Assembly (NCBI GenBank): GCA_964445525.1
Contig: CAYULA010000003.1
Location: 21,921 to 85,920, forward strand
Direction of reading: 5' to 3'
Length of the DNA stretch: 64,000 nucleotides
DNA from: an uncultured Thermoplasmatales archaeon
Lineage (GTDB): Archaea > Thermoplasmatota > Penumbrarchaeia > Penumbrarchaeales > Penumbrarchaeaceae
The notes beneath the pieces were generated by a model. The model was not told where the DNA came from, ran no database searches, and saw only the letters and a list, made by a program, of their open reading frames with translations. Both the position numbers and the translations under genes were made by a program. Below are positions 1-64,000 of the stretch, one piece after another (positions within the stretch are counted from its first letter, which is position 1; each line of letters starts with the position of its first letter).

Positions 1-1169
1 TGGAGCTGTATCTGCAGGTCGTCCGATGTATTGGCATCCACATTTCCCATTCCTCTGGAAACCGGGATGTCGCCTCCGTTGTAAAATACCGTAACGGTAT
101 TCTCTCCGTAATCGGGAGTATTGGTTCCCTCGAAAACCTTGGTAAGGAATGGTATCCAATCCGTTTCTCCCAAAGAATCCGTGGCGGGATCAGTTCCTCC
201 CCACCAGCTGGTCTCGTACACGATTCCGTCGTATTCGTTTGAGACCCGGATATGGACATCCTCAACAGCCTGTCCGATCTCGTCGGTTACCTCGATCATC
301 CTTTCAAAGACAACCTTGACGGTTCCGTCCGGTCCGACGCTAACATCGTTGTCCGGTACTATGAAGTCCAGGGTCTCCACGAAACCGGTCCCCATCTCGA
401 TCAGATCGTTGGAATAGACAGGTGTCATCAGACCCGCCAGGTATCCGTCGATATATCCGTTGGAATAAAGGATCGATGAAGAGGTCCCTTTTGCCGAGAG
501 CATGGCCAGGGATGCCGCAATATATGGGCAGTCACCGTAACAGGCTATTACATCGGCGGAATCCCCGTCAGTTTCCAGTTCCGACAGGAATGTTCCCACA
601 TTGGTCGATTCGTCTATCTTCAAGGCGGGATTGTTGTCTCCTTCCGCATGGATCTTGGTCATTTTTAATAAATCGAAATCTCCCTCGACCATGATCATCT
701 CCGATTCCTCCACGAAGATGGATCCGCTGCTTCCCCCTGTTGACCAGAAAACACAGGCGGTAAATGTCACATTGTCGGATTGGAAAACCCTTGCCGCCTG
801 GTCGTCGTGTGTGAAATTGATGTACTTGATGGTTACGTTTGTTACCCCGTTTACATAGAGATCGGGGCCAGACAGGGTGCTGGTGACCTTGACACCCGTG
901 GATGTCATGTTGCCGATAATTATGATATTGCTCTGTGTAACGGAAAGCTGAGATTCGTCGTATGTTCCATCGTAAATTACTATTGTATCTCCGTCCCCGG
1001 AATCATCCAGAGCATCCTGTATTGTTGAATAGGTCGAATTTCCTCCCCCGACATATCTCGTTGTCGGAGCCATCGGAGCCTCGGCTCCTCCGTCCTCTGC
1101 GACCAATAGAAAGCCTCCCGCAATCGAAACGAGAAGCATCGCTATGATCGTCAATTTGCCGTATTTCAT
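1..1169 (-). CDS. secreted right-handed beta-helix (pectin-lyase-fold / NosD-like) surface protein; C-terminal part lies outside the window
   Basis: Absent from the ORF track because it is open at the window edge. Hand translation of the minus strand from ATG 1169-1167 (GGAGGT at 1184-1179, 9-nt spacer) stays open to position 1: MKYGKLTIIAMLLVSIAGGFLLVAEDGG...NSTYSTIQDALDDSGDGDTIVIYDGTYDESQLSV... An N-terminal hydrophobic helix is followed by the IQDA-D-GDTI-x-GxY signature that opens many beta-helix proteins. Paralogue of 1348..3618. Confidence 0.6.
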   Translation of the reverse strand, partial: MKYGKLTIIAMLLVSIAGGFLLVAEDGGAEAPMAPTTRYVGGGNSTYSTIQDALDDSGDGDTIVIYDGTYDESQLSVTQSNIIIIGNMTSTGVKVTSTLSGPDLYVNGVTNVTIKYINFTHDDQAARVFQSDNVTFTACVFWSTGGSSGSIFVEESEMIMVEGDFDLLKMTKIHAEGDNNPALKIDESTNVGTFLSELETDGDSADVIACYGDCPYIAASLAMLSAKGTSSSILYSNGYIDGYLAGLMTPVYSNDLIEMGTGFVETLDFIVPDNDVSVGPDGTVKVVFERMIEVTDEIGQAVEDVHIRVSNEYDGIVYETSWWGGTDPATDSLGETDWIPFLTKVFEGTNTPDYGENTVTVFYNGGDIPVSRGMGNVDANTSDDLQIQL

Positions 1170-1347
1170 ATCTTTTCTACCTCCTTCCTAACACTCTCTA
1201 ATAGTCGGGTAAATTGGTCCTATCGGTGATCCCATCCCTTTCAGGCCGACTTTCTGTCCTACCCGAAGTTGCCATGATTTTTAATTATATAAAAGGTTAT
1301 GCTATGTAATCACCAATTTATCCCGTGCAAATGGCAATGTTTGTCAT

Positions 1348-3618
1348 TTATTCTTCATGAACTGGACCCTTTCTCCTGGTAAGCATCAGGATGGTTCCGA
1401 ATATCAAGATGACAACTATCATGCCGATAAGGATCCAGATCAGGAGAAGGTCGTCGGACCTCCCTTCCTCCTCATCCATCTTGGGTATTCCGTCTCCCTG
1501 ATCCCATTCTATGGTATCATAACCGTCAAGTTCCGCTTTGAATGAGGTTCCCCCGGGAAAATCCAGACCGTCGAGTTCCGTGAATTCCGCCACGCCGTTG
1601 TCATCCGTGAAAGCGGTATAGGTATTCCCATCTATTTTCGCGGTAACTTTCACACCCTCAAGGGGATCGTTGTCCGAATCGATTATTGCCACCTTGGGAT
1701 GCTTGTCCACCGGTGGTATGTAATCGTAATATTTCAGCGATATGTTGTAGGTCGAATCACCGGTGTGATTGAAAGCGGAGCCGTCCCAGAATAGATATCC
1801 CGTCTTCTCATTATTGATTCCCAGGACATCCCGGGAAGGTGTGGCCTTAAGCTCGTAACCTTCTCCGATGGTGATGTTTTCGAATTTGAAGTTGCCATTT
1901 TCATCGGAGATTCTCTCCCCCACCAGGTCCCCGGTTATGTTGTAGAGTTCTATCGTTGCATTTGGAGCTCCCTCCCCGTCGCCAGGTCCTCCGCTGTAGG
2001 TTACCGTTCCCGAGACAGGTCCTTCCGCAGGAGGAGAATATTCGTAATAAGAGACAGTCAAATTGATCCGGGTGTCGGGATAGTCATCCATTTTTTGAAA
2101 ACTGCCCATTGGGTATGTTACCGGATCGACATCATCATCCCAGTGATGAAGTACGGATCCCATACCGTATGTGTATCCGCTTGTTTCTCCTCCTTCCTCC
2201 GCATGATCCGCTGGAAATACCCAAATCGAGTAATGTGAGGAAAATTCCACTCCGTCAAAGGAGAATGTTCCGTTTTCATCTATACTGATATTTCTCACTG
2301 CCAGATCTTTCGAAAAAGTGGTATTGATTCTTGTATCCCAGAGATAGGCCGTCCCATTGGTAAGGTTTGAACCGCCCAGAGGTCCTCCTTCGTAGGCGGC
2401 CTTTCCGAATATCGTGCCATTGGTGAACCGGATATCACGAAATACCACAATGATCTCATCCTTGTTCGAAAGGTCGATTTCGGCAATCCTGACCGTTCCG
2501 TTCCTATCAGCTTCCGGGAAATACGCTTCCACGGAAGCCGATCCCTCCGTGTAGGGGAATTCTCCTCCGGTCAAATTGAATATCATCAGTTCGAAAGGAC
2601 CGTTGAAGGTCCCCGTTGATGATGAGGTTGTATCCGATCCCCCGTAATACGGAGTTACATATTCATCCCCGAGATCCGTGGTAAGATTCAATTCCACATC
2701 AGGGGCAGGTGTGATATTTCCGTCCCTTTCCTCCATGTGAACGGTTATCTGCTTTCTGACATATGCCTCGAACGTGTCATTGACGGAGGAAGATGTGATT
2801 ACCGCATCCTCCGGATCGAAGAACGTATCGTAACAAACAACGGAACCTGATGACATGTTGAAAAATTCATGATCGTAGAATGCAGAGACATTATCCAGAA
2901 CAACACCGATCTCGTCTTCCGACTGAAATGCGATGGATTTCTGATGGTCCATGGTTATGGATCCGTTGGAGATCCTCACATCGATACAGTCATTGGAAAA
3001 GGAAATGGCATCGGGAGAACCCGATGACGATATCTCGAACATGTCCATCTCCAATCTCCATATATCCCTGAACTGTATCGCCTGTCTTTCACCGGAATCG
3101 ATTTGCAGGTTTTCAAGGGAAATATTGGTGCAGTCCGTTACATACATGCAGTGGGAGAGAGAGCTTTCCATTGTGATGTCCCTCAATGTGAGGTTCCTGC
3201 ACTGGCTGATCATGAGGAGATTTACATGGCCAACATCCTCGATGATATTCAACCCGCCAATTACGGAATCATCACTGGATATCCCGATAACGGCTTCCTC
3301 CCCCGGATATCTTATATTGACATCCCCGGATGAATTGCCGATTATCGTGATCCCGTCCTGGAGAAGGAGGAATCCCCGGGTATAGTTTCCGGGAGCTACG
3401 AATATGGTATCTCCTGCTGTGGCATTGTCGATGGCATCCTGAATGGCGGACCAGGTTGAACCGCTCTCGGAGACATAGAGCGTGTCTCCGCCGTTCCTGG
3501 AATGACCTTCGGCGCCTGATAGCTCCCAATGGAAAGGCAGACTGACAAGCAGAAAAGACAGTACGGCCAAGCAGACAGGTATCCTCTTCAATACATCCAC
3601 CCCGGACAATGCGGTCAA
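1348..3618 (-). CDS. secreted beta-helix surface protein with CarboxypepD_reg-like domains and C-terminal TM anchor
   Basis: 756-aa ORF (TTG start at 3618; GTG at 3600 also possible). It has a signal-like helix and a beta-helix opening (WSAIQDAIDNATAGDTIFVAPGNYTRG). Two carboxypeptidase-regulatory-like units follow (ATIELYNITGDLVGERISDENGNFKFENI; GVKVTAKIDGNTYTAFTDDNGVAEF). The C-terminus is a TM helix LLLIWILIGMIVVILIFGTILML followed by RRK. Confidence 0.7.
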   Translation of the reverse strand: MTALSGVDVLKRIPVCLAVLSFLLVSLPFHWELSGAEGHSRNGGDTLYVSESGSTWSAIQDAIDNATAGDTIFVAPGNYTRGFLLLQDGITIIGNSSGDVNIRYPGEEAVIGISSDDSVIGGLNIIEDVGHVNLLMISQCRNLTLRDITMESSLSHCMYVTDCTNISLENLQIDSGERQAIQFRDIWRLEMDMFEISSSGSPDAISFSNDCIDVRISNGSITMDHQKSIAFQSEDEIGVVLDNVSAFYDHEFFNMSSGSVVCYDTFFDPEDAVITSSSVNDTFEAYVRKQITVHMEERDGNITPAPDVELNLTTDLGDEYVTPYYGGSDTTSSSTGTFNGPFELMIFNLTGGEFPYTEGSASVEAYFPEADRNGTVRIAEIDLSNKDEIIVVFRDIRFTNGTIFGKAAYEGGPLGGSNLTNGTAYLWDTRINTTFSKDLAVRNISIDENGTFSFDGVEFSSHYSIWVFPADHAEEGGETSGYTYGMGSVLHHWDDDVDPVTYPMGSFQKMDDYPDTRINLTVSYYEYSPPAEGPVSGTVTYSGGPGDGEGAPNATIELYNITGDLVGERISDENGNFKFENITIGEGYELKATPSRDVLGINNEKTGYLFWDGSAFNHTGDSTYNISLKYYDYIPPVDKHPKVAIIDSDNDPLEGVKVTAKIDGNTYTAFTDDNGVAEFTELDGLDFPGGTSFKAELDGYDTIEWDQGDGIPKMDEEEGRSDDLLLIWILIGMIVVILIFGTILMLTRRKGPVHEE

Positions 3619-3667
3619 GTGCAGAGGACCTTATATACCGTTTTCCATCAACTGTGTTCTTGGAGGA

Positions 3668-5104
3668 TCAATGATCGTGATGGTGGTGATGTTCGAAGAA
3701 TTTCTCCTGCCCCTTTCCCGGTCTCAGATTTCCAAAAGCCCTCACCATGATCTCCTCCATGGCTGGATGTATTGTCTGGGACCTGACAAGAGGAAGATAG
3801 GTTCCCTTGCCCGCATTCATCAGATACACTATCGGCTGGACCATGGCCGTGGCGTGAGGTCCGATGGCATGGGCACCGAGGATCTTCCTGCTCTTTGCAT
3901 CGACTATGACCTTGACGAAGCTGCTTCCGTCATCTCCCATTGCATAGCCCTTGACAGCATCGGTGTATGAGGACCGCCCCACCATCACGACGATATGCTT
4001 GTCAATGGTCTCCTGCTCCCTCATGCCGACACTTGCCACTTCGGGCCAGCTGAATACTGCATGGGGGACGGCATGTTCATCGACCGCCTGGAGCTCTTTT
4101 TCCGTCGAGGCGGTCATGTTGTTCCAGGCCACCTCCGATTCGTAGTTTGCGGTATGCCTGAACATGTTTCTTCCGATCGCATCCCCTATGGCATAGATCC
4201 CGTCCACATTGGTCCTCAGATATTTATCCACAAGGACAAATCCTCTCTTGTCGGTCTTGACGCCTGTTTTCTCGGGGTGAAACAGATCCGAATTGGATCT
4301 TCTACCGGCGGCCACCATGATCTCTTTGGCCCTGAATCTGTATTTCTTCCCTGTCTTCCTGTTCCTCGCAACCACGAATTTATTACCGTTTTCAACACCT
4401 GCCTTTTCCGCCTCGTGATTTGTGTGGACCTTCATCCTCCCGGAGAGCCTCCTCTGCATCTCGTCGGTTATCTCGGGTTCCTCCTGGGGAAGAAGCCTGG
4501 GATTCCTTCCGAGGATCGTAACCTTAACTCCCAGGGAGTCGAAGAAATGTGCGAACTCGGCGGCAACGTAACCTCCCCCGATTATTATGATGCTATCTGG
4601 AAGCTTTTTCAATCCCAGGGCCGTCCTTGAATTGATGTATCCGGCCTCCTCCAATCCTTCAACAGGTGGAACTGACGGTCTGGTGCCAGCTGCTATGAGG
4701 ATTGCTGGCGCGGCGATCCTCTTTCCGTCCACCTGCAGTGTTTTTTCCCCAACAAAGCGGCCGGTGGTGTTGTAGAAGTCGAGACCCTTTCCCTCGGCCG
4801 ACTTGACGCTCTTTGTCATCTGCTCAACGTCCCCGTCCACCAGCTCGCGCATCCTCTTCATTATCAGATCGTAATCAACCGAAACACCTTCGGCTGACAC
4901 GCCGACTTTCCTCGCGTCCCTCAGGATCTGAACCACATCAGCCGGATATATGATGATCTTGGTCGGGATGCATCCCCTGTTAAGGCAGGTACCTCCCATG
5001 GTTCCGTTTTCTATGACAGCTACGTTCATTCCCCTGGAAAAAGCCTCGGAAGCGACATTCATCCCCGCCCCGGATCCTATGACTATTAGATCATATTCCT
5101 TCAT
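3668..5104 (-). CDS. class-I pyridine nucleotide-disulfide oxidoreductase (dihydrolipoamide dehydrogenase / glutathione-mycothione reductase-like)
   Basis: FAD fold LIVIGSGAGMNVA, redox-active disulfide motif GGTCLNRGCIPTK, second Rossmann motif IIIIGGGYVAAEFA, and C-terminal HPxxxE interface motif (TIHPAMEE). Start placed at ATG 5104 (MKEYDLIVIG) rather than the track start 5179. The protein ends in EHHHHHDH. Confidence 0.85.
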   Translation of the reverse strand: MKEYDLIVIGSGAGMNVASEAFSRGMNVAVIENGTMGGTCLNRGCIPTKIIIYPADVVQILRDARKVGVSAEGVSVDYDLIMKRMRELVDGDVEQMTKSVKSAEGKGLDFYNTTGRFVGEKTLQVDGKRIAAPAILIAAGTRPSVPPVEGLEEAGYINSRTALGLKKLPDSIIIIGGGYVAAEFAHFFDSLGVKVTILGRNPRLLPQEEPEITDEMQRRLSGRMKVHTNHEAEKAGVENGNKFVVARNRKTGKKYRFRAKEIMVAAGRRSNSDLFHPEKTGVKTDKRGFVLVDKYLRTNVDGIYAIGDAIGRNMFRHTANYESEVAWNNMTASTEKELQAVDEHAVPHAVFSWPEVASVGMREQETIDKHIVVMVGRSSYTDAVKGYAMGDDGSSFVKVIVDAKSRKILGAHAIGPHATAMVQPIVYLMNAGKGTYLPLVRSQTIHPAMEEIMVRAFGNLRPGKGQEKFFEHHHHHDH

Positions 5105-5171
5105 TTCAATTACCCTTGTTATATTATCGACCTTGTCTATTACATTTAATTTCCCTAACAAACGGGTTAAT

Positions 5172-5369
5172 TCATACAATTTTTCTTATTAGGGCTATCA
5201 TAACTCCCCTGCCGTTGGGTGACAGGTCATGAAAGAGAAGTGTTGACGGGATTCCAAAGGCCATTCCCGCAGTTAGAAGGTCCCATCTCCCCATCCAGAT
5301 CGATATGACGGCTCCTGCCAGATGCGCCATGAATACAAAGACCTCGGGATAGGTTATCTTTCCGATCAT
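5172..5369 (-). CDS. candidate small hydrophobic protein (65 aa), translationally coupled to the upstream membrane-protein gene
   Basis: ATG 5369-5367 overlaps the TGA stop (5368-5366) of the upstream gene as ATGA. Product MIGKITYPEVFVFMAHLAGAVISIWMGRWDLLTAGMAFGIPSTLLF... is hydrophobic. No homology recognised. Confidence 0.3.
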   Translation of the reverse strand: MIGKITYPEVFVFMAHLAGAVISIWMGRWDLLTAGMAFGIPSTLLFHDLSPNGRGVMIALIRKIV

Positions 5370-6130
5370 CCGAATACCATCCATTGGAAAAAATATGTGA
5401 TATATACCATCAGGAGAAGGAGTCCGTAAGACAGTACCACGCCGGCAGCCATGGAGATCTCCTTGAACAATGTTGGAACCTCCACTTTCTGGACATCTGA
5501 CCAGATGACCGTGAAACCGCCGACAGCCATGAACCAGGCCGTGTAATTCGCAAGGGGAACTCCCAGCCACTGCCATTCTTCCCAGCGCCAGAATCCGTAA
5601 TTGGCAAAAACAGCGTCAATGCCAACATCGATGGAAACCGCAAGAACGCCAGCAAGGAGACCCTTTTCCAGCAGCTTCAGGTTCCTCAATTCGGAGCGCC
5701 CCTCGATCAAGAGGATGCATGCATAGATGACAGCCGTCCAGCAGAATGGAACGGCCATCTGTGTGGAACCGATCATGATCCAGGAATTGGGATTGTATTC
5801 ATAGTATCCCGACTGGGTAACGGTTATCTCCTCCAGAATGAAGCCATATACCAGGGCAAAGATGAAAAAGAAGGTGGCCTTCTTTCTTCCCCAGTTTCTC
5901 CAAGCGTGCATATAAGAACCCACCATAAGCGCCAGGCATCCGATCTCGAATATATGGAGAATGACAAATCCGTCACCATGGCCTTCCCAACCATCGGGAG
6001 GATCTCTTGTCTCCACGATCATGGCAAGCAGGAACATGAACACAACCAGACCTAGAACTAACAGAGCCAGCCTGGGGGTCCTCCTCACGTCGAACCAGGA
6101 ATTGTGCCTCAAGCTCCTTTCGCGAACCAT
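5366..6130 (-). CDS. polytopic membrane protein, possibly carotenoid-biosynthesis-protein (DUF422)-like
   Basis: About 7 hydrophobic segments rich in Trp/Tyr (WRWEEWQWLGVPLANYTAWFMAVGG). The family assignment is a recollection only. The track ORF starts at 6202; ATG 6130 (MVRERSL...) leaves room for the divergent promoter of 6217. Confidence 0.55.
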   Translation of the reverse strand: MVRERSLRHNSWFDVRRTPRLALLVLGLVVFMFLLAMIVETRDPPDGWEGHGDGFVILHIFEIGCLALMVGSYMHAWRNWGRKKATFFFIFALVYGFILEEITVTQSGYYEYNPNSWIMIGSTQMAVPFCWTAVIYACILLIEGRSELRNLKLLEKGLLAGVLAVSIDVGIDAVFANYGFWRWEEWQWLGVPLANYTAWFMAVGGFTVIWSDVQKVEVPTLFKEISMAAGVVLSYGLLLLMVYITYFFQWMVFG

Positions 6131-6216
6131 CCCACCCCTATGGATGCAAACAATATTAGGTTTGAAGGTGAAGTTTTGAATAATCCGTTGCCATTCACCC
6201 AACGGGGGGACAGATC

Positions 6217-6618
6217 ATGAAGGAGCATCAGGCGGAGAAAGAATTCACTGTCATGACCTATGAAGTCGATTTTGCGGGAATAATGTCCAATCAGGTTTAT
6301 CAAAGGTGGCTGGAAGATCTCAGAATGGACCTGCTTTCCAGATATGTGGACATCAGGGAGCTGTTCTCATCCGGATCCGTACCGGTCCTCGCCAGGACCG
6401 AGATAGATTTCAAGCTGCCCGCAAGACTGATGGACAATGTCAAGGGGAGGATCTGGGTTGAGGAGCTCATGGGCCCCAGATGGGCTTTGAGGTCCGAGTT
6501 CACCATCCACGGCAAGGTTTGTGCCAGAGCATACCAGTACGGGGTTTTCGTGGACACCGATAACTTCAGACCCATCAACAAGCCCGATTCCCTGCCGGAT
6601 GTCCCCCGTCAGGGATGA
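6217..6618 (+). CDS. hotdog-fold acyl-CoA thioesterase (4HBT/YbgC-like)
   Basis: 133 aa. FTVMTYEVDFAGIMSNQVYQRWLEDLRMDLL matches the N-terminal pattern of 4HBT-type thioesterases (catalytic Asp in xVDxxGxxxN). Size is typical. Confidence 0.7.
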   Translation: MKEHQAEKEFTVMTYEVDFAGIMSNQVYQRWLEDLRMDLLSRYVDIRELFSSGSVPVLARTEIDFKLPARLMDNVKGRIWVEELMGPRWALRSEFTIHGKVCARAYQYGVFVDTDNFRPINKPDSLPDVPRQG

Positions 6619-7217
6619 ACGAAGAGCCCGACGATCCTCTTTCTCTCCATGGATCCGTGCTTCCATTCATCGATTCTCATCTCCGATATTTCGAGGTCAG
6701 GGAACAGGTTTTCGAGTTCTTCCAGGATAAAGAAATGCTGGATTATTCCGGTTCCTTTCCTGAATGTACCCTCTTCTATTTCCCGGCCCTTTCCATACCT
6801 GATATCACCTGCGGCGAGGTCCTCGAAGGATAACAGGCCCCCTCTTTCCACCCATCCGGAAATATTTCTCGATGCCTCCTCTCTGCCCTTTTTATCGAGC
6901 GCCCCGAGAACGTAATGGCACAGGACCAGATCGTACTTTTCCATATCGATTACGGGTTCGGTCAAATCCATGCAGATAAGGTTAGCTTTCAGCTCTCTTT
7001 CGGAGATTCTCCCGGATGCGATCTCGAGGGCCGAGGGGGAAATATCCATCCCGGTCACATCGTAACCCTTCTCTGCCGCTCTGATTATTGTGGAACCTGT
7101 TCCGCACCCAAGGTCGAGGACCCTCGAACCTTTCTCCAGTTCGGGAAGCGGGTAGGGACTCCCCCTCCAAAGAGGGGCTCCCGACCTGTAATGCTCCTCC
7201 CAGGGATCGATATCCAT
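6609..7217 (-). CDS. class-I SAM-dependent methyltransferase
   Basis: Motif I VLDLGCGTGSTII, followed by the acidic residue of post-I (DVTGMDIS) and motif LVLCHYVL. 202 aa. Confidence 0.85.
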   Translation of the reverse strand: MDIDPWEEHYRSGAPLWRGSPYPLPELEKGSRVLDLGCGTGSTIIRAAEKGYDVTGMDISPSALEIASGRISERELKANLICMDLTEPVIDMEKYDLVLCHYVLGALDKKGREEASRNISGWVERGGLLSFEDLAAGDIRYGKGREIEEGTFRKGTGIIQHFFILEELENLFPDLEISEMRIDEWKHGSMERKRIVGLFVHP

Positions 7218-7310
7218 TTTCCGACCTCAGCCGAGAGCGGGTAACAGTCCTTTTAATCCATCGGCCATGTGCCGAACCGCCGGTATTCTCAGGTGGAGAC
7301 TTGCCTTTTA

Positions 7311-7349
7311 TTTGAACCCGTTCAAATGCCGATTTTTTATATTTTTACT
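7311..7349 (+). promoter_or_regulatory. perfect palindrome TTTGAAC-cc-GTTCAAA immediately upstream of a TATA-like box (TTTTTTATATTTTTAC) for the J-domain gene
   Basis: Palindrome at 7311-7326. The T/A box at 7334-7349 lies about 40 nt upstream of ATG 7385, which fits archaeal promoter spacing with a short leader. Confidence 0.35.
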
Positions 7350-7384
7350 ACCATGCCCCTACAAGGGCCGGGAGACGGGGAAAA

Positions 7385-8545
7385 ATGAGGGATGATATCC
7401 GCAGGGGAACAAGAGGTCAACTGGTTGGTCTCAACCTGTGGGTGGTCTCGGCGTTCCTGGGATTCATATTGTTCATGATCTTCCTCTCGTCATTTCTGGG
7501 TTTCATATTGGCTGTATTGATAGTTGCTCTGTTCCTTTCCGGAACATTCCGCATAATCAAGGGTCTGTACCTTCTTATCAGGGGATCACCCGACGGATGG
7601 GGCAAGACCCTGTCAAAGACCTCGGCCTTCCTGCTTTTTTTCAGTCCTTTCGTAGCTGGAATCGGAATAATCTCCCCTACGTGGATAAATTATTTATTAC
7701 TGCAATTGGGATTGATCATGTTTTTCACCTCCCTTGTCCTCCCCTATCTATCTCATGGAGGAAAGTTTACGGGTACCCTTGCGATTCTCTCCTCCGTCGG
7801 TTTCTCCGGGGTTATACTGGGATTCATCTTCTTTGGCAGAGTCACACTTCCCTGGACGCTTCCTTTCGGACTGGCCGTCTCATATTTCATCTTACTGGAA
7901 TTGACCATATTCATTAGCTATCTCCGGGCGTTGAAGGAGCCCGATTCGGGTGAGGGCATCATACCGTCAACATCCATCGCTCCCGTGACGGAAATCGGAT
8001 CCGTCGCCCCGCGGGCACGCCCTCTGAGAACCAAGGTTCCCGAAAGGGTGACCTTCTCGATGAGGCCCGAACCCGAGAGAAAGGAAGAGCCGACAGAAGC
8101 CGGTCCGCAACCTGATATGGAAAGACCCAGGGTCACCACCTTCGAGGATTTCGTCAAGGAGATGGGTGTCCCCAAAAGAGAACCGGAATCGAAGACACCC
8201 CGGATATCATTCGATTACAGTGCAAGGAGTACTGAACAGAAGAAGAGGGAAGAACGGGTCGAGGCCGAAATCGAGGAAGAGATCGACCTGAATATGGAAG
8301 ATGTTCTCATGGATGGAGAGGACCTCTATTCGATACTGAAAGTAAGGAGGTCCGCAAACACAGGGGATCTGAGGAGAGCCTACCGAAAGAGAGCTCTACT
8401 CTATCATCCCGATCTGAACAGGGACGCTGGTGAACTGTACAGAGATACCATCAACGAGGAGATGAGAAAGCTCAACAAGGCTAAGGAGGTACTTTTCGAC
8501 CCCGCCAAAAGAGCCGAGTACGATAGAAGACTGGACTCTCTGTGA
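7385..8545 (+). CDS. polytopic membrane protein with C-terminal J-domain (DjlA-like architecture)
   Basis: About 6 TM helices in the first 190 aa, a charged linker, then DLYSILKVRRSANTGDLRRAYRKRALLYHPDLNRD...AKEVLFDPAKRAEYD. This is a canonical J-domain with the HPD tripeptide. Confidence 0.8.
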   Translation: MRDDIRRGTRGQLVGLNLWVVSAFLGFILFMIFLSSFLGFILAVLIVALFLSGTFRIIKGLYLLIRGSPDGWGKTLSKTSAFLLFFSPFVAGIGIISPTWINYLLLQLGLIMFFTSLVLPYLSHGGKFTGTLAILSSVGFSGVILGFIFFGRVTLPWTLPFGLAVSYFILLELTIFISYLRALKEPDSGEGIIPSTSIAPVTEIGSVAPRARPLRTKVPERVTFSMRPEPERKEEPTEAGPQPDMERPRVTTFEDFVKEMGVPKREPESKTPRISFDYSARSTEQKKREERVEAEIEEEIDLNMEDVLMDGEDLYSILKVRRSANTGDLRRAYRKRALLYHPDLNRDAGELYRDTINEEMRKLNKAKEVLFDPAKRAEYDRRLDSL

Positions 8546-8551
8546 AGATTA

Positions 8552-9478
8552 TCAGAACTTCTCTCCGGTCAGCCTCTCGAACATCTCCTTGTAGAGTTCG
8601 GCGATCTTGGAGATCTCGTTGTCCGGAAGCGGCGGGATGGGTGGTTCCCCATCCTTGGAAGCTCCTTTTTCCCTGGCTTCCATGAGCTTTGCATGATATC
8701 CCGAGGACCTGTAATACTGCCTCACGGCTTCCTTGGAGAGCTCCACCATCTTTCCTTTCTCGTACTGCTCGGTATCCCAGAAGCGGTCCTCGTCAGCGGT
8801 CCCGAATGTATCTATGAGCATTATATTTCGATCTTCGTCGAAGCCGAATTCCTTCTTTCCGTCCACGTGTATTAGGCCTCTGGACTTTCCTTCCCTGTCG
8901 ATTACCCTATCAATCTTGAGGACCGATTCCCAGAGGGAATCCCACTCACCTTTATCGAGCTTGGCAAGGTCCATGGCCTCCTTGTCGGTGAGAGGTCTGT
9001 CAACTTCCTCGAGCTTTGTTGTGGCTTCCAGAAGAGGTTCGGGAAGGGGCTCCCCGTATACGGGAGTATGATCCTTGGGGAAACCGACATCCTCGTTTTT
9101 GACCTTCCCCTTTTTCATCCTGTCGAGAAGAGACCCTGCCACGTAATATCTGGCTATGAACTCCAGGGGTATCAGTACAGAAGTGGATTCAGGGGTTATT
9201 TTGTTCATATCCCTTTCCACCTTGACCTTCTTGACCCGCATGGTGGATGGAGAAGTCAGGTCAATGAAATGTGATTTGATCCCGAGCTCCCCTCCCTTTC
9301 TGAACCAGAAAGCCGACGTCCTGCACAGGCTTTCTCCTTTTCTGGGTATCGTTGAGGGTATCACCTTGTCAAAGACCGATATCTTGTCGGTGAACCTAAA
9401 TTCCAGCTGATCAGTTCCTTTTACCGAGTACACTTCCTTTACCTTTCCAATCTGAACAAGTTCCAAATCATCTCCCAT
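8552..9478 (-). CDS. purC: phosphoribosylaminoimidazole-succinocarboxamide (SAICAR) synthase
   Basis: GKVKEVYSV...LEFRFTDKISVFD...LIPLEFIARYYVAGSL...LIHVDGKKEFGF are the conserved PurC blocks. 308 aa. Confidence 0.9.
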   Translation of the reverse strand: MGDDLELVQIGKVKEVYSVKGTDQLEFRFTDKISVFDKVIPSTIPRKGESLCRTSAFWFRKGGELGIKSHFIDLTSPSTMRVKKVKVERDMNKITPESTSVLIPLEFIARYYVAGSLLDRMKKGKVKNEDVGFPKDHTPVYGEPLPEPLLEATTKLEEVDRPLTDKEAMDLAKLDKGEWDSLWESVLKIDRVIDREGKSRGLIHVDGKKEFGFDEDRNIMLIDTFGTADEDRFWDTEQYEKGKMVELSKEAVRQYYRSSGYHAKLMEAREKGASKDGEPPIPPLPDNEISKIAELYKEMFERLTGEKF

Positions 9479-9509
9479 TTGGTAGCCTCCGATATAGGGG
9501 TAGTGATGT

Positions 9510-10355
9510 CTATTTCCTCTTCTTTATACTTATTTTCCCCTTATTTTCACGTTCCCTCTCTTCCCTGTCCTGTTCCCTCTTTGATTTGGACTTTTTCTTC
9601 TTGGGTGAGGGTTGTTTCTTCTCTTCCTCTTCCTTCTCATCTTCCAGAAGGTCCTTGACAGCTTTGATCGGTTGTACTCCGAATGTATCCTCACCCTTTT
9701 CCTTGAGCTTCCTTCGGAATTCGAAGAACTTGAGACCTCTCATCAATGCCTGGCCAATGGGAATGGTTATTACCATGTAAAGAAGGATCCAGTATGGAAA
9801 TCCCCTGCCTCCGAAACAGATTGTGCCGCAGACCTGCTCGAATGCAGATCCGTTCAGGGACCAGGATATATCCCAGGGAGTGGTGGCCGTGGGTTGGGGC
9901 ACCGTTGCTATGAATGTGTACATCCATCTGAATATGAGAATGGCAATGACCATGGAAAAGATCGACGCCTTCATCTGTGTCATCATCAACTGGGACTGCA
10001 TGGACATGATTTCAGGGTTCTGTTCCTGCATTCTTTCTACCTTGGACTGATTGTTGTCCTTCTGGGCCTGGCGGAGCTCCTTGTTGTAGGCGTTCATGAT
10101 CCTCTGTTTCCTGGCCAGGTCCATCCAGTCCATTGTGAAATGCCTGATGGTAGTGGAGATCGTAATGGTCAGCAGCCCGGCTCCCACCATTGTGAGCAGG
10201 GGCCATCTTGAACCGAAACCGATTACGGGCATCAGAATGATGCCAACATATCCGGAAATGGCATCCCCCAGATCACGATTGATCATGATCATTATAAGGA
10301 ACATGAAGGCGAGTGCGTAGAGGAAGCCTGTGGGCCCTTGACACATCTCCGCCAT
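9510..10355 (-). CDS. DUF106 / EMC3-TMCO1-like membrane protein (archaeal YidC/Oxa1-type insertase homologue) with long Lys/Glu-rich tail
   Basis: A TM helix is followed by a coiled-coil cytoplasmic hairpin (ARKQRIMNAYNKELRQAQKDNNQSKVERMQEQNPEIMSMQSQLMMTQMK) and then further TM helices. This layout is typical of DUF106. The C-terminal 70 aa are highly charged (KKKKSKSKREQDREERERENKGKISIKKRK). Confidence 0.7.
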   Translation of the reverse strand: MAEMCQGPTGFLYALAFMFLIMIMINRDLGDAISGYVGIILMPVIGFGSRWPLLTMVGAGLLTITISTTIRHFTMDWMDLARKQRIMNAYNKELRQAQKDNNQSKVERMQEQNPEIMSMQSQLMMTQMKASIFSMVIAILIFRWMYTFIATVPQPTATTPWDISWSLNGSAFEQVCGTICFGGRGFPYWILLYMVITIPIGQALMRGLKFFEFRRKLKEKGEDTFGVQPIKAVKDLLEDEKEEEEKKQPSPKKKKSKSKREQDREERERENKGKISIKKRK

Positions 10356-10426
10356 GGGATTTTGGGCCGGAGCAGCCTCCTTTTTTTCATCAGCCAGAAT
10401 TCACACCCCTCATCATTATTCAGGAG

Positions 10427-10500
10427 GGCCGGGACCGAGATTTGAACTCGAGCCAGGGGATCCACAGTCCCCGGTGCTGCCAGGCTACACCATCCCGGCC
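10427..10500 (-). tRNA. tRNA-His(GUG): tRNA-His (anticodon GUG) with genome-encoded G-1
   Basis: Hand-folded cloverleaf. G-1 + acceptor GCCGGGA/TCCCGGC, D arm GTGT-AGCCTGGCA-GCAC, anticodon arm GGGGA-CTGTGGA-TCCCC (GTG), 4-nt variable loop, T arm TCGAG-TTCAAAT-CTCGG, discriminator C pairing with G-1. CCA is not encoded. Confidence 0.9.
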
Positions 10501-10534
10501 ATCGGGTTGGATTCTACCCCATACTATCCTTGTA

Positions 10535-11032
10535 TTAATTTATTTTCGAGAAGCGAGATCTTCCGTTCCTGATGAATCTTACAATTCTATCCTTTCTGTA
10601 CAATCCGTTGGTATAAATGAAAAAAATCAGGATCATGAGTCCAATCAATTCCTCTCCGATCACGTAGGGTTCGAGTAACGCGTCGAACCACTGGGAAACC
10701 CGGAAATCATAGGATTCAAAGGGTCCGAACAACGGCCACAGTGCCGTTTCCCTGTCCAAAAAGATTCCATCCAGAATATGATGGAAGCTCACACCCAAAG
10801 AAATCGACAAACCGGGCCTCCATATTATGCCCGCAATAAGGATGAGGGTTGCAAAAATCATGGTGTGAGCGATTATCCTGCCATTGTCCTCGGACATGAT
10901 CATATGTCCCAGAGGTTTATCGATAATATCGGGAAGCAGTGCGCCGAGCATCAAAAGTCTAACATCAACATCGATCCTTCTTCCCAAAATGGGAACGAGA
11001 AGAGGTATCCCCAGATGACCGAGAGGCATCAT
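10535..11032 (-). CDS. membrane-bound metal-dependent hydrolase (YdjM/DUF457-like)
   Basis: MMPLGHLGIPLLV...LGALLPDIIDKPLGHM...HHILDG. This His/Asp pattern and the small polytopic size match the YdjM family. Confidence 0.65.
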   Translation of the reverse strand: MMPLGHLGIPLLVPILGRRIDVDVRLLMLGALLPDIIDKPLGHMIMSEDNGRIIAHTMIFATLILIAGIIWRPGLSISLGVSFHHILDGIFLDRETALWPLFGPFESYDFRVSQWFDALLEPYVIGEELIGLMILIFFIYTNGLYRKDRIVRFIRNGRSRFSKIN

Positions 11033-11045
11033 GGGATCTCCTCGA

Positions 11046-11603
11046 CTAGTGGTTGTGATTCTCCCTGAGAGACCTCTGTATCAGATCGTCCTCGATCTTT
11101 ACGGTCTCGTCGGATTCCGCAAGCATTCTCTCGGGAACGTTGTCGCCATGGTACAGCCTGACAAGTATTCCCATGTCCCTGATTGCCTTGAGAAGAGGAT
11201 AGAGGTCAGGGTCCGAACAAACCATGAAGACCTGATCGATTATCCTCTCGGTGGAGAGCCTGGTAATGTCCACTGCCATGGAAACGTTCACTCCTTTCCT
11301 CCGGAATTGACCATCCGAGCTCCTCGATAGGTCTCCGGTCCTGACCTTGAACCTCGGCAGATGCCTCAGTGACTGGAGGAACTTCTCCACTCCCTCGGAT
11401 CTGGACCTCTCCTCCATGGAGGCATCGGGTGTGAGGAACGGGACCGATTTGTAGTAGTAGGTCCTGAACCTGTGGCAGTCCTCGGGAATTATCAGCTGGG
11501 AAAAGGTCAGAAAATCGATCCTCTGGGAATCGAACTCGTTTCTCAGCACACCGTCAAAATAATCTCCGTCAATAAAAACTCCAATTGAATCCCTCTTCAT
11601 CAT
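11046..11603 (-). CDS. NYN-domain (LabA/DUF88-like) putative ribonuclease
   Basis: IGVFIDGDYF at the N-terminus and MAVDITRL...VFMVCSDPDLYPLLKAIRDMGILVRLYH match the NYN/LabA acidic-residue pattern. Confidence 0.75.
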   Translation of the reverse strand: MMKRDSIGVFIDGDYFDGVLRNEFDSQRIDFLTFSQLIIPEDCHRFRTYYYKSVPFLTPDASMEERSRSEGVEKFLQSLRHLPRFKVRTGDLSRSSDGQFRRKGVNVSMAVDITRLSTERIIDQVFMVCSDPDLYPLLKAIRDMGILVRLYHGDNVPERMLAESDETVKIEDDLIQRSLRENHNH

Positions 11604-11782
11604 ATCACCGACTCATTGAAAAACATCTCAATAACTTCTTTGCTCACACCCTGGCATAAGGTTGTCCGAAATCCACTAAATTGTTTCTTTTTTCAGATTA
11701 CAAGCCACTGAAGGGACTATCGAGGTGTTATTTGTTTCGATGTTTGTATGCCGATGAAAGCCTGCTTCGATCGATTTTTCAG

Positions 11783-12901
11783 TCAAGGCATCAATTTCGA
11801 GGATGGAGGGAGGTTGAGCATGTCCGGATTCTCCTTGTACCATTCTATGGTGGAGAGGAGAATACCGTCAATATCATCGTATCTGGCCTGCCATCCCTGG
11901 TATGAAATCTTCTTACCCGAGGGGTTGTATCCGAGATCCCTGTAACCCTCTCCGGAGGTTTCCTGCAGGGGCAGTACAGACCCCATTAATTTCATTGTTC
12001 TTTCAACTATGTCGGTGATGGGGTATCTCATCTCGGATGTAATGTTGAAGACAGACACTCCGGAAAGGATTGATCTCTTTGAGGATTTTCCGGGGGTTGT
12101 CGAGGGAGTCGTGGCAACCGATGTTCCCGATATCACTGTACCTCCCGGGTGTGAGTGAACGGATTCTTTCTCCTCGGAAGCGACGGACGGACCGGTTGAA
12201 CCCGACAAGGAATCTATAAGGACATGGAGGGCGGAACAGAGGTCCAGGACATGCAACCAGTCCCTGTATCTCTCACCTCCCTTCTCCCTGACGCTCGGTG
12301 GACGGCCGTTTGTTATGGACCTTATGGTTCTCGGAACGATCCTGTCGGGGTCCTGATTGGGGCCTATAAGCTCGCACGGTCTTGCTATCACTATGGGATT
12401 TCCGCTGCTTTTCCCGGCAAGTGCAACCAGTTTCTCTCCGGCTGCCATCGTGGCGGCAAAAGAGTTGGTTGGATCCAGAGGTGCAGTCTCGTCCTTTCTC
12501 TGAACGGTGAAAGGACACGAACCGTAAACCTCGTCAGTGGAGATGTGCATCAGAGGGACGTGGAACCTGCAGGCGGATTCCGCCAGCATCCTGGCGCCGA
12601 GGATGTTGTTCCTTATGTAGAGCTCCATACCCTCGCTGAAGTGGGACCTGTAGCCTATGGAAGCGCAGTTTATGACCAGGTCCGAAACCTTCAGGTAGTG
12701 CTCGTATGTTGAGAGATCGCAGATACCGCCTTCCTTGAAAGAGTACCTGCCCTGGTACTGGTTTATTCCCATCACTTCCTCCATTCGGGTATCCCTGGCC
12801 ACATCCAGATTGATTATGTTCGTTCCGGGGTCCCTGCTCAGGAAATATGATATCAGGTTAGATCCCACAAAACCGTTTCCGCCGACTACGAGGACATCCA
12901 A
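11783..12901 (-). CDS. extended SDR, dTDP-glucose 4,6-dehydratase/epimerase-like, with the catalytic YxxxK replaced and a Ser/Thr-rich insertion
   Basis: Rossmann motif VVGGNGFVGSNL and HISTDEVYG are present. The segment collinear with RmlB PYSASKA reads NSFAATMA (F148, M152). An insertion of about 45 aa (STGPSVASEEKESVHSHPGGTVISGTSVATTPSTTPGKSSK) follows. Confidence 0.8.
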   Translation of the reverse strand: MDVLVVGGNGFVGSNLISYFLSRDPGTNIINLDVARDTRMEEVMGINQYQGRYSFKEGGICDLSTYEHYLKVSDLVINCASIGYRSHFSEGMELYIRNNILGARMLAESACRFHVPLMHISTDEVYGSCPFTVQRKDETAPLDPTNSFAATMAAGEKLVALAGKSSGNPIVIARPCELIGPNQDPDRIVPRTIRSITNGRPPSVREKGGERYRDWLHVLDLCSALHVLIDSLSGSTGPSVASEEKESVHSHPGGTVISGTSVATTPSTTPGKSSKRSILSGVSVFNITSEMRYPITDIVERTMKLMGSVLPLQETSGEGYRDLGYNPSGKKISYQGWQARYDDIDGILLSTIEWYKENPDMLNLPPSSKLMP

Positions 12902-13033
12902 GATTGTTGCCTCCTTGAGATTGTCAAGTTATTTACCTGCATGTTGTTAACACTTCCCTCCCTGGACAAGCATGGATTGGGATATATGGTATCATTAGAA
13001 CAGTTATATATCTCTAACAACTGTCCATGGCCT

Positions 13034-13969
13034 ATGTTGATCACGAGGGTCAGGAGCATACTGCTCATGATAATCGTCATCATAATCCCCGGGGTCCTGG
13101 CACTCTACACCGCGGAAGAAGCGGAGGGGGCCCTTGATCTGGGGATATCCATTCAGATGGATCAGCAGGAGCAGAATGTGGATGTCGACCCCCAGAGGGG
13201 GGGAATAATAACCTACACCGGAAGGGTTGACATTACCCAGAAATTCAGGGATCTGGATTTCCAGTTCGCCATGATCTCCCTGAATGCCACATGCACGGCC
13301 GGCTGGGAGGTAACCGACATTCCGGTTTTCACTGTGAGCCGAGTCGGTATCGACGATCCCGAATTCTCCGTTTCGGTGTTCGTACCTCAATTGACAAAAG
13401 CCACCGGTCAATCCCAGGTTCATGAGGTAATAATCTCCGGTACCTGGCGGTACGAGCCCGAGATACAGGGATTGACCAGCAGCGGAGAGATCCCGCCCAC
13501 TTCGACTTTTCTCTATGTCAACCAGGTCTATCAATACCAGATAAGGTCCGAACCGGGATACATCCAGACCTCTCCCGGAGGACAATTCGACCTGGACCTG
13601 TTAATCGAAAATACAGGCAACGGGGACGACGAGATCGAGGTTACCATCGAAAGAAGGGGCAGGATGGAGGACAACGGTTGGGCCTTCATCATGGACAGGA
13701 CCCATTACGAGCTTCCCTACGGAGAAACCCAGAAGATCAACGTGAAGGTGACAACTCCCAACAGGTGGGATGGTTGGAGGAATGTGATCTCTGTCATAAG
13801 GTTCAAGGTAATATCATCGCAAGCTTCCCAAAACAATGATGTATCACAGGAGGTATATTATTCCGTTTACGTCCGTCAGAGGGGAGTTTCGATCCCAGGG
13901 TTCGAAGCCCCCTTGATGCTTACCGCAGTGATCCTTGCGGCCGCCCTGACGCTGCGTCGGAGGAGATAA
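13034..13969 (+). CDS. secreted surface protein with PGF-CTERM (archaeosortase) sorting signal
   Basis: Start chosen at ATG 13034 (MLITRVRSILLMIIVIIIPGVLALYTA signal), with TATA-like AGTTATATATCT about 25 nt upstream. The C-terminus is SIPGFEAPLMLTAVILAAALTLRRRR: PGF, a TM helix, then a basic tail. The middle contains a CARDB/NEW3-like NTGNGDDEIEVTIE segment. Confidence 0.7.
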   Translation: MLITRVRSILLMIIVIIIPGVLALYTAEEAEGALDLGISIQMDQQEQNVDVDPQRGGIITYTGRVDITQKFRDLDFQFAMISLNATCTAGWEVTDIPVFTVSRVGIDDPEFSVSVFVPQLTKATGQSQVHEVIISGTWRYEPEIQGLTSSGEIPPTSTFLYVNQVYQYQIRSEPGYIQTSPGGQFDLDLLIENTGNGDDEIEVTIERRGRMEDNGWAFIMDRTHYELPYGETQKINVKVTTPNRWDGWRNVISVIRFKVISSQASQNNDVSQEVYYSVYVRQRGVSIPGFEAPLMLTAVILAAALTLRRRR

Positions 13970-13972
13970 CCG

Positions 13973-15748
13973 ATGTTTCCCCTAAGGAATTCCCTCAAAA
14001 CCGCAATATTGATGTCAGTTTTGATGATCGCACCTGCTCTTTTCCTCATTCCGGTGGATGCCACCATTGTATCGGGAGAGGTGGATCCCAGCGGAGCATA
14101 CGTTACCGAAAAGGAGGGTTTCCGCTATATCCAGGTGAGCGGGACTCCCGACGAGATCGGTTATCAGCACGGAACCATCCTTCATGATCTTATACCGAGA
14201 TCGCTTTCAGCCTATGCTCACGCAACCGAGAGGTCCTACGGTTTGACCTGGGATCGGGTCAGACTCCACGGTCGAAATTACTGGGCCTTGGTTCCCCAGG
14301 AGCAAAAAGAGGAGATAGAGGCCATTGCCCGGGGAGCTTCCGAAAACGGTGCGATCAATCCCCTCGGGGATCCGGTTGATACCTGGGATATTCTCGCCCT
14401 GAATGCCATATGGGACATCTGGTGGAGAGCGGAGCCTCCGGGTAACATCTGGTGGTGGCTTCCTTTCGGCAGCGGACTGCCCTCTCCTCCTTCCAACACC
14501 CCCCATCATTGTTCTGCATTCGTGGCCACCGGCGATGCCACGGAAGACGGCGGATTCGTTTTGGCCCAGTCACTGTGGATGCCCTACTTCCTCTCACCCG
14601 CTCATGCTGTTTTCATTGATATAATACCAGACCAGGGAAACCGGATCTTCATGGAGGTTACGGCGGGAATGATCTGGTCCGGTACAGAATATTACATGAA
14701 CTCGGCCGGAATGGTGATCGCGGAGACCACCCTGGGGACCGGTCCGTACAGATGGGGCGGCGTCCCCTCCTTCGTAAGATTGAGGAAAGCTGTCCAGTAC
14801 GCCGGTTCAATCGACGAATTCAAGGATATCATGCTGGAGAACACGAACGGAGCCTACTGCGGCGACTATCTTCTGGCAGATGCAAAGACCAATGAAGTTG
14901 CCATTTTGGAACTCGGATCCTACGAATGGGAGCTCAAGAGGACCAAGAACGGATTCCTTCCCTCCTGCAATTATCCCTGGGATCCCGAGGTCGCAGAGGA
15001 GATGGGCGCCCCGAGAGGATGGGATCACGGCTGCTATCCCAGATGGGTTAGGTGGGAGCAGCTTTCAGAGAGGGATTACGGAACCATTGACGTCTACAAG
15101 GGAATGGAATACCTGGGAGACCATTATGACACCGTCGAGGAAAAGATCAATCCCTCTTCTCACACACTATGCGGTCATGTAGAAAACGCTTCGGGTTATC
15201 CACACGGCTCCCTTGACGGAAAGGTCACCAACAGGTCCATGGCCCTGAGGATGGAGGTATGGGCCAGATTCGGCCATTCCTGCGGAGAACCTTTCATCGT
15301 CTCGGACCATGCCGAGAAAAATCCCGAATATGCCTTCGACGATCTCATAGATATAATTCCAAAACCTTATGCTGCCTTCTCCCCCCTTACCACTCTGGAT
15401 GTTTTGGTCAGGGATGGTGACGGGGATCCGATAACCGGAGCGGATGTAAGGATAAAGTCGGAGGTGGATAACTCGACCTTCGAATTGATGACCGACGGCA
15501 GCGGAACAGTCTCTTTCGAGTACCTTCCGTGTTCGGAATACACGCTGACGGCCGAGAAGGGAGATCAAAGAGGCGAGCACAGGTTCATTCACTCCGAGGA
15601 CGGCAGGGTGGAAATTGTTGTCTCCACCGTTTCAGAAAAGGATTCCGTTTTCGGTGGAGGTTTCAGCATTGCCGCACTTGTCGCGCTTGGTGTCGTGATC
15701 TCCTCTGCGGGGATCGTTTATTACCGCAAGGCCAACAAATCAAAATAG
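13973..15748 (+). CDS. secreted Ntn-hydrolase (peptidase C45 / choloylglycine-hydrolase-like) with CarboxypepD_reg-like domain and C-terminal TM anchor
   Basis: Signal peptide. The candidate nucleophile context HHCSAFVATGDATEDGGFVLAQSLW resembles the Cys-nucleophile site of C45/C59 Ntn hydrolases. DVLVRDGDGDPITGADVRIKSEVDNSTFELMTDGSGTVSF is carboxypeptidase-regulatory-like. The C-terminus has a TM helix + YYRKANKSK. Confidence 0.5.
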   Translation: MFPLRNSLKTAILMSVLMIAPALFLIPVDATIVSGEVDPSGAYVTEKEGFRYIQVSGTPDEIGYQHGTILHDLIPRSLSAYAHATERSYGLTWDRVRLHGRNYWALVPQEQKEEIEAIARGASENGAINPLGDPVDTWDILALNAIWDIWWRAEPPGNIWWWLPFGSGLPSPPSNTPHHCSAFVATGDATEDGGFVLAQSLWMPYFLSPAHAVFIDIIPDQGNRIFMEVTAGMIWSGTEYYMNSAGMVIAETTLGTGPYRWGGVPSFVRLRKAVQYAGSIDEFKDIMLENTNGAYCGDYLLADAKTNEVAILELGSYEWELKRTKNGFLPSCNYPWDPEVAEEMGAPRGWDHGCYPRWVRWEQLSERDYGTIDVYKGMEYLGDHYDTVEEKINPSSHTLCGHVENASGYPHGSLDGKVTNRSMALRMEVWARFGHSCGEPFIVSDHAEKNPEYAFDDLIDIIPKPYAAFSPLTTLDVLVRDGDGDPITGADVRIKSEVDNSTFELMTDGSGTVSFEYLPCSEYTLTAEKGDQRGEHRFIHSEDGRVEIVVSTVSEKDSVFGGGFSIAALVALGVVISSAGIVYYRKANKSK

Positions 15749-15797
15749 ATTATAATCCATTACCGGAAGGGGAACGGGATCACCCTGGGGTGAATTT

Positions 15798-16334
15798 ATG
15801 CGATACTGTCCCAACTGCAGTGCCTATCAGTACGAGGAAAATGCCCAAACCTGCAGGAAATGCGGTTACGACATGGCAGCCTACAAAGAAAGGGAAAACA
15901 GCAGGATGGAGAATGGGGATGAGAAGAGAAAAAAGAAAGAAGAGGAGAGATTGAAGTCCTTCGATCCCGATTGTCCATGTCCATTATGCAATTCTCCAAC
16001 CAAGGCCATCGACAGCGAGATGGACCTGATCCATGAGGGGGGGAGGATAAACATGCACGGCCTGAAGCTCATGGGAGGGGAGATCACCAAGAGAACCCTT
16101 TCACATTACAGGATGCGGGTGACCGGTATCGAATGCTCGGAGGGTCACTGTTTCTACATCGATGTCTCCTCCAGGAAGAAGGCCCTCTGCCCCCTTTGCC
16201 AGGATCCTCTGATGGAATACGGATCATCGCTCTATTCCTGCTCCAGATGCAACAGGCATTTCTCCATGGCCGACTGGGAATTTCCGCCTGACGTTGAGGT
16301 TTTGGAAAGAAACGGTTGGATCAAGGCGGAGTAA
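15798..16334 (+). CDS. multi-zinc-ribbon protein
   Basis: MRYCPNCSAYQYEENAQTCRKCGYDM at the N-terminus, plus further CxxC pairs (CPCPLC; CPLC...CSRC). No TM helix. Confidence 0.6.
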   Translation: MRYCPNCSAYQYEENAQTCRKCGYDMAAYKERENSRMENGDEKRKKKEEERLKSFDPDCPCPLCNSPTKAIDSEMDLIHEGGRINMHGLKLMGGEITKRTLSHYRMRVTGIECSEGHCFYIDVSSRKKALCPLCQDPLMEYGSSLYSCSRCNRHFSMADWEFPPDVEVLERNGWIKAE

Positions 16335-16380
16335 CTCGACGGGGAACATTTAAACAACAGCAGGTTGATTCGTTCCCCAC

Positions 16381-17304
16381 ATGGATGAGGAATACGAAGA
16401 ACACGTGACCGCGGTAAAGAAACTAGAAGAGGCAGAGGATCTGTATTCCTCCATGCAATTCGATGAGGCATACGGCCCCATCATGGAATGTCTCGAGCTC
16501 GATCCGGACCTGGGGAGGGCCTGGGAGCTCAACGGAATGATAATGCTATACTACGGTGATTTCGAGGGGGCCAGGAGTTCGTTCATGGAGGCCACCTCGA
16601 AGAGTGGCCACTACCCGGAAGCCAAGTGGTCCATTACACTCATGGAGGGTGACAAGTGGCCCCCGGGGAACGGTCCCAAGGTGGAGATGGAGAGATACTC
16701 GTTGATAGGCAACAGACTGCTCAACGACAGGTTATGGAAGGGAGCCGCTCTCTGCTATACAAAACTGGCCCAGATGTCCGAGCCCAACTGGATGACAAGA
16801 TCGATCATGGGTCTCATATACCGGGAGATGGGGTTGCTCGAACCATCACTTGAGGAATACCAGAAGGCGGCTTCTTTTGATGATTCACCTCCCGAGATAT
16901 ACTTCGACATGTCCACCGTCCTGATTAAATTGGGAAAACTGGAGGAGGCCGAGGGGATGCTTGTGGAGCTCATGGACAAATTGGGCCCCTCCCCTCCGGT
17001 GCTGAACAATCTTGGAACCTCGATAGAGGCCCAGGGAAGAGAGGACGAGGCCATGGAGATTTTTGAGGAGGCCCTGGAAATGGACCCCAAATATTATCCC
17101 GCCCTCTACTCAAAGGGCCGCCTCCTGCAGAAAAAGGGCAAGATGGAAGAAGCCAGAGAGGTCCTTGGCCGGGCACTTGACAAGGAAGGCCGAGTATTCG
17201 ACATGGAGGATGTCAACGGTAGGGAGGCCAGGGAACAGGACGGCAAGGTCCACATGAAAGAGGTCATGATCGAAGACGACCTCCAAAAAGAAGAAAAGGA
17301 GTAG
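16381..17304 (+). CDS. TPR-repeat protein
   Basis: Repeated 34-aa helical units with the W/L-G-Y-A-F-A-P pattern (e.g. AWELNGMIMLYYGDFEGARSSFMEA; ALYSKGRLLQKKGKMEEAREVLGRALD). Confidence 0.8.
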   Translation: MDEEYEEHVTAVKKLEEAEDLYSSMQFDEAYGPIMECLELDPDLGRAWELNGMIMLYYGDFEGARSSFMEATSKSGHYPEAKWSITLMEGDKWPPGNGPKVEMERYSLIGNRLLNDRLWKGAALCYTKLAQMSEPNWMTRSIMGLIYREMGLLEPSLEEYQKAASFDDSPPEIYFDMSTVLIKLGKLEEAEGMLVELMDKLGPSPPVLNNLGTSIEAQGREDEAMEIFEEALEMDPKYYPALYSKGRLLQKKGKMEEAREVLGRALDKEGRVFDMEDVNGREAREQDGKVHMKEVMIEDDLQKEEKE

Positions 17305-17365
17305 TTGATACCAATAAATTGGTATTTACAAAATATTTATTTTACCTTTCCCGATGGCTTAGCCG

Positions 17366-19071
<1,706 letters not shown>

Positions 19072-19097
19072 AGATCGAAAGCAAAGGAGGAATTGGA

Positions 19098-19523
19098 TTG
19101 ACGGACGGAAAGATCAGAATGGGATTCGTGGTGGCCGAATACAATTTCGACATAACCATGATGATGCTGGAGAGGGCTCAAGCTCACGCAGAGTTTCTGG
19201 GCTGCGATGTCAAGGATGTTGTAAGGGTTCCTGGAGTGTATGACATTCCCTTCGCCCTGAAAAGGCTGATGAAACAGGACGGAATAGATTGTGCGGTTGC
19301 CCTCGGAGCCGTGATAGAGGGAGAGACCGATCACGACGATGTCGTGATCCAGCATTCGGCAAGAAAGATCATAGACATATCCCTGGAGGCTGACAAGCCT
19401 GTGGGACTGGGGATAACCGGTCCGGGAATGTCCCGAGGCCAGGCACAGGCAAGGATCGAAAATGCCAGGGGAGCTGTCGAGGCCTGTGTGAAGCTTCTGA
19501 AAAATACGGAGAAATATTCATAA
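19098..19523 (+). CDS. ribH: 6,7-dimethyl-8-ribityllumazine synthase
   Basis: MGFVVAEYNFDIT...VVRVPGVYDIPFALKRLMKQDGIDCAVALGAVIEGETDHDDVV...KPVGLGITGPGMSRGQAQAR. Start set at TTG 19098, 7 nt after AAGGAGG (19084-19090). The track start is TTG 19068, and ATG 19119 is also possible. Confidence 0.9.
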   Translation: MTDGKIRMGFVVAEYNFDITMMMLERAQAHAEFLGCDVKDVVRVPGVYDIPFALKRLMKQDGIDCAVALGAVIEGETDHDDVVIQHSARKIIDISLEADKPVGLGITGPGMSRGQAQARIENARGAVEACVKLLKNTEKYS

Positions 19524-19538
19524 GCGATCGGATGCAAC

Positions 19539-20495
19539 TCAGAGGTCCTTCAGGGCATCCATTATTCTCTTTGCCGTTACCTTTCCTATTCCCGGAACCT
19601 TGGTCAGATCCTTAATGGTAGCCTTCTTCAAGGCATTGAGGTCGGGATATTTCTCCTTGATGGATTCGATGTTCTTCTCTCCCAGGCCCTGGACCCCCGA
19701 AAGGAATCCATCAATATCGGCTGCCTCATCTTCTTGGGAATCCGGTCCCTCCTCTTCTATCTCCAGGGAAGCTCTGGATACCTTTTCCATGAGCTCTTTT
19801 ACCCTGTCATCGTCCTCATCCAGGTCGATTCGCTCGAAACCATCCTTTGTTATTATGTGAAGCTCCTCGCCCTTGGGGATGTCCTGGGGTCTTTCCACTA
19901 TGGTATTTTTCAGGATGTCAAAAGCAAGTGCTATTGCCTGTTCTCTGGTGATGTCAATGTTGTGTTTTGTCTCCAGTATCTCCATGGCAGTCTTGGAGCC
20001 TTTTCCGATGGCGGTTGCCTTTCTTTCCTGGAATACCCCGGAAGGGTCTGTCTCGAAAAGGTGGAATCCGGAAGGGTCCTCCCCCCCGATTATTATGGCC
20101 GTACCGAAGGGTCTCACTCCTTCGTATCTGGTGTATACTTCGTAGATCCTTGATATCCATTCCACTATTGTATGGATGTCGGGTTCCTCCCCGTATCTTC
20201 TCTTTTCGAGCTGGGCACGATCCCTGAGGATATCCACCAGGACCCTGGCATCGGCTATGAGGCCTGAGGCTGCGGCTCCGATGGTGGGTGTGACCTTGAA
20301 GAATTTCTCAAGGTTATCTTCTTCCACCAGGGGAGAGAATATGGACTTGTCTATGGTGAAGAGGATCCCGTCGCGGAACCTTATTCCCATGGCCAGGCCG
20401 CCTCTCTTTATGGCCTCCCTGGCGTATTCAACCTGGTAAACCCTCCCGTCCGGAGAGAAAACGGTTGCCGCCTGATCGTAGTGGTCCTTGTCCAT
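19539..20495 (-). CDS. psmA: proteasome alpha subunit with C-terminal acidic linker and (HhH)2 extension
   Basis: YDQAATVFSPDGRVYQVEYAREAIKRG plus the rest of the alpha-subunit core (about 235 aa). An acidic linker follows, then GVQGLGEKNIESIKEKY...LTKVPGIGKVTAKRIMDAL, which is two helix-hairpin-helix motifs. Confidence 0.9.
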   Translation of the reverse strand: MDKDHYDQAATVFSPDGRVYQVEYAREAIKRGGLAMGIRFRDGILFTIDKSIFSPLVEEDNLEKFFKVTPTIGAAASGLIADARVLVDILRDRAQLEKRRYGEEPDIHTIVEWISRIYEVYTRYEGVRPFGTAIIIGGEDPSGFHLFETDPSGVFQERKATAIGKGSKTAMEILETKHNIDITREQAIALAFDILKNTIVERPQDIPKGEELHIITKDGFERIDLDEDDDRVKELMEKVSRASLEIEEEGPDSQEDEAADIDGFLSGVQGLGEKNIESIKEKYPDLNALKKATIKDLTKVPGIGKVTAKRIMDALKDL

Positions 20496-20508
20496 CTTGA
20501 ATCACCAC

Positions 20509-21096
20509 TCAGGCCTTCTCCCTGTTCCTTCTTCTGAGCCCCTTCCAGAAAGGTTTTCTCTCCTTTCTTCTGGCAGGCTCCTCTGGTTCTTGAAGGGTAT
20601 CTTCCCCTTCTTCCTTGTATGATGGGAGCTCACCAGGGCTTCTTCCCGGCAGCTCCTCTTCTTCTTCCTCATCTTCTATCCTGAACATAACCGGGTCCGC
20701 AGGAGGGGAAAGGGACTCCCCGTATCTCTTCTCATAGAGCATCTGCAGAGTCTCGGAAGGACGTGAATCCAGTGACAGCATGTCGATCCTGTTCTCTATC
20801 TCTTCAAGTGTAAGGGGGGAACCCTTCTTCCAAGGCGGATAGGAGACGGGAGCCGCAGGTTTCTCAATCTCTTCTTCTTTGTCCTCCTTCGGCTGTTCCT
20901 CTCCTTCCTTGGGGGGCATGTCTCCTTCCTTGAGCTTGACCAGATTTAGTTCGTGCAGCTCGTATTTGTACGGGCGGAGCTTCTCTTTGAGCTCATCTTT
21001 GGAGATCTTTCCTGCAAGGAATGCCTTCTTCCACTTGTTGTAGGCCTTCTCTGCTTCGCGGAGCTTCTTCTCATGTTGCCTGTCGGTCGAGGCCAA
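20509..21096 (-). CDS. hypothetical highly charged (Lys/Glu-rich) protein
   Basis: 195-aa ORF with a coiled-coil-like N-terminus and acidic runs. Tightly spaced behind psmA on the same strand. No recognisable domain. Confidence 0.5.
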   Translation of the reverse strand: MASTDRQHEKKLREAEKAYNKWKKAFLAGKISKDELKEKLRPYKYELHELNLVKLKEGDMPPKEGEEQPKEDKEEEIEKPAAPVSYPPWKKGSPLTLEEIENRIDMLSLDSRPSETLQMLYEKRYGESLSPPADPVMFRIEDEEEEEELPGRSPGELPSYKEEGEDTLQEPEEPARRKERKPFWKGLRRRNREKA

Positions 21097-21267
21097 TCAC
21101 ATCCCTCCAGGTGGGATATCAACCAAAATCCAACGGGACTTATAATAGTTTGCCATCAAAAGGTGCAATACAACCCGGCAGGATTGGTGCTTTATAGAGG
21201 AATGGTGGTCGATCCCCAAAATGGTAATATACACCTTCTTGTATAGGCGGGACCGCCCCCGGAGGAG

Positions 21268-21693
21268 ATGCCCTCCGCAATTGGAATAGATGGTGGTATC
21301 GTGGCAGGCAACATGGGTCTTATCATCAGTCTGAACCGTATGACAGAGGCTATTGTCAATTCATACAAGGAGCACAACATGAGCCGTGAGGATGCCCAGA
21401 ACATGGCATATCACGTTCTCAATTTCTTCGGCTTCGGTGACAGGATAGTGGATAACATCCTGGAACCCGAGGACCGCGATCTCTTCTACATGCTGGAGGA
21501 TTTCGGTCTGCTGGTTACCGAGAGAGAGGAGACCACCCTTTACGACGGCAGGGAGTGGAGGATCCACTACTGGCTACTCAAGAAGAATGCCATCGAGCAC
21601 ATGTCCTGCGCAGATGGGAAGCAGTGCGCAGCAGGTGACGAGGATTACAACATCTACAAGGACATTCCCGACGACGTCTGGTCGAGGGCCTGA
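21268..21693 (+). CDS. hypothetical protein
   Basis: 141-aa ORF preceded by GGAGGAG directly upstream of the ATG. No domain recognised (LEDFGLLVTEREETTLYDGREWRIHYWLL). Confidence 0.5.
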   Translation: MPSAIGIDGGIVAGNMGLIISLNRMTEAIVNSYKEHNMSREDAQNMAYHVLNFFGFGDRIVDNILEPEDRDLFYMLEDFGLLVTEREETTLYDGREWRIHYWLLKKNAIEHMSCADGKQCAAGDEDYNIYKDIPDDVWSRA

Positions 21694-21825
21694 AAGGGAT
21701 ATCTGACATCCGGGGTGCCTCAGGGGACCATAAACACTTTATAATCATATCAATCATCTGGACAAACAAGTAGGGCATACGCTGTCCAAATAATCACCTG
21801 AAACAGCCATCCAGGAGGAAAATGA

Positions 21826-24800
21826 ATGAAGAAGAATGGTCTTTTTGCCATGCTTATTGCGATCATGATGATCACGACCCTCGTACCCCTTATGGTCGAT
21901 GCCGGGACCTCATCCTCTAACATGGAGGAATCCCTGGAGAACGGAGGGGAGATCGAAAAAGAGAAGAAAGAACCATCGATCCTCACTCCAGCGGAACCAG
22001 AGGATAATTTCATCGATATCAACAAAATGATAGATGCCGGTATCGGGAACTACAGGACAGTCGATATAGGGGAGGGGGGAATTTCCGCTTCTCTTTATGA
22101 TCTCAGCTGGATCAGGGAGAACAGGATGAGGGCACTCTCCGATGCACCGATTGCGGATAACGAGACAGATGCCATAGATTCCCCGTTCTATGCTTACGAT
22201 GATGACGACATATCAAACAATGTCACCTCAACGATCTCGGGAAATCAGATCACATTCGACGACGAGGATTACTATCAGATCAATCTAACCAGCGATGGTG
22301 TGAACTCCACAGTCGAAAAGCTGGAGCTAACGGTGACCTCAACCGAGGCCGTGGACAAGAACGCTTCTCTGACGGTGGACATCCTGCAGGTCGATTTCCT
22401 TATGGGCAGGTGGACGGATGCCGGAATGAAATCTGTAGGAAAATTCCACGGCAGCAGCCGGAAGATAGTCATTGTTCCGGAAGGCGACACCTCGTTAAAC
22501 CTGGAGATCCCCATCATGTTCAGGTTCAGGTCATGGAACAATACCATGCTGAACTTCAGTTTCGAGGTTGATATCACCAGCACAACCAGGACAGAATGGA
22601 ACGGTTTCTTTGGTGCAGGGCCCGCATACAACAGTACCAACAGACCGGCCAATATGCAGAGTGTCAACAGGTCACACGATTTCTTTGATTGGTATGACCT
22701 CACGGGAGCCATCACGGATACCAATCTGGATACTAACAGGGGAGATGAGATCAGATTCGGTCTGCGTATTGATATTGCGACAGAGGAAAGAGGTTCGATG
22801 TACAATCCTTACGGACTCTACGGTACCCAATCACCCACAACCTCATTTTTGATAGCATATCTCGTATGGCTCAATTATACCTCCCAGGAATTGAATATCT
22901 ACGCTCCGGGCGATAGTCTACCTCTTGGCTCGGCACTTTTAGGAGGACAGTATGATCCAATGAACCTGGTCTTCCAGGCTCAAGCCGACCACGCCTGGCT
23001 CGGTGTAAGCCCTGTTACATTTTGGATCGCACCTAACGGCCAGATACAAACAGCGACTTCAGCAGAGGGAAACGCGGAGATGTTCTTCAACATCTCCTCT
23101 GTTTCAGCAAATCTCATTCCCCCGAACAAGGCACCTGTCTTCTCGCTTCCAATAGAGGACCAGGATTTCGCAGAAGATGAGGGCCCCTGGAACGTTACCG
23201 ATCTCCTGACCCATTTCACCGATGAGGATACCATCACTCCACTGGAGTTCAAGGTTACAAAACCATCGGGTGTGGAAAATCCGGATGAAATCGAGGTGAC
23301 AGTAAAGGACGGCAGGTACCTCTGGATCAATGTTACAGAGGAGCACTGGTTCGGTGAGGGCGAATACAAGATCAGATGCTACGACTACGGTGTCCTTGAC
23401 CCCACAATTTCCGTGGATGACAGGGAAGCTGTTTCCAACGACTTCGAAGTGGTGATAAATCCGGTTAACGATCCCGCCTACATCGAGAAGGTTGACGGTG
23501 TTACCGGAACCATCGATAACGAACATGATCTGATAACCATCACCATCCGGCAGGGAAGCAATCAATACAGGTCCAAGAAGGTATACGGACGGGATTACGA
23601 TACGGAGGACCAGGGCAGACTGGTCTACTCGCATAACGCCACTACAAACGCCTTCAGCATGAACAAGAACGGTCAGATAGATTTCATACCCACAAACGAA
23701 GAGGTCGGAGCAACATATGTCAGGATATGGGTTGACGACCAGAAGGGCAGGGACGAGGACGATTACCTCGATCTCAAGTTCAACGTGACAAACAGGAACG
23801 ATCCGCCCGAGCTCAGGGAGATCGAATGGATCATAAAGGGAACCACATTCGATCTGACAACAGAGGACAATCCCACCTTCAGAAATGTCAAGGAGGGATC
23901 GGAGATCAATCTCACCATAACAGCATACGATCCCGACATAGTCATCGGCCAGCCAGAAGAGCTTACCTGGTCGGTCGGCGGGCAGGGATGGAACGTCTAT
24001 CCGCATCCCACCGATCCTCTCAAAGCTTATGTCACCTACACTCCCACAAACGAGGATTCCATAGCAACAACGGTGGAGACAAACATCTTCTGCATGGACA
24101 CTGCCAACGCCATGAGCCAGGATGACATAATGATCAGATTGACAATAGAGAACAGAAACGATCCTCCCGAGATATTGACCGTCAACGACGAGGTCCCTGT
24201 CGAGGAGGGAGCCTCAAAGAAGATCTTCCTGACCCAGGAGACCGGGAAGTATGCACTCGAGGATCAGCTCTTTTATATCTATGTAGTAGCCGAGGATATA
24301 GATCCCAGGGATACGGTCAAGTTCACGGCAAGGGATGCTTCGGGCCTTCCTGACACCTCATTCCAGTTCTTCCCCGATCCCCTGGACGAATTCGCAGGAA
24401 ATTTCACCCTCAGACCAACGCAGGAGATGGTAGGTTTCCATACGGTTGTCATAACCGTATCTGACGAGGAAGATGAGACAGATTCGGTCATAGTCCAATA
24501 CGAGGTAGTGAACACCAACGATCCTCCCGGCGATTTCAGGGCGGATTGGGAAACCGGATCGGAACTGATAGTAGGTAGAAACATCACCTTCTTTGCGGAG
24601 GACCTCACCGATCCGGACGGAGACAACCTGACAGTCACATGGGATTTCGGCGACAATACGGGCAAGGTGACGGGAGAGACCGTAACCCACAGCTTTGCCA
24701 ACGATCAATCCTATATCATAACCGTGACGGTCACGGATCCTTCCGGGGAGAAAAGCGAGCTGACAAGGACGATAACCATCTATCCGGAGGAGGAAGACGA

Positions 24801-25536
24801 TCCGGATCCCGATCTGGATACCGACGGAGACGGAATGCCGGATGTCTACGAGGACAACAACGGTTTGAACAAGAACAATCCCAACGATGCCACCATGGAT
24901 GAGGACCGTGACGGTTTCACCAATATCGAGGAATACCGGCAGGAGACAAATCCCATAGATCCGAAATCACATCCTCCAAAGGAGGAATCCGACGACGGAG
25001 GGTCGGACCTCATCCTTTACCTGGTTGTGATAATAGTTGTCGTACTGGTCCTTGCCGCCATCGGGTTCTTTGCCTTCGTTGTTCTCAGGAAACCGAAGCC
25101 TGTGGTCCAGCAGCAGGCTTATGCACCGGAATCCGGACTGCCAGGCGGTTCCCAGCAGGGACTTCCGGGACAGGCACCTCAGCAGCTTCCTCCCGGATCC
25201 GATCAGCAGAATGTCGGGGCCGGTCAGGACGCTCAGGGACTCCCTCCAGCCCCGGAACCCGAGCCCGAAGAGGAGCTCCCCGATTCATTCCTTGAATCGG
25301 CCGCGGAGGCCCTGAAGGATGAAGAACCTTCCGAAAGTGATGCCGAGCAGAACATCTGGAGACCTCCTGCGAAGGCGGAGGAACCGGTTCAGGAGAGCCA
25401 GGTTGATGATCTCTTCGCCGAGCCTCCGGGGGAAGAAGCTCCCGAAGGACCTTCACAGCCGGAAGAGGCTTCCGATGAAGAGGCTCCCGAGCCTTCCAAA
25501 AAGACTGGTCTTCCACCACCGCCTCCGGCACCATGA
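21826..25536 (+). CDS. giant surface protein: cadherin-like repeats, PKD domain, TSP3-type Ca-binding repeats, TM anchor, Pro/Gln/Glu-rich cytoplasmic tail
   Basis: Signal helix MKKNGLFAMLIAIMMITTLVPLMVDAG. Repeated domain boundaries VNDPAYI / NRNDPPEL / NRNDPPEI / NTNDPPGD. PKD signature TWDFGDNTGKVTGETVTHSFANDQSYIITVTVTDPSGE. Ca-binding repeats DTDGDGMPDVYEDNNGLNKNNPNDATMDEDRDGFTNIEEY. TM helix LILYLVVIIVVVLVLAAIGFFAFVVL. Confidence 0.8.
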   Translation: MKKNGLFAMLIAIMMITTLVPLMVDAGTSSSNMEESLENGGEIEKEKKEPSILTPAEPEDNFIDINKMIDAGIGNYRTVDIGEGGISASLYDLSWIRENRMRALSDAPIADNETDAIDSPFYAYDDDDISNNVTSTISGNQITFDDEDYYQINLTSDGVNSTVEKLELTVTSTEAVDKNASLTVDILQVDFLMGRWTDAGMKSVGKFHGSSRKIVIVPEGDTSLNLEIPIMFRFRSWNNTMLNFSFEVDITSTTRTEWNGFFGAGPAYNSTNRPANMQSVNRSHDFFDWYDLTGAITDTNLDTNRGDEIRFGLRIDIATEERGSMYNPYGLYGTQSPTTSFLIAYLVWLNYTSQELNIYAPGDSLPLGSALLGGQYDPMNLVFQAQADHAWLGVSPVTFWIAPNGQIQTATSAEGNAEMFFNISSVSANLIPPNKAPVFSLPIEDQDFAEDEGPWNVTDLLTHFTDEDTITPLEFKVTKPSGVENPDEIEVTVKDGRYLWINVTEEHWFGEGEYKIRCYDYGVLDPTISVDDREAVSNDFEVVINPVNDPAYIEKVDGVTGTIDNEHDLITITIRQGSNQYRSKKVYGRDYDTEDQGRLVYSHNATTNAFSMNKNGQIDFIPTNEEVGATYVRIWVDDQKGRDEDDYLDLKFNVTNRNDPPELREIEWIIKGTTFDLTTEDNPTFRNVKEGSEINLTITAYDPDIVIGQPEELTWSVGGQGWNVYPHPTDPLKAYVTYTPTNEDSIATTVETNIFCMDTANAMSQDDIMIRLTIENRNDPPEILTVNDEVPVEEGASKKIFLTQETGKYALEDQLFYIYVVAEDIDPRDTVKFTARDASGLPDTSFQFFPDPLDEFAGNFTLRPTQEMVGFHTVVITVSDEEDETDSVIVQYEVVNTNDPPGDFRADWETGSELIVGRNITFFAEDLTDPDGDNLTVTWDFGDNTGKVTGETVTHSFANDQSYIITVTVTDPSGEKSELTRTITIYPEEEDDPDPDLDTDGDGMPDVYEDNNGLNKNNPNDATMDEDRDGFTNIEEYRQETNPIDPKSHPPKEESDDGGSDLILYLVVIIVVVLVLAAIGFFAFVVLRKPKPVVQQQAYAPESGLPGGSQQGLPGQAPQQLPPGSDQQNVGAGQDAQGLPPAPEPEPEEELPDSFLESAAEALKDEEPSESDAEQNIWRPPAKAEEPVQESQVDDLFAEPPGEEAPEGPSQPEEASDEEAPEPSKKTGLPPPPPAP

Positions 25537-25558
25537 TATTTGATTTAGAAAAAAAATG

Positions 25559-25590
25559 GGCGGCCTCGAAAGGCCGCCAGTTTCATTTTT
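25559..25590 (+). terminator. stem-loop GGCGGCCT-cgaa-AGGCCGCC followed by a T-rich tract
   Basis: Perfect 8-bp stem at 25559-25566 / 25571-25578. It is preceded by an A8 run and followed by agtttcattttt, 23 nt after the stop of 21826..25536. Confidence 0.5.
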
Positions 25591-25701
25591 AATAGTTCAA
25601 CTAAATTTTTCATCTTTTAAAACAATTTAAATTTTTTTAATCATCCTATGATCAATAATTATTCAAAAAAATTATGAAAAAGTTTAAGCTTTCATAGTAA
25701 C

Positions 25702-28700
25702 ATGCGTACCCAGGACGTGAGGAGTATGTTGAGAAAAATGTTGGGTTCTTTTCTATTGAGTATATTGGTGATATATAGTTTGATGACAATAATTAATGGA
25801 GAGGTAGATGCTGATCAGATACAGGATATTGATGCACAGGCAAACAAGGATTGGACAATAATGGTTTACCTCGATGCCGATAACAATCTTGAGGGCCAGG
25901 GTGTTAACGATTTTCTTGAAATGGCTGAAGTGGGTTCCGATTCCAATGTCAATATTGTTGTCCAGATGGATAGGATAGGTTGGAGCGATCTCTATGATCA
26001 CTACATTTCCCTTGGATATACATCTACAGAAGCAGCATATGAAGCAAATATAGCAGATGATGACAGATATGGCGATTGGTCTTCGACCAAAAGATTCCTA
26101 GTGGGAGAAGATGATACACCCATCTCCTCCAATGCTATTTCCGATATTGGAGAACAAGATATGGGCGATCCGGATACACTCTATAGCTTCATTGCTTGGT
26201 CCCTTACCAATTATCCCGCAGATAGATATGGTTTGATATTATGGGACCACGGAGACCAATGGAATGGTGTATGCTCAGATGATACAGATAATGGAAATCT
26301 TTTAAACATGTCAGAATTGGATGAAGTTTTCTACAATTTAACCATTATTAAGGGTTTCCACATGGATTTTATTGGTTTTGATGCTTGTTTAATGGCATCC
26401 GCAGAGGTTGCTTATCAAATGTGGGGTTATGCGGATTATATGATAGCTTCAGAAATGACTGAACCTGGTCAAGGATGGATATATAACTGGTCATTTGGGG
26501 CTCTTGCCTCTAATCCAGATATGTCAACTGAAAAAGTATGTAAAGTTATAGTTGATGATTATGTGGAGTCTTATGAGACGATCTATTCTGCCTATCAAAA
26601 CGATGTGACCTTGTCTGTTGTGAATTTTACTTCGGATTTCTATTCTGGAATCTATGCGGTTTATAACTTTACTTACGAGCTTTACAATAATTATTCTCTT
26701 TATCAGAACTATATCAATTATGGATGGGGTGTTAGGGAGAATTACAGTGAAAAATATTGTGATATGTTGGATCTTTTTAATACAATTTTTATTGAGACCA
26801 ATCATTCTTTATTGAACGATCTTTTTGAGAGGATGGTCAACAATCTCACCGGAGTTTATTGCTACCAGAACTGGAGCGATGGAGATAACGACGGATATCC
26901 TTACTGGGCTACTGGTCTCTCCTTATATTTCCCTGCATACGATTATTATAACAGCGAGTATACAAAGGATCAATATTTCTACTTCCCAAAGGACACATAC
27001 TGGCCGGATCTACTTTGGAAATTTTACTTACAACCTACAAATACCGATCCCGTAATTAGTGTTATTAACCCCACCCAGACAAAGGTTTCTATTTTTGAGA
27101 CTCAGGAGATCGAGTTCAATGTTTCCGCCACCGATAGTGAAGGAAATTATCTCAGATATTACTGGTTCCTCGATGATGAATTCATTGGTCAGGGGAATAC
27201 TCTCACGATTTCGACAGATTTCGGTGATGCAGGATCATATACGATAGATTGTGTTGTTGCAGATGGAGCTTGGAACGGAATCCCATATGGGTTGACTGGT
27301 TATGATATGCAATCATGGACACTTAACATTCTTGAAGATGAGGAGAAACCTGTCGTCATGATACTAGATTCTTGGAACGAGAGGCCTTTTCTTGATAAGT
27401 ATAATAATTTTGAAGTTAAAGTGACAGATAATGTCGAGGTCGAAGAAGTTAATATTATTACGGATTTTCTTAGTATTGATGAATCATTCAATATCACTAT
27501 TGAAGAAAAGGTAAAGGACATTTATTCAATACTCTACTTCGTTCCTGAAGAAGGATTTCCAGAGCAGAGAACTGATCCTGGATGGCATAATGTGACTTTC
27601 ACCGCCTGTGATACGGCTGGAAATTGGGTTGTTTACCCGGACGTACCATATTATCTAAATGACATTTTTGATCCAGTTGTAGTGCTTGATTCCAATGATG
27701 AGATCAACCAACATCAGGTATATTCATTCGATGGTTCCGGATGCACGGATAACTGGAAAATTGTCAACTACACATGGAGATTCAACTATAACGGAGAAGA
27801 GGTAATCCTATATTCGATAGATCCTGTTTTCCTATTCGACATTGCAGGGACCTATCCTGTGAATCTAACAGTAACTGATCCCGATGGGAATTCCGCTTGG
27901 GGAATAATCAATATTGAGGTAAGGGATGTTGACAATCCGTTCATTGAAGCGGGAGAGGATGTGGTTGTTGACCAGCATCAAGCTGTTTCCTTTAATGGTG
28001 ATGATTCCCAGGACAATGTAGGTATCGTCAATTGGACATGGTCATTCCGATATGATGGATCAACAATCAATTTATTTGGTGAATTTCAAGAATTCATTTT
28101 CAACAATGCAGGGATTTACAACATCAGTGTAACAGTGAAAGATGATGAAGGTAATACTGCCTCGGATTACTTCTTGGTAACTGTTAATGATATCACTAAA
28201 CCCGTAATTGTCATCGAACCGATGGTAGTTATTGATCAGCATGAAAACCCGCAATTTGATGGCAGTTACTGCACGGATAATGTTGGTATCGTGAATTGGA
28301 CATGGTCCTTTGACTACAACGGGATTGGGATTACTTTATTTGGTATGATACAGGAATTCACTTTTCACGAGGCCGGTATCTACAATATATCCTTAATATT
28401 GAGAGATGAAGCGGGCTATTCGGCTTCAGGTTTCTTCCTTGTTAAAGTGATTGATATCACTGATCCGGTTATCGATATAGATCCTTTGATTATAATAAAC
28501 CAACACGACGTGCTTCGATTGGATGGAAGTTCCTGTTCTGATAATGTTGCAGTAACAAATTATACATGGTCTTTCACTCTGGATGACGAATTTTTTACCT
28601 TATACGGATTAAATCCAGAATTTACTTTCCATAATTCCGGTGAGATCACGATTACATTGATAATCGAGGATGAAGCTGGGAATTCAGCTTCGGGATTGCT

Positions 28701-29262
28701 AAGAATTAGGATTTTGGATGTCACAGCTCCAACTGCCAATATTACCTTTGAAAAAATTGGGGAAGATCCTGTTGAATACTCATTTGATGGTTCAGGATCT
28801 AATGATAATGTGGGTATCATTCATTATAACTGGACGATCATTTTCAATGATAATGAATCGGATAAAACAGGAGAAAATATTGAACATACCTTCAATGAAC
28901 CAGGAACATATATTGTAACACTCGAAGTGTGTGACTTGATGGGACTCTGTTCCACTGAAACTGTTACAATAACGATTGTGAAACCCGATGAACCAATAGA
29001 TGATGATACAGATACAGATACAGATACAGATAGCGATGACGATATGGACGATGATAGGGATTCTGATGTTGAGGGAGAGGATAGTGAAGACAAGGGTTTA
29101 TCGTCGGTAATGATTCTAATGATCATAGTCGGAGTAATTATCCTGCTCGGAATCCTGGGAGTGTTGACTTTAATATTCATTGTAAAAAAGAAGGAACCTG
29201 AAGAGGGTAAGATGGCTGAAAACTCTTTCAACAGCCAATCATTCCCTCCAGATGATACATAA
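25702..29262 (+). CDS. secreted clostripain-family (C11) cysteine peptidase with six PKD-like domains and C-terminal TM anchor
   Basis: WTIMVYLDADNNLEGQGVNDFLEM...NIVVQMDR, LILWDHGDQWNG (catalytic His context) and FIGFDACLMASAEVAYQM (catalytic Cys context) are the C11 hallmarks. One isolated PKD-like unit and five tandem ~88-aa units follow. Then an acidic DTDTDTDTDSDDD stalk and TM helix VMILMIIVGVIILLGILGVLTLIFIV. The whole gene is visibly AT-rich. Confidence 0.85.
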   Translation: MRTQDVRSMLRKMLGSFLLSILVIYSLMTIINGEVDADQIQDIDAQANKDWTIMVYLDADNNLEGQGVNDFLEMAEVGSDSNVNIVVQMDRIGWSDLYDHYISLGYTSTEAAYEANIADDDRYGDWSSTKRFLVGEDDTPISSNAISDIGEQDMGDPDTLYSFIAWSLTNYPADRYGLILWDHGDQWNGVCSDDTDNGNLLNMSELDEVFYNLTIIKGFHMDFIGFDACLMASAEVAYQMWGYADYMIASEMTEPGQGWIYNWSFGALASNPDMSTEKVCKVIVDDYVESYETIYSAYQNDVTLSVVNFTSDFYSGIYAVYNFTYELYNNYSLYQNYINYGWGVRENYSEKYCDMLDLFNTIFIETNHSLLNDLFERMVNNLTGVYCYQNWSDGDNDGYPYWATGLSLYFPAYDYYNSEYTKDQYFYFPKDTYWPDLLWKFYLQPTNTDPVISVINPTQTKVSIFETQEIEFNVSATDSEGNYLRYYWFLDDEFIGQGNTLTISTDFGDAGSYTIDCVVADGAWNGIPYGLTGYDMQSWTLNILEDEEKPVVMILDSWNERPFLDKYNNFEVKVTDNVEVEEVNIITDFLSIDESFNITIEEKVKDIYSILYFVPEEGFPEQRTDPGWHNVTFTACDTAGNWVVYPDVPYYLNDIFDPVVVLDSNDEINQHQVYSFDGSGCTDNWKIVNYTWRFNYNGEEVILYSIDPVFLFDIAGTYPVNLTVTDPDGNSAWGIINIEVRDVDNPFIEAGEDVVVDQHQAVSFNGDDSQDNVGIVNWTWSFRYDGSTINLFGEFQEFIFNNAGIYNISVTVKDDEGNTASDYFLVTVNDITKPVIVIEPMVVIDQHENPQFDGSYCTDNVGIVNWTWSFDYNGIGITLFGMIQEFTFHEAGIYNISLILRDEAGYSASGFFLVKVIDITDPVIDIDPLIIINQHDVLRLDGSSCSDNVAVTNYTWSFTLDDEFFTLYGLNPEFTFHNSGEITITLIIEDEAGNSASGLLRIRILDVTAPTANITFEKIGEDPVEYSFDGSGSNDNVGIIHYNWTIIFNDNESDKTGENIEHTFNEPGTYIVTLEVCDLMGLCSTETVTITIVKPDEPIDDDTDTDTDTDSDDDMDDDRDSDVEGEDSEDKGLSSVMILMIIVGVIILLGILGVLTLIFIVKKKEPEEGKMAENSFNSQSFPPDDT
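27671..28985 (+). repeat. five tandem ~88-codon PKD-like units inside the C11 peptidase gene
   Basis: The units share DQHQ-x-FDGS-C-DNVGIVNWTWSF-Y-G-x-LFG-x-EF-F-x-AGIYNIS-x-V-D-x-GN-AS. Units 2 and 3 are the most alike. Confidence 0.7.
29005..29032 (+). repeat. (GATACA)n hexanucleotide microsatellite encoding (DT)n
   Basis: gataca x4 plus a partial unit, read directly from the sequence. It lies in the acidic stalk of the C11 peptidase. Confidence 0.9.
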
Positions 29263-29291
29263 GTGAATAGAAACTGGAAGAAAAACTTGGT

Positions 29292-30467
29292 TCAGTTCAG
29301 CAATGTACTTTCCAGGTACTCTATCAATTCCTGTACCGGGACATCCTGGATCGTTATCAGCGTTGTATTGCCCACAGTCCCCTTCCCGGACCTCTTGGTC
29401 GAAATAAGGCCGAAAGCATCCATCTCCTTCATGTACTGCCAGAACTGGGTATGGCCGAGAGGTTTCTTGTTCACCTGCTCGCAGAGGGCCTGATATTCGG
29501 ATTCGAGCTCCCCCGTGGAGCAGTATGCCGTTTTCTTTAAAAGCCTGGAGGCTGCCAGAAGCATGACCTGCTCGTGGACGTTGAGCTGATGAATGGTCTC
29601 CTCGAAGATGAAAGGTTTTACATCGGCTTTGGCCCACCGTGCATGCTCGGCATTGACTGTGTCGCTTCCCCTCTCCTCTGCAACCATGCCGGATTTCTCC
29701 AGCAGTTCTATGGCAAACCTTGCATCGCCGTATTCCTCCGACATGGAGGCAATCATCTCGGATACACCGTTTTCCACGATATTCTGATGAAAGGCGAGAT
29801 CGATCCTCTGATCCACTATGGCTTGAAGTATCTCCATGTCGTATTTTCCGAACTCCAGGTGATTCGTTCTCTTGAATGTTGAAAGGGAGGCCTTGTCCAG
29901 GAGCTGTACGATGGCCTTCTGGCTCACCATCACGAGAGATATGGATCCCAGGAGCTCCTCGTCCTCTTCCTGGATCCTGGTGAAATTGTAGACCAGATCT
30001 GACCCGGACCTCTTCAGGAGAACATCCGCCTCGTCAAGAACTATCACAAGGTGGCACTCCCTTCTCTTGAGGTGCTTTTTGAGTATCTCTATCATCTCCG
30101 GGATGGAGAATCCCCTGTCGGGGAACCTGGGATCGAAATGGGTGAGTATTGAAAGCAGTACCATTGATTCGGATTTTCTGTTCCTGCAGTTGACATGCAC
30201 GCTCTCTATCCTTCTCCTGTTTTCGAGACCCGCTTCCTCTAAGACCATGCAGAATCTCTTCACCACTGCGGTCTTTCCCGATCCTACAGGTCCGGTGACC
30301 AGGGCTGTCTGGCTCATCCCGTCGTAGAGGACTGGCCGGAATAATCTTGCAAGACCGTCCATTTCCTTTTCCCTGCCGGGGAGCTCCTCCGGTACGTAGT
30401 CGAAGGACAGTTTGGACTGGTCCTTGAATATGTTGCTTCGCTTCAGCGCATCGAGGGCGGTCTTCAT
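29292..30467 (-). CDS. cdc6: Orc1/Cdc6 replication initiator AAA+ protein
   Basis: LSFDYVPEELPGREKEM, Walker A VTGPVGSGKTAVV, Walker B HLVIVLDEADVLL, and a C-terminal winged helix. 391 aa. Confidence 0.9.
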   Translation of the reverse strand: MKTALDALKRSNIFKDQSKLSFDYVPEELPGREKEMDGLARLFRPVLYDGMSQTALVTGPVGSGKTAVVKRFCMVLEEAGLENRRRIESVHVNCRNRKSESMVLLSILTHFDPRFPDRGFSIPEMIEILKKHLKRRECHLVIVLDEADVLLKRSGSDLVYNFTRIQEEDEELLGSISLVMVSQKAIVQLLDKASLSTFKRTNHLEFGKYDMEILQAIVDQRIDLAFHQNIVENGVSEMIASMSEEYGDARFAIELLEKSGMVAEERGSDTVNAEHARWAKADVKPFIFEETIHQLNVHEQVMLLAASRLLKKTAYCSTGELESEYQALCEQVNKKPLGHTQFWQYMKEMDAFGLISTKRSGKGTVGNTTLITIQDVPVQELIEYLESTLLN

Positions 30468-30501
30468 GAACGTGTGTATAGACTATGGTCTAAAAATACT
30501 T

Positions 30502-31074
30502 TCACCGACCCTTGTCCCCCTTCCCCATGCCTCCCAGAGGCTCGGCCTTTCTTTGAGAGGAGTTCTCCGCACATTCAATGTTCGATCTCCTCTCCCTCTG
30601 CCTCCTCATCCTGGCTATCTGCCCGGGAGAGGGTCCGCAATCCTCATCGTCTGTCTCTTCCTCCTCCTCTCCTTCCTCCTTTTTTGATCCGGATCTCTTT
30701 TCCTCCTCCGTGGAGGAAAATGTGGTCGTGCAGTGGTAGCAGAAGTTCAGGTCCTCTTCGATCTGCTTCCCGCAATTGGGGCAGACCTTCATTCCAAGCT
30801 CCTCTCCGGGCCGCTTGAATCCTTTTATTCCGTAAAAGAGCCACAAAGCTCCGAATGCCATGGAGGCTGCCCCCGCTGGAATCAGAATCGGCCCTCCGGT
30901 AAGATCGTCCCCATCAAGGTCCCGGGGCTCTCCTACGGTCGCCTGGTAGGAGAACCCCCACAGGAGGAGCATTCCTCCAACCATCACCATGAATACACCT
31001 ACGCCAATGGCGATCCATTTTACATATATCGAGGTAGACCTCGATTTCTTTTCCTTCGATCCGTCATCAACCAT
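30502..31074 (-). CDS. two-TM membrane protein with cytoplasmic zinc ribbon and acidic tail
   Basis: TM helices WIAIGVGVFMVMVGGMLLLWGF and AASMAFGALWLFYGI, then VCPNCGKQIEEDLNFCYHCTT. It ends 34 nt upstream of the cdc6 start on the same strand. Confidence 0.6.
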   Translation of the reverse strand: MVDDGSKEKKSRSTSIYVKWIAIGVGVFMVMVGGMLLLWGFSYQATVGEPRDLDGDDLTGGPILIPAGAASMAFGALWLFYGIKGFKRPGEELGMKVCPNCGKQIEEDLNFCYHCTTTFSSTEEEKRSGSKKEEGEEEEETDDEDCGPSPGQIARMRRQRERRSNIECAENSSQRKAEPLGGMGKGDKGR

Positions 31075-31159
31075 TCATATCATACCTTGGAGGGGGGCTC
31101 TGCTCCAATGATGGAGCTGGAATAAAAGAATAACGCAGGTCCAACCCTTACGGAGTTGA

Positions 31160-34100
31160 TCAATTGGCCTTGGGTAAGGTTATTTTGAACCTCGCACCCG
31201 ATTCGGGTTTTCCCTCAATCCTGTCCAGGACCTGGATCGTTCCCTGATATCGATTCACAAGCTCCCTGACAAGAGATAGACCGATCCCGCTGTAGCCGTA
31301 ATCGGATCCCTTGACGAACCTGTCAAAGACCTGATCCTTCTGATCGTCTGGGATACCTATGCCGTGATCGCAGATATCAAGCTGTATCTCGTCGTCCAGA
31401 TTTTGGAGGTCTATGTCAATTCTCACGATATCGCCGTATTGGAACTTGACACCGTTATGAAGCAGATTGAAGAAGACCTCCTCGAATACGGGTTCTGCAT
31501 ATACCTCCGCGCTTCCTTGGGGCGCATTGAGAGAGATTGACATATCCCTGTCCGCGAATAGTGTCTTTATCTCCCTTGTGCAGTTTTTCAGAATTGGTAT
31601 CAGATCGATCTTGGAGAGGTCCTCCTTCATGTCCTTCAGCCTGGAAAGGAGAAGTACGTTCCTTACCAGTTTGATCGACCTCTTTTCGAGCTCAATCATC
31701 TTCTGGAAAGCGTATTCTCTCTCTTTCTCGTTGTCCTTTTTTAACCTTGCGATTGCTGTCCAGGCTTGAAGGCCCTGATGAATATTTCCAATATCGTGGG
31801 AGAGCAGATCCAGATAGAACTCCGCCCTGTTCTTTTCCAGTTCCACCTGCTCCCTGGACATGATCCTCTCCGTAACATCCCTAAGGACTCCCACGATGGT
31901 GATCTTTCCATCCTTGCCCTCAACCATCTTGGCCGAGGCGCTGATATGCTTGACCCCGCCGTCTTTGTGAATGGTCCTGTATATGAAGTTGGAAATCCTT
32001 CGTTTCTCGATCATCTGATGGAGCAATTCCATGCATTTTTCGATATCATCGGGATGTATGAAATCAACATAGCTTTTCCCTACAACCTCATCGGGTGAGT
32101 ATCCGAAAATCTCCTCGGTCTGGGGTGAGCAGTAGATAATGTCGGTGTCAAATGATATCTCCATCACGGCATCGGAGAGGTTATCCATCAAGGTCTTGTA
32201 TCGCTCCCTGCTTTCACGGTAGGCCTCCTCCGTCCATCTCCTCTCCAGATCGCTTGTCATGAGGTCGCTTATTACCCTCAGGATCTCGGTCTCGGTAGAT
32301 TTCCAGTTCCTCACTTTCTCCGTATCATCGAATCCCATGAATCCCCACAGACTGCCGCTTTTGGATATAATGGGAACAACCAATACCGATTTGATATCCT
32401 GGCTTTTGAGAGCTTCTCTCTCGGAGTAGGCCTCATCCGGGAGTTCCTCAAGGTTATTTACGGGTATGGTCTTCCCCATTCCCAGATTTTTCATCCACCA
32501 GGGGAAGATACTCGTATCAAGGTCCTGAAGATTTTCCAACTGTGGTTCGGTCCCGTGAGAGCACCATTCATGTGTGTTGTCCATCTTGGTTCCGTTTTCC
32601 CTCAAGCGGAAGATATAGGCTCTATTGACAGAAACGGATTGGCCCATAATCTTCAGGATGGTGTTGTAGTCGGCTTCCTCCGTTGATACGAACATCTTGG
32701 AGATTTCCGCGACAACCTTGTCCAGTCTGCTCCTGTACATCAGCTCATCTTCGGTTCTCTTTCTATCCGTGATATCGTGAAAGACCACTATCCCTGACTT
32801 TACCGTGCCTTCTTCATCGAGAATGGGAGAGGCGTTTGCGCTTACCCATCTGTCCTCTCCTTTTTCATTTCTTATGATCACCTCCTCATCCTTGACCGTT
32901 TCACCATTGAGAACCGCTCTCGAGAGGGGAAGCTTTTGCGGAGGGCAGGGCGATCCGTCCGGTAGAAAGGTCTGCCAACTGCTGCTGTGTTTTTCCAGTT
33001 CTATATCCGTAAGATTTTTCTTTTCTCCTCCTCGGATGCCGAAAGCGGCAGGATTTGCCAGTGTGATCTTCACATCGGGTGCTTCTGCGACCAGGATCCC
33101 CGAAGGTGAATTGATGAATGCCGCTTCAAGCATGCTCTTGGTTCTTGCCAGTTCTTCCCTGGATAGTTTCTTTTCCGTAATATCCATATGAGTTCCGCAG
33201 GCCCTGATCGGGGATCCGTCTTCTCCCCTCTCGAAAACCTTTCCCATATCCAGGATCCATTTCCATTGACCCGATTGATGCTTCATTCTGTACTCTGCCT
33301 CGTAGTATTCGATTTCTCCGTCAAGATGGGTTTGAAGGATCTTCATAACCTTTTCTTCATCATCCGGGTGGAGAAGACCTTTCCATGTATTGAGATCAAG
33401 GTCCAGTTCATCCGGTCTGTATCCCAGTACCTCCGCCCAACGATCGTTGAATATCAGCTTTCCCGTGGGAATGTTCCAGTCCCACATGCCCAGATCGGTC
33501 GCCATTATGGCAAGTCTCAATCTCTCCTCGCTCTCTTCCAGTGATTTCCTTATTTCGTATTCCTCGGAGACATCCCTGAATATCAGGACCACTCCCGATG
33601 TCTTTCCGTCCGAAGAGATTACCGGAGCCGCCGAATCCGCTATCTGATGCTCGTTGCCTTCCCTGTCGATCAAAAGGGTATCATTTGCAAGCCCCACAAT
33701 CGAACCGGATTCCAGGACCTGTGAAACAGGATCCACAACCCTCTTCCTTGTATGCGAATTGACTATTCTGAACACATCACTAAGAGGACGCCCTCTGGCA
33801 GATTCCTCATCCCATCCGGTGAGGTCCTCTGCAACTGAATTCATCCTCCTTATCCTGCCATCAATATCGGTAGAGATCACGGCATCCCCTATGCCGTAAA
33901 GGGTGGCTTTAAGCTCAGCTTCCTGCTGAGCAAGCATTTTTTGTGACTCCATTCTTTCGGTTATGTCCTCATACGTTCCCAGGATCCCGACAACATTTCC
34001 ATCATTATCCCTGATGGGAACCTTGTTTGTATCGAGCCATGCATTCTTACCGTCGGCTTGCTTCTGAGGTTCAATTATATGGTATCGAGGTATGCCGGAT

Positions 34101-34372
34101 TCCATGACCTCTCTGTCGCATTTAATGAAGAAATCCGCTTCCTCCTTCTTCCAGGCAAGATCATGGTCCGTTTTTCCCACTATCTCCTCCGGCGAGCCCA
34201 CCCCTGCCACTGTAGCGAAATTCTCGTTGCAGCCCATGTAGACGGAATTCCGGTCCTTCCAGAAGATGAATTGTGGTATGGAGTTAATCACCATCTTGAG
34301 CATTGAATCGTTATTCGAGTAGAAATCCCGGCTTATTGAGGTCCCAGAGGGCGAATCTCCTTCCGAATCCAT
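31160..34372 (-). CDS. multi-PAS/GAF sensor histidine kinase (cytoplasmic)
   Basis: At least five PAS/PAC units (e.g. [19 protein letters not shown]; [22 protein letters not shown]; [15 protein letters not shown]), a GAF-like segment, an H-box [13 protein letters not shown], and an HATPase_c domain (N-box [27 protein letters not shown]). No TM helix and no adjacent response regulator. Confidence 0.9.
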
Positions 34373-34737
34373 AGGTTATCCTCCTGATAATTTTCCAAGC
34401 ACTTTCTTTCCTGATTGGTCCAAACTAGCGGATCCCGACCAGTATTTCCTTTTTGGATATGTTTGAAGCACTTGACGGAACCACTGCCACCAATTGCCCG
34501 CATTTAGGAATCCGAATACCGGACTCACCGATCTGGCTTTCCATTTTTAATACTTTTTCCCATGGAATCATTATTATTTCATCTATTGAAATCATCCGCA
34601 GGTAACTCGAGATACGGGCGAGCATCCGATAACCAGCTGGTTTCATAGGAAACAAAAAAATAACTGAAACCCCACTTAACCCTGGCCGCTCACTGGTTCC
34701 CCCGTGTCCAGATGCGGTTCCTTGTGGAGGTGTTTCC

Positions 34738-35760
34738 ATGGGTCTGTTCAGCAAGAAGCCCAAGGTAAGGTTCGAGACCATAACAATTGACAGGGAGACA
34801 GAGGTCTTCCGCGCCCTTGAGAACAAGGGATGGATACTCTGCGATGACCCATTCCAATTCGATCTGCACAAACCTCCTGAAAAGCTGAGAAAGGACGCCA
34901 TGAGCGTCGCAAAGGATCTCAAAGGGGAGCTCATTGTTGAGATCTATGATCCCATTTACGTGAATATGCCCTGGAAAGGGCTCAGATATGCTGTATGGAG
35001 AAGGGCCACACCCGATCAGATCCGGGAGCGTATTGCAAAACAGCAGGAAAAGGCCAGGCCCAATTACAAGGATACAATGGGATCATATGATGATATCCAG
35101 AGGCAGCTCGACCAGAGGAGGATCCATGTATCGGATGAGGACCTGCGTGCCCTTGACGACCTGAAGTTGGATCAGGATTCCGACCTCAAAGGCGATTCCG
35201 GGGGTAAGCAATCAGATGAGCTCAGGATGGCCAACGAGGCGATCCAGGCGATCTCCACTTTCGATCCCTACGAACATCAGGGAGAGTATGCAGATGAGGG
35301 GGCGGAATCCAAAGGTCCGGTTTTCGAGGAGAGTATAGAACTCCAGGCCGATGTCCCCGATGCAACAGACCCGTCCGAGGAAATCAACGCAATGGACATG
35401 ATGATGGGCGAAGCACAGAAACAACCGGCCGTACCGCAGCAGGAAGGACAGGTTCCCATGGAAACCGAGAAGCCGCAGCCTCCGGCAATTCAGACACCGG
35501 CATCACCTCCCGCAAATATCCAACAGGCTCAGCCTCCAGCCAACAGACCCCAGGCCTCACCTCCGTCAAACGTTCAGAGGCCCCAGCCTCCCGCCAATCA
35601 ACAACCTGCAAGGCCGCCAGCAAATACCCAACAGGCCCAGCCACCTGCCCGATCGAATCAAGCTCAGCCTCCCGCACAACAACCTTCCGATTCGGGCTTC
35701 AAGGCCCCTCCCCCCCCACCCAATAACATGGTAGGAAAAAGGGATGAAGATGAAGACTGA
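34738..35760 (+). CDS. hypothetical protein with Pro/Gln-rich degenerate repeats
   Basis: GGAGGTG lies 5 nt upstream of the ATG. The C-terminal third is PPAIQTPASPPANIQQAQPPANRPQASPPSNVQRPQPPANQQPARPPANTQQAQPPARSNQAQPPAQQ. No domain recognised. Confidence 0.55.
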   Translation: MGLFSKKPKVRFETITIDRETEVFRALENKGWILCDDPFQFDLHKPPEKLRKDAMSVAKDLKGELIVEIYDPIYVNMPWKGLRYAVWRRATPDQIRERIAKQQEKARPNYKDTMGSYDDIQRQLDQRRIHVSDEDLRALDDLKLDQDSDLKGDSGGKQSDELRMANEAIQAISTFDPYEHQGEYADEGAESKGPVFEESIELQADVPDATDPSEEINAMDMMMGEAQKQPAVPQQEGQVPMETEKPQPPAIQTPASPPANIQQAQPPANRPQASPPSNVQRPQPPANQQPARPPANTQQAQPPARSNQAQPPAQQPSDSGFKAPPPPPNNMVGKRDEDED

Positions 35761-36196
35761 ATCCGATGGACAATCCGGGATCGAGGCCCTCGGAATTCCG
35801 TTGAAAGGAGTTGGTAAAGAGAAAGTCAAGGGAGAGGTACTGAGGTGGAAAGGATCGATCTCGTTTCTGGGTGATGTGGATCCCGAAAAAGGAACCTTGA
35901 CAAAGGATGATCTGGTACGAGATCTCAAAGACAGGATCCTTGTTTTCGAGGAAGGGGCGGGATCCACTGTGGGGTCTTATGTAGTTTACAATCTCAGATT
36001 ATATGACAAAGCCCCATTGGCAATGGTAATGTCCAGGGCCGATGCAATTATAACCATCGGTTGCATTCTTGCTGATATTCCCCTGATAAACAGGGTGAAT
36101 GAAGATATAATGAACGATATTGCCACCGGAGACACCCTCGAATTGGACCCAGTGTCCGGAAGGATCTCAGTGTGGAAGGGAAATGCAAGGTTGTGA
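35744..36196 (+). CDS. DUF126 / aconitase-X swivel-domain protein (small-subunit type)
   Basis: GEVLRWKGSISFLGDVDPEKGTL...ILVFEEGAGSTVGSYVVYNL...AMVMSRADAIITIGCILADIPLI follows the DUF126 pattern. It overlaps the upstream gene by 17 nt. Confidence 0.7.
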   Translation: MKMKTESDGQSGIEALGIPLKGVGKEKVKGEVLRWKGSISFLGDVDPEKGTLTKDDLVRDLKDRILVFEEGAGSTVGSYVVYNLRLYDKAPLAMVMSRADAIITIGCILADIPLINRVNEDIMNDIATGDTLELDPVSGRISVWKGNARL

Positions 36197-36200
36197 TCCG

Positions 36201-36530
36201 ATGCTGGAGAAACTCATCAATCTGAGCAAGCAGGTGAACAAGAAGATAGAGACAGATCCCAAGATAAGGGAGATGGCAGAGGAAAAAGACAGGACAATTT
36301 CACTCCATTTCACCGATGAAAATGACTACATTCTCGAAGTGAAAGACGGCAAGGTTCTGGAACCCAGGGAGGGAAAGCTCGAAGATCCCACGCTTCTTGT
36401 GATAACGGATACCCAGACAATGCAGAAGATACTGGACAAGAAGCTCAATCCTCTAATGGCCTATGCCATGAAGAAGATAAAGGTAAAGGGTCCGATGGAT
36501 GAGGTTCTGCTTCTGAAGGATTTCTTCTGA
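36201..36530 (+). CDS. SCP2 sterol-carrier-like domain protein
   Basis: Start at ATG 36201, 4 nt after the upstream stop. TISLHFTDENDYILEVKDGKV...LLVITDTQTMQKILDKKLNPLMAYAMKKIKVKGPMDEVLLLKDFF matches SCP2 C-terminal helices. Confidence 0.7.
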   Translation: MLEKLINLSKQVNKKIETDPKIREMAEEKDRTISLHFTDENDYILEVKDGKVLEPREGKLEDPTLLVITDTQTMQKILDKKLNPLMAYAMKKIKVKGPMDEVLLLKDFF

Positions 36531-36669
36531 AACCAGAATTGTTTACCAGCTCCAGCCAAAGGATTTATAAAGATATCACATATGGAACATGAACAGATCG
36601 TGAGGAAAAGGAGTGGTCCTATTGAAAAACAAAAATCCAAATGCGGGTCACCCCTCAAGGAGGATGGTC

Positions 36670-39600
36670 ATGAGACTCGTATTCTCACTTTCAGTCCTTC
36701 TTCTATCATCAATCACAATTGTACCGGCAGTTTTCAATTATGATGTCTCCGCCCAGGAGAATACTCCGCCGGTTGCCAATGCCGGGGATGACATCACGGA
36801 GGTACTCCTTAACCAGGAGGTGCTTCTCGACGGTTCGAATTCAACCGACGAGGATATAGATAACTGCACATGGTCCTGGGAATGCACCTCACATGAGGAT
36901 GTGGAAATACTCGACAATGACACTTCAATGGCTTCCTTCATTGTTTTCACCGAGGAGACCATCACATTCCTTCTCACGGTAACAGATCCGGGAAATCTAA
37001 CGGATACGGATGAACTCGAGGTGATCCCCGATATCAACGAGGACCCCACTGTGGACCCTCTTTCAATAATGCCGGCGGATTCGGGGCCCGAGGGCCCATT
37101 TTACGAGATATCGGAACCAATCGAATTCAACGCCACAACCGTTTCCGATTCCGAATCCACCCTGGATGAGCTGTCATTCACATGGGAATCGGATGTGGAA
37201 GGTGAAAGATCATTTCCATCGGAGCCTGCCTTCAACAGGACCATGAACGTATTGGGTTGGCACAACATAACCCTGACCGTCGCCGATCCCAACGGGGGAG
37301 AGTCGATTCTGATAAAGAAGATAAAGGTCAGGGAGGACATCCGGGGCCCTACGGCTGTCATGGATCTCATTCCGAATCGTTCTATATACACAAAGGGAGA
37401 GATCATAACTCTGGATGCAACCGATACGGAGGACCCCAATACCTTCGATACGCTGGAGACCATGAATTTTACCTGGCGCACCAACATAAGCGGAGGAAGA
37501 ATACTTGGTTATGGCGCTGTTTTGAATGTTACCCTCGAGGAGGGATTCCACAACATCAGCCTGAAAGTAACTGATACGGATGGATTGACCTCTGTTGATT
37601 TCAGGACGATAGAGATATCCAACGATCCTCCGGTTGCCGTTATTTCCACACCCGAAATCAGGTCGAGGAACGGCGTAAGGACCGTCAATGTAAGCGAGAC
37701 CGCTTCCTTTTCTGCTTTCAACTCTTTCGACCGCAACGGTGACGATCTGGAATACAGCTGGGATTTCGGCGACGGCACCTCCGCTTTCGGTGTCAATGTC
37801 ACAAACATCTACAACGATTTCGGAACCTTCAACGTAACACTGGAGGTCGATGACGGATCAACCAAAGACAATCTGGGAAATGACACGGTCAGGATCGATG
37901 TCAACACCATACCGGAAGCAGTCATAGAGCCACCCGGAGATATTATCGTGGGAGAGTCATACCAATTCTCCGCCAACGGTACAACGGACGAGGACGGAGA
38001 TGATCTTACCTACAGGTGGGATTTTGACGGCGACGGTTTATTCGATCAATCCGGTTTCAACTCTTCTTTCACTTACGAGGAGGAGGGGGAGTTCACTGTA
38101 ACACTTCATGTCGACGATGATTTCGCTGTCTCCACGGCTGAAGTGATCTTCCGGCCCAAACTTCCCAACGAGGCGCCCATTCCCGCTATCGTGGGATGGG
38201 AAGAGGGCGACGATCCCATTATAGTCGCTCTCGAGGATGACAGGGGAGAGGTGGAGCTCGATGCAAGCGCTTCCATCGACCCCGACGATGACAGCAACAA
38301 CAACGGGATAATCGATGGCAGAGAGAGGAACAATCTGACCTTTACCTGGGACCTCGATGCCGAGGACGATGAAAACAGGGATGGTATAGACGACAATGAT
38401 TTCACAAAACGCGGAGACACGGTCAGGGTCCCGGTAGAGGACGACGATATCTTAAGGGTAAGGCTCAATGCCACCGATGAGAGGGGTGTCTCATCATACC
38501 TTATCATCCTCATTCGAGGCGATCACCCCCCTGATGTTACGGATCTGAGAACCAACAAGAAGTCCAAGATCTATGTCAACTCCACGGTAGATTTTACCTC
38601 AACCGCAACGGACGAGGACAGCGGCCAGACCAGGGATCTGAGGTACCACTGGGACTTCGGGGACGGTAACGTAAGGAACGATACCCAGTCCACCACATCC
38701 TACAAGTATACCGAACCCGGATCCTACGAGGTCTATTCCTGGGTAACCGACGGATATCTGTGGGGTTTTGCCAGGTCCACGATAACGGTGGTGGAATTCG
38801 AAGGATTGGAGATCCGCTTCCCCCGGAACGGAGCCACGCTTAAGGGCAATGTTATCATGAGAGGTTATGTGGATCACCTTCTCGATTACAGGATAGAGAG
38901 AGTGGAGGTCAGGATAGACGGAGGGGAGTGGGAGAGGGCAGACAATCCCCCTGACTGGGAATACGAGTTGAACACGTTCAACCTCCCGGATGGAGAACAC
39001 GAACTGGAGGTCAGGGCCCTGCTGGATACCGGGGTGGAACAGACATCCTCGGTCACATTTACGGTTTCCAACACCGTGGAGCAGGACAATTCGGGATTGA
39101 TAGCCGGAATAGTGATCTTCATCGTGGTCCTTGCCGTGGTTGTTGTGATGTTCTTCCTTCTATTCGGAAAGAGGAAGTCAAGGGCTCAGGAACTCATGGG
39201 GCCTCCCCCCGGACCCGGGCCTGGTATTCCTGGCATGGTCCCACCTGGAGGTCTTCCCAAACCCCCTCAAAGGGCCAATCTGCCACCCACACAGGCACCT
39301 CCCAAAGAGGAGGAGAAACCCGAAGAGAAACCTCCGGAGGAAAAAGGACCCAAGATTGTGAGGGTCAAGTGCCCCTCGTGCAAGAAGGTGTTCAAGGTAG
39401 AGGATACCGGAGACAGGCCGTTGACCATGACCTGCACCCACTGCGGGGCGAAGGGATCCATTTCCCAGGTTCCGGGTGACGATAAGAAAGAGGAAACCCG
39501 AGAAGAAGAGGAAGAGGACGAGGGACCCGAACCGATCTCGATCATCTGCCCCTCCTGTTCAGGGATGTTCGAACTCGACCATGTCATGGATGAGGCTACC

Positions 39601-39786
39601 TGTCCGTTCTGCAACGTGAAGGGAGAACTTGACGAGGATACGAAGGCAGGACTGAAGGAGAGGTTCGGAGAGGAGGAGACCGAGGAGGTCAGCGTCAGGT
39701 GCCCCTCCTGTCAGGGTAAATTCTCCATAAAGTCCACCGACAAGGAGATCATCTGCCCTTACTGCGGTGTGTCGGGAAACGTCTGA
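36670..39786 (+). CDS. giant PKD-repeat surface protein with TM anchor and cytoplasmic tail carrying three zinc ribbons
   Basis: ATG 36670 lies 6 nt after GGAGG. Signal MRLVFSLSVLLLSSITIVPAVF. Multiple PKD signatures (SWDFGDGTSAFG...FNVTLEVDDG; YRWDFDGDGLFDQ...FTVTLHVDDD; YHWDFGDGNVRND...YEVYSWVTDG). TM helix LIAGIVIFIVVLAVVVVMFFLLFG. The Pro-rich tail carries CPSC-x18-CTHC, CPSC-x15-CPFC and CPSC-x15-CPYC. Confidence 0.8.
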   Translation: MRLVFSLSVLLLSSITIVPAVFNYDVSAQENTPPVANAGDDITEVLLNQEVLLDGSNSTDEDIDNCTWSWECTSHEDVEILDNDTSMASFIVFTEETITFLLTVTDPGNLTDTDELEVIPDINEDPTVDPLSIMPADSGPEGPFYEISEPIEFNATTVSDSESTLDELSFTWESDVEGERSFPSEPAFNRTMNVLGWHNITLTVADPNGGESILIKKIKVREDIRGPTAVMDLIPNRSIYTKGEIITLDATDTEDPNTFDTLETMNFTWRTNISGGRILGYGAVLNVTLEEGFHNISLKVTDTDGLTSVDFRTIEISNDPPVAVISTPEIRSRNGVRTVNVSETASFSAFNSFDRNGDDLEYSWDFGDGTSAFGVNVTNIYNDFGTFNVTLEVDDGSTKDNLGNDTVRIDVNTIPEAVIEPPGDIIVGESYQFSANGTTDEDGDDLTYRWDFDGDGLFDQSGFNSSFTYEEEGEFTVTLHVDDDFAVSTAEVIFRPKLPNEAPIPAIVGWEEGDDPIIVALEDDRGEVELDASASIDPDDDSNNNGIIDGRERNNLTFTWDLDAEDDENRDGIDDNDFTKRGDTVRVPVEDDDILRVRLNATDERGVSSYLIILIRGDHPPDVTDLRTNKKSKIYVNSTVDFTSTATDEDSGQTRDLRYHWDFGDGNVRNDTQSTTSYKYTEPGSYEVYSWVTDGYLWGFARSTITVVEFEGLEIRFPRNGATLKGNVIMRGYVDHLLDYRIERVEVRIDGGEWERADNPPDWEYELNTFNLPDGEHELEVRALLDTGVEQTSSVTFTVSNTVEQDNSGLIAGIVIFIVVLAVVVVMFFLLFGKRKSRAQELMGPPPGPGPGIPGMVPPGGLPKPPQRANLPPTQAPPKEEEKPEEKPPEEKGPKIVRVKCPSCKKVFKVEDTGDRPLTMTCTHCGAKGSISQVPGDDKKEETREEEEEDEGPEPISIICPSCSGMFELDHVMDEATCPFCNVKGELDEDTKAGLKERFGEEETEEVSVRCPSCQGKFSIKSTDKEIICPYCGVSGNV

Positions 39787-39852
39787 ACCGCTTTCTCCAG
39801 GGGAAAACATAAGATTCAAACCCTGCATTTCCGTTAATGCCGGTGGTATTTC

Positions 39853-40950
39853 ATGGCGGAAGATGTGGTTCATGTCGGTTATGACGAGCTTGAGAGATTC
39901 ATGGCGGATGTATTCAGGGCTCTTGGTGTTCCGGAAGAGGATTCCGCAATTTGTGCGGAAGTTTTGAGCTTCGCTGACAGGAGAGGAATCTCCTCCCACG
40001 GAATAAACAGGATGAAACCCTTTTACTACGACAGGATCAGAAAAGGCCTTCAATATCCCGATCCGGGCTGGGAGATAGTGAAGGAAAGTCCTACCACAGC
40101 GGTGATAGACGGCAGGTTCGGGATGGGCCACGCCATAGCCAAAAGGTCAATGCAGATGGCGATCGACAAAGCGATAGATTACGGTCTTGGCATGGTTGCG
40201 GTCAGGAATTCAACCCATTACGGTGCCGCCGGATATTATTCGATGATGGCAATAAAAAACGGAATGATAGGAATCAACGGTACAAATGCCAGGCCCTCTG
40301 TAGCGCCCACCTTCGGAACCGAGGGCATGCTGGGTACCAATCCTTTCACCATCGGGTTTCCCACCGATGAGGAATTTCCTTTTCTCCTGGACTGTGCCAC
40401 CTCAATCTGGCAGAGGGGCAAGATAGAGTATTATGCCCGGGAAGAAAAGGAGATACCCGAAAATCTTGTTGTGGGAAAGGACGGGACCTCTCTGACCGAT
40501 CCCCGGCTTATCTTGAAGGAGCTGGTGGAAGGGAATGGAGCCCTTTTACCGTTGGGGGGACTGGGTGAAGAAACCGCCGGCTACAAAGGGTACGGTTACT
40601 CCACTGTTGTTGAGGTCCTCTCCTCGGCGCTTCAGGCTGGTCCTTTTCTGAAGGCGGTCAACGGGATAAATGTTGGTCATTTCTTCATGGCGGTTGATAT
40701 CGAGGCATTCACGACACTCGAAGAGTTCAAGAGGTCCTCGGGGGAAGTCATGAGGCAGTTGAGAGCCTCGAGAAAGGCCCCCGGAGCAGAGAGGATCTAT
40801 ACTCCGGGAGAGAAGGAACATCTCCACTGGCTGAGGACAAGGGACATCGGAGTTCCACTCAACTCGAGTCTGCAGAAAGAGGTTGCCCTGATGAAAGATG
40901 AGCTCTCCCTGTCCGGATATGACTGGGACTGGGCAAAAAACCCGAAATGA
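39853..40950 (+). CDS. Ldh_2-family malate/L-lactate/(sulfo)lactate dehydrogenase
   Basis: GISSHGINRM, VRNSTHYGAAGYY, GTNPFTIGFP and WQRGKI blocks are typical of the type-2 malate/L-lactate dehydrogenase family. 365 aa. Confidence 0.85.
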   Translation: MAEDVVHVGYDELERFMADVFRALGVPEEDSAICAEVLSFADRRGISSHGINRMKPFYYDRIRKGLQYPDPGWEIVKESPTTAVIDGRFGMGHAIAKRSMQMAIDKAIDYGLGMVAVRNSTHYGAAGYYSMMAIKNGMIGINGTNARPSVAPTFGTEGMLGTNPFTIGFPTDEEFPFLLDCATSIWQRGKIEYYAREEKEIPENLVVGKDGTSLTDPRLILKELVEGNGALLPLGGLGEETAGYKGYGYSTVVEVLSSALQAGPFLKAVNGINVGHFFMAVDIEAFTTLEEFKRSSGEVMRQLRASRKAPGAERIYTPGEKEHLHWLRTRDIGVPLNSSLQKEVALMKDELSLSGYDWDWAKNPK

Positions 40951-40970
40951 TTTCAAGGTGAGTCATCTCA

Positions 40971-41693
40971 ATGGTAACGGTTATCGGACACAGAGGTGCC
41001 GCGGGGTTGAAACCCGAGAATACCATGAGTTCATTCCTGAGGGCCGTGGACGAGGGGTGCGACATGGTAGAATTGGATGTCCACCTCTCAGGAGACGGAT
41101 ATATTGTAATCATGCATGACGATACCGTTGACCGGACCAGTGATGGAGTGGGCAGGATATCGGACCTTGACCTGAAGGAATTGAGATCCCTTGATGCTGG
41201 TGATGGAGAAAGGATACCCACACTTTCGGAGGTTTTCGAGTTATTGAGAAATAGATGCCTCCTCAATATTGAATTGAAGGGGGAGGGAACCGCCCTTGCG
41301 GTTTCCAGGATGCTGGAAGAAGAGATCAACAGCGGAAGATGGAGTGGGGAGAATATCCTTATATCCTCATTCTCTCCCGTTTCATTGAAGGAATTCATGG
41401 ATACTCGAACCGATGTCAAAACCGCAATTCTCATAGACGGTAATCCGGGAGGTGCGGAGGAATTTGCAAAACAGATAGGGTCCGTGGCGGTAAATCCTAA
41501 TTACATGTTCCTTGAATCGGATTTCATCGATATGTGCAGGAAACTGGGTCTGATGGTCAATGCCTGGACCGTTAACGATCCCGACCAGATGGAAAGAATG
41601 ATCTCTCTTGGAGTTGACGGCATAATAACCGACCGGCCCGACCTTCTCGTAAAAAAGATAAATAGAGGTAAGCGGAGTGCACCTCATGAGTGA
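40971..41693 (+). CDS. glycerophosphodiester phosphodiesterase
   Basis: VIGHRGAAGLKPENTMSSFLRAVDEGCDMVELDVHLSGDGYIVIMHDDTVDRTSDG...IPTLSEV...NIELK...VNAWTVND are canonical GDPD motifs. Confidence 0.9.
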   Translation: MVTVIGHRGAAGLKPENTMSSFLRAVDEGCDMVELDVHLSGDGYIVIMHDDTVDRTSDGVGRISDLDLKELRSLDAGDGERIPTLSEVFELLRNRCLLNIELKGEGTALAVSRMLEEEINSGRWSGENILISSFSPVSLKEFMDTRTDVKTAILIDGNPGGAEEFAKQIGSVAVNPNYMFLESDFIDMCRKLGLMVNAWTVNDPDQMERMISLGVDGIITDRPDLLVKKINRGKRSAPHE

Positions 41694-42399
41694 TGGCAGG
41701 GCAGGGATCCTGAACTGGAGCCTTAGGATAACTCTCATCCTGTTTTTCCTGTCACTTCTAATGTTCCCGATGCATCTATGGGATCATTTCTACGCGCATT
41801 TCACCGGTTCCATAGAATCGACGGTGATAAAGGGTCAATGGCTGATAGTCGTACTCAACATACTTGCATTTTCGGCTTTTCTCATTCCTCTGGGCTTCAG
41901 GAGAAAGGCCAACTGGAAGGAGTACGGACTCGTGGCCGCTTTCTTCATCTCCCTTTTCATAGAGATGTACGGCATTCCATTTGCCATCCTTTTTGCATCC
42001 AGAGCCATACAGCCCACCGGAGGTATGGAACTATACAGACCATTGACTGTTAATTTTCTAGGTGTGGGATTCTCCTTCACGATTCCAATGATCTACGGGG
42101 CCGTTTTGATGATCTTTGGAACAGCGCTTATCGTCTGGGGATGGATAACGCTTTACCGCAACATAGGAAAAGAGGGCCTTGTCACCACCGGTATATACTC
42201 CGTATCCAGGCATCCCCAGTACCTCGGATTCATAATGGTCATAGGAGGGTGGCTCCTCGGTTGGCCCACGCTCCTTACGGTGATCTTTGCCCCGGTCCTG
42301 ATCTTCATGTATGTGAGGGTCTGCAGGAAGGAGGAAAAGGAGATGGGAAAGGACCATGATTATCAGGCTTACAGGAAGAAGGCCCCGTTCCTGATATGA
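41686..42399 (+). CDS. isoprenylcysteine carboxyl methyltransferase (ICMT/PEMT)-family membrane methyltransferase
   Basis: Polytopic. LVTTGIYSVSRHPQYLGFIMVIGGWLL...E-x-E is the ICMT-family SAM-binding region. ATG 41686 overlaps the upstream stop; the track start is GTG 41677. Confidence 0.75.
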   Translation: MSDGRAGILNWSLRITLILFFLSLLMFPMHLWDHFYAHFTGSIESTVIKGQWLIVVLNILAFSAFLIPLGFRRKANWKEYGLVAAFFISLFIEMYGIPFAILFASRAIQPTGGMELYRPLTVNFLGVGFSFTIPMIYGAVLMIFGTALIVWGWITLYRNIGKEGLVTTGIYSVSRHPQYLGFIMVIGGWLLGWPTLLTVIFAPVLIFMYVRVCRKEEKEMGKDHDYQAYRKKAPFLI

Positions 42400-42408
42400 T
42401 TGCAAGGA

Positions 42409-43692
42409 TCACTCTTGAAGCAGCCATTGATAGAGAGGCAATACCTCAACCTCCTTTCCGCCGATTTTTTCCTTGCCGGATTCATTCCATGTTATTATCT
42501 TCAGATCATTACAATTCAGATCATCGGAGGACCTTGAAAGGGACCTCAATTCCCTTCTTTTAACTCCGGGGTCCTCAATGGAAAAGGAGACCTGGATCAA
42601 CTCCATTATATCGATTCCCTTCTTTAATACGAAATCAATCTCCCTTTGTTGGTTGTCCCTCCAGTAGAAGTGTTCGATTTGAGGATCCAAGGACCTCCTT
42701 CTGAGCAATTCAAGCATTACGATATTTTCCATCATCCTTCCCCTGTTTCTGCTGGATTGCCTTCCGATCACGTTTATCATGGCCGGATCTATGGCGTATA
42801 TCTTCTTGGGTGAATTGTGGATATCTCTTTCCTTGTGGGAGAATTTATCCAGTTTCACAACGAGGTAAGATTCGGCTAGGTAGCCCATGTAATTTTTTGC
42901 CGTGTGTGAACTGCCCATGTTTCGAGTTCTCTTGATCTTGTTGTAGCTAATAAGAGTGGCAAAGTTAGAGATCATGGAATATGACATTTCTTTCAGGGTT
43001 TGTACATACTTTATTCGGTGTCTGGCTACTATATCCTTGTTAAGTATGGATGAGTAGAGTGAATTCGTATATACATCCCTTATTTTTGGATTCTTGACTA
43101 TTTCCGGGTATCCACCAATCTCGATGTATTCCTCCAGGGCCTTTTTTATAAAAGCTCTCTTTTTTGTGGTTGAGAAATCCTTTTCAATATTTTTGAATTG
43201 GAGGTATTCCTTGAATGAAAATGGAAAGATCTCCATTGTTATATGGCGGCCTGTGAGATGTGTTGCCAGCTCACGACTTAAAAGGTTGGCGTTGCTTCCC
43301 GTTATTATAATCTTTAATCCGGTCATTCTCATTCTGTTTACGAATAGCTCCCATCCCGCGACATTCTGGATCTCGTCAAGTATCAGATACTCGAGTTCTC
43401 CGTGGATCTCGTAGAGAACCTCCAGTACATCGTTAAGATCTCCGGAGGTAATGTAAGAAAGCCTTTCATCATCGAAATTCACGTAGCCATAATTCAGGTT
43501 TCTGTATAAAAGATTGGAAAAAACGGTCTTTCCCGCCCTCCTGGGGCCCATGGCAACCTTTACCTGATCGATATCCGTAAATTCCTTCCAGTAGCTGATA
43601 ACCTCTCTCTCTATTATACCGGGATCGGCCATATTTTTCTCTACCATCTCTTTTTGATCCATTAGAATTTCTTTCAGAGTCTTGAGGTCCAT
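42409..43692 (-). CDS. AAA-type ATPase with DUF4143-like C-terminal domain
   Basis: Walker A MGPRRAGKTVF and Walker B YLILDEIQNV. The C-terminal half (EIDFVLKKG...) resembles the nuclease-fold DUF4143 region. AT-rich relative to its neighbours. Confidence 0.85.
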   Translation of the reverse strand: MDLKTLKEILMDQKEMVEKNMADPGIIEREVISYWKEFTDIDQVKVAMGPRRAGKTVFSNLLYRNLNYGYVNFDDERLSYITSGDLNDVLEVLYEIHGELEYLILDEIQNVAGWELFVNRMRMTGLKIIITGSNANLLSRELATHLTGRHITMEIFPFSFKEYLQFKNIEKDFSTTKKRAFIKKALEEYIEIGGYPEIVKNPKIRDVYTNSLYSSILNKDIVARHRIKYVQTLKEMSYSMISNFATLISYNKIKRTRNMGSSHTAKNYMGYLAESYLVVKLDKFSHKERDIHNSPKKIYAIDPAMINVIGRQSSRNRGRMMENIVMLELLRRRSLDPQIEHFYWRDNQQREIDFVLKKGIDIMELIQVSFSIEDPGVKRRELRSLSRSSDDLNCNDLKIITWNESGKEKIGGKEVEVLPLYQWLLQE

Positions 43693-43719
43693 ACTGCAAT
43701 ATTGGTCGAAATACTTATT

Positions 43720-43779
43720 AAAGTTTGCATTTAAACTGCAAACTTTTCAAGGAAAGTTTGCATTTCACTGCAAACTTTC
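43720..43779. promoter_or_regulatory. two tandem near-identical palindromic operators AAAGTTTGCA-N6/7-TGCAAACTTT
   Basis: Copy 1 arms are 43720-43729 / 43737-43746 (spacer tttaaac). Copy 2 arms are 43752-43762 / 43769-43779 (GAAAGTTTGCA-tttcac-TGCAAACTTTC). Copy 1 abuts a TATA-like TTTAATAAGTATTT (minus-strand sense) about 30-40 nt upstream of ATG 43692 of the ATPase gene. Confidence 0.5.
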
Positions 43780-44136
43780 AGAGGAATGCCTATCAAATGA
43801 GTTATCTATCTTCATGTTCATTTCGTTGGCGGGGGAGCAGAGGTCATGGTTCACGACAACAGGTCCCAGTGTCCAAGGGGGAGATGTGGGACCTCGATCT
43901 GATCGAGTTCTTTGCGATCCTTCTGGGTCTGACCATTGGTTACGGATCCAGGAAAGTTTTGACGGAGAAGATGAAGATGGAAACCCCGATGGCGGTAAAG
44001 AACATCAAATCCGTCATCGGATAACAATCGCCCTGTTCCTTGCCGTGATCTTTGTCTTCTCGCTCTCGGAAGATATACCTCCGGTAATGGTCAGGGGATC
44101 GATTGCGGTTATCGGATTCTATTTCTGGTCGAGGAA

Positions 44137-44925
44137 TTGATTTTATCCGACACGGTTTTCAATGTAGACGCATCTTCTCGGGATATGGAACCGGTCCTGA
44201 TTCTGGCGGCCGCTATCATCCTCTTTCTTTCGGGATTCATCCAGGGTCTGGTCGGATTCGGTTCCGCCCTGGTTGCTGTTCCGCTGCTTTCTTTTTTAAT
44301 GAGCCCCAAGATGGTGGTACCCTTGACCCTGGTCCACGGACTGCTCATGAACATGTATCTGTCCGTGAAAAACAGGAGGAACATCCAGAGAAGAAGGGTC
44401 CTCCCCCTGTTTCTCGCAGGTTCTCTGGGAATACCTTTCGGAGCGGCAATTCTGATCATACTTCCCGCCAACGGCCTCAAGGTCCTGATAGGGATAGTGA
44501 TCATGCTGTTTTCCCTCCTCCTGCTTTCGGGATTTTCCCGAACATTGAAAAGTGAGGGTAAAGCCCTGATCCCCGTGGGATTTGCCAGCGGGATACTGAA
44601 CGGGAGTGTATCCATGAGCGGACCTCCCGTGATACTGTTTCTCTCGAATCAGAGGGTGGGGAAGGTCCACTTCAGGGCCAATCTTGTCACCTACTTCTTT
44701 CTTCTCAATATCATAACATTTGTGATTTTTTATGTGACAGGGGTCCTGACCGGGGAAATCCTGATCCTGTCGATCATGCTTGTTCCGCCTCTTCCGGTCG
44801 GAATTATCATCGGGGAATATCTATCTCACAAGGTCAGCGAGGACTGGTTCAGGAGGATAGCCCTGATCCTGGTAATGATCGCGGGATTGACTGCTTTGTT
44901 CACCGGACTCACTTCTCTTCTTTAA
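44137..44925 (+). CDS. TauE/SafE (DUF81) family anion exporter
   Basis: Polytopic. LSGFIQGLVGFGSALVAVPLL and GILNGSVSMSGPPVILFL are the duplicated TauE signature segments. The TTG start at 44137 is uncertain (ATG 44185 is possible). Confidence 0.8.
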   Translation: MILSDTVFNVDASSRDMEPVLILAAAIILFLSGFIQGLVGFGSALVAVPLLSFLMSPKMVVPLTLVHGLLMNMYLSVKNRRNIQRRRVLPLFLAGSLGIPFGAAILIILPANGLKVLIGIVIMLFSLLLLSGFSRTLKSEGKALIPVGFASGILNGSVSMSGPPVILFLSNQRVGKVHFRANLVTYFFLLNIITFVIFYVTGVLTGEILILSIMLVPPLPVGIIIGEYLSHKVSEDWFRRIALILVMIAGLTALFTGLTSLL

Positions 44926-45006
44926 GAACCCAAAAACCAGTATTGTATTTATACCGAGGTCCCTATCCAGATAATATCCCGCCCGTTGTTATTGGGAGGT
45001 TCCTCG

Positions 45007-48000
45007 ATGAATAGGACCGCACCCCTCGTTCTGGCAAGCATCGCACTGCTAATGGTTTCCATGGTGACCCTGATCCCCGATAATGCAGATGCAGGGGATC
45101 CCGTCTTCTCCAGACCCTACAAGATACTGGGTGAAGATTTCGATCGTAATCTGCAGGCTCTGCAGGATATGGAGGTCGATCCGGACGGCAGGATATATCT
45201 CCTCTACGAGGGAAACCCTGATTTCTACTACGGGGCCTATCTCATACATTCCGACGATAACGGCCTTACCTGGTCCGATCCTGTCAGGGTTGACGACGTA
45301 TTGAGGGACGGAAACGAATCAGGTGACGGGAATTTCATCAAACAGAAGGTCCATCCGAAAATGGCCCTCGGTCCTGACGGAACCGTCTATATCGTCTGGA
45401 CGGATCACAGGGAGTGGAGGGAGGATATAGCCCTCACCCATCCGAGGAAGGTTAGATTATCGGTTTCATCCGACGGGGAGAGCTTCGGAAATTCCATACT
45501 GGTTTCTCCCCCTCCACCGGATCGTGTCCAGCATGCATCCTTCGCCGATGTGGCAGTCAACGATGACGGGAGGGTCTTCATTGCATGGCTGGACCAGAGA
45601 GAAGTGGGGTCAAAGAACAATGTCTGGACCACATATTCCGACAATGACGGGTCATCATGGTCATCACCGATGATGATCAACAATGACGGAAAATTCGACA
45701 GCAGCATTGCAATCAGGAATCCGAGGGTGGTGATGAAAGGGGATAATGTTTATGTTACCTGGCATGACAACAGGGACAAGACCTATGGAACCAAACCTTA
45801 TGTCGCAGTCTCCCATGACGGCGGCGAAACATTCAGGGAGGAGACCTCCTTCGTGGATGATCTGGTGGAGGGTAATGTGAGAGACCGGGCGTATCCGGCT
45901 CTGGATGACAACGGAACCCTCTACATCTCATGGGTGGATCAGAGATCGGATATTGAAGAGATCTGGTTCGTTAAAAGCACCGATCACGCGGAAAACTTCT
46001 CGGATGATAGAAGGCTGATAGACCCCCCTCCCGACACCAGTGATCTGGACCCCTTCATAGGCACATTCGGAAGCGGAAGGCTATTCGTTACCTGGGAGAG
46101 AAAGGTTGAATTCACCAACAATTACGGCAATCCGGATGTGGAATCCGAGGCATTCTACATCGATTCCAGCGACGGTGGAGATACCTGGGGAAGACCTCTG
46201 AGAATTGATGACGAGGACAGGTTCAAGGAGGACCGTTTGGACCAGAAATATACCGGAGGCGTTTACGATCAGACGGGAAGGGTGCTGGGAGTCTATTACG
46301 GAGGTTACAGGTCCGGAGACGGCATAAAGAGATCATTGTTCATATCCAGGCATTCAAGGTCTCTTGACGGAACCACTTATGTTCCGGATATCGAATCCTA
46401 TTACTTCGGAGGAGAGCTTCAATTTGATCCCACAGTGGGCTCCACCGAGACGAATTTCACATTCAACATGACCTACCGTGACGCGGACAATGACGAACCC
46501 CGGGAGGGCTTCCCGAGGCTGAAGATCTTCAGGGATCCTTCGGGAAACGACCCTCTATTTTCGGATCCGATAGTCATGGGTAAGACAAGAGGACCCGCGG
46601 ACATCTACTACATCGACGGGGTTCCCTACAACACAACCATCACCCTGCCGGAGGAGGGAAGGTTCTACTGGAAGACCGAGGTATCCGATGAGAGTGATCC
46701 GGCCGTGATATCCTCGCCGATATTGCCAGGTCCTCTGATAGATACCTCCATACCGGATATCGAGATCCTGAGCCCGACTCCGGAAGTGTGGAACAGCTCC
46801 GCGAAGGTTCAATGCAGGGTAAGGGTAACGGACACCGGAGGTGCCGGAGTGGATCCCGAAAGCATCAGGTTCAACATTTCCTTCCAGGGACCAGACGAGT
46901 TCGACAAGGGGATCAGGATGAGCGGATTCAAAGTCATGGACAATGACACAGTGGAGGCATGGGGATCCGCGACCATGTATCCCGGGAAGAATAACTACCT
47001 GAAGTTCGTGGCCTACGACAGGGCGGGGAATGGACCGTTCACGACCGATCCCATAAATATCTGGCTAGATCCAGTACCTCCCTTTTTCCTGGATGTCAGC
47101 CCGCTTCAGAACGAGACCAGGATCTACCCCGAGGTAAACTGTTCCATATCTTTGAGGGACAACCTGCAGGGAAGCACAAATGAGGATTTCACCGGAGTTG
47201 ATCCCGAAACCATAAGATATTCTTACATGACCACTTCCGAGGGATTCTCGGACTGGTACGAGCCCGATGGTTACATCGAGATCGATGAAGGGGCATACAG
47301 AACCTGGGCCACGGTAACCTTCCCCGACGAGGGTGTATATTCCAAGATACGCTGGAGAGCCGAGGATAATATCGGGAACGTTGTGGAATCCAGAGAATAC
47401 CTCGTCAAGGTGGATGTTCCACATAATTACAGGCCCGTTTTCACCGGAAGGGCCTGGCCGGATGTGGTTGCATCACCAACTCCTCATTTCTGGTGGGATG
47501 ACGCTTTCGACGAGGAGGGGGATGTTCTCTATTACAGGGCGAAGATATTGAGGAACAATCTGCAGCTGACTGAATTCTATGACCTGGGAAGGAACACCTT
47601 CTTCGATCTTCCCGACAGCGAGGCCCTGACCCCTGATATCTACGTCTTGAGGATACATGTAACCGACAGGATCGGAGGGGAGGACCATTACGATCATCAG
47701 TTCCAGATCAAGGACCAGGGTCCGAAACCGCCCTCCAGGGTCCCTGAATTCGGCCCATATTTCAGTTCCGAAGGTTCGGTCGAGGTGGACTGGGAGGAAG
47801 CCGATATCGAAGGGTCCGATTACTGGATCAGGGTCGGATCTCGTAATCTTACCGGAGATGTTATGGACTGGACCGAACTGGGAAGTGAAACTACCTATGA
47901 TATGTCCCGACTGAACCTGGATACAGGATCGTATTCCATCCAGGTAATGGCCCGGGCCAACGGTAATTTTTCCAGGTTGAGGACTGCCCTTTTCAAGATA

Positions 48001-48828
48001 TCGGATTACCGGGTCAACCTGAGCGTCCCCGATAGCCATACGGCTTTCAGGGGAAAAGGGTTCTCGATCTCGGGCCCTCTAAGCGGTGAGATAACCAATC
48101 TGGGTACATTGAGCGACAATGTGACATTATACCTTGAAGGCGAACCTGTGGAAGCCGGATGGGTCTATTTCGAGTCCACCGGCGACACTGAGGCCTCCTA
48201 TGATGTGTTTTCCTCCAAGGGACTGGATAATCCCATCCCCTCTCCGTTCAAGATCGTGGTATCCCCGGAGGAAAAAACACCCAAGAGGGAGTACATATTC
48301 ACCATACGGGCGGTTTCCGAGGACGGAGTGACCGAGACGGTTGTCCCGGGCCTGGTGATCGAGGTCAAGGACGCACCGGGAGAGGACGGTCCCGCGCCGA
48401 TAACGGAAGACATCACCGATGTCCTCCCCTTCCTTTCGGTATTGCCTGAGTCGCTGATAATTCCGGCATTCATCCTGATAGTACTGCTGATAGTGGCTGT
48501 CATTGCATTCATCGGTATAACGATATACAAGGTAACTTCCAAGAGAAAGAAGGAATCCGACCCCCTCAAGGATCGTATAAAGACCTACAAGGACCTCTAC
48601 GATCAGGATCCCACAGAGGAGGAGATCGCCCAGTGGAAAACGGAACTGGAGCAGGCCAAGAGCACTGTAACCTCGGAGATAGAGAAGGAGGAGGTCCCTG
48701 AAAAGGAGGAAGGTAAGGAACCTGGATTGGAAGAGGATGAGAGCCTGGAAGAAGGAGAGGTGGAAAAGGGTGACGAATCCTCAAAAGGCGAAGACGACGA
48801 GCTCCTCGACCGTCTCTTCGAGGATTGA
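45007..48828 (+). CDS. giant BNR/Asp-box (sialidase-like beta-propeller) surface protein with Ig-like domains, TM anchor and acidic tail
   Basis: ATG 45007 lies 6 nt after GGGAGGT. Signal MNRTAPLVLASIALLMVSMVTLIP. Asp-boxes SDDNGLTWS, SSDGESFG, SDNDGSSWS, SHDGGETF and SSDGGDTWG. C-terminal TM helix IIPAFILIVLLIVAVIAFIGITIY and a Glu-rich tail. Confidence 0.8.
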   Translation: MNRTAPLVLASIALLMVSMVTLIPDNADAGDPVFSRPYKILGEDFDRNLQALQDMEVDPDGRIYLLYEGNPDFYYGAYLIHSDDNGLTWSDPVRVDDVLRDGNESGDGNFIKQKVHPKMALGPDGTVYIVWTDHREWREDIALTHPRKVRLSVSSDGESFGNSILVSPPPPDRVQHASFADVAVNDDGRVFIAWLDQREVGSKNNVWTTYSDNDGSSWSSPMMINNDGKFDSSIAIRNPRVVMKGDNVYVTWHDNRDKTYGTKPYVAVSHDGGETFREETSFVDDLVEGNVRDRAYPALDDNGTLYISWVDQRSDIEEIWFVKSTDHAENFSDDRRLIDPPPDTSDLDPFIGTFGSGRLFVTWERKVEFTNNYGNPDVESEAFYIDSSDGGDTWGRPLRIDDEDRFKEDRLDQKYTGGVYDQTGRVLGVYYGGYRSGDGIKRSLFISRHSRSLDGTTYVPDIESYYFGGELQFDPTVGSTETNFTFNMTYRDADNDEPREGFPRLKIFRDPSGNDPLFSDPIVMGKTRGPADIYYIDGVPYNTTITLPEEGRFYWKTEVSDESDPAVISSPILPGPLIDTSIPDIEILSPTPEVWNSSAKVQCRVRVTDTGGAGVDPESIRFNISFQGPDEFDKGIRMSGFKVMDNDTVEAWGSATMYPGKNNYLKFVAYDRAGNGPFTTDPINIWLDPVPPFFLDVSPLQNETRIYPEVNCSISLRDNLQGSTNEDFTGVDPETIRYSYMTTSEGFSDWYEPDGYIEIDEGAYRTWATVTFPDEGVYSKIRWRAEDNIGNVVESREYLVKVDVPHNYRPVFTGRAWPDVVASPTPHFWWDDAFDEEGDVLYYRAKILRNNLQLTEFYDLGRNTFFDLPDSEALTPDIYVLRIHVTDRIGGEDHYDHQFQIKDQGPKPPSRVPEFGPYFSSEGSVEVDWEEADIEGSDYWIRVGSRNLTGDVMDWTELGSETTYDMSRLNLDTGSYSIQVMARANGNFSRLRTALFKISDYRVNLSVPDSHTAFRGKGFSISGPLSGEITNLGTLSDNVTLYLEGEPVEAGWVYFESTGDTEASYDVFSSKGLDNPIPSPFKIVVSPEEKTPKREYIFTIRAVSEDGVTETVVPGLVIEVKDAPGEDGPAPITEDITDVLPFLSVLPESLIIPAFILIVLLIVAVIAFIGITIYKVTSKRKKESDPLKDRIKTYKDLYDQDPTEEEIAQWKTELEQAKSTVTSEIEKEEVPEKEEGKEPGLEEDESLEEGEVEKGDESSKGEDDELLDRLFED

Positions 48829-48855
48829 ATTATCGATAATAATTTGATATGGAGT

Positions 48856-48900
48856 GGGCGGGAGTGGGGGACTCCCGCCCCGGGTGTGGTTTGGACCACA
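48856..48900. terminator. two adjacent stem-loops between convergent genes
   Basis: GGGCGGGAGT-ggggg-ACTCCCGCCC (perfect 10-bp stem, 48856-48880) and TGTGGT-ttgg-ACCACA (48885-48900). Confidence 0.45.
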
Positions 48901-48923
48901 GGTGTGGGTGGGATCCCGCTCGC

Positions 48924-49163
48924 TCAGGATGCTTTCTCTTGGGGAGCGGATTCGACTATCTGATTGATTGCCGTTACCTCCTGCTCGCCATTGAGGAGGT
49001 TCCTCAACCTGTTGAGGTTGATTATCATTCCCACGTATTCGGTGCCGTCGGAGGTCTGATACTTCTCCGCGGACTCGAATGCGTTCTGATTCACGCTCAC
49101 TTTGAGGGCCCCGCCGTTGCGGGATCTCCTCACAAAACCCATTAGTTTCGATTCTGTTGTCAT
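48924..49163 (-). CDS. hypothetical small protein (79 aa)
   Basis: ORF with a TATA-like TTGCTTATATTC about 60 nt upstream. MGFVRRSRNGGALKVSVNQNAFESAEKYQTSDGTEYVGMIINLNRLRNLLNGE. No family recognised with confidence. Confidence 0.45.
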   Translation of the reverse strand: MTTESKLMGFVRRSRNGGALKVSVNQNAFESAEKYQTSDGTEYVGMIINLNRLRNLLNGEQEVTAINQIVESAPQEKAS

Positions 49164-49326
49164 TTCTTACAACTCCGTTTTTCTGTTTTTCGATGCCGCC
49201 GCCAACGGTCTGCAGCGACATGGAGACGATCCTCTCCGGTAGAATATAAGCAATTCCCCGGGGGTAAGTAGAATGAAAGTATGACAAATATCCCCGCACG
49301 ACAAAGTCGTGTACGGACCGAAAGTA

Positions 49327-50427
49327 TCAGACCGGCTCCATTCCCCACCGGTGAAGTATGTTGCAGGACCCTTCCCTCGAGACCATGCAGGGACCTATCG
49401 GATGCTGAGGATCGCAGCCATTGGCGAAAAGTGGGCATTCCTTTGGATCGATGAGTCCCCTCAGAACCTCCCCGCAGCGGCAGCCGGCAGGTTCAGGTAT
49501 GTCCATGCTCCTTACCTCTTCAAGCTCGTCCTCGTAGATTCGGTATGCATCCTTTTCAGCGAATTTTGGAGATACTGCCAGTCCCGAACCCGGTATGACG
49601 GGGAACCCTCTCCACTGGATATCGGTTTCAACGAAGGTTTCCCTCATGGCTGAAAGGGCCTCCGGGTTGCCTTCAGGTCTCACAACTCTTCCATAGAGAT
49701 TGGTCAACTCCGCTCTATTTTCTTTCTTCTGTTTTGCTATCTCGAGGCATGCCATGATGAGGTCCAGCGGCTCGAACCCCGCAATCGCCTGCGGGAGCCC
49801 GTAATCGGCTGACAGGAACCTGTAGGGGTCTTCCCCTATAATCATGGATACGTGGCCGGGTTCGATCAGGCCGTCCAGTTTTATCTCGCCCGCGGACGCT
49901 ATTGCTTTCAGCGCAGGGGGGACGGTCCTGTGAAATGACATTATGGATAGATTTTCAGGCAGATCCCCCTGTAGAAGAAGGGCGGAAGTGGTTGGGGCAG
50001 TTGTCTCGAATCCGATTCCGAGGAAAACGAACTCCTTTTCCGGTTCTTTTTTCGCCATCCCGATCACATCCGTGGGAGAGTAGATGATCCTCACGTCACC
50101 TCCCCCTGACCTGATCTCGGAAAGGGTCCCCTCCCTTCCGGGAACCTTGACCATATCCCCGAAGGAGGCTACAACCTTGCCCCTCCTTGCAAGTTCAATG
50201 GCGGATTCTATCTCGTTCCCGGTTGTTACGCAGACCGGACATCCGGGACCCTGCCTGACGGTTACCCTTACTTCTCTGAGAAGAGGCTCGATCCCGAACC
50301 TGACCAGTGTGTCCTGATGGGTTCCGCAAACGTGCATTACGGTGATACTCTCTCCGATGGAACCTATCGCATCAAGGGCTTTCCTTGCCGTTTTTTTGTT
50401 CCTAAGCTTCAGGTCCATCCTCATCAT
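49327..50427 (-). CDS. hypD: [NiFe]-hydrogenase maturation protein HypD
   Basis: MHVCGTHQD, GPGCPVCVT, GFETTAP and PCMVSREGSC motifs. Confidence 0.92.
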   Translation of the reverse strand: MMRMDLKLRNKKTARKALDAIGSIGESITVMHVCGTHQDTLVRFGIEPLLREVRVTVRQGPGCPVCVTTGNEIESAIELARRGKVVASFGDMVKVPGREGTLSEIRSGGGDVRIIYSPTDVIGMAKKEPEKEFVFLGIGFETTAPTTSALLLQGDLPENLSIMSFHRTVPPALKAIASAGEIKLDGLIEPGHVSMIIGEDPYRFLSADYGLPQAIAGFEPLDLIMACLEIAKQKKENRAELTNLYGRVVRPEGNPEALSAMRETFVETDIQWRGFPVIPGSGLAVSPKFAEKDAYRIYEDELEEVRSMDIPEPAGCRCGEVLRGLIDPKECPLFANGCDPQHPIGPCMVSREGSCNILHRWGMEPV

Positions 50428-50767
50428 CCTCGATCAGGAGCTTAACATTGCTCACTGTAACCCCTTTTCCTTTGATAATATCCACGTCCTGTCCGCATTC
50501 GGGACAGGCGAAAACAGGCATCATGTAATGGTAAAGAGGGTTCTCCTTCACCTCGAGGTCCCCTTCATAATCGCATGAGGAGCATTTAACGAAAACCTCC
50601 TCGTCAGATATCTTCAAAACAGATCCTTTCAGAAGATCGTTTTCCGCGGTTACGGCTTCCCAGCAGAACCTCAGCTGCTCCTCTCCGAGGAAGGTCAGCC
50701 TCCCTATGGAAAGGTGCACCTCGTCCACTTTCTGGACACCTTCGTACTGCGAGGCTGCCTGGATCAC
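50402..50767 (-). CDS. hypA: hydrogenase nickel-incorporation protein HypA (N-terminus anomalous)
   Basis: Zn site CSSC...CPECG and the overall HypA pattern. The first in-frame start is GTG 50767. The conserved N-terminal sequence HELQIASNLVKAV is encoded in frame upstream (50803-50768) without any ATG/GTG/TTG. See finding. Confidence 0.8.
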   Translation of the reverse strand: MIQAASQYEGVQKVDEVHLSIGRLTFLGEEQLRFCWEAVTAENDLLKGSVLKISDEEVFVKCSSCDYEGDLEVKENPLYHYMMPVFACPECGQDVDIIKGKGVTVSNVKLLIEDDEDGPEA

Positions 50768-50818
50768 GGCCTTGACCAGATTGGAAGCTATCTGAAGCTC
50801 GTGCGAGGTCCTCCCCCC

Positions 50819-51052
50819 TCATACCTCGCTGGCCTGGAAAGCGTCAAGGGCCTCGTCCCAGAGACTCAAGGTTTCCTTCGCGTCTTCCTCGTCCATTATC
50901 TGGAGTGCGAATCCTGCGTGGACAACTACCCAGTCTCCAAGTTTGGGCCTGACATAGATTGTATTGGCTTCCCTGCGGGTGCCCCCGTAGTCAACGAGGG
51001 CCCTGTTCTCGTCGATTATCTCAACGACCTTTCCCGGAATGGCAAGGCACAT
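50819..51052 (-). CDS. hypC: hydrogenase assembly chaperone HypC
   Basis: MCLAIPGKVVEI N-terminus (Cys2). 77 aa. Confidence 0.9.
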   Translation of the reverse strand: MCLAIPGKVVEIIDENRALVDYGGTRREANTIYVRPKLGDWVVVHAGFALQIMDEEDAKETLSLWDEALDAFQASEV

Positions 51053-51080
51053 GCAATGGGGTCACCCGAAAGGTCCTTAA

Positions 51081-53426
51081 TCAGGTTTGCGGAGTATTGC
51101 CCGCTTTTTCGAGCTCCAGACCTGCCAACGCTGCCTGACCCACGGAGATGCCCCCGTCGCCGGGAGGAACTCTCGAATGCAAAACCGGAAAGGCCCCGTG
51201 CTCCCGACAGGACCTCACGAAATACCTCACTATGGGTAGGTCGTAGGCAACTCCTCCGGAGATCCCGACATAGGGCCTTTTGTTACTATCACCTTTATTG
51301 TCCACCAGTGATATTTCCACCATGTCGTCCAGAATCGATCCCACCATGCCCATAACAAGGTCCGGAGTATTTCTTTGATCAGGAATTATTCCGATGGAGG
51401 GATTGTCATTTCCGAACAACTCCTCCACAAGTATCTTCCATCGTCCCGTTACGTCCACCTGATTTCCCTTCAAGGGTACGGAGAATAGAGAGGTCTCGGG
51501 ATTTTTTGACCTGTCAAGTAACGATTCGAGTCTCATTGCCGGCTCACCATCATAGGTTCTCCATGTTATGCCGAGAACAAGGGATGATAGTGCGTCCAGG
51601 AGTCTCCCGAACGAGGTTGTCGATACTGCCCGGCCATGGGTCTTTGAAAGGAATGAGGCTGCCGCCTCATCATGGATGTCAAGATCGATTCCCGATTCCC
51701 TGGAGATCCAGTGGGCGATCCTCTCGGGATGATAGACGGAGCTGTCCCCTCCGGGAAGGCCGAAAGGCTCGAGGGATCCAAGCCTTTCGAAGAGGCCCCA
51801 TGATGATCCTATTATCTCCCCGCCCCACGGGAGTCCGTCCCTTCCGTGTCCCACCCCGTCAAGAACGAGGACCGGAAGGGAGCGGAGATCGGAGTCCACC
51901 ATAAGCGAGGCGGCGTGCGCCTCATGATGCTGATATCTGTACAACGGAACGTCGAACCTCTCCGCAAATTCTCTGGCAAGTGGTATGGTCTCGTATCTGG
52001 GATGGAGGTCCGCAGAAACAGCTTCGATCTTCTGCCCGCCGAAAAGGGTCATCAATCTTTCAGCGGATTGCGAGGCATAGTCCAGAACCTCGGGGTGCCT
52101 GCTGTTTCCGATGTAAGGGCTTGTGAATGCCCTGCCCTTCACCGAAACCGTCACGGTGACGTTCCTCTCGGCACCGAACGAGAGTATACCCCTTTCATGC
52201 GGAAGGTCCAGAGGATCAGGTATCAGTCCCCTCGCTTTTCTGATGGGAAAGGATCTGATGGAGAAAGGTCCGGGTAACGATCTGGCAGTATCTGGATCTA
52301 AGGGGTTGGGTACAAGAACGGAATCGTCGCATCTGGCCGATATCTCTCTGTCATGAACCAGGTATCCGTCGGCTTTCATCTTGAATGCGTTTTCGAGGTC
52401 CACCGCCATGGGTTCCCCGGGAGGATTGGCCGATGTCATGACGATGCTCTTAAGTCCGCTGCCATTATCCTTCAGAGCCTTGAATAGAAGATGATGTATG
52501 CCGGAATACGGGAGATAGATACCCACCGTACTCAGTCCCGGTGAGGCCCCTTCAAGGATTCGTGATTTTTCTTTGGCAAGATCATCCCTTTTCTTAACAA
52601 GCACGATCGGTCTTGCGGGGGAGAGGAGGGTTTTTTCAACGTAATCGGGGACCCCGGCAAGTTCTTTCGCTGATGCCAGGTCCCTTGCCATTAATGCAAA
52701 CGGCTTGTAAGGGCGGCTGTACCATTTTCGGAGGCGATCCATCCTGACGGGATCGCATACTATATGCATTCCTCCCCACCCCTTCACGATGACGATCCCT
52801 CCGGAGGAGATCATATCGGCGCACTTACGGAATGCCCGGTAGTCTTCATGGACAACATTTCCTTTACTATCCAGGAAGCGGTATCTGGGTCCGTTCTCCG
52901 GACAGGAGAGGGTCTGGGCGTGGAATCTCCTGAAGGTCTGGTCGGAATACTCATTCCTGCAGTCAGGACACATTGGAAAATGCTTCATTGAGGTCCTCTC
53001 CCGGTCATAGGGGAGGCCCTCTATCAGGGTGTATCTCGCTCCGCAGTCGGTGCAGTTTGTGAATGGATAGAGATACCTCCTGTTTTCGGGATCCGACATT
53101 TCCTTCAGACAGCTTTCGCATATGGCAGTGTCCGGCGGCAGGGAGGAATCCCTCTCCCCTTCCGTGGAGGCGATTATCTCAAATGAAGGTGGAATTTCCT
53201 TTTTCGGGTCAAGGACGATGATATCCCAGCTTTCGATCCTTGCCATGGGACCGAGAATGGATTCCAGTTTTTTCAGAAGTTTTTCCGGATCGATATCGCA
53301 TTCGATGGTTACATGTGAGCCGTCATTTCTGACAAAACCCCTTGCCCCTAAAATATCAGCGGCTCTCTTGACAGAGGGTCTGAATCCGACCCCTTGAACA
53401 ACACCCCTGGCCTCTATCCTGAACAT
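51081..53426 (-). CDS. hypF: carbamoyltransferase HypF
   Basis: Acylphosphatase domain (ARGVVQGVGFRPSV), two zinc-finger pairs (CESC...C-x2-C; CPDC), and YrdC-like and Kae1-like domains. 781 aa. Confidence 0.95.
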   Translation of the reverse strand: MFRIEARGVVQGVGFRPSVKRAADILGARGFVRNDGSHVTIECDIDPEKLLKKLESILGPMARIESWDIIVLDPKKEIPPSFEIIASTEGERDSSLPPDTAICESCLKEMSDPENRRYLYPFTNCTDCGARYTLIEGLPYDRERTSMKHFPMCPDCRNEYSDQTFRRFHAQTLSCPENGPRYRFLDSKGNVVHEDYRAFRKCADMISSGGIVIVKGWGGMHIVCDPVRMDRLRKWYSRPYKPFALMARDLASAKELAGVPDYVEKTLLSPARPIVLVKKRDDLAKEKSRILEGASPGLSTVGIYLPYSGIHHLLFKALKDNGSGLKSIVMTSANPPGEPMAVDLENAFKMKADGYLVHDREISARCDDSVLVPNPLDPDTARSLPGPFSIRSFPIRKARGLIPDPLDLPHERGILSFGAERNVTVTVSVKGRAFTSPYIGNSRHPEVLDYASQSAERLMTLFGGQKIEAVSADLHPRYETIPLAREFAERFDVPLYRYQHHEAHAASLMVDSDLRSLPVLVLDGVGHGRDGLPWGGEIIGSSWGLFERLGSLEPFGLPGGDSSVYHPERIAHWISRESGIDLDIHDEAAASFLSKTHGRAVSTTSFGRLLDALSSLVLGITWRTYDGEPAMRLESLLDRSKNPETSLFSVPLKGNQVDVTGRWKILVEELFGNDNPSIGIIPDQRNTPDLVMGMVGSILDDMVEISLVDNKGDSNKRPYVGISGGVAYDLPIVRYFVRSCREHGAFPVLHSRVPPGDGGISVGQAALAGLELEKAGNTPQT

Positions 53427-54098
53427 TCAATCTCCCTTTATCAATCCCAGGGCCTCGGCAAGCTCCTCTATGCCCCGGGAATGTTTTGCATCGGTTATTA
53501 CCACCCTGGAGTTCGGTTTCACGGTGGATGCGTCCTTCTTCAGGATATCGAGATCAACTTCCATGATGCCTGCAAGATCGGATTTGTTGATGACGATGAC
53601 ATCGGCTTCCCTGAAAATCACCGGGTGCTTCCTTATCATGTCATCACCTTCCGTGACGGAGATGACAACCGCCCTGATATCGGTTCCCAGGGGAAAATCC
53701 GCAGGACATACCAGATTTCCCACGTTCTCAACAAGAAGTATGTCGATATCGTCCAGCTTGAGGTCCTCAAGGGCATGCTCGGCCAGATGAGCGTCTATAT
53801 GGCACTCGTTACCCGTGTTGACGTTCACGGTCGGAACTCCAAGAGCCGAGATCCTCCTGTAATCGTCATCTCCAACCACATCGCCTGTGATCACTCCCGA
53901 TCTGATTTCTCTCTTTTTCAGAAGTAACACGAGCCTCTCGATGAGAAGAGTTTTGCCCGATCCGATGGATCCCATGAAATCCACGGATCTGATGTCCTTG
54001 GACCTCAGCAGATCGTGGTTTTCCTCCGCAAGCTTCCTGTTTGCCGCAAGCAGGTCCCTTTCCATGTCAACCGAGAGAACTTGATGCATGTGGAACAC
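53427..54098 (-). CDS. hypB: hydrogenase nickel-insertion GTPase HypB
   Basis: P-loop GSIGSGKT, ENVGNLVCPA and INKSDL motifs. The stop abuts the hypF start. Confidence 0.9.
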   Translation of the reverse strand: MFHMHQVLSVDMERDLLAANRKLAEENHDLLRSKDIRSVDFMGSIGSGKTLLIERLVLLLKKREIRSGVITGDVVGDDDYRRISALGVPTVNVNTGNECHIDAHLAEHALEDLKLDDIDILLVENVGNLVCPADFPLGTDIRAVVISVTEGDDMIRKHPVIFREADVIVINKSDLAGIMEVDLDILKKDASTVKPNSRVVITDAKHSRGIEELAEALGLIKGD

Positions 54099-54388
54099 CT
54101 CTGGCGGACTATCGATTCCTATACTAAAAACTATGTCCCGTATACTGATTCAAACAGGGATAATTTCTTACATGTTGGGAAAATAGATTGACATGGGGGA
54201 GATTTACATTCGGTGAATACCCGATTTCATAAGTACATATATTCGGTAACCTCCAGCCTCCTGTCGGAATATAATATATAATTGGATATACATTTCCGGT
54301 ACATCCGACATACCAGTATTGTACCTTAACGGGGAAGGTCCCGAGGGACCTGGTCAATGCTGGGTTGGATCAGTGGGAGGGCAAAGAG

Positions 54389-57133
54389 ATGCATAAGAGG
54401 ATAGGGCTTGTTGTTGTCGCCGTGATGTTAATAGGAGGATTACTTCCATTTCTTGCGGGAGCGGAACCAACGAGGACCCTTTCGGCGGAGATAGTCGATG
54501 TGATGCTGGATGGAGAACTCGGACCCGATGGTGAGTATGCCTCCGGAACGCATGAGGTCTCATATCTGGTGAACAACACTGGCACCGAATATTTCACGGA
54601 CCTTACGACAGTTTACATGAAGGTATTCTATCCCAACGACACTCTCTACATGTCGATGGAGGAGGACAGTATTATTGCGGTTGACAATGAAACCTCCACA
54701 ATGGGAGAGTTCGTATTCGGGGATATCATCCTTCCGGAAGGTGAGTTCACCATAGTCATCAATGCCACACTAAGAGGGGTCAACTCCAGTGCAGAAATCG
54801 ATGTAACGGTTGCGGATGTGGTGGATCTCTCCATTGACAGTGATTTCTTCGAACCGGAAGGAACCTATCCGCTGAGCGAGGAGATGATGCCCAGCTATTC
54901 CGTGGAATACGACGGAAACGTAATGGGATGGGCAGGCAACGTTACTGTTGACCTGGTAATCACCTACGTTGATTCCGAGCCAAACCAGGTTAGCTACGAC
55001 GAGGAAATGGAGATAATGATGTACAATTCCACTCCGGTTGATCCGGGTCATGAATTCTCCATGATGTTCGGTGCGGGATGGACTCCCGCGATCTCCGGCC
55101 AGTACAGGGCCGTATTCACTGTTGATGCCACCGACATTGCTGATGATTATTATCCGGAAAACGACACATTCACGGTCTTTTTCTTCATAGAAGAGGCCCC
55201 ATCCATAGAGGGCTGGGTCAAGACTTCCACCGGAACACCCGTTTCGGACGTAAACGTGAAGGCAATGATCGGTTCCATAGACACCAATATTATGACCGAT
55301 GCATCCGGTTATTATCAGTTCATGGATCTGGCTCCCGGAATATACTCACTGGAGTTCACCAAGCTCTGGTCCACATCGGAGCTGAACTCTTCCGTGGAGG
55401 TTTTCGATGGACAGACCACTGTGGTCAATGCCACCATAAACAAGATGGCAGTCGGTGGACTTGAAGGAAAGGTATTCCTTCCCGACGGTGTGACACCGGC
55501 GGTTGGAGCCGAGGTTTCGATAAACGTACCCGGTGAACCCCTGGCCACGGAGATCACCAATGAGGACGGTAATTATTCCTTTACAACGGTCAAGGCAGGT
55601 CAGATCAGCGTCTTTACAAGTTTGGAAGGTTACGAGAACGATGAGAGACCTTCGTTTCTGATAATAGAACAGATCTGGAATCCGCTGGACCTCACCCTCG
55701 GCGAGATACAGTTTACGGTTGACTTTTCACCTCCTGACGGGGAATTGTCGATATCTATCTCACCTACCATAACGCTTCAGTTCTCCAGGCCGATCAACAG
55801 GTCCACGGTAAACGAATCCACAATCTACATGGTTGATCTTACAACGAGCGAGACCCTTCCCGTTGCTTTTTCATTCATCGATGTGGAGAACAAGGTCCTC
55901 GTGGAACCCGAAAATCTGCTGGAATACAACAGGGATTATCGAATAACCGTCACCGATATGGTGGAGGATGTGAACGGAAACCCGTTCCCCGACATCCGGT
56001 TCGCAAGCTTCACCACCGAGGTGCAGATAGTGGAGGTCGAGCTCCAATCCTTCTATCCCGGAGACGATCAGAGTGAGGTCCCAATTGACATCAGCATAAC
56101 TGCCACTTTCCCCGAACCAATGGACGGATCGACAATAAATACCAATAACTTCCAGATTTTCATAAGCGGGGGCGGAGGATCTCCAATTCCGGGTTCGGTT
56201 GTATATTACTCCAACAATTATACCGCAAGGTTCACGCCCGCATCCAATCTTCAGTACAACGGAAGATACTCGGTATCACTGAACAACCTGGTAGAACCGC
56301 TGGACCCGAACCACATATTCCTGGGCGCTACATGGTCCTTCGAGACAATGCCGCTGATAACCACGGGAACAGTGATGGGATATGTCCTGGATGACAATGG
56401 AGAGCCTTTCCTCCCCACCGAAGTGACGATAAACATCCAGAAGGGAGACCAGAATCCGATCTCCCTGAATGTTGACCAGGCCGGAAAGTTCGAAAGAGCC
56501 GGTCTGGAAGCCGGTCTATGGACAATTACCATCCAGGTCCCTGATTACAAGAAGCACACCGATGAGTTCACCATTGTGGCCGGCGAGGATACCAATCTTC
56601 AGGATATCGAACTGGATGAAAAGGAGGAAGACGGAGGGATCATGGATAACATCGGAGCCATAGTTCTTGTCATCCTGGTGATTGTGATCGTTCTCATACT
56701 TCTCTATGTGTTCCTGGGAAGGCGCGAGAGGCCCGTGGAAGCGGTTGAGGAACCTGCAAGAGCCAGGGGAAGACCGGCTGCCTTCGGAGGAGCACGGGAG
56801 AGGGAATCTCTCAGGGAAAGGGAGCCGTATTATGACGAGATAGCAGAAGGCGAGTTCATGTGTCCCGTCTGCGGTAATGTTGTAGGACCGGAGGACCCCG
56901 ACTGTCCCAGCTGCGGAGCGGAGTTTGAAGAGGACCTCTTCGAGTGTCCGGAATGCGGAACCCTGATTCCCGGAGAAGCCATGGAGTGTCCCGACTGCGG
57001 TGCGAAGTTCGAGGAGGAAGAGGACGAGGAAGGAGAGGAATACGAGGAAGAGGAAGAGGAACCCGACATCACCGAGGATTACGAGGTCGATGAGCTGGAC
57101 GAAGAGGAGATTCCTTTTCGCGAGAGAGAGTAG
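54389..57133 (+). CDS. giant surface protein (CARDB-like, CarboxypepD_reg-like, SbsA/Big_5 Ig-like domains) with TM anchor and cytoplasmic double zinc ribbon + acidic tail
   Basis: ATG 54389 lies 7 nt after GGGAGGG. Signal MHKRIGLVVVAVMLIGGLLPFLAGA. IEGWVKTSTGTPVSDVNVKA...DASGYYQFMDLAPGIYSLEF is CarboxypepD_reg-like. FSPPDGELSISISPTITLQFSRPINRSTV... is Big_5-like. TM helix IGAIVLVILVIVIVLILLYVFLG. The tail carries CPVCG-x9-CPSCGAEFEE and CPECG-x9-CPDCGAKFEE. Confidence 0.8.
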   Translation: MHKRIGLVVVAVMLIGGLLPFLAGAEPTRTLSAEIVDVMLDGELGPDGEYASGTHEVSYLVNNTGTEYFTDLTTVYMKVFYPNDTLYMSMEEDSIIAVDNETSTMGEFVFGDIILPEGEFTIVINATLRGVNSSAEIDVTVADVVDLSIDSDFFEPEGTYPLSEEMMPSYSVEYDGNVMGWAGNVTVDLVITYVDSEPNQVSYDEEMEIMMYNSTPVDPGHEFSMMFGAGWTPAISGQYRAVFTVDATDIADDYYPENDTFTVFFFIEEAPSIEGWVKTSTGTPVSDVNVKAMIGSIDTNIMTDASGYYQFMDLAPGIYSLEFTKLWSTSELNSSVEVFDGQTTVVNATINKMAVGGLEGKVFLPDGVTPAVGAEVSINVPGEPLATEITNEDGNYSFTTVKAGQISVFTSLEGYENDERPSFLIIEQIWNPLDLTLGEIQFTVDFSPPDGELSISISPTITLQFSRPINRSTVNESTIYMVDLTTSETLPVAFSFIDVENKVLVEPENLLEYNRDYRITVTDMVEDVNGNPFPDIRFASFTTEVQIVEVELQSFYPGDDQSEVPIDISITATFPEPMDGSTINTNNFQIFISGGGGSPIPGSVVYYSNNYTARFTPASNLQYNGRYSVSLNNLVEPLDPNHIFLGATWSFETMPLITTGTVMGYVLDDNGEPFLPTEVTINIQKGDQNPISLNVDQAGKFERAGLEAGLWTITIQVPDYKKHTDEFTIVAGEDTNLQDIELDEKEEDGGIMDNIGAIVLVILVIVIVLILLYVFLGRRERPVEAVEEPARARGRPAAFGGARERESLREREPYYDEIAEGEFMCPVCGNVVGPEDPDCPSCGAEFEEDLFECPECGTLIPGEAMECPDCGAKFEEEEDEEGEEYEEEEEEPDITEDYEVDELDEEEIPFRERE

Positions 57134-57146
57134 AATCTGATTGAAC

Positions 57147-57179
57147 GGGAGGCCTCAGGGTCTCCCATTTTGTTTTTTA
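57147..57179 (+). terminator. stem-loop GGGAG-N10-CTCCC followed by a T-tract
   Basis: GGGAGgcctcagggtCTCCC followed by attttgtttttt, 14 nt after the stop at 57133. Confidence 0.4.
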
Positions 57180-57180
57180 T

Positions 57181-57244
57181 GATAAAATATATATATATCC
57201 TGAACCGTGGTTAATTAACGGCGGTTAATTAATGCTGGTTAATA
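57181..57244 (+). promoter_or_regulatory. TATA-like (AT)n box followed by three 14-bp-spaced GGTTAAT(TAA) repeats overlapping the ATPase start codon
   Basis: gataaaatatatatatatcc (57181-57200). GGTTAATTAA at 57209-57218 and 57223-57232, and GGTTAATA at 57237-57244. The ATG is at 57232. Confidence 0.4.
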
Positions 57245-58461
57245 GATTTGAGATCAATCGGATAAATGAGATGAAAGGTTGGCTCCTGATCTTCGGAAGG
57301 AGGAAGGTCGGAAAGACCTTTTTATTGAAAAACTTCATTGAATGGGACAGATTCTTCATGGTGAAGAGGGACGGGTCAGTAATCAATGAAAAAGAGAAAC
57401 CCGTGGTTTATGATGATGTTCAGGATCTTCTTTCTGACCTTAAATTCTACTTAAAAAACAATGAAACGGTGGTACTGGACGAATTCCAGAGGCTGCCGGA
57501 ATCGTTCTGGGACGAGATCTCCCTTATACATCCCGAAGGCAGATTGATCCTGTCAGGTTCCAGCCTCAGGATCGTTGACAGGGTCCTTTCCAATAATTCA
57601 CCCCTTCTTGGAATGGTGTATCCGGTGAAGATTCCTCTGATCAAACCCTCGGATATCCTGAAAGGTCTCTCCGATCGAATGGATCCCGTAAGGGCCATTA
57701 CAATGTCTCCCTTCATGCAGGACCCCTGGACAATACCTATGCTGGAAGAAAAAGAAGACATCCTGGATATAATCCCAATACTCCGGTATGTCGTCCCCGG
57801 TCTGTTAGGAGAGGTTTTCTCGGAAGAGGAGAGGGAACTTACCAGAACATATGAATCGATTATTTCCCTCCTCGGATCGGGTATGGAGGATTACAACAGG
57901 ATGGGAAAGGTCCTCTGCGATCGGGGGATTGTCTCCAATCCAAATTCCTCAAGCGTCATACCGTATCTCAAGAACCTGGTCAAGATGGGACTGGTTACCG
58001 AATACAGGAAGTGGAAAGAGAGGGGTTCGGTATACAGATTGACTTCCCGGGTAATGAAGACATATTATTATCTTGAATCGAGGTATGATCTGGAGAACAG
58101 GGATGTTCCGTCGGATGAGATGGAACCTACCTTGAACAAGCTCGTACAGTTTTCGGTTGAGGAATTCCTGGCGGATTTCTTTGGGGATCTATTGCAGGGA
58201 AGGGTTGAGGTCCTGAAGAAAAGGGATATGGAGCTGGATATCTTTGTAACGAGAAGGAACAAACCATATCTGGTTGGAGAGGTCAAATGGGGAAAGGCGG
58301 ATAATGGGGACGTGGAGAAATTCAAGGAGAAGGTTGAGGATTTCTCCTGCCGGAAGGTGTTTGTTGCAAGAGAGAAGCTTGAAGATGAGGAGATCGAGAT
58401 ACTGGGTCCTGAAGATATTGTAGAGGCGGCAATGGCGGGAACATTGATTAAAAAGAAATGA
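57232..58461 (+). CDS. archaeal ATPase (Arch_ATPase-type P-loop) with DUF234-like C-terminal domain
   Basis: Walker A FGRRKVGKTFLL and Walker B VVLDEFQRL. The C-terminal ELDIFVTRRNKPYLVGEVKWGK matches the DUF234 nuclease-like region. Confidence 0.85.
   Translation: MLVNRFEINRINEMKGWLLIFGRRKVGKTFLLKNFIEWDRFFMVKRDGSVINEKEKPVVYDDVQDLLSDLKFYLKNNETVVLDEFQRLPESFWDEISLIHPEGRLILSGSSLRIVDRVLSNNSPLLGMVYPVKIPLIKPSDILKGLSDRMDPVRAITMSPFMQDPWTIPMLEEKEDILDIIPILRYVVPGLLGEVFSEEERELTRTYESIISLLGSGMEDYNRMGKVLCDRGIVSNPNSSSVIPYLKNLVKMGLVTEYRKWKERGSVYRLTSRVMKTYYYLESRYDLENRDVPSDEMEPTLNKLVQFSVEEFLADFFGDLLQGRVEVLKKRDMELDIFVTRRNKPYLVGEVKWGKADNGDVEKFKEKVEDFSCRKVFVAREKLEDEEIEILGPEDIVEAAMAGTLIKKK
58341..58431 (+). repeat. 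copy A of a ~91-bp duplicated ATPase 3'-end segment (copy B at 59260-59350)
   Basis: By-eye alignment at offset 919 gives 4 mismatches over about 91 nt. Confidence 0.8.
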
Positions 58462-58595
58462 ATTTTCTCATTTACGGGGGAATTTCGAGGTTTATCAGGA
58501 CAAATTCATTGTTCTTCCCTCATTCAGGTCCATATGGGATTATATCAAAGAATTGAAATGGATAATTGAATGGCCGTCAGTGGTTAGTGGAATCA

Positions 58596-58898
58596 CTAAT
58601 CATCGAAAACAAGGGTTTTCTTGCCTTTCTGAAGATAATCAAGCCCCAGTATAACTTCCTCATCGCTTTCATCATCCAGTGGAGCATCGTCCATGATAAC
58701 CTCGTCAAGTTCTATGAAATCATCATCGTCCTCCGCTCTGATTCCCACTTCGACTATTGGACTCAATCTCCTGTCACCATCTGAAGCGATCCAGGCTCTT
58801 TCGTATATTATTTCCTCGATCTCAAGATTCTTTACAATTGATGTTCCGATTATGGAGAGATCTGCCCCCGTATCAATAAAGGCCAGGATATTATCCAC
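58596..58898 (-). CDS. retropepsin-like (clan AA) aspartic protease, single-domain
   Basis: AFIDTGADLSIIG (D-T-G active-site loop) and C-terminal ILGLDYL, which are the two hallmarks of homodimeric retropepsin-type proteases. An acidic insertion EDDDDFIELDEVIMDDAPLDDESDEE lies between them. Confidence 0.7.
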   Translation of the reverse strand: MDNILAFIDTGADLSIIGTSIVKNLEIEEIIYERAWIASDGDRRLSPIVEVGIRAEDDDDFIELDEVIMDDAPLDDESDEEVILGLDYLQKGKKTLVFDD

Positions 58899-58950
58899 AG
58901 TTTTATTATTGTAACAAACTGAAACTCGGGTATATTTTCTTCACAATTTA

Positions 58951-59142
58951 TCAATTCGCAAGGACCTTGTCAATTTTTCTTCTAAGATCGTGGTCCTGAA
59001 TGTCACCTTCGATGGTGATATGGTCGCCTTCGATTATGATCCTGTAATCAGGTCCCAGGAGATTTCTGATCTCCTTTACCTTTTTCGAGATATCCTTGTT
59101 GGATACCTTCGCACTGACCCCTCTTAATCTCAATGAAGGCAT
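58951..59142 (-). CDS. hypothetical small protein (63 aa) upstream of the retropepsin-like gene
   Basis: TATA-like TTTAATTATA about 40 nt upstream and AGGTGATG just upstream of the ATG. Basic N-terminus. No family recognised. Confidence 0.5.
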   Translation of the reverse strand: MPSLRLRGVSAKVSNKDISKKVKEIRNLLGPDYRIIIEGDHITIEGDIQDHDLRRKIDKVLAN

Positions 59143-59248
59143 TTCATCACCTGATGTTCATCCATTTTGGGTATAATTAAAGTTTCCTGAATGATATTTG
59201 GCATGAATGGTCCCCGGATACCTACCTAGGCCATTTTTAATTCCAGTA

Positions 59249-59368
59249 ATGGTGGAAGTTTTCTCCTGCAGGAAGGTGTTTGTTACAAGAGAGAAGCTTG
59301 AAGATGATGAGATCGAGGTACTGGGTCCTGAAGATATTGTAGAGGCGGCAAGAACAGGGATTGTTTAA
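59249..59368 (+). pseudogene. 3'-terminal fragment of a paralogous Arch_ATPase/DUF234 gene
   Basis: Encodes (M)VEVFSCRKVFVTREKLEDDEIEVLGPEDIVEAARTGIV*, versus the end of 57232..58461 ...DFSCRKVFVAREKLEDEEIEILGPEDIVEAAMAGTLIKKK*. Only the last ~35 codons are present. Confidence 0.6.
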
Positions 59369-59377
59369 AACAAAGAA

Positions 59378-59499
59378 AACAAAAGATTTTTATGGCCAGG
59401 ACCTGATATTCGAGATATCGGAGGTCAAATATGAGAGGAGTCAGAGTCCTTGTATTTTCATCGATATTCTTACTTCTACTTTCCTCCATCCTGGTCCTC
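59378..59499 (+). repeat. copy 1 of a 122-bp direct repeat (5' leader + RBS + signal-peptide codons)
   Basis: Aligns with 61404-61525 with 4 mismatches by eye. Contains GGAGGT (59420-59425) and ATG 59431. Confidence 0.85.
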
Positions 59500-59807
59500 C
59501 CACCGAATTCGTTGAGATCACGATTCCGAAAGAAGAGGATCCCGATGGAAAACCCGATGGAAACGAAACGGCAAATGTTGAAGAGGAAGAATTCCCTGTC
59601 TGGATAATAGCAATATTAATTGGAGTTGTATTGATACTTATCATTACGGGTTTGGTATTTTTCCTGATGAGCAAGAAAAAGATAGAGAAGAATGATAATT
59701 CAGCAGAAAATGAATATGGTAATCCCAAAGATCCATTCGAATCTCGGGAATATGCATCAGTTGTTGAGAATAGTAATATATCCATGAATTATGAACCAGA
59801 AGATTGA
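59431..59807 (+). pseudogene. gutted, frame-disrupted surface-protein gene (signal peptide + C-terminal stalk/TM anchor only)
   Basis: From ATG 59431 the product is MRGVRVLVFSSIFLLLLSSILVL, then nonsense, with a stop at 59605-59607. A different frame (track ORF 59361..59807) encodes EDPDGKPDGNETANVEEEEFPVWIIAILIGVVLILIITGLVFFLMSKKK..., a typical stalk-TM-tail of the window's type-I surface proteins. Confidence 0.5.
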
Positions 59808-59814
59808 TCTGGTA

Positions 59815-61323
59815 TTAATCACCCAATAACACCTTCCAATAACCTCCTCTGGCTGGACCCACTCTCTTGATAATTCCATTCTTCTTGAGCAATTGAATAT
59901 TATAATCTACTGACTTTTTCCCCAATCCGGTCTTATTTTGTATCTCTTTTTTACTAATTCCTGGTTCTTTCATCATTAGCTCAAGGATTTTTTTCTGTTT
60001 TTCAGTAATTAGAGTTTCTTTGTAGAAGCTCCCCTTTTCTACCCCCTTTTCTACCCCCTTTTCTACCCCCTTTTCTACCCCCTTTTCTACCCCACTTATT
60101 CTGAATTTTTCATTTGCTTGATTCAAAGGAAATGTAATTTTAAAGAAATCAAACCCTCCCATTATTACCGGTTCGATATGATAACGAGAATTCCAACCTT
60201 CCATCATTTTATGGAAACCACTACCAATATTCTCTGCCAGTTTAACGTACCTGAATATTTTGGTTATAGTTGGATTTCTGGGTAATGAAATATCCTCTTT
60301 TATAATATCTTCAATATTTTTTGGCAGTGGTCCTGGATTGAAGAACTCTATTCGATCCGAGAATACCCTCACCCTGGAATTCATCTTGCTGAAATAATCC
60401 GAATGGATCAGAAGATTTACAAGAGCTTCCCTGATTGCCTGTACTTGTGGGGGATCATCATCTCTGATTCCACTAACCATTGAAAATGGTATCTCTATCT
60501 TCTTCAATAAACGATCATAAATATCAAAAAAAGTAGAAAATAGATTTTGATCACTTGATAGTCTGTATGTATAACGGGTTGGTCCATCTTCATAAGTAGT
60601 CCCAGGGATTTCAAGATACTCTATTCTGTAATTCGCCAATGTATTAGCGATAACATCGTTTCTACCAAAAACAAGTAATCCAGCATAAGTTACCTTGTCA
60701 TTTCTAAGAACTCCTATCTTCTGGAGGAATTCCTCGTTATTCAGGGTAACAAATCTATGACCTGGGTTGATGCTTAAAAACAAGTTTCTATACCTTTCGA
60801 TCGTGTCCTTATCAAGATCTTCAATGGTGTGATCAACACATTCAGAATCTTTATTCGTTATTGATGATTCTCTGAAAAAAGAATCAACCTCTTCGGGAGT
60901 TGCTCTTTGATCTCCACTTGCAGTTCTAATGAATGTATTCTTCAATGAATTGAAATAGACTGGACGATCTCTGGTGGAGGATTTTGAGATATAAAACGCA
61001 AGAATTGATCTTCCTTCCATTTCATACTTTTTTGAGATAACCTTGATTATCTTATTGAACTTGGATCCATTTCGCAATGTAGTGGTGAAATTCTGCTCGA
61101 TCCTTTCGGGATCCGAGACACCAATGACCTTGTATGACTTACCCTTTTTACTAATTCCGAATATCAACCAACCTCCCGAAGTATTGGAGAATGCTGATAC
61201 TGTTTCCCATGAGCTCTTGGGGATTTCATTTTTTGCTTCCTTTACTTCGAAATCTTCCCATTCAATATCCTCAAGTCTTCGTATCAATTCTTCCCTTTTC
61301 ATCGATATTGCTCCAAGTTTCAT
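59815..61323 (-). CDS. AlbA_2 (Schlafen-type) + HATPase_c_4 + winged-HTH protein (often annotated RecG-like / transcriptional regulator)
   Basis: The N-terminus EDIEWEDFEVKEAKNEIPKSSWETVSAFSNTSGGWLIFGI is the AlbA_2 pattern. REALVNLLIHSDYF is the HATPase_c_4 pattern. The C-terminus is KKILELMMKEPGISKKEIQNKTGLGKKSVDYNIQLLKKNGIIKRVG (wHTH). AT-rich. Confidence 0.8.
   Translation of the reverse strand: MKLGAISMKREELIRRLEDIEWEDFEVKEAKNEIPKSSWETVSAFSNTSGGWLIFGISKKGKSYKVIGVSDPERIEQNFTTTLRNGSKFNKIIKVISKKYEMEGRSILAFYISKSSTRDRPVYFNSLKNTFIRTASGDQRATPEEVDSFFRESSITNKDSECVDHTIEDLDKDTIERYRNLFLSINPGHRFVTLNNEEFLQKIGVLRNDKVTYAGLLVFGRNDVIANTLANYRIEYLEIPGTTYEDGPTRYTYRLSSDQNLFSTFFDIYDRLLKKIEIPFSMVSGIRDDDPPQVQAIREALVNLLIHSDYFSKMNSRVRVFSDRIEFFNPGPLPKNIEDIIKEDISLPRNPTITKIFRYVKLAENIGSGFHKMMEGWNSRYHIEPVIMGGFDFFKITFPLNQANEKFRISGVEKGVEKGVEKGVEKGVEKGSFYKETLITEKQKKILELMMKEPGISKKEIQNKTGLGKKSVDYNIQLLKKNGIIKRVGPARGGYWKVLLGD
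60031..60093. repeat. 12-bp tandem repeat x5.25 (ccccttttctac) encoding (VEKG)5 on the minus strand
   Basis: Read directly from the sequence. It lies in the linker between the HATPase_c_4-like region and the wHTH of 59815..61323. Confidence 0.9.
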
Positions 61324-61403
61324 CGATACTGTTCTTCACAGTCCCTATCATTACCGGTAATTATCTAATTTACCATGATGTCAAAACCGCTAATAAGTAT
61401 CGG

Positions 61404-61525
61404 AACAAAAGATTTTTATGGCCAGGACCTGATATTCGAGATACCGGAGGTCAAATATGAGAGGAATCAGAGTCCTTGTTTTTTCATCGATATTATTACT
61501 TCTACTTTCCTCCATCCTGGTCCTC
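61404..61525 (+). repeat. copy 2 of the 122-bp direct repeat (5' leader + RBS + signal-peptide codons)
   Basis: See copy 1. GGAGGT at 61446-61451, ATG at 61457. Confidence 0.85.
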
Positions 61526-64000
61526 TCCTCCGGTGAAAAAGAACAAGATTTTGATATTTCTAAGGAAATGGAGGAGGAATCCATTCCTTCAGTTGTTGAG
61601 GTCCTCTCCGATTGTATTCAAAGTGAGGCCCCTTCCAGGAATTCGGAGGGAGCTCCGTGGCCAATGTTCAAACAGAATCCACAACATACAGGATTAAATT
61701 TCAATGCAATTAATAATAATCCTGGAAGGATAAAATGGAATAAAAAAATTTCATGGGGAAGTTATGATAGCTCGTGTGTTATTGATAGTTCAGGAAATAT
61801 ATTAATAGGAATGAGAAACAATCATTATACCACAAAACTTCATTCATTTTTTCCTAATGGAACAATAAATTGGATATTTGAAACCTATAAAACCAATGAA
61901 TATGGAAATAAAATCGATGGTGGTGTAATAAATCCTGCCTGTATAGATGATTTTGGCAACATTTATTTCGATTCTTTTGATGGTGAATTCTATTCATTGT
62001 ACGATAACGGTACTGTCCGTGCAAATTTTTCTTCAAATGATAGGTACTCGGGACCAACAATATATGAAAATAAAATATATACAGGGAATCAGAACGGTTT
62101 TTTATATATTTTTAATACTGATTTAGACTTGTTATTATGCAAATATATTAGTATGCCTATTTATTCCTCTTTGCCTGCTATTGGGAATAATGGTCAAATC
62201 TATATCGGCGGTTCATCTGATAAACTATATTCAATATATCCAAATGGAACAGAAAATTGGAATATAAGTATTTCTCCCGATTATTCTTCCTCTCCTTGCA
62301 TTGACAATGATGGAATAATTTATATTGGTTCTTCGTTACCATTTCTATATGCTGTTTATCCAAATGGGACTATAAAGTGGCGTTTCAATACAGGAAATTC
62401 TGTAAGCTCATCTCCGTCGATTGGAATTGATGGAGAAATAATTTTTGGATGCAGAGACGGATATGTATATTCTATATTTCCAAATGGCACACTAAAGTGG
62501 AAATTCTCTACCAAACAACCTATTTGGGAGTCATCTCCAGCAATTGATGGGAATGGCATAATTTATATCGGTTCCGATGATAATTATCTATATTCAATCT
62601 ATCCAAATGGTTCCTTAAAATGGCAGTTGAAATTGTCAGAAAAAATTGGAGATTCTCCAGCTATAGATAACAAAGGTAATGTTTATATAACCTCTTTTGA
62701 TGGATATTTATATTGCATTGGGGCTTTAAAACCAACTATTCCAATGAATAAAACATTGTTAAATGGCAATAATTATATTAATCTTTCATGGGACCTCCCC
62801 ATTGATGACGGAGGAGCCGAGATCCTCAATTTCAATGTATACAGGAATACCTCCGGGAACGATCCTGAATTATTTACAACGGTTCCTGCAAATGAATTGT
62901 TCTTCAACGATACCGATGTGATCAATGGAGTGGAATACTCCTACTGGATATCTGCCGTGAACCGGGAAGGAGAAAGCGAATTGGCTGGCCCTTTCAATGC
63001 AACTCCGAGAGGTCCTCCCTCCGCCCCCCGAAATGTTACCGTTTCAAGCGGACCTGCATATCTCAATATCTCTTGGGAAGGACCTCTTACCGATGGCGGA
63101 TATTCGATTGAAGGATTCAAGATATACAGAAAAGAAGCAGGTATATTCCTGCTTCATGGAGAGACAACCGATCTGTTCTACATCGATGATGTTGCCAATC
63201 CGGGAGTGAATTACAGTTACTATATCACTGCCTTCAACGAATACGGTGAGGGAGCTCCCACCAGTACTTTCTGGGGAGAATCTTTAGGTCCCCCGCCACC
63301 TCCACTACCCGTAACCATCGGACGATATGACAGTGAGGTCAGCCTCAACTGGTCCATGTCATTATTCTATTTACGGGAATATGACATCACTCATGTCAGG
63401 ATCTACCGGGACAGCTCTCTTCTTCAGGAGGTCCCTTTCGATGATGAATACTACAATGACACAGGTCTCGTCAACGGCGAGTTGTATTCGTATCGGGTTT
63501 CTTCCGTCAACTTGATCGGTGAAGGGGACCTCTCCGATGAGATCGAGGCGGTTCCCGGCTGGTCGCCTTCAACCCCCAGGAATATCTCAACCTGGGCCAA
63601 TACCACCATGGTTAAGATTTACTGGGATCCTCCCGAGTTCGAGAGAGGATTTCCCGTTGATATGTACATCGTCTACCGAAAAACTGACGATGGCAGGTGG
63701 ATCAATCTCATGAACGTTCCCTCCTCGAATGACCCTCACTGGAATGACACCTACGTGGAAAAGGGAGACACCTACGAATACAAGGTTGTCGCTTTGAATC
63801 AGAGAGGGATGTCTCCGGAAGCGGGTCCTGTTTCTGCAACGATTCCAATGGGGGATCCTCCAAATGCGCCCGAGGACCTCGAAGCCGTATTCGAAAATGA
63901 AGAGGTCCTCCTCACCTGGTCCTATGATGATTCGAATCCAAAAGTCGATTCGTATACGATAGTGAGGACCCTCGAAAACGGATCCGATATGATGGAATAC
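61457..64000 (+). CDS. giant surface protein: PQQ/BamB-like beta-propeller repeats followed by an array of fibronectin type III domains; 3' end outside the window
   Basis: Not in the ORF track because it is open at the window end. My hand translation from ATG 61457 gives 848 codons with no stop. Signal MRGIRVLVFSSILLLLLSSILVL. Repeated propeller blades (LYSIYPNGTENWN...SSSPCIDNDGIIYIGS; LYAVYPNGTIKWRF...SSPSIGIDGEIIFG; VYSIFPNGTLKWKF; LYSIYPNGSLKWQL...SPAIDNKGNVYI). At least five FN3 units follow (e.g. PSAPRNVTVSSGPAYLNISWEGPLTDGGYSIEGFKIYRK...YSYYITAFNEYGEG). Confidence 0.8.
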   Translation, partial: MRGIRVLVFSSILLLLLSSILVLSSGEKEQDFDISKEMEEESIPSVVEVLSDCIQSEAPSRNSEGAPWPMFKQNPQHTGLNFNAINNNPGRIKWNKKISWGSYDSSCVIDSSGNILIGMRNNHYTTKLHSFFPNGTINWIFETYKTNEYGNKIDGGVINPACIDDFGNIYFDSFDGEFYSLYDNGTVRANFSSNDRYSGPTIYENKIYTGNQNGFLYIFNTDLDLLLCKYISMPIYSSLPAIGNNGQIYIGGSSDKLYSIYPNGTENWNISISPDYSSSPCIDNDGIIYIGSSLPFLYAVYPNGTIKWRFNTGNSVSSSPSIGIDGEIIFGCRDGYVYSIFPNGTLKWKFSTKQPIWESSPAIDGNGIIYIGSDDNYLYSIYPNGSLKWQLKLSEKIGDSPAIDNKGNVYITSFDGYLYCIGALKPTIPMNKTLLNGNNYINLSWDLPIDDGGAEILNFNVYRNTSGNDPELFTTVPANELFFNDTDVINGVEYSYWISAVNREGESELAGPFNATPRGPPSAPRNVTVSSGPAYLNISWEGPLTDGGYSIEGFKIYRKEAGIFLLHGETTDLFYIDDVANPGVNYSYYITAFNEYGEGAPTSTFWGESLGPPPPPLPVTIGRYDSEVSLNWSMSLFYLREYDITHVRIYRDSSLLQEVPFDDEYYNDTGLVNGELYSYRVSSVNLIGEGDLSDEIEAVPGWSPSTPRNISTWANTTMVKIYWDPPEFERGFPVDMYIVYRKTDDGRWINLMNVPSSNDPHWNDTYVEKGDTYEYKVVALNQRGMSPEAGPVSATIPMGDPPNAPEDLEAVFENEEVLLTWSYDDSNPKVDSYTIVRTLENGSDMMEY

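Follow-up and report, generated by a model that had tools for sequence, protein, structure and literature searches.

What function could three zinc-ribbon modules serve at the C-terminus of a large archaeal surface protein, and on which side of the membrane do they stand? The question is raised by a plus-strand gene (36664..39786; 1040 aa plus stop) in the window, the 64,000-nucleotide stretch of DNA analysed here. Its host is an uncultured sediment archaeon of the Thermoplasmatota, whose relatives are MAGs labelled EX4484-6 and named Ca. Penumbrarchaeia.

Gene, ectodomain and membrane topology

The ORF finder placed the start of the PKD surface protein at GTG 36613, which is probably not the true one. 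Translation more likely begins at ATG 36664 or 36670, 3' of a ribosome-binding site GGAGG (36659..36663, plus strand) that abuts the first of these codons and lies 6 nt 5' of the second. A database homologue (P0002) with ~98-99% identity has the same length of 1040 aa and the N-terminus MVMRL. A putative archaeal TATA box, TTTATAAA (36564..36571, plus strand), which shows resemblance to the consensus only, sits ~95 nt 5' of the start codon. The tail peptides quoted in an earlier note on this DNA match the translation of 36613-39786 (+) exactly. However, the protein that it termed giant has ~1,040 aa and is better described as large, as many surface ORFs in the same genome exceed that size.

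The protein starts with a putative Sec-type signal peptide, MVMRLVFSLSVLLLSSITIVPAVFNYDVSA (36664..36753, plus strand), composed of an N-terminal hydrophobic segment (Kyte-Doolittle) followed by V-S-A, with a predicted cleavage site. The 781-aa ectodomain (36754..39096, plus strand), delineated from Pfam domains, sequon and charge counts and the alignment, comprises a K319L-like PKD domain, three PKD/PKD_4 domains, a REJ-like region and a membrane-proximal Big_7 Ig domain. The REJ-like region carries an acidic DPDDD...NNLTFxWD block. The Pfam scores are 152.6 bits for PKD_4, 120 for PKD, 50.2 for the K319L-like PKD and 44.2 for REJ. As expected of a PKD cell-surface protein (PF18911, PF00801 or PF22352, with REJ PF02010), the PKD matches in the exported region are above cut-off.

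A single TM helix, LIAGIVIFIVVLAVVVVMFFLLF (39097..39165, plus strand), with a Kyte-Doolittle mean of 3.64, follows the ectodomain, and in the alignment all homologues have a hydrophobic segment at this position. The helix and the tail behind it are thus both present as described earlier, but the helix spans 39097-39165, and the tail start given as 39168 is off frame (codons begin at 39166 and 39169). The 15 residues after the helix carry a net charge of +3, compared to -2 before it. The ectodomain, which has a net charge of -115, holds 22 N-glycosylation sequons versus 8.5 ± 2.5 expected from shuffles, and the tail has none; the distribution of Cys is reversed, with 12 in the tail versus two in the 781-aa ectodomain. 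Judged by these simple rules (hydropathy, positive-inside, sequons and Cys distribution), the ribbon tail would lie on the cytoplasmic side of the membrane. The flank charges and the sequons support the type-I layout with a cytoplasmic tail that had been proposed.

Build and conservation of the ribbon tail

The tail (39166-39783), all parts of which are on the plus strand, carries three Cys4 ribbons 3' of a basic, Pro-rich linker. Its first part (39166..39354) consists of a basic stop-transfer segment (GKRKSR) and the Pro-rich linker with a conserved PPPGxGP...PPGGLP motif, in which P865, P866, G867, G869 and P873 are invariant in the alignment. Ribbon 1 (39355..39462) is a long Cys4 module (CPSC-x17-CTHC) with a net charge of +4 and a conserved D-x-G-(E/D)-R-P loop. 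It is followed by an acidic linker (39463..39534; net charge -9) that is predicted to be disordered, with an AF2 pLDDT below 50 at tail residues 47-59. Ribbon 2 (39535..39630), a short Cys4 module (CPSC-x14-CPFC) with a net charge of -4, is linked by an amphipathic acidic helix segment, (L)DEDTKAGLKERFG (39631..39687), to ribbon 3 (39688..39783), a short Cys4 module (CPSC-x14-CPYC) with a net charge of +2 at the extreme C-terminus. The helix segment is conserved, with the consensus LDEETxxxLxERF; the tail alignment shows hardly any variation at L, D, T, L and E, and AF2 predicts a helix at tail residues 97-107. In total, the tail has 39 acidic (D/E) versus 29 basic (K/R) residues. The pattern first reported, CPxC-x15/18-CxxC, is right as to three Cys4 ribbons, but the real spacers are x17, x14 and x14. 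The three modules are built alike, as the earlier note proposed. Their HMMs detect one another: those of ribbons 2 and 3 reach 24-31 bits on the other ribbons, and that of ribbon 1 reaches 6-17 bits on ribbons 2 and 3.

The AF2 model of the tail, which is of moderate confidence, shows the three ribbons apart from each other, each of them four-stranded (pLDDT about 75-82; about 75-81 for ribbon 1), with the acidic linker disordered and a single helix. Its pTM of 0.32 therefore indicates no fixed packing among the ribbons. Most likely, each ribbon holds one Zn2+ via its four Cys and folds independently, like beads on a string; it is the invariance of the 12 Cys that points to zinc binding. In Foldseek, the ZitP zinc finger (2nb9; prob 0.92, E-value 0.67) gives the most compact match, with a TM of 0.67 on the target and an rmsd of 2.5 Å.

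Among Pfam families, PF13717 (Zn_ribbon_4; cut-off 30.3 bits) gives 44.8-47.6 bits for the isolated tail, 29.7 for the full-length protein and 27.3 in a six-frame genome scan, and TIGR02098 scores 17.9, below its cut-off of 20.9. PF13717 is the top Pfam family for all 20 orthologous tails, which supports the suggested resemblance to MJ0042-type ribbons; PF13719 (zinc_ribbon_5), the ZitP family, matches 17 of the 20, and homologues in the database were already annotated with PF13717. The profile is covered by ribbon 1 alone (positions 2-33 of 36), which has the MJ0042-type pattern of CxxC knuckles ~17-19 apart and a pair of β-hairpins. The x14 spacing makes ribbons 2 and 3 a shorter variant, with no PF13717 match when scored alone. 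For the MJ0042-type domain (TIGR02098), which is usually N-terminal, a spacer of x19 is quoted, compared to x17 in ribbon 1. The solved MJ0042-type ribbon 7zok gives a weak sequence match to ribbon 1 (E 0.11-0.14). Profile searches of the PDB with the whole tail or ribbon 1 alone yielded generic knuckle matches only; the C2H2 arrays 2i13 and 1mey, which seemed to match strongly, owe this to their repeated 'KCPECGKSF' knuckles and are artefacts.

None of the 12 tail Cys has been lost in any of 21 orthologous loci. Eighteen of these loci share first-Cys distances of 21/18/18, the exceptions being L023 and L024 (both 21/18/19) and the outlier L026 (21/17/18), and the x17 spacer of ribbon 1 is invariant in all 21. 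Besides the 12 Cys, the 20 aligned tails invariably have an F behind every first knuckle and a G behind every second one. As the Cys are invariant and their distances nearly fixed across 21 loci, the ribbon pattern is not due to chance, and the objection that it might be a generic CxxC pattern without conserved spacing fails. In pairwise comparison, the ribbons are on average 66-68% identical, the ectodomain 53%, the linkers 41-43% and the TM 38%. By these alignments, the ribbons are better conserved than any other part of the protein and under the strongest purifying selection.

All 25 genomes sampled from the order have the tail (23/23 from its own family and 2/2 from the sister one). The synteny from cdc6 to Ldh2, GDPD and PEMT is conserved in about 16-18 species, and in every relative cdc6/orc1 is ~6 kb away from the gene. 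Its syntenic neighbours (cdc6, AcnX swivel, SCP2, Ldh2, GDPD and PEMT) are metabolic or housekeeping genes; two further conserved neighbours, ZnR190 and a 340-aa hypothetical, are not obvious partners either. Accordingly, a search of the conserved gene neighbourhood for a partner gave no evident candidate, the genes being mostly unrelated and without a functional link. The best explanation is that the gene encodes a core, single-copy, vertically inherited type-I surface glycoprotein of this Thermoplasmatota lineage.

Reuse of the cassette and possible functions of the tail

Cys4 or Cys-rich tails occur on at least 15 of the about 245 surface ORFs of type-I-like layout in the same genome, and the combination of a TM with a zinc-ribbon tail is indeed a recurrent theme, as had been supposed. 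Two proteins cited as fellow cases (54365..57133 and 30502..31074) share this theme but carry a short DZR/DUF7575-type ribbon instead of the x17-x14-x14 cassette. Such short tails (DZR, Zn_ribbon_1-3 and DUF7575; PF12773, PF13240, PF13248 and PF24460) occur on these two proteins and about 8 more surface ORFs of the genome. They resemble the present tail in the TM, the cytoplasmic Cys4 ribbon and the acidic tracts; however, they consist of CxxC-x9-12-CxxC rubredoxin-like knuckle pairs without the β-hairpin insert, GERP loop or helix, and belong to other Pfam families than ribbon 1 of the cassette.

The x17-x14-x14 cassette itself is found at the C-terminus of unrelated ectodomains, including β-helix/NosD with PKD, PKD with Big_7 and others without assigned domains, and two-ribbon x17-x14 versions of it exist. 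An LDEET-type helix follows ribbon 2 in the unrelated carriers P0031 and P0024 and, in weaker form, in P0036; the motif is absent at this position in P0026 and P0047. Moreover, the same genome encodes a cytoplasmic DnaK, a TPR protein and a coiled-coil protein (C5) that have related x16 ribbons at the C-terminus. The reuse of the cassette, together with the x16 ribbons on cytoplasmic proteins, fits a cytoplasmic interaction tag. The proteins considered below as members of a possible network all carry related ribbons beside highly acidic disordered tracts.

The reading that we prefer, with about an even chance of being right, is that of a cytoplasmic, multivalent protein-docking tail. The glycosylated PKD/Ig-rich ectodomain would stand outside and one helix would span the membrane, while the Pro-rich spacer would present a fixed cytoplasmic cassette of long ribbon, acidic linker, short ribbon, helix and short ribbon. 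Through a cytoplasmic partner, this cassette may tether, position or cluster the surface protein. Docking would be analogous to that of single MJ0042-type ribbons in ZitP, which bind PopZ, and in GltJ, which bind its own linker and MglB. That such ribbons can be partner-binding modules of membrane proteins has experimental precedent in ZitP-PopZ (PMC5182065) and in the binding of the GltJ ribbon to its linker and MglB (PMC11135422). Of the roles raised in the earlier note, signalling, cytoskeletal docking and secretion targeting are conjectural.

Alternatively, the tail might be a passive folded anchor or topology plug, whose ribbons, lacking a dedicated partner, only fix the C-terminus, stabilise the helix or block proteolysis. 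Tails as such are common, since many surface ORFs of the genome have long cytoplasmic tails free of Cys; the ribbons are small, independent and string-like in the AF2 model, and no partner gene is linked. However, a plug needs neither three modules in a fixed order and spacing nor the conserved D-x-G-E-R-P loop or the helix, and it leaves unexplained why the ribbons are conserved above the ectodomain across the whole order. As related ribbons are also present on soluble DnaK and TPR proteins, where anchoring is needless, we consider an anchor unlikely.

A wider reading, which we find distinctly doubtful, takes the ribbons as tags that address proteins to a hitherto undescribed cortical network of these Thermoplasmatota, in which surface tails, DnaK, TPR and long coiled-coil proteins would bind a common hub or each other. 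If it were true, the glycoprotein coat would be coupled to a chaperone-containing membrane skeleton, in a prokaryotic analogue of receptor-adaptor-cytoskeleton coupling.

There is a slim chance that the tail is a redox or metal switch, whose CPxC...CxxC sites would lose zinc or form disulfides under oxidative or metal stress and thereby alter the conformation or oligomeric state of the surface protein. The CPxC and CPYC motifs recall those of thiol-disulfide oxidoreductases, but the predicted fold is a zinc ribbon rather than a thioredoxin fold. The weak matches to anti-TRAP, HypA and dual-CXXC proteins are all under the cut-offs and cover knuckles only. Zinc accessibility is regulated in the GltJ ribbon (PMC11135422), whereas the gene context here holds no pointers to redox or metal homeostasis.

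Very little credence is due to a nucleic-acid-binding tail that would hold DNA or RNA, such as the origin region close by, at the membrane. The source labels on homologues that speak for it ('RPC12/RpoP' and 'CHY-type Zn-finger') are generic COG-style names and were not adopted, and the weak profile matches to RpoM/TFS, RpoP, eS27 and TFIIB ribbons all have E >= 0.02 and reflect the generic knuckle pattern only. The constant proximity of cdc6/orc1 looks like plain vertical inheritance of the whole block, and the tail is net acidic, with two of its three ribbons acidic or only slightly basic.

Scarcely credible is an RBR/IBR- or RING-like ubiquitin-type ligase tail with ribbons in place of RING1-IBR-RING2: the HOIP, HOIL-1 and parkin RBR modules in the top Foldseek rows (E 4e-3 to 0.07) superpose poorly (TM-scores ~0.2, rmsd above 11 Å), the IBR and IBR_1 matches of the isolated tail score about at their Pfam cut-offs but span only half of the profiles, no catalytic Cys context or nearby E1, E2 or Ub-like genes were found, and, compared to the two zinc and ~8 ligands of an RBR/IBR module, the four ligands per module here mean one zinc, with no cross-brace, C6HC pattern or extra conserved Cys/His, so that the ligand count largely refutes this identity, with the poor superposition also speaking against it.

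How the archaeal coat is connected to the cell interior is largely obscure, especially in Thermoplasmatota, some of which have no cell wall. Here, the most conserved part of a core surface glycoprotein is a small, probably cytoplasmic three-ribbon cassette, which recurs on giant surface proteins of unrelated kinds and has related ribbons on the Hsp70 of the lineage. Being short (about 150 aa) and expressible, the cassette could serve as bait for an intracellular partner. The domain type is already in Pfam; the value lies in a well-defined family and cassette, not in a new principle.

Comparison with known systems

Our reading of the literature on cytoplasmic zinc-ribbon tails of archaeal surface proteins found nothing specific, and PKD, zinc and surface proteins go unmentioned in the paper that described the EX4484-6 class. 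Nevertheless, the view in the earlier note that no described system applies is overstated, as ZitP and GltJ are bacterial analogues, both single-pass proteins with a cytoplasmic MJ0042-type ribbon that binds PopZ or MglB. PopZ is an alphaproteobacterial protein and is not known from archaea. In Caulobacter crescentus, the single-pass ZitP docks to the scaffold PopZ through a cytoplasmic Cys4 MJ0042-type ribbon of two β-hairpins; it is inserted N-in, with one N-terminal ribbon (C-x2-C-x19-C-x2-C) and a small periplasmic DUF3426 domain (PMC5182065). By contrast, the PKD surface protein has three C-terminal ribbons on a Sec-exported archaeal type-I glycoprotein. By Pfam, its ribbons are C-terminal to the TM and its PKD/REJ ectodomain lacks DUF3426, which sets it apart from a ZitP-type polarity module.

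GltJ/AgmX of Myxococcus xanthus (PDB 7zok) belongs to a surface-adhesion machine, in which the ribbon binds its own linker and then MglB (PMC11135422). It resembles the present tail in having a cytoplasmic MJ0042-type ribbon with a flexible linker, which form a switchable docking module, but it has a single N-terminal ribbon and a GYF domain, in an orientation opposite to that of a type-I tail. Pfam detects no GYF domain in the PKD surface protein, and there is no context of gliding machinery. The NF033761 GltJ profile gives 16.8 bits versus a cut-off of 450, which separates the protein from GltJ-type focal-adhesion switches, whose partners are MglA-GTP and MglB (Roadblock/LC7). Roadblock/MglB (PF03259) has no match in the 90%-complete genome; therefore, the GltJ mechanism is not directly transferable.

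Eukaryotic type-I adhesion receptors, such as integrin β and polycystin-1-like PKD/REJ proteins, have small conserved cytoplasmic tails that recruit adaptors. They likewise combine a large Ig/PKD/REJ ectodomain, one TM and a conserved tail, a likeness by analogy only; the tails share no homology, and the adaptors bind linear motifs instead of zinc ribbons. Altogether, should the docking reading hold, the idea of a membrane protein with docking ribbons, as in ZitP and GltJ, would no longer be confined to two bacterial cases but would cover a theme that is widespread in archaea.

Domain organization and topology of the surface protein

The frame at 36613-39786 (+) is open throughout, with no stop in its translation, and the surface-protein gene likely starts at ATG 36664 or 36670. 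These candidates lie immediately 3' of a GGAGG (36659-36663), and a TTTATAAA box can be read ~95 nt 5' of the candidate start; the N-terminus of a nearly identical database homologue is MVMRL. The product, encoded on the forward strand, comprises a signal peptide (36664-36753), an ectodomain of 781 residues (36754-39096), a single TM helix LIAGIVIFIVVLAVVVVMFFLLF (39097-39165) and a ribbon-bearing tail. The tail opens with a basic and Pro-rich linker (39166-39354), followed by ribbon 1 (CPSC-x17-CTHC, 39355-39462), an acidic linker (39463-39534), ribbon 2 (CPSC-x14-CPFC, 39535-39630), a helix segment (39631-39687) and ribbon 3 (CPSC-x14-CPYC, 39688-39783). The tail peptides quoted in an earlier note match the translation exactly, and its description of the tail is otherwise accurate, except that its tail start at 39168 is out of frame and its ribbon spacing of x15/18 is one residue off, the reading being CPxC-x17 in ribbon 1 and x14 in ribbons 2 and 3.

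The ectodomain matches the Pfam families K319L-like PKD, PKD/PKD_4 (three times), an REJ-like region and a membrane-proximal Big_7. Its best-conserved stretch is the acidic block SIDPDDDxNNNGxIDGRERNNLTFxWD (window 38200-38400, residues about 545-600), which is similar to calcium-binding TSP3/cadherin-like loops. The specificity of this block sufficed for its use as the query pattern of a genome scan for orthologous loci.

Simple topology rules, applied to three indicators, concordantly back the proposed N-out/C-in orientation. The 15 residues preceding the TM helix have a net charge of -2 and those following it +3 (GKRKSR); the ectodomain carries 22 N-x-S/T sequons, compared to 8.5 +/- 2.5 in composition-matched shuffles, and the 207-residue tail none; and two cysteines lie outside against 12 inside. 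These indicators strongly suggest that the ribbon tail is cytoplasmic.

Fold and family of the ribbons

AlphaFold2 modelling on an alignment of 20 orthologous tails, of moderate confidence (mean pLDDT 72, pTM 0.32), predicted that each of the three ribbons folds separately into four strands (block pLDDT about 75-82), that the acidic linker at residues 47-59 is disordered (pLDDT below 50) and that residues 97-107 form a single helix, with no fixed packing between the ribbons. Structural similarity search against the PDB using Foldseek placed RBR ligase modules in the top rows, at a TM score of about 0.2 and an rmsd above 11 Å. The most compact match was the zinc finger of ZitP, a Caulobacter crescentus membrane protein (PDB 2nb9), with a TM score of 0.67 on the target, an rmsd of 2.5 Å and a probability of 0.92, at a weak E-value of 0.67.

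Among Pfam families, ribbon 1 fits best to PF13717 (Zn_ribbon_4, MJ0042 type), which scores 44.8-47.6 bits on the tail against a cut-off of 30.3 and matches all 20 orthologous tails; on the full protein it reaches 29.7 bits against the same cut-off. PF13719, the family to which ZitP has been assigned (PMC5182065), matches 17 of the 20 tails, and TIGR02098 scores 17.9 against a cut-off of 20.9. The sequence match to the ribbon of Myxococcus xanthus GltJ (PDB 7zok) has an E-value of only 0.11-0.14. Ribbons 2 and 3 represent a shorter x14 variant and alone show no PF13717 match; in cross-recognition with custom HMMs, the ribbon-2 and ribbon-3 models scored 24-31 bits and the ribbon-1 model 6-17 bits. 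The domain type is already in Pfam, and homologues are automatically annotated with it.

Conservation and distribution of the ribbon cassette

The window is archaeal, encoding Orc1/Cdc6 at 29292-30467, and its nearest relatives are MAGs of Thermoplasmatota, among them 'ex4484_6' and 'Protein_d157_A_EX4484-6', the latter from an enrichment. The EX4484-6 class, for which a protein-fed enrichment has been published, has recently received the name Ca. Penumbrarchaeia (PMC12220078). Eleven full-length homologues, 46-99% identical in the tail, came from a word-indexed search, and the genome scan yielded 21 orthologous loci with products complete to the final residue. All 21 retain the six CxxC motifs, and the ribbon spacing is near-fixed: 18 loci have first-Cys distances of 21/18/18, loci L023 and L024 have 21/18/19, and the outlier L026 has 21/17/18. 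Across the 20 aligned tails the 12 cysteines, a Phe after each first knuckle and a Gly after each second are invariant, and near-invariance extends to the D-x-G-E-R-P loop of ribbon 1 and to the LDEETxxxLxERF helix that follows ribbon 2. The mean pairwise identity of the ribbons (66-68%) exceeds that of the ectodomain (53%), the linkers (41-43%) and the TM helix (38%); therefore, the cytoplasmic knobs are under the strongest selection.

Among 301 genomes sampled from the phylum, all 23 of the window's family and both of the sister family matched the tail profile at E <= 1e-43. Most other families of the class have weaker matches on different ~2000-aa proteins, and matches outside the class are rare. 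About 16-18 species share a block composed of a PKD protein, cdc6, a small 2-TM ribbon protein, a hypothetical protein, an AcnX swivel protein, SCP2, the surface-protein gene, Ldh2, GDPD and PEMT. The surface-protein gene is a vertically inherited core gene rather than an island gene. Two genes of the window, encoding a C11 clostripain-like peptidase-PKD protein (25702-29262) and a PAS/GAF histidine kinase (31160-34372), are missing from the cdc6-to-PEMT block in all covering relatives (about 13) and look like lineage-specific insertions adjoining the replication-initiator gene. The hypothetical protein at 34738-35760 (+), which in about 18 species is syntenic and lies 5' of the surface-protein gene, has 340 residues and no Pfam match; its C-terminal third consists of QPPA/PPAN Pro-rich repeats and ends in PPPPP. 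The small protein at 30502-31074 (-), which adjoins cdc6 in all relatives, has in order two TM helices, a short CPNC-x9-CYHC ribbon (DUF7575, 36.8 bits) and an acidic tail.

Against the full database, the profile of the 20 tails retrieved 530 cluster representatives at E <= 1e-3, of which 82 passed E <= 1e-10. The best 148 matches include 18 large ectodomain-TM-ribbon-tail proteins (10 of them three-ribbon), 73 small or fragmentary TM proteins with C-terminal ribbons and 43 soluble proteins. The exact order of x17 ribbon (with the GERP loop), x14 ribbon, helix and x14 ribbon is also present on unrelated ectodomains, including right-handed beta-helix/NosD plus PKD and PKD plus Big_7, and two-ribbon x17-x14 cassettes occur as well. 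A second flavour, with x16 spacing and a K/E-R-P loop, is arrayed in tandem on other surface proteins and stands C-terminally on DnaK (in the genome under study and sister genomes), a TPR protein and a coiled-coil protein (contig C5).

The anchored surface proteome of this 3.56-Mb genome is unusually large. A crude screen of six-frame ORFs with a hydropathy rule (N-terminal hydrophobic segment, more than 150 aa, C-terminal TM), whose counts are approximate, gave about 245 type-I-like surface ORFs, many over 1000 aa. At least 15 of them have Cys-rich or ribbon tails; the remaining tails contain zero cysteines in all but three cases, and the three-ribbon tail is found only in the protein at 36664..39786. 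The products of 54365..57133 and 30502..31074, which had been grouped with it as a recurrent theme, do share that theme, but their short DZR/DUF7575-type ribbon belongs to a different family.

Among soluble proteins, the DnaK/Hsp70 of this genome (locus L001, contig C30:14736-16946, +; Pfam HSP70, 789 bits) has a C-terminal extension in which a Lys/Glu-rich tract lies between two Cys4 ribbons of the K/E-R-P x16 type. Sister genomes have ORFs of similar length (729-755 aa), matched by the tail profile only, which are presumably the same fusion, and P0087 of the public protein set is a DnaK with three ribbons. Within the literature searched, Hsp70 with zinc-ribbon tags is apparently undescribed. 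One or more Cys4 ribbons also end soluble proteins of the TPR, long coiled-coil or extreme poly-Glu/Lys kind, encoded at C63:3581-5125 (-), C5:90698-92461 (-), C24:44179-46680 (+) and C13:20488-21702 (+). The C63 and C5 proteins carry x16 ribbons, that of C24 short DZR-like knuckle pairs and that of C13 a degenerate ribbon; these proteins may belong to a common set defined by ribbon tags.

Proposed function and comparison with known systems

The best-supported reading of the tail is a cytoplasmic multivalent protein-docking module. It is favoured because the ribbons are the most constrained part of the protein, and because the GERP loop and acidic amphipathic helix, as conserved non-ligand elements, resemble interaction surfaces more than structural necessities. 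Moreover, the cassette acts like a portable tag, related tags on a soluble chaperone and scaffold-like proteins put the function in the cytoplasm, and all experimentally studied membrane-protein ribbons of the MJ0042 type, those of ZitP and GltJ, bind partners. The rivals considered were a passive plug, a redox or metal switch, a nucleic-acid tether and an RBR-like ligase, the last of which does not fit the ligand count. Docking could serve positioning, clustering, turnover or outside-in coupling. Ribbon 1 carries a net charge of +4, the acidic linker -9 and ribbon 2 -4, and the helix is acidic; as a speculation, this alternation of a basic ribbon with acidic segments would permit GltJ-like intramolecular masking. 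No MglB-like protein was found in the 90%-complete genome, and the conserved neighbours in the synteny block give no informative hint of a partner.

We found no description in the literature of such ribbon tails on archaeal surface proteins, and the main value of the analysis lies in a sharply defined, testable cassette. The ribbon of ZitP binds PopZ (PMC5182065), and that of GltJ binds its own linker and MglB (PMC11135422). Similar to both, the surface protein is a membrane protein bearing a cytoplasmic MJ0042-type ribbon with a proposed docking role. Unlike both, its ribbons are C-terminal in a type I protein, and thus in the opposite orientation, number three in a fixed cassette, and accompany a different ectodomain in an archaeon not known to have the partners of those systems. 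The surface protein belongs to neither the ZitP nor the GltJ system.

Follow-up and report, generated by a model that had tools for sequence, protein, structure and literature searches.

In a 64-kb stretch of DNA from an uncultured Thermoplasmatales archaeon (hereafter the window), a 122-bp direct repeat lies in front of a gutted surface-protein gene and again in front of an intact one. This arrangement raises the question of whether the repeat is a device by which the exposed part of a surface protein is exchanged, the footprint of an inserted element, or a passive by-product of gene turnover at the locus. NCBIfam and Rfam scans gave no marker specific to one domain of life; within the analysis, an archaeal (Thermoplasmata-like) origin is suggested only by what distant homologs are called, by the ATPase_2 and MJECL33 families and by the architecture.

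The repeated unit resembles a complete 5′ expression module

We observed that the two copies align without gaps over 122 nt with four mismatches (97% identity). A 40-nt core of the unit occurs exactly twice in the window, and none of 100 shuffles gave any match; the repeat proposed in an earlier, sequence-only reading of this DNA is therefore not a chance resemblance. The copies are as follows.

59378–59499, plus strand: module copy 1 (B), with a TATA-like TTTTTATG at 59388–59395, GGAGGT at 59420–59425, ATG at 59431 and 23 signal-peptide codons
61404–61525, plus strand: module copy 2 (B′), with the putative promoter, the ribosome-binding site and the signal peptide of the intact gene; ATG at 61457

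Both carry GGAGGT, a 5-nt spacer, the start codon and the codons for MRG(V/I)RVLVFSSI(F/L)LLLLSSILVL, exactly as had been claimed. With a TATA-like element, a leader with a Shine-Dalgarno sequence, a start codon and a signal peptide, the unit appears to be a complete 5′ expression module, in which the TATA-like box is a probable promoter, judging from its sequence and its conserved position in the outgroup L003. The edges of the module coincide with functional edges, on the left at the promoter-like element (in L003 as well) and on the right at the end of the signal peptide. The L003 ortholog is homologous to the window from 61405 onwards, with ∼70% identity within the module, and it has the copy 2 state at two of the four sites where the copies differ, which would be compatible with copy 1 being the unconstrained one.

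Besides these two, no further copy was found in the GTDB representative genomes, the JGI metagenomes, IMG/VR or 5.8 billion proteins, where the DNA scans used exact 20–21-mers and would miss a copy with a mismatch inside the probe. A 21-mer of the module gave a single match in the GTDB representatives, in a Bacteroidetes MAG at a locus otherwise dissimilar to the window; we read it as chance, as about one match is expected for a collection of such size. A 20-mer gave 12 matches in the JGI metagenomes, all in one unrelated gene start (MRGMLTLTII...), and the module and stalk patterns had no match in IMG/VR. The first 65 residues of the intact protein also gave no match as a protein query, a null result that is weakened because gene callers skip the AT-rich 5′ half of the gene entirely. 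An RNA element was ruled out by an Rfam scan of 58300–61800, which gave no match at E ≤ 1, and by the folding z-scores of the two copies (−1.5 and −0.4).

Copy 1 is followed by the relic of a second surface-protein gene

Behind copy 1, we distinguished the following features.

59431–59607, plus strand: signal-peptide ORF of copy 1, 58 aa (23 signal-peptide residues and 35 out-of-frame residues, then a stop)
59493–59499, plus strand: junction microhomology GGTCCTC, 7 nt, read as the signal-peptide end (CTG GTC CTC) or as stalk (GGT CCT CCC, G P P)
59493–59807, plus strand: 3′ end of the relic (S0), encoding an acidic stalk, a TM helix and a cytoplasmic tail, by homology to full-length C-termini

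The signal-peptide frame of copy 1 ends at 59607, as the sequence-only reading had stated, and the stalk, TM helix and tail lie in another ORF (59361–59807, 148 aa), whose frame is two bases downstream of (that is, one base behind) that of the signal peptide. The segment 59493–59604 is 93.75% identical over 112 nt to the 3′ stalk of a full-length gene on the related contig L002 (2792–2903), and the relic is 100% identical to L004 over 32 nt. The encoded protein aligns to the C-termini of P0002, P0003 (the L002 product) and P0122, and its homolog in the related strain L007 is P0124. The earlier proposals that this frame encodes the C-terminal anchor of a protein of the same family, and that copy 1 heads a gene without ectodomain and reading frame, were borne out.

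We compared the junction side by side in the window, B′, L002, L005, L007 and L004. In the window, ...CCTGGTCCTC runs into CCACCGAATTC, whereas in the full-length genes ...GAAGGTCCTC precedes the same CCACCGAATTC. The homology between the copies had been described as stopping at ...CTGGTCCTC. This is not a simple stop: the last seven nucleotides, GGTCCTC (59493–59499), are common to the module and to the stalk of full-length genes, and 59493 is also the first position that BLAST aligns to the L002 stalk.

In a single comparison with L007 over 104 codons, the relic has a dN/dS of 1.11 (8 synonymous and 34 non-synonymous differences), whereas six neighbouring genes in the same pair of strains have values of 0.05–0.26. 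Its frame is broken relative to intact homologs, and in relatives it is truncated differently or absent. The stump behind copy 1 is the relic of a second member of the surface-protein family. We rejected a programmed frameshift from the signal-peptide frame into that of the stalk, because the relic shows no sign of purifying selection and its L007 counterpart lacks a signal peptide altogether.

We also considered that the contig could be a chimera of strain haplotypes joined through the repeat, so that copy 1 and the relic stand together in no cell. The contig is metagenome-assembled, several closely related haplotypes exist, and related contigs break here: the L002 contig begins 1.3 kb before the gene as called (truncated) and within ∼200 nt of its apparent true start, and that of L005 starts right after the repeat A′ described below. 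However, only 7 nt are shared at the junction between signal peptide and stalk, much less than the k-mer of any assembler, and the junction should therefore exist in the reads, if assemblers behave as we suppose. The four mismatches, and the fact that each copy has unique sequence on both sides, speak for two real copies, and the same 148-aa ORF is on record from a 117-kb NCBI contig (P0123). We give an assembly artefact hardly any credence.

The intact surface-protein gene is a mosaic

The gene headed by copy 2 comprises the following parts.

61457–64000, plus strand, cut by the window end: intact surface-protein gene, open for 847 codons; ∼970 aa with the remainder taken from P0002
61651–61750, plus strand: conserved segment encoding APWPMFKQNPQHTGLN, the left homology limit for all related alleles with other leaders
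61750–62800, plus strand: AT-rich propeller block, GC 0.27–0.37
62800–64000, plus strand: fn3 block, GC 0.45–0.54, typical of the window

As had been noted, the frame of copy 2 stays open to the end of the window. The protein has the order signal peptide, linker, PQQ-like β-propeller, fn3 domains, acidic stalk, TM helix and tail, where the signal peptide and TM helix were assigned by inspection. Pfam matched PQQ_2 at 32.5 bits (cut-off 27.6) and fn3 at 94.9 bits (cut-off 25), the latter in four stretches of the part visible in the window; a Beta-prop_ACSF4 match (E = 4.6e-34, 118.7 bits) lies under its curated cut-off of 133. The C-terminus for the length estimate comes from P0002, which is 100% identical from aa 430 onwards.

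The closest relative is a different one for the leader, the propeller and the fn3 block. Over 61800–62500, the propeller block is 95–99% identical to L005 and 43–67% identical to L002 and L004, whereas the fn3 block is 87–100% identical to L004 against 71–94% to L005. The alignments of L002, L004, L005 and L006 to the window all begin at 61646–61651, downstream of the module, and alleles sharing the same propeller (95–99%) have unrelated leaders. Exchange therefore uses conserved segments other than the module. Exposed domains have been exchanged between strains and also between members of the family, one of which (P0014) has a β-helix head on the same fn3 scaffold.

These observations bear on the first proposal of the sequence-only reading, in which a shared leader and signal module acts as a recombination substrate or expression site. 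The members of the Mycoplasma vsa, vsp and vlp lipoprotein loci have in common a highly conserved 5′ region that includes the signal peptide, and site-specific inversion or recombination brings about their switching. The window is like them in having a near-identical promoter, ribosome-binding site and signal-peptide module on more than one surface gene of the locus, one of them a non-expressed remnant; in such a scheme, the module would be a dedicated substrate for expression-site-like switching and the relic a silent or spent cassette. The coincidence of module edges with functional edges would suit it, and so would the exchange of exposed domains and the P0014 head. Unlike the Mycoplasma loci, the window has only two copies of the module, in 64 kb with at least seven large surface-protein ORFs; it has no inverted sites and no array of promoterless cassettes, and its breakpoints lie outside the module, as the unrelated leaders of the propeller-sharing alleles show. 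A Pfam scan of the proteins of 54.4–64 kb gave the AAA ATPase, the Asp-protease-like protein, the AlbA_2/wHTH protein and surface proteins, and no recombinase, integrase or invertase. Antigenic variation of the vsa/vsp/vlp, pilE/pilS or vlsE type calls for more than two module-sharing members and for a dedicated recombinase or defined sites. Here, the module has its two members and no copy in the collections searched, and the related haplotypes carry other leaders, never the module of the window on other cassettes. Thus, the exchange of exposed-domain cassettes between strains stood, while the role given to the module did not, and we regard a switching device as highly improbable.

A replacement flexible island lies between the ATPase gene and the surface gene

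Upstream of the intact gene, the following features were found.

57232–58461, plus strand: AAA ATPase gene, 409 aa (Pfam AAA_14, E = 4.6e-9; L007 ortholog at 7765–8955)
58596–58898, minus strand: Asp-protease-like gene, 100 aa, with weak Pfam aspartyl-protease matches under the curated cut-off
58951–59142, minus strand: 63-aa ORF, from the ORF list
59241–59358, plus strand: repeat A′, a displaced copy of the last ∼35 ATPase codons, 93% identical to 58332–58432
59815–61323, minus strand: SLFN_AlbA_2 + HATPase_c_4 + HTH_24 (wHTH) gene, 502 aa (Pfam)

The core of L007 is 98–99% identical to and collinear with the window (L007 1–9851 corresponds to window 49506–59358), and A′ is the last collinear sequence. 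The ATPase gene is the last gene collinear between the strains before the variable segment. Its 3′ end (58322–58437, repeat A) and A′ (59241–59358) form a second repeat pair that the earlier reading did not include; in L007, the duplicate of the ATPase end is longer, 236 bp in total. The Asp-protease-like gene and the 63-aa ORF, enclosed by A and A′, are kept in L007 with dN/dS of 0.05 and 0.26, respectively. At the position taken by the module in the window, L007 carries i1′, a diverged second copy of the sequence that follows the ATPase gene (i1); i1′ is only marginally similar to the module (z 1–5). Local alignments of the module with i1 or i1′ gave z from −0.7 to 5.3, depending on the pair.

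Pfam bore out the minus-strand AlbA_2/HATPase_c_4/wHTH gene between the repeats. It has weak PADLOC matches and encodes a (VEKG)5 tandem repeat at 60031–60093; in L007, only its C-terminal 122 aa are left, with three VEKG units. The description of an AT-rich insert was right as regards the low GC between the repeats (∼0.33–0.40, against ∼0.50 for the window), but the AT-rich block extends from ∼58.4 to ∼62.8 kb, ending inside the intact gene, and is not bounded by the repeats.

Gene content between A′ and the surface gene differs among strains. The window has the module, the relic and the full AlbA_2 gene. L007 has a relic, the AlbA_2 remnant, MJECL33 and a 267-aa gene. L005 lacks the relic and has MJECL33 with 267-aa and 108-aa genes, and AbiEi/AbiEii downstream; an 830-bp relic block is absent there, with a CCAA microhomology at the junction. 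The L007 relic is the same stump cut elsewhere, reaching 81 nt further into the last fn3 domain and with no module in front, and its relic/AlbA_2 block is 82% identical to that of the window over 764 nt. As the window ends before its own right flank, this side is seen in the relatives only, where POR genes come next after the surface gene (L002, L005 and L006). The suggestion that the locus is polymorphic in the population was well founded, given the alternative haplotypes in L005 and L007; the module is in none of four related haplotypes, and the deletion of 59500–61525 was not seen among them.

The comparison with L007 also bears on the second earlier proposal, a one-off insertion and duplication, in which a 1.9-kb AlbA_2 element would have entered the 5′ end of a surface gene, duplicating the 122-bp target or bringing it along (Campbell-type). 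Direct repeats do flank a compositionally distinct block with an oppositely oriented gene, and the adjacent A-X-A′ segment has the same topology, a duplicated gene end flanking minus-strand genes. However, the L007 block has no flanking modules, its ends differ, and its left side runs on into the fn3 part of the same gene; 59500 is therefore an internal gene breakpoint and not the end of an element. The left junction of the window is a 7-nt microhomology that breaks the reading frame, no integrase or transposase was found in the block by Pfam, and the 59500–61403 block was not found as a free or otherwise integrated unit with the same ends in the collections searched. This proposal was contradicted by the L007 arrangement, and we consider an inserted element extremely unlikely.

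Identity to L007 drops from 99% to 81% across 57.0–59.4 kb and, within the ATPase gene, from 95% to 81% along the gene (dN/dS 0.12, pS 0.34); the adjacent 922-aa gene has a pS of 0.05. With differing gene content at the same position in strains, an exposed envelope protein and a boundary of raised, mostly synonymous divergence, the segment from the ATPase gene to the surface gene qualifies as a replacement flexible genomic island. Raised divergence at the boundary is the pattern described for such islands (PMC4033161; compare PMC4535781). The locus shares with them (Lopez-Perez, Martin-Cuadrado & Rodriguez-Valera 2014, PMC4033161; the Haloquadratum walsbyi cell-wall island, PMC4535781) the same chromosomal position within a species, a core identity of 98–99%, strain-specific genes, surface proteins, diversity by homologous recombination and mostly synonymous boundary substitutions. 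Unlike them, it is small, with a variable spacer of ∼3 kb and one modular gene; exchange can be traced to blocks smaller than a gene (leader, propeller and fn3), and there is a datable pseudogene relic with a defined microhomology junction.

Origin of the repeat

We consider, with a probability of about 0.65, that the repeat is a passive by-product of gene decay and turnover in the replacement flexible island, the relic S0 lying upstream and the working gene standing at copy 2. This is favoured because no further copies of the module were found in the collections searched, no recombinase was found nearby by Pfam, and the propeller was exchanged at other breakpoints. Copy 2 would drive the intact gene, and copy 1 would be the leftover 5′ end of S0, an upstream member of the family. 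Illegitimate joining of two GGTCCTC heptamers would have placed the stalk directly after codon 23 of the S0 signal peptide, with a two-base shift of the frame; the S0 product would now be a peptide of at most 58 aa, and translation from the signal peptide would no longer yield the stalk, TM helix and tail. Such a relic would drift neutrally, and its erasure would differ by strain. Conspecific strains would come to hold different gene sets in the island, their leader, propeller and fn3 blocks being reshuffled by homologous recombination.

Homology-facilitated illegitimate recombination, reportedly treated by de Vries & Wackernagel in 2002, and microhomology-mediated deletion are general mechanisms. 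The locus has in common with them junctions of 4–7 nt (GGTCCTC in the window, CCAA in L005) beside real homology; it differs in that neither a donor nor a parental state was recovered, and the mechanism proposed for the window is read from the junction sequences.

The degree of identity runs counter to a simple form of the by-product explanation. The module copies are 97% identical, whereas the relic of the window and that of L007 share only 82% identity. Therefore, copy 1 is not simply an old 5′ end that has been in place since the strains split, and an extra step is required, which could be import, a recent duplication or conversion of copy 1 by copy 2. The high identity of the copies probably reflects recent copying or gene conversion.

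S0 was presumably once full length at its present position; alternatively, its 3′ end may have arrived in an imported block that landed on a resident signal peptide. On the latter account, a donor block with the S0 stalk, TM helix and tail, the AlbA_2 gene, copy 2, the linker and the AT-rich propeller would have entered a recipient with A′, the module and a surface gene. Its right end would have been anchored by homology in the propeller/fn3 region and its left end joined illegitimately, at GGTCCTC, to the recipient signal peptide. The gutted gene would then be a recipient 5′ end with a donor 3′ end, never full length here, and the modules would be recipient and donor alleles. The contiguous AT-rich block from ∼59.6 kb to a sharp GC step inside the gene at ∼62.8 kb agrees with this, as do the 7-nt microhomology and the different closest relatives of the propeller and fn3 blocks, and the 97% identity of the copies fits the allelic divergence between strains (core 98–99%). 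By manual count over 36 aligned residues, the relic stalk is also nearer to the L002 allele (P0003, six differences) than to the stalk of the window gene itself (P0002, nine). Against this, both a relic and an AlbA_2 remnant occupy the corresponding position in L007 and have another left junction there, so import needs a second, independent import or truncation and as many events as a decayed tandem paralog. Apart from one normal C-terminus, all matches to the relic protein were relics, and no donor-type arrangement with a full-length S0 beside AlbA_2 was found. We take a single import to be possible but unlikely, and prefer the by-product of decay and turnover.

Turnover of the surface locus

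The locus is a clear example of a known pattern, with no new mechanism or switching device. It provides a base-pair-resolved view of the turnover of an archaeal surface locus among strains that are 98–99% identical, in three modes: spacer genes are replaced whole, the surface gene is reassembled from blocks of different ancestry, and an old gene disappears step by step through microhomology deletions. Such turnover lends support to the idea that recombination within species diversifies exposed structures; pressure from viruses or predators on these structures may be the selective driver.

A further idea, which we hold to be rather doubtful, is that the surface proteins are built of exchangeable blocks, namely a leader/signal module, a head (propellers or β-helix), an fn3 scaffold and an anchor. 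Short conserved linkers, which may be the APWPMFKQNPQHTGLN segment, the PPTEFVEIT stalk and the point where the fn3 block begins, would be preferred crossovers, and relics such as 59378–59807 would be kept as donors of leaders and anchors. If true, this would amount to population-level, recombination-based surface variation in archaea, with the module duplication as one product of exchange.

The locus also carries two warnings for the use of such data. Assemblies break at the surface locus, and gene callers truncate mosaic genes at the composition step, as in two database entries (P0002 and P0003), whose gene calls start at or just upstream of the GC step. The intact protein has 1240 database relatives at E ≤ 1e-10. 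Among them are Thermoplasmata and other MAG proteins annotated as ‘outer membrane protein assembly factor BamB’ or ‘PQQ-binding-like beta-propeller repeat protein’, which have PQQ_2 and fn3, with the sub-threshold Beta-prop_ACSF4 match, in common with the window protein. The name BamB on such proteins is an annotation transfer. With its signal peptide, its fn3 spacers and a TM anchor at the C-terminus, the window protein has an architecture of cell-surface display.

The 122-bp repeat and its contents

We observed that the two copies of a 122-bp direct repeat, hereafter the module, differ by 4 mismatches in an ungapped alignment of 122 nt. In both copies, AAAAGATTTTTATGG is followed by GGAGGT, 5 nt, an ATG (59431 in copy 1 and 61457 in copy 2) and 23 codons that make up a typical signal peptide; the TATA-like TTTTTATG in the module would be a promoter element. 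The reading frame of copy 2 has 847 open codons up to the window end, and the signal-peptide frame of copy 1 meets a stop at 59607. The features of the region are as follows:

58322-58437, 3' end of an AAA ATPase gene lying left of the variable segment
59241-59358, displaced copy of that ATPase 3' end, 19 nt upstream of module copy 1
59378-59499, module copy 1
Between the module copies, minus strand, ORF with SLFN_AlbA_2, HATPase_c_4 and HTH_24 domains (Pfam)
61404-61525, module copy 2

The ungapped alignment, the ORFs and the Pfam domains bore out the anatomy drawn by the sequence-only reading, namely the repeat, its ATGs and signal-peptide codons, and the minus-strand gene. RNA family searches and folding associated no RNA family or unusual fold with the module.

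That reading had also looked to further copies of the module at other secreted-protein genes. The two copies stood, and nothing was added to them. A repeat search of the whole window returned no module copy beyond these two, and a 40-nt module core with up to 3 mismatches occurred exactly twice (0 of 100 shuffles matched); there is no third copy in the window despite at least seven large surface-protein ORFs. Exact 20-21-mers of the module gave one match in GTDB representative genomes, read as chance, and 12 in JGI metagenomes, all unrelated, while an exact-match scan of IMG/VR gave none. A search of 5.8 billion proteins with the N-terminal 65 residues of the intact protein also found nothing.

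A gene end joined to the signal peptide of copy 1

According to Pfam, the product of the intact gene behind copy 2 has PQQ-like beta-propeller blades and, after them, fn3 domains. From residue 430 on, the window protein is 100% identical to P0002, a database entry on an NCBI contig of 117 kb, whose C-terminus runs from ...GPPTEFVEITIPKEEDP... through an acidic stretch and FPVW to a TM helix and tail; with this end added, the surface protein has ~970 aa. The gene calls of P0002 (541 aa) and of P0003 (575 aa), the product of the gene on the related contig L002, begin at or just upstream of a sharp GC step (~0.33 to ~0.50 at ~62750-62900) that lies within the intact gene's ORF, at the propeller-to-fn3 boundary. 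Therefore, the N-terminal half of these surface proteins is absent from protein databases. The late starts probably arise because the AT-rich 5' half scores poorly in the gene caller.

After GPPTEFVEITIPKEEDPDGKPDGNETANVEEEEFPVW, the frame 3' of copy 1 codes for a TM helix and then a tail. The DNA of 59493-59604 matches the equivalent 3' region of the full-length gene in L002 at 93.75% identity, and another relative, L004, is 100% identical to it over 32 nt. Hence, the apparent membrane anchor belongs to a second family member, of which it is the C-terminus; we call this gene end the relic.

The window junction runs from ...ATCCTGGTCCTC into CCACCGAATTC. At the corresponding site, full-length genes have ...GGGGAAGGTCCTC before CCACCGAATTC, and copy 2 passes from ...ATCCTGGTCCTC into TCCTCCGGT. 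Both the signal-peptide end (CTG GTC CTC) and the stalk start (GGT CCT CCC) contain the heptamer GGTCCTC (59493-59499). Their reading frames differ there by two bases (or by one in the opposite direction), which accounts for the broken frame. An overlap of 7 nt is far too short for an assembler join; we infer an illegitimate joining event in vivo, mediated by this microhomology.

The window's relic shows 8 synonymous and 34 non-synonymous differences from that of L007, a closely related haplotype, giving a dN/dS of 1.11 for 104 codons in a single comparison; six neighbouring genes or gene parts gave 0.05-0.26. The relic is thus not kept by purifying selection.

The locus in related strains

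Searching with the relic protein recovered P0123, the window's own 148-aa ORF call, and P0124, a 136-aa homolog on L007. L007 is collinear with the window over 49506-59358, mostly at 98-99% identity, and breaks off exactly after the displaced ATPase fragment. Along the ATPase gene, its identity drops from 95% to 81% towards the variable segment. Within the 98-99% core, the minus-strand HypF gene (51600-53100) dips to 85-94%, which may mark another recombination tract.

Past the collinear part, L007 has a longer ATPase-downstream duplicate, 81 nt of the last fn3 domain, the stalk with its TM helix and tail, and after these a remnant of the AlbA_2 gene that encodes no more than the C-terminal 122 aa; the relic/AlbA_2 stretch is 82% identical to window 59493-60255. 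MJECL33-family, 267-aa and 108-aa genes follow, all missing from the window, and beyond them a surface gene with a different leader. The third haplotype, L005, is 99% identical to L007 in their overlap, and it lacks the whole 830-bp relic block, with a deletion junction at a CCAA microhomology.

Thus, the polymorphism in the population that had been predicted was found, as the relic, AlbA_2 and spacer genes differ among the window, L007 and L005. The 5' truncation of the relic differs between the window and L007, and the relic is missing from L005; these comparisons show a relic that predates the three strains. A one-off insertion and duplication had been put forward for the repeat, and it is contradicted by L007, where the relic runs into fn3 sequence. 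The left end in the window is a breakpoint inside a gene and not the terminus of an inserted element.

The AlbA_2 protein of the window contains a perfect 12-nt tandem repeat (60031-60093) coding for (VEKG)5 between HATPase_c_4 and the wHTH. With 3 units in the L007 remnant, the number of units varies between strains. On the right side, L005 and a further relative, L006, have an inserted AbiEi/AbiEii toxin-antitoxin pair that separates the surface gene from the POR genes, and L002 does not (compare L005 5780-7270 with L002 3070-3250). Variability therefore extends to this flank, which carries defence-type genes.

Exchange of blocks within the surface gene

L005 is unrelated to the window 5' of 61651, 95-99% identical in the propeller (61800-62500) and 71-94% in the fn3 region, whereas L004 has 45-67% identity in the propeller and 87-100% in the fn3 region. 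P0008, a database protein, is 21-45% identical to the window protein except over two fn3 domains (aligned to aa 441-600), where identity reaches 87-92%; divergent genes thus seem to have passed on or converted fn3 blocks. In another protein, P0014, the same fn3 scaffold bears a beta-helix head. These block-wise differences indicate that parts of the surface gene have been exchanged among strains and family members, and the switches between propeller and fn3 in L004 and L005 uphold the proposed cassette exchange of the exposed domain.

The module had been suggested as the recombination substrate, and this role is not borne out. L002, L004 and L005 each have another leader and signal peptide, and their alignments to the window all start at 61646-61651, in a segment coding for APWPMFKQNPQHTGLN. 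The crossover points lie in conserved segments other than the module; moreover, only two module copies were found, and a Pfam scan of the proteins encoded in 54.4-64 kb revealed no recombinase. The module is itself one of the exchanged blocks.

The sole relative with the module is L003, which carries a distant ortholog (57% aa identity). Its homology begins at 61405, the left edge of the module, with ~70% identity within the module and the position of the TATA-like element kept. In L003, an ISL3-family transposase gene (211-1446) lies directly 5' of the diverged module, and a gene for a 1414-aa NosD/beta-helix protein lies downstream. On the JGI contig L004 (3926-4833), the surface gene breaks in the stalk right after ...GAGATCACG and gives way to a GC-rich region whose opposite strand encodes glycosyltransferase-like sequences. 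Either the contig is chimeric or the stalk holds another breakpoint.

A probable small replacement island

In the best-supported account, to which we give a probability of roughly two in three, the repeat would be the module that provides promoter, ribosome-binding site and signal peptide in a surface-protein lineage. It would be carried by the functional gene and by what is left of a family member lost from the upstream side, and its setting would be a small replacement flexible genomic island. The locus has a fixed position between core genes, strain-specific content, genes for exposed structures, recombination, and raised, mostly synonymous divergence at its boundary. Published replacement flexible genomic islands match these features (PMC4033161, PMC4535781). 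The locus is a well-resolved new instance, in an uncultured archaeon, of a known kind of locus; judged by family content and by what distant homologs are called, the archaeon is probably Thermoplasmata-like. What the locus adds is a view of the exchange below the level of whole genes, and of how a superseded gene is erased step by step through microhomologies.

The module copies are 97% identical, whereas the relic alleles of two strains are 82% identical, and copy 1 must therefore have taken its present state recently. Possible routes are conversion of copy 1 by copy 2, a duplication within the locus, or use of the signal peptide as the joint for donor DNA that was imported. Of the 4 sites at which the copies differ, the outgroup L003 has the copy-2 base at 2, as would fit copy 1 being the unconstrained one. 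The predicted precise deletion between the module copies is possible; it was not seen among the four related haplotypes recovered, none of which carries the module.

A second repeat pair and the low-GC block

The repeat inventory of the sequence-only reading was right for the 122-bp pair and missed the pair formed by the ATPase 3' end and its displaced copy, which are 93% identical over a gap-free 101-nt core (58332-58432 and 59251-59351). Between these repeats lie 0.8 kb that hold two genes on the minus strand (Asp-protease-like and 63 aa), and the arrangement is common to the window and L007, where the duplicate measures 236 bp. Both pairs have the same topology, a duplicated gene end flanking opposite-strand genes.

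The 122-bp repeats had been taken as the limits of an AT-rich insert, and yet they do not set the edges of the low-GC block, which continues to ~62.8 kb. This AT-rich stretch (~59.6-62.8 kb) might instead be an imported donor block, the resident signal peptide marking its illegitimate joint. We consider such an import unlikely. It needs the same number of events as deletion in place, and the donor arrangement was not found.

A further AT-rich stretch (26000-29000, GC 0.37-0.40) lies inside the ORF 25702-29262 (1186 aa), which contains a 264-nt periodic repeat; this ORF may be another surface-protein gene in which one block differs in composition.
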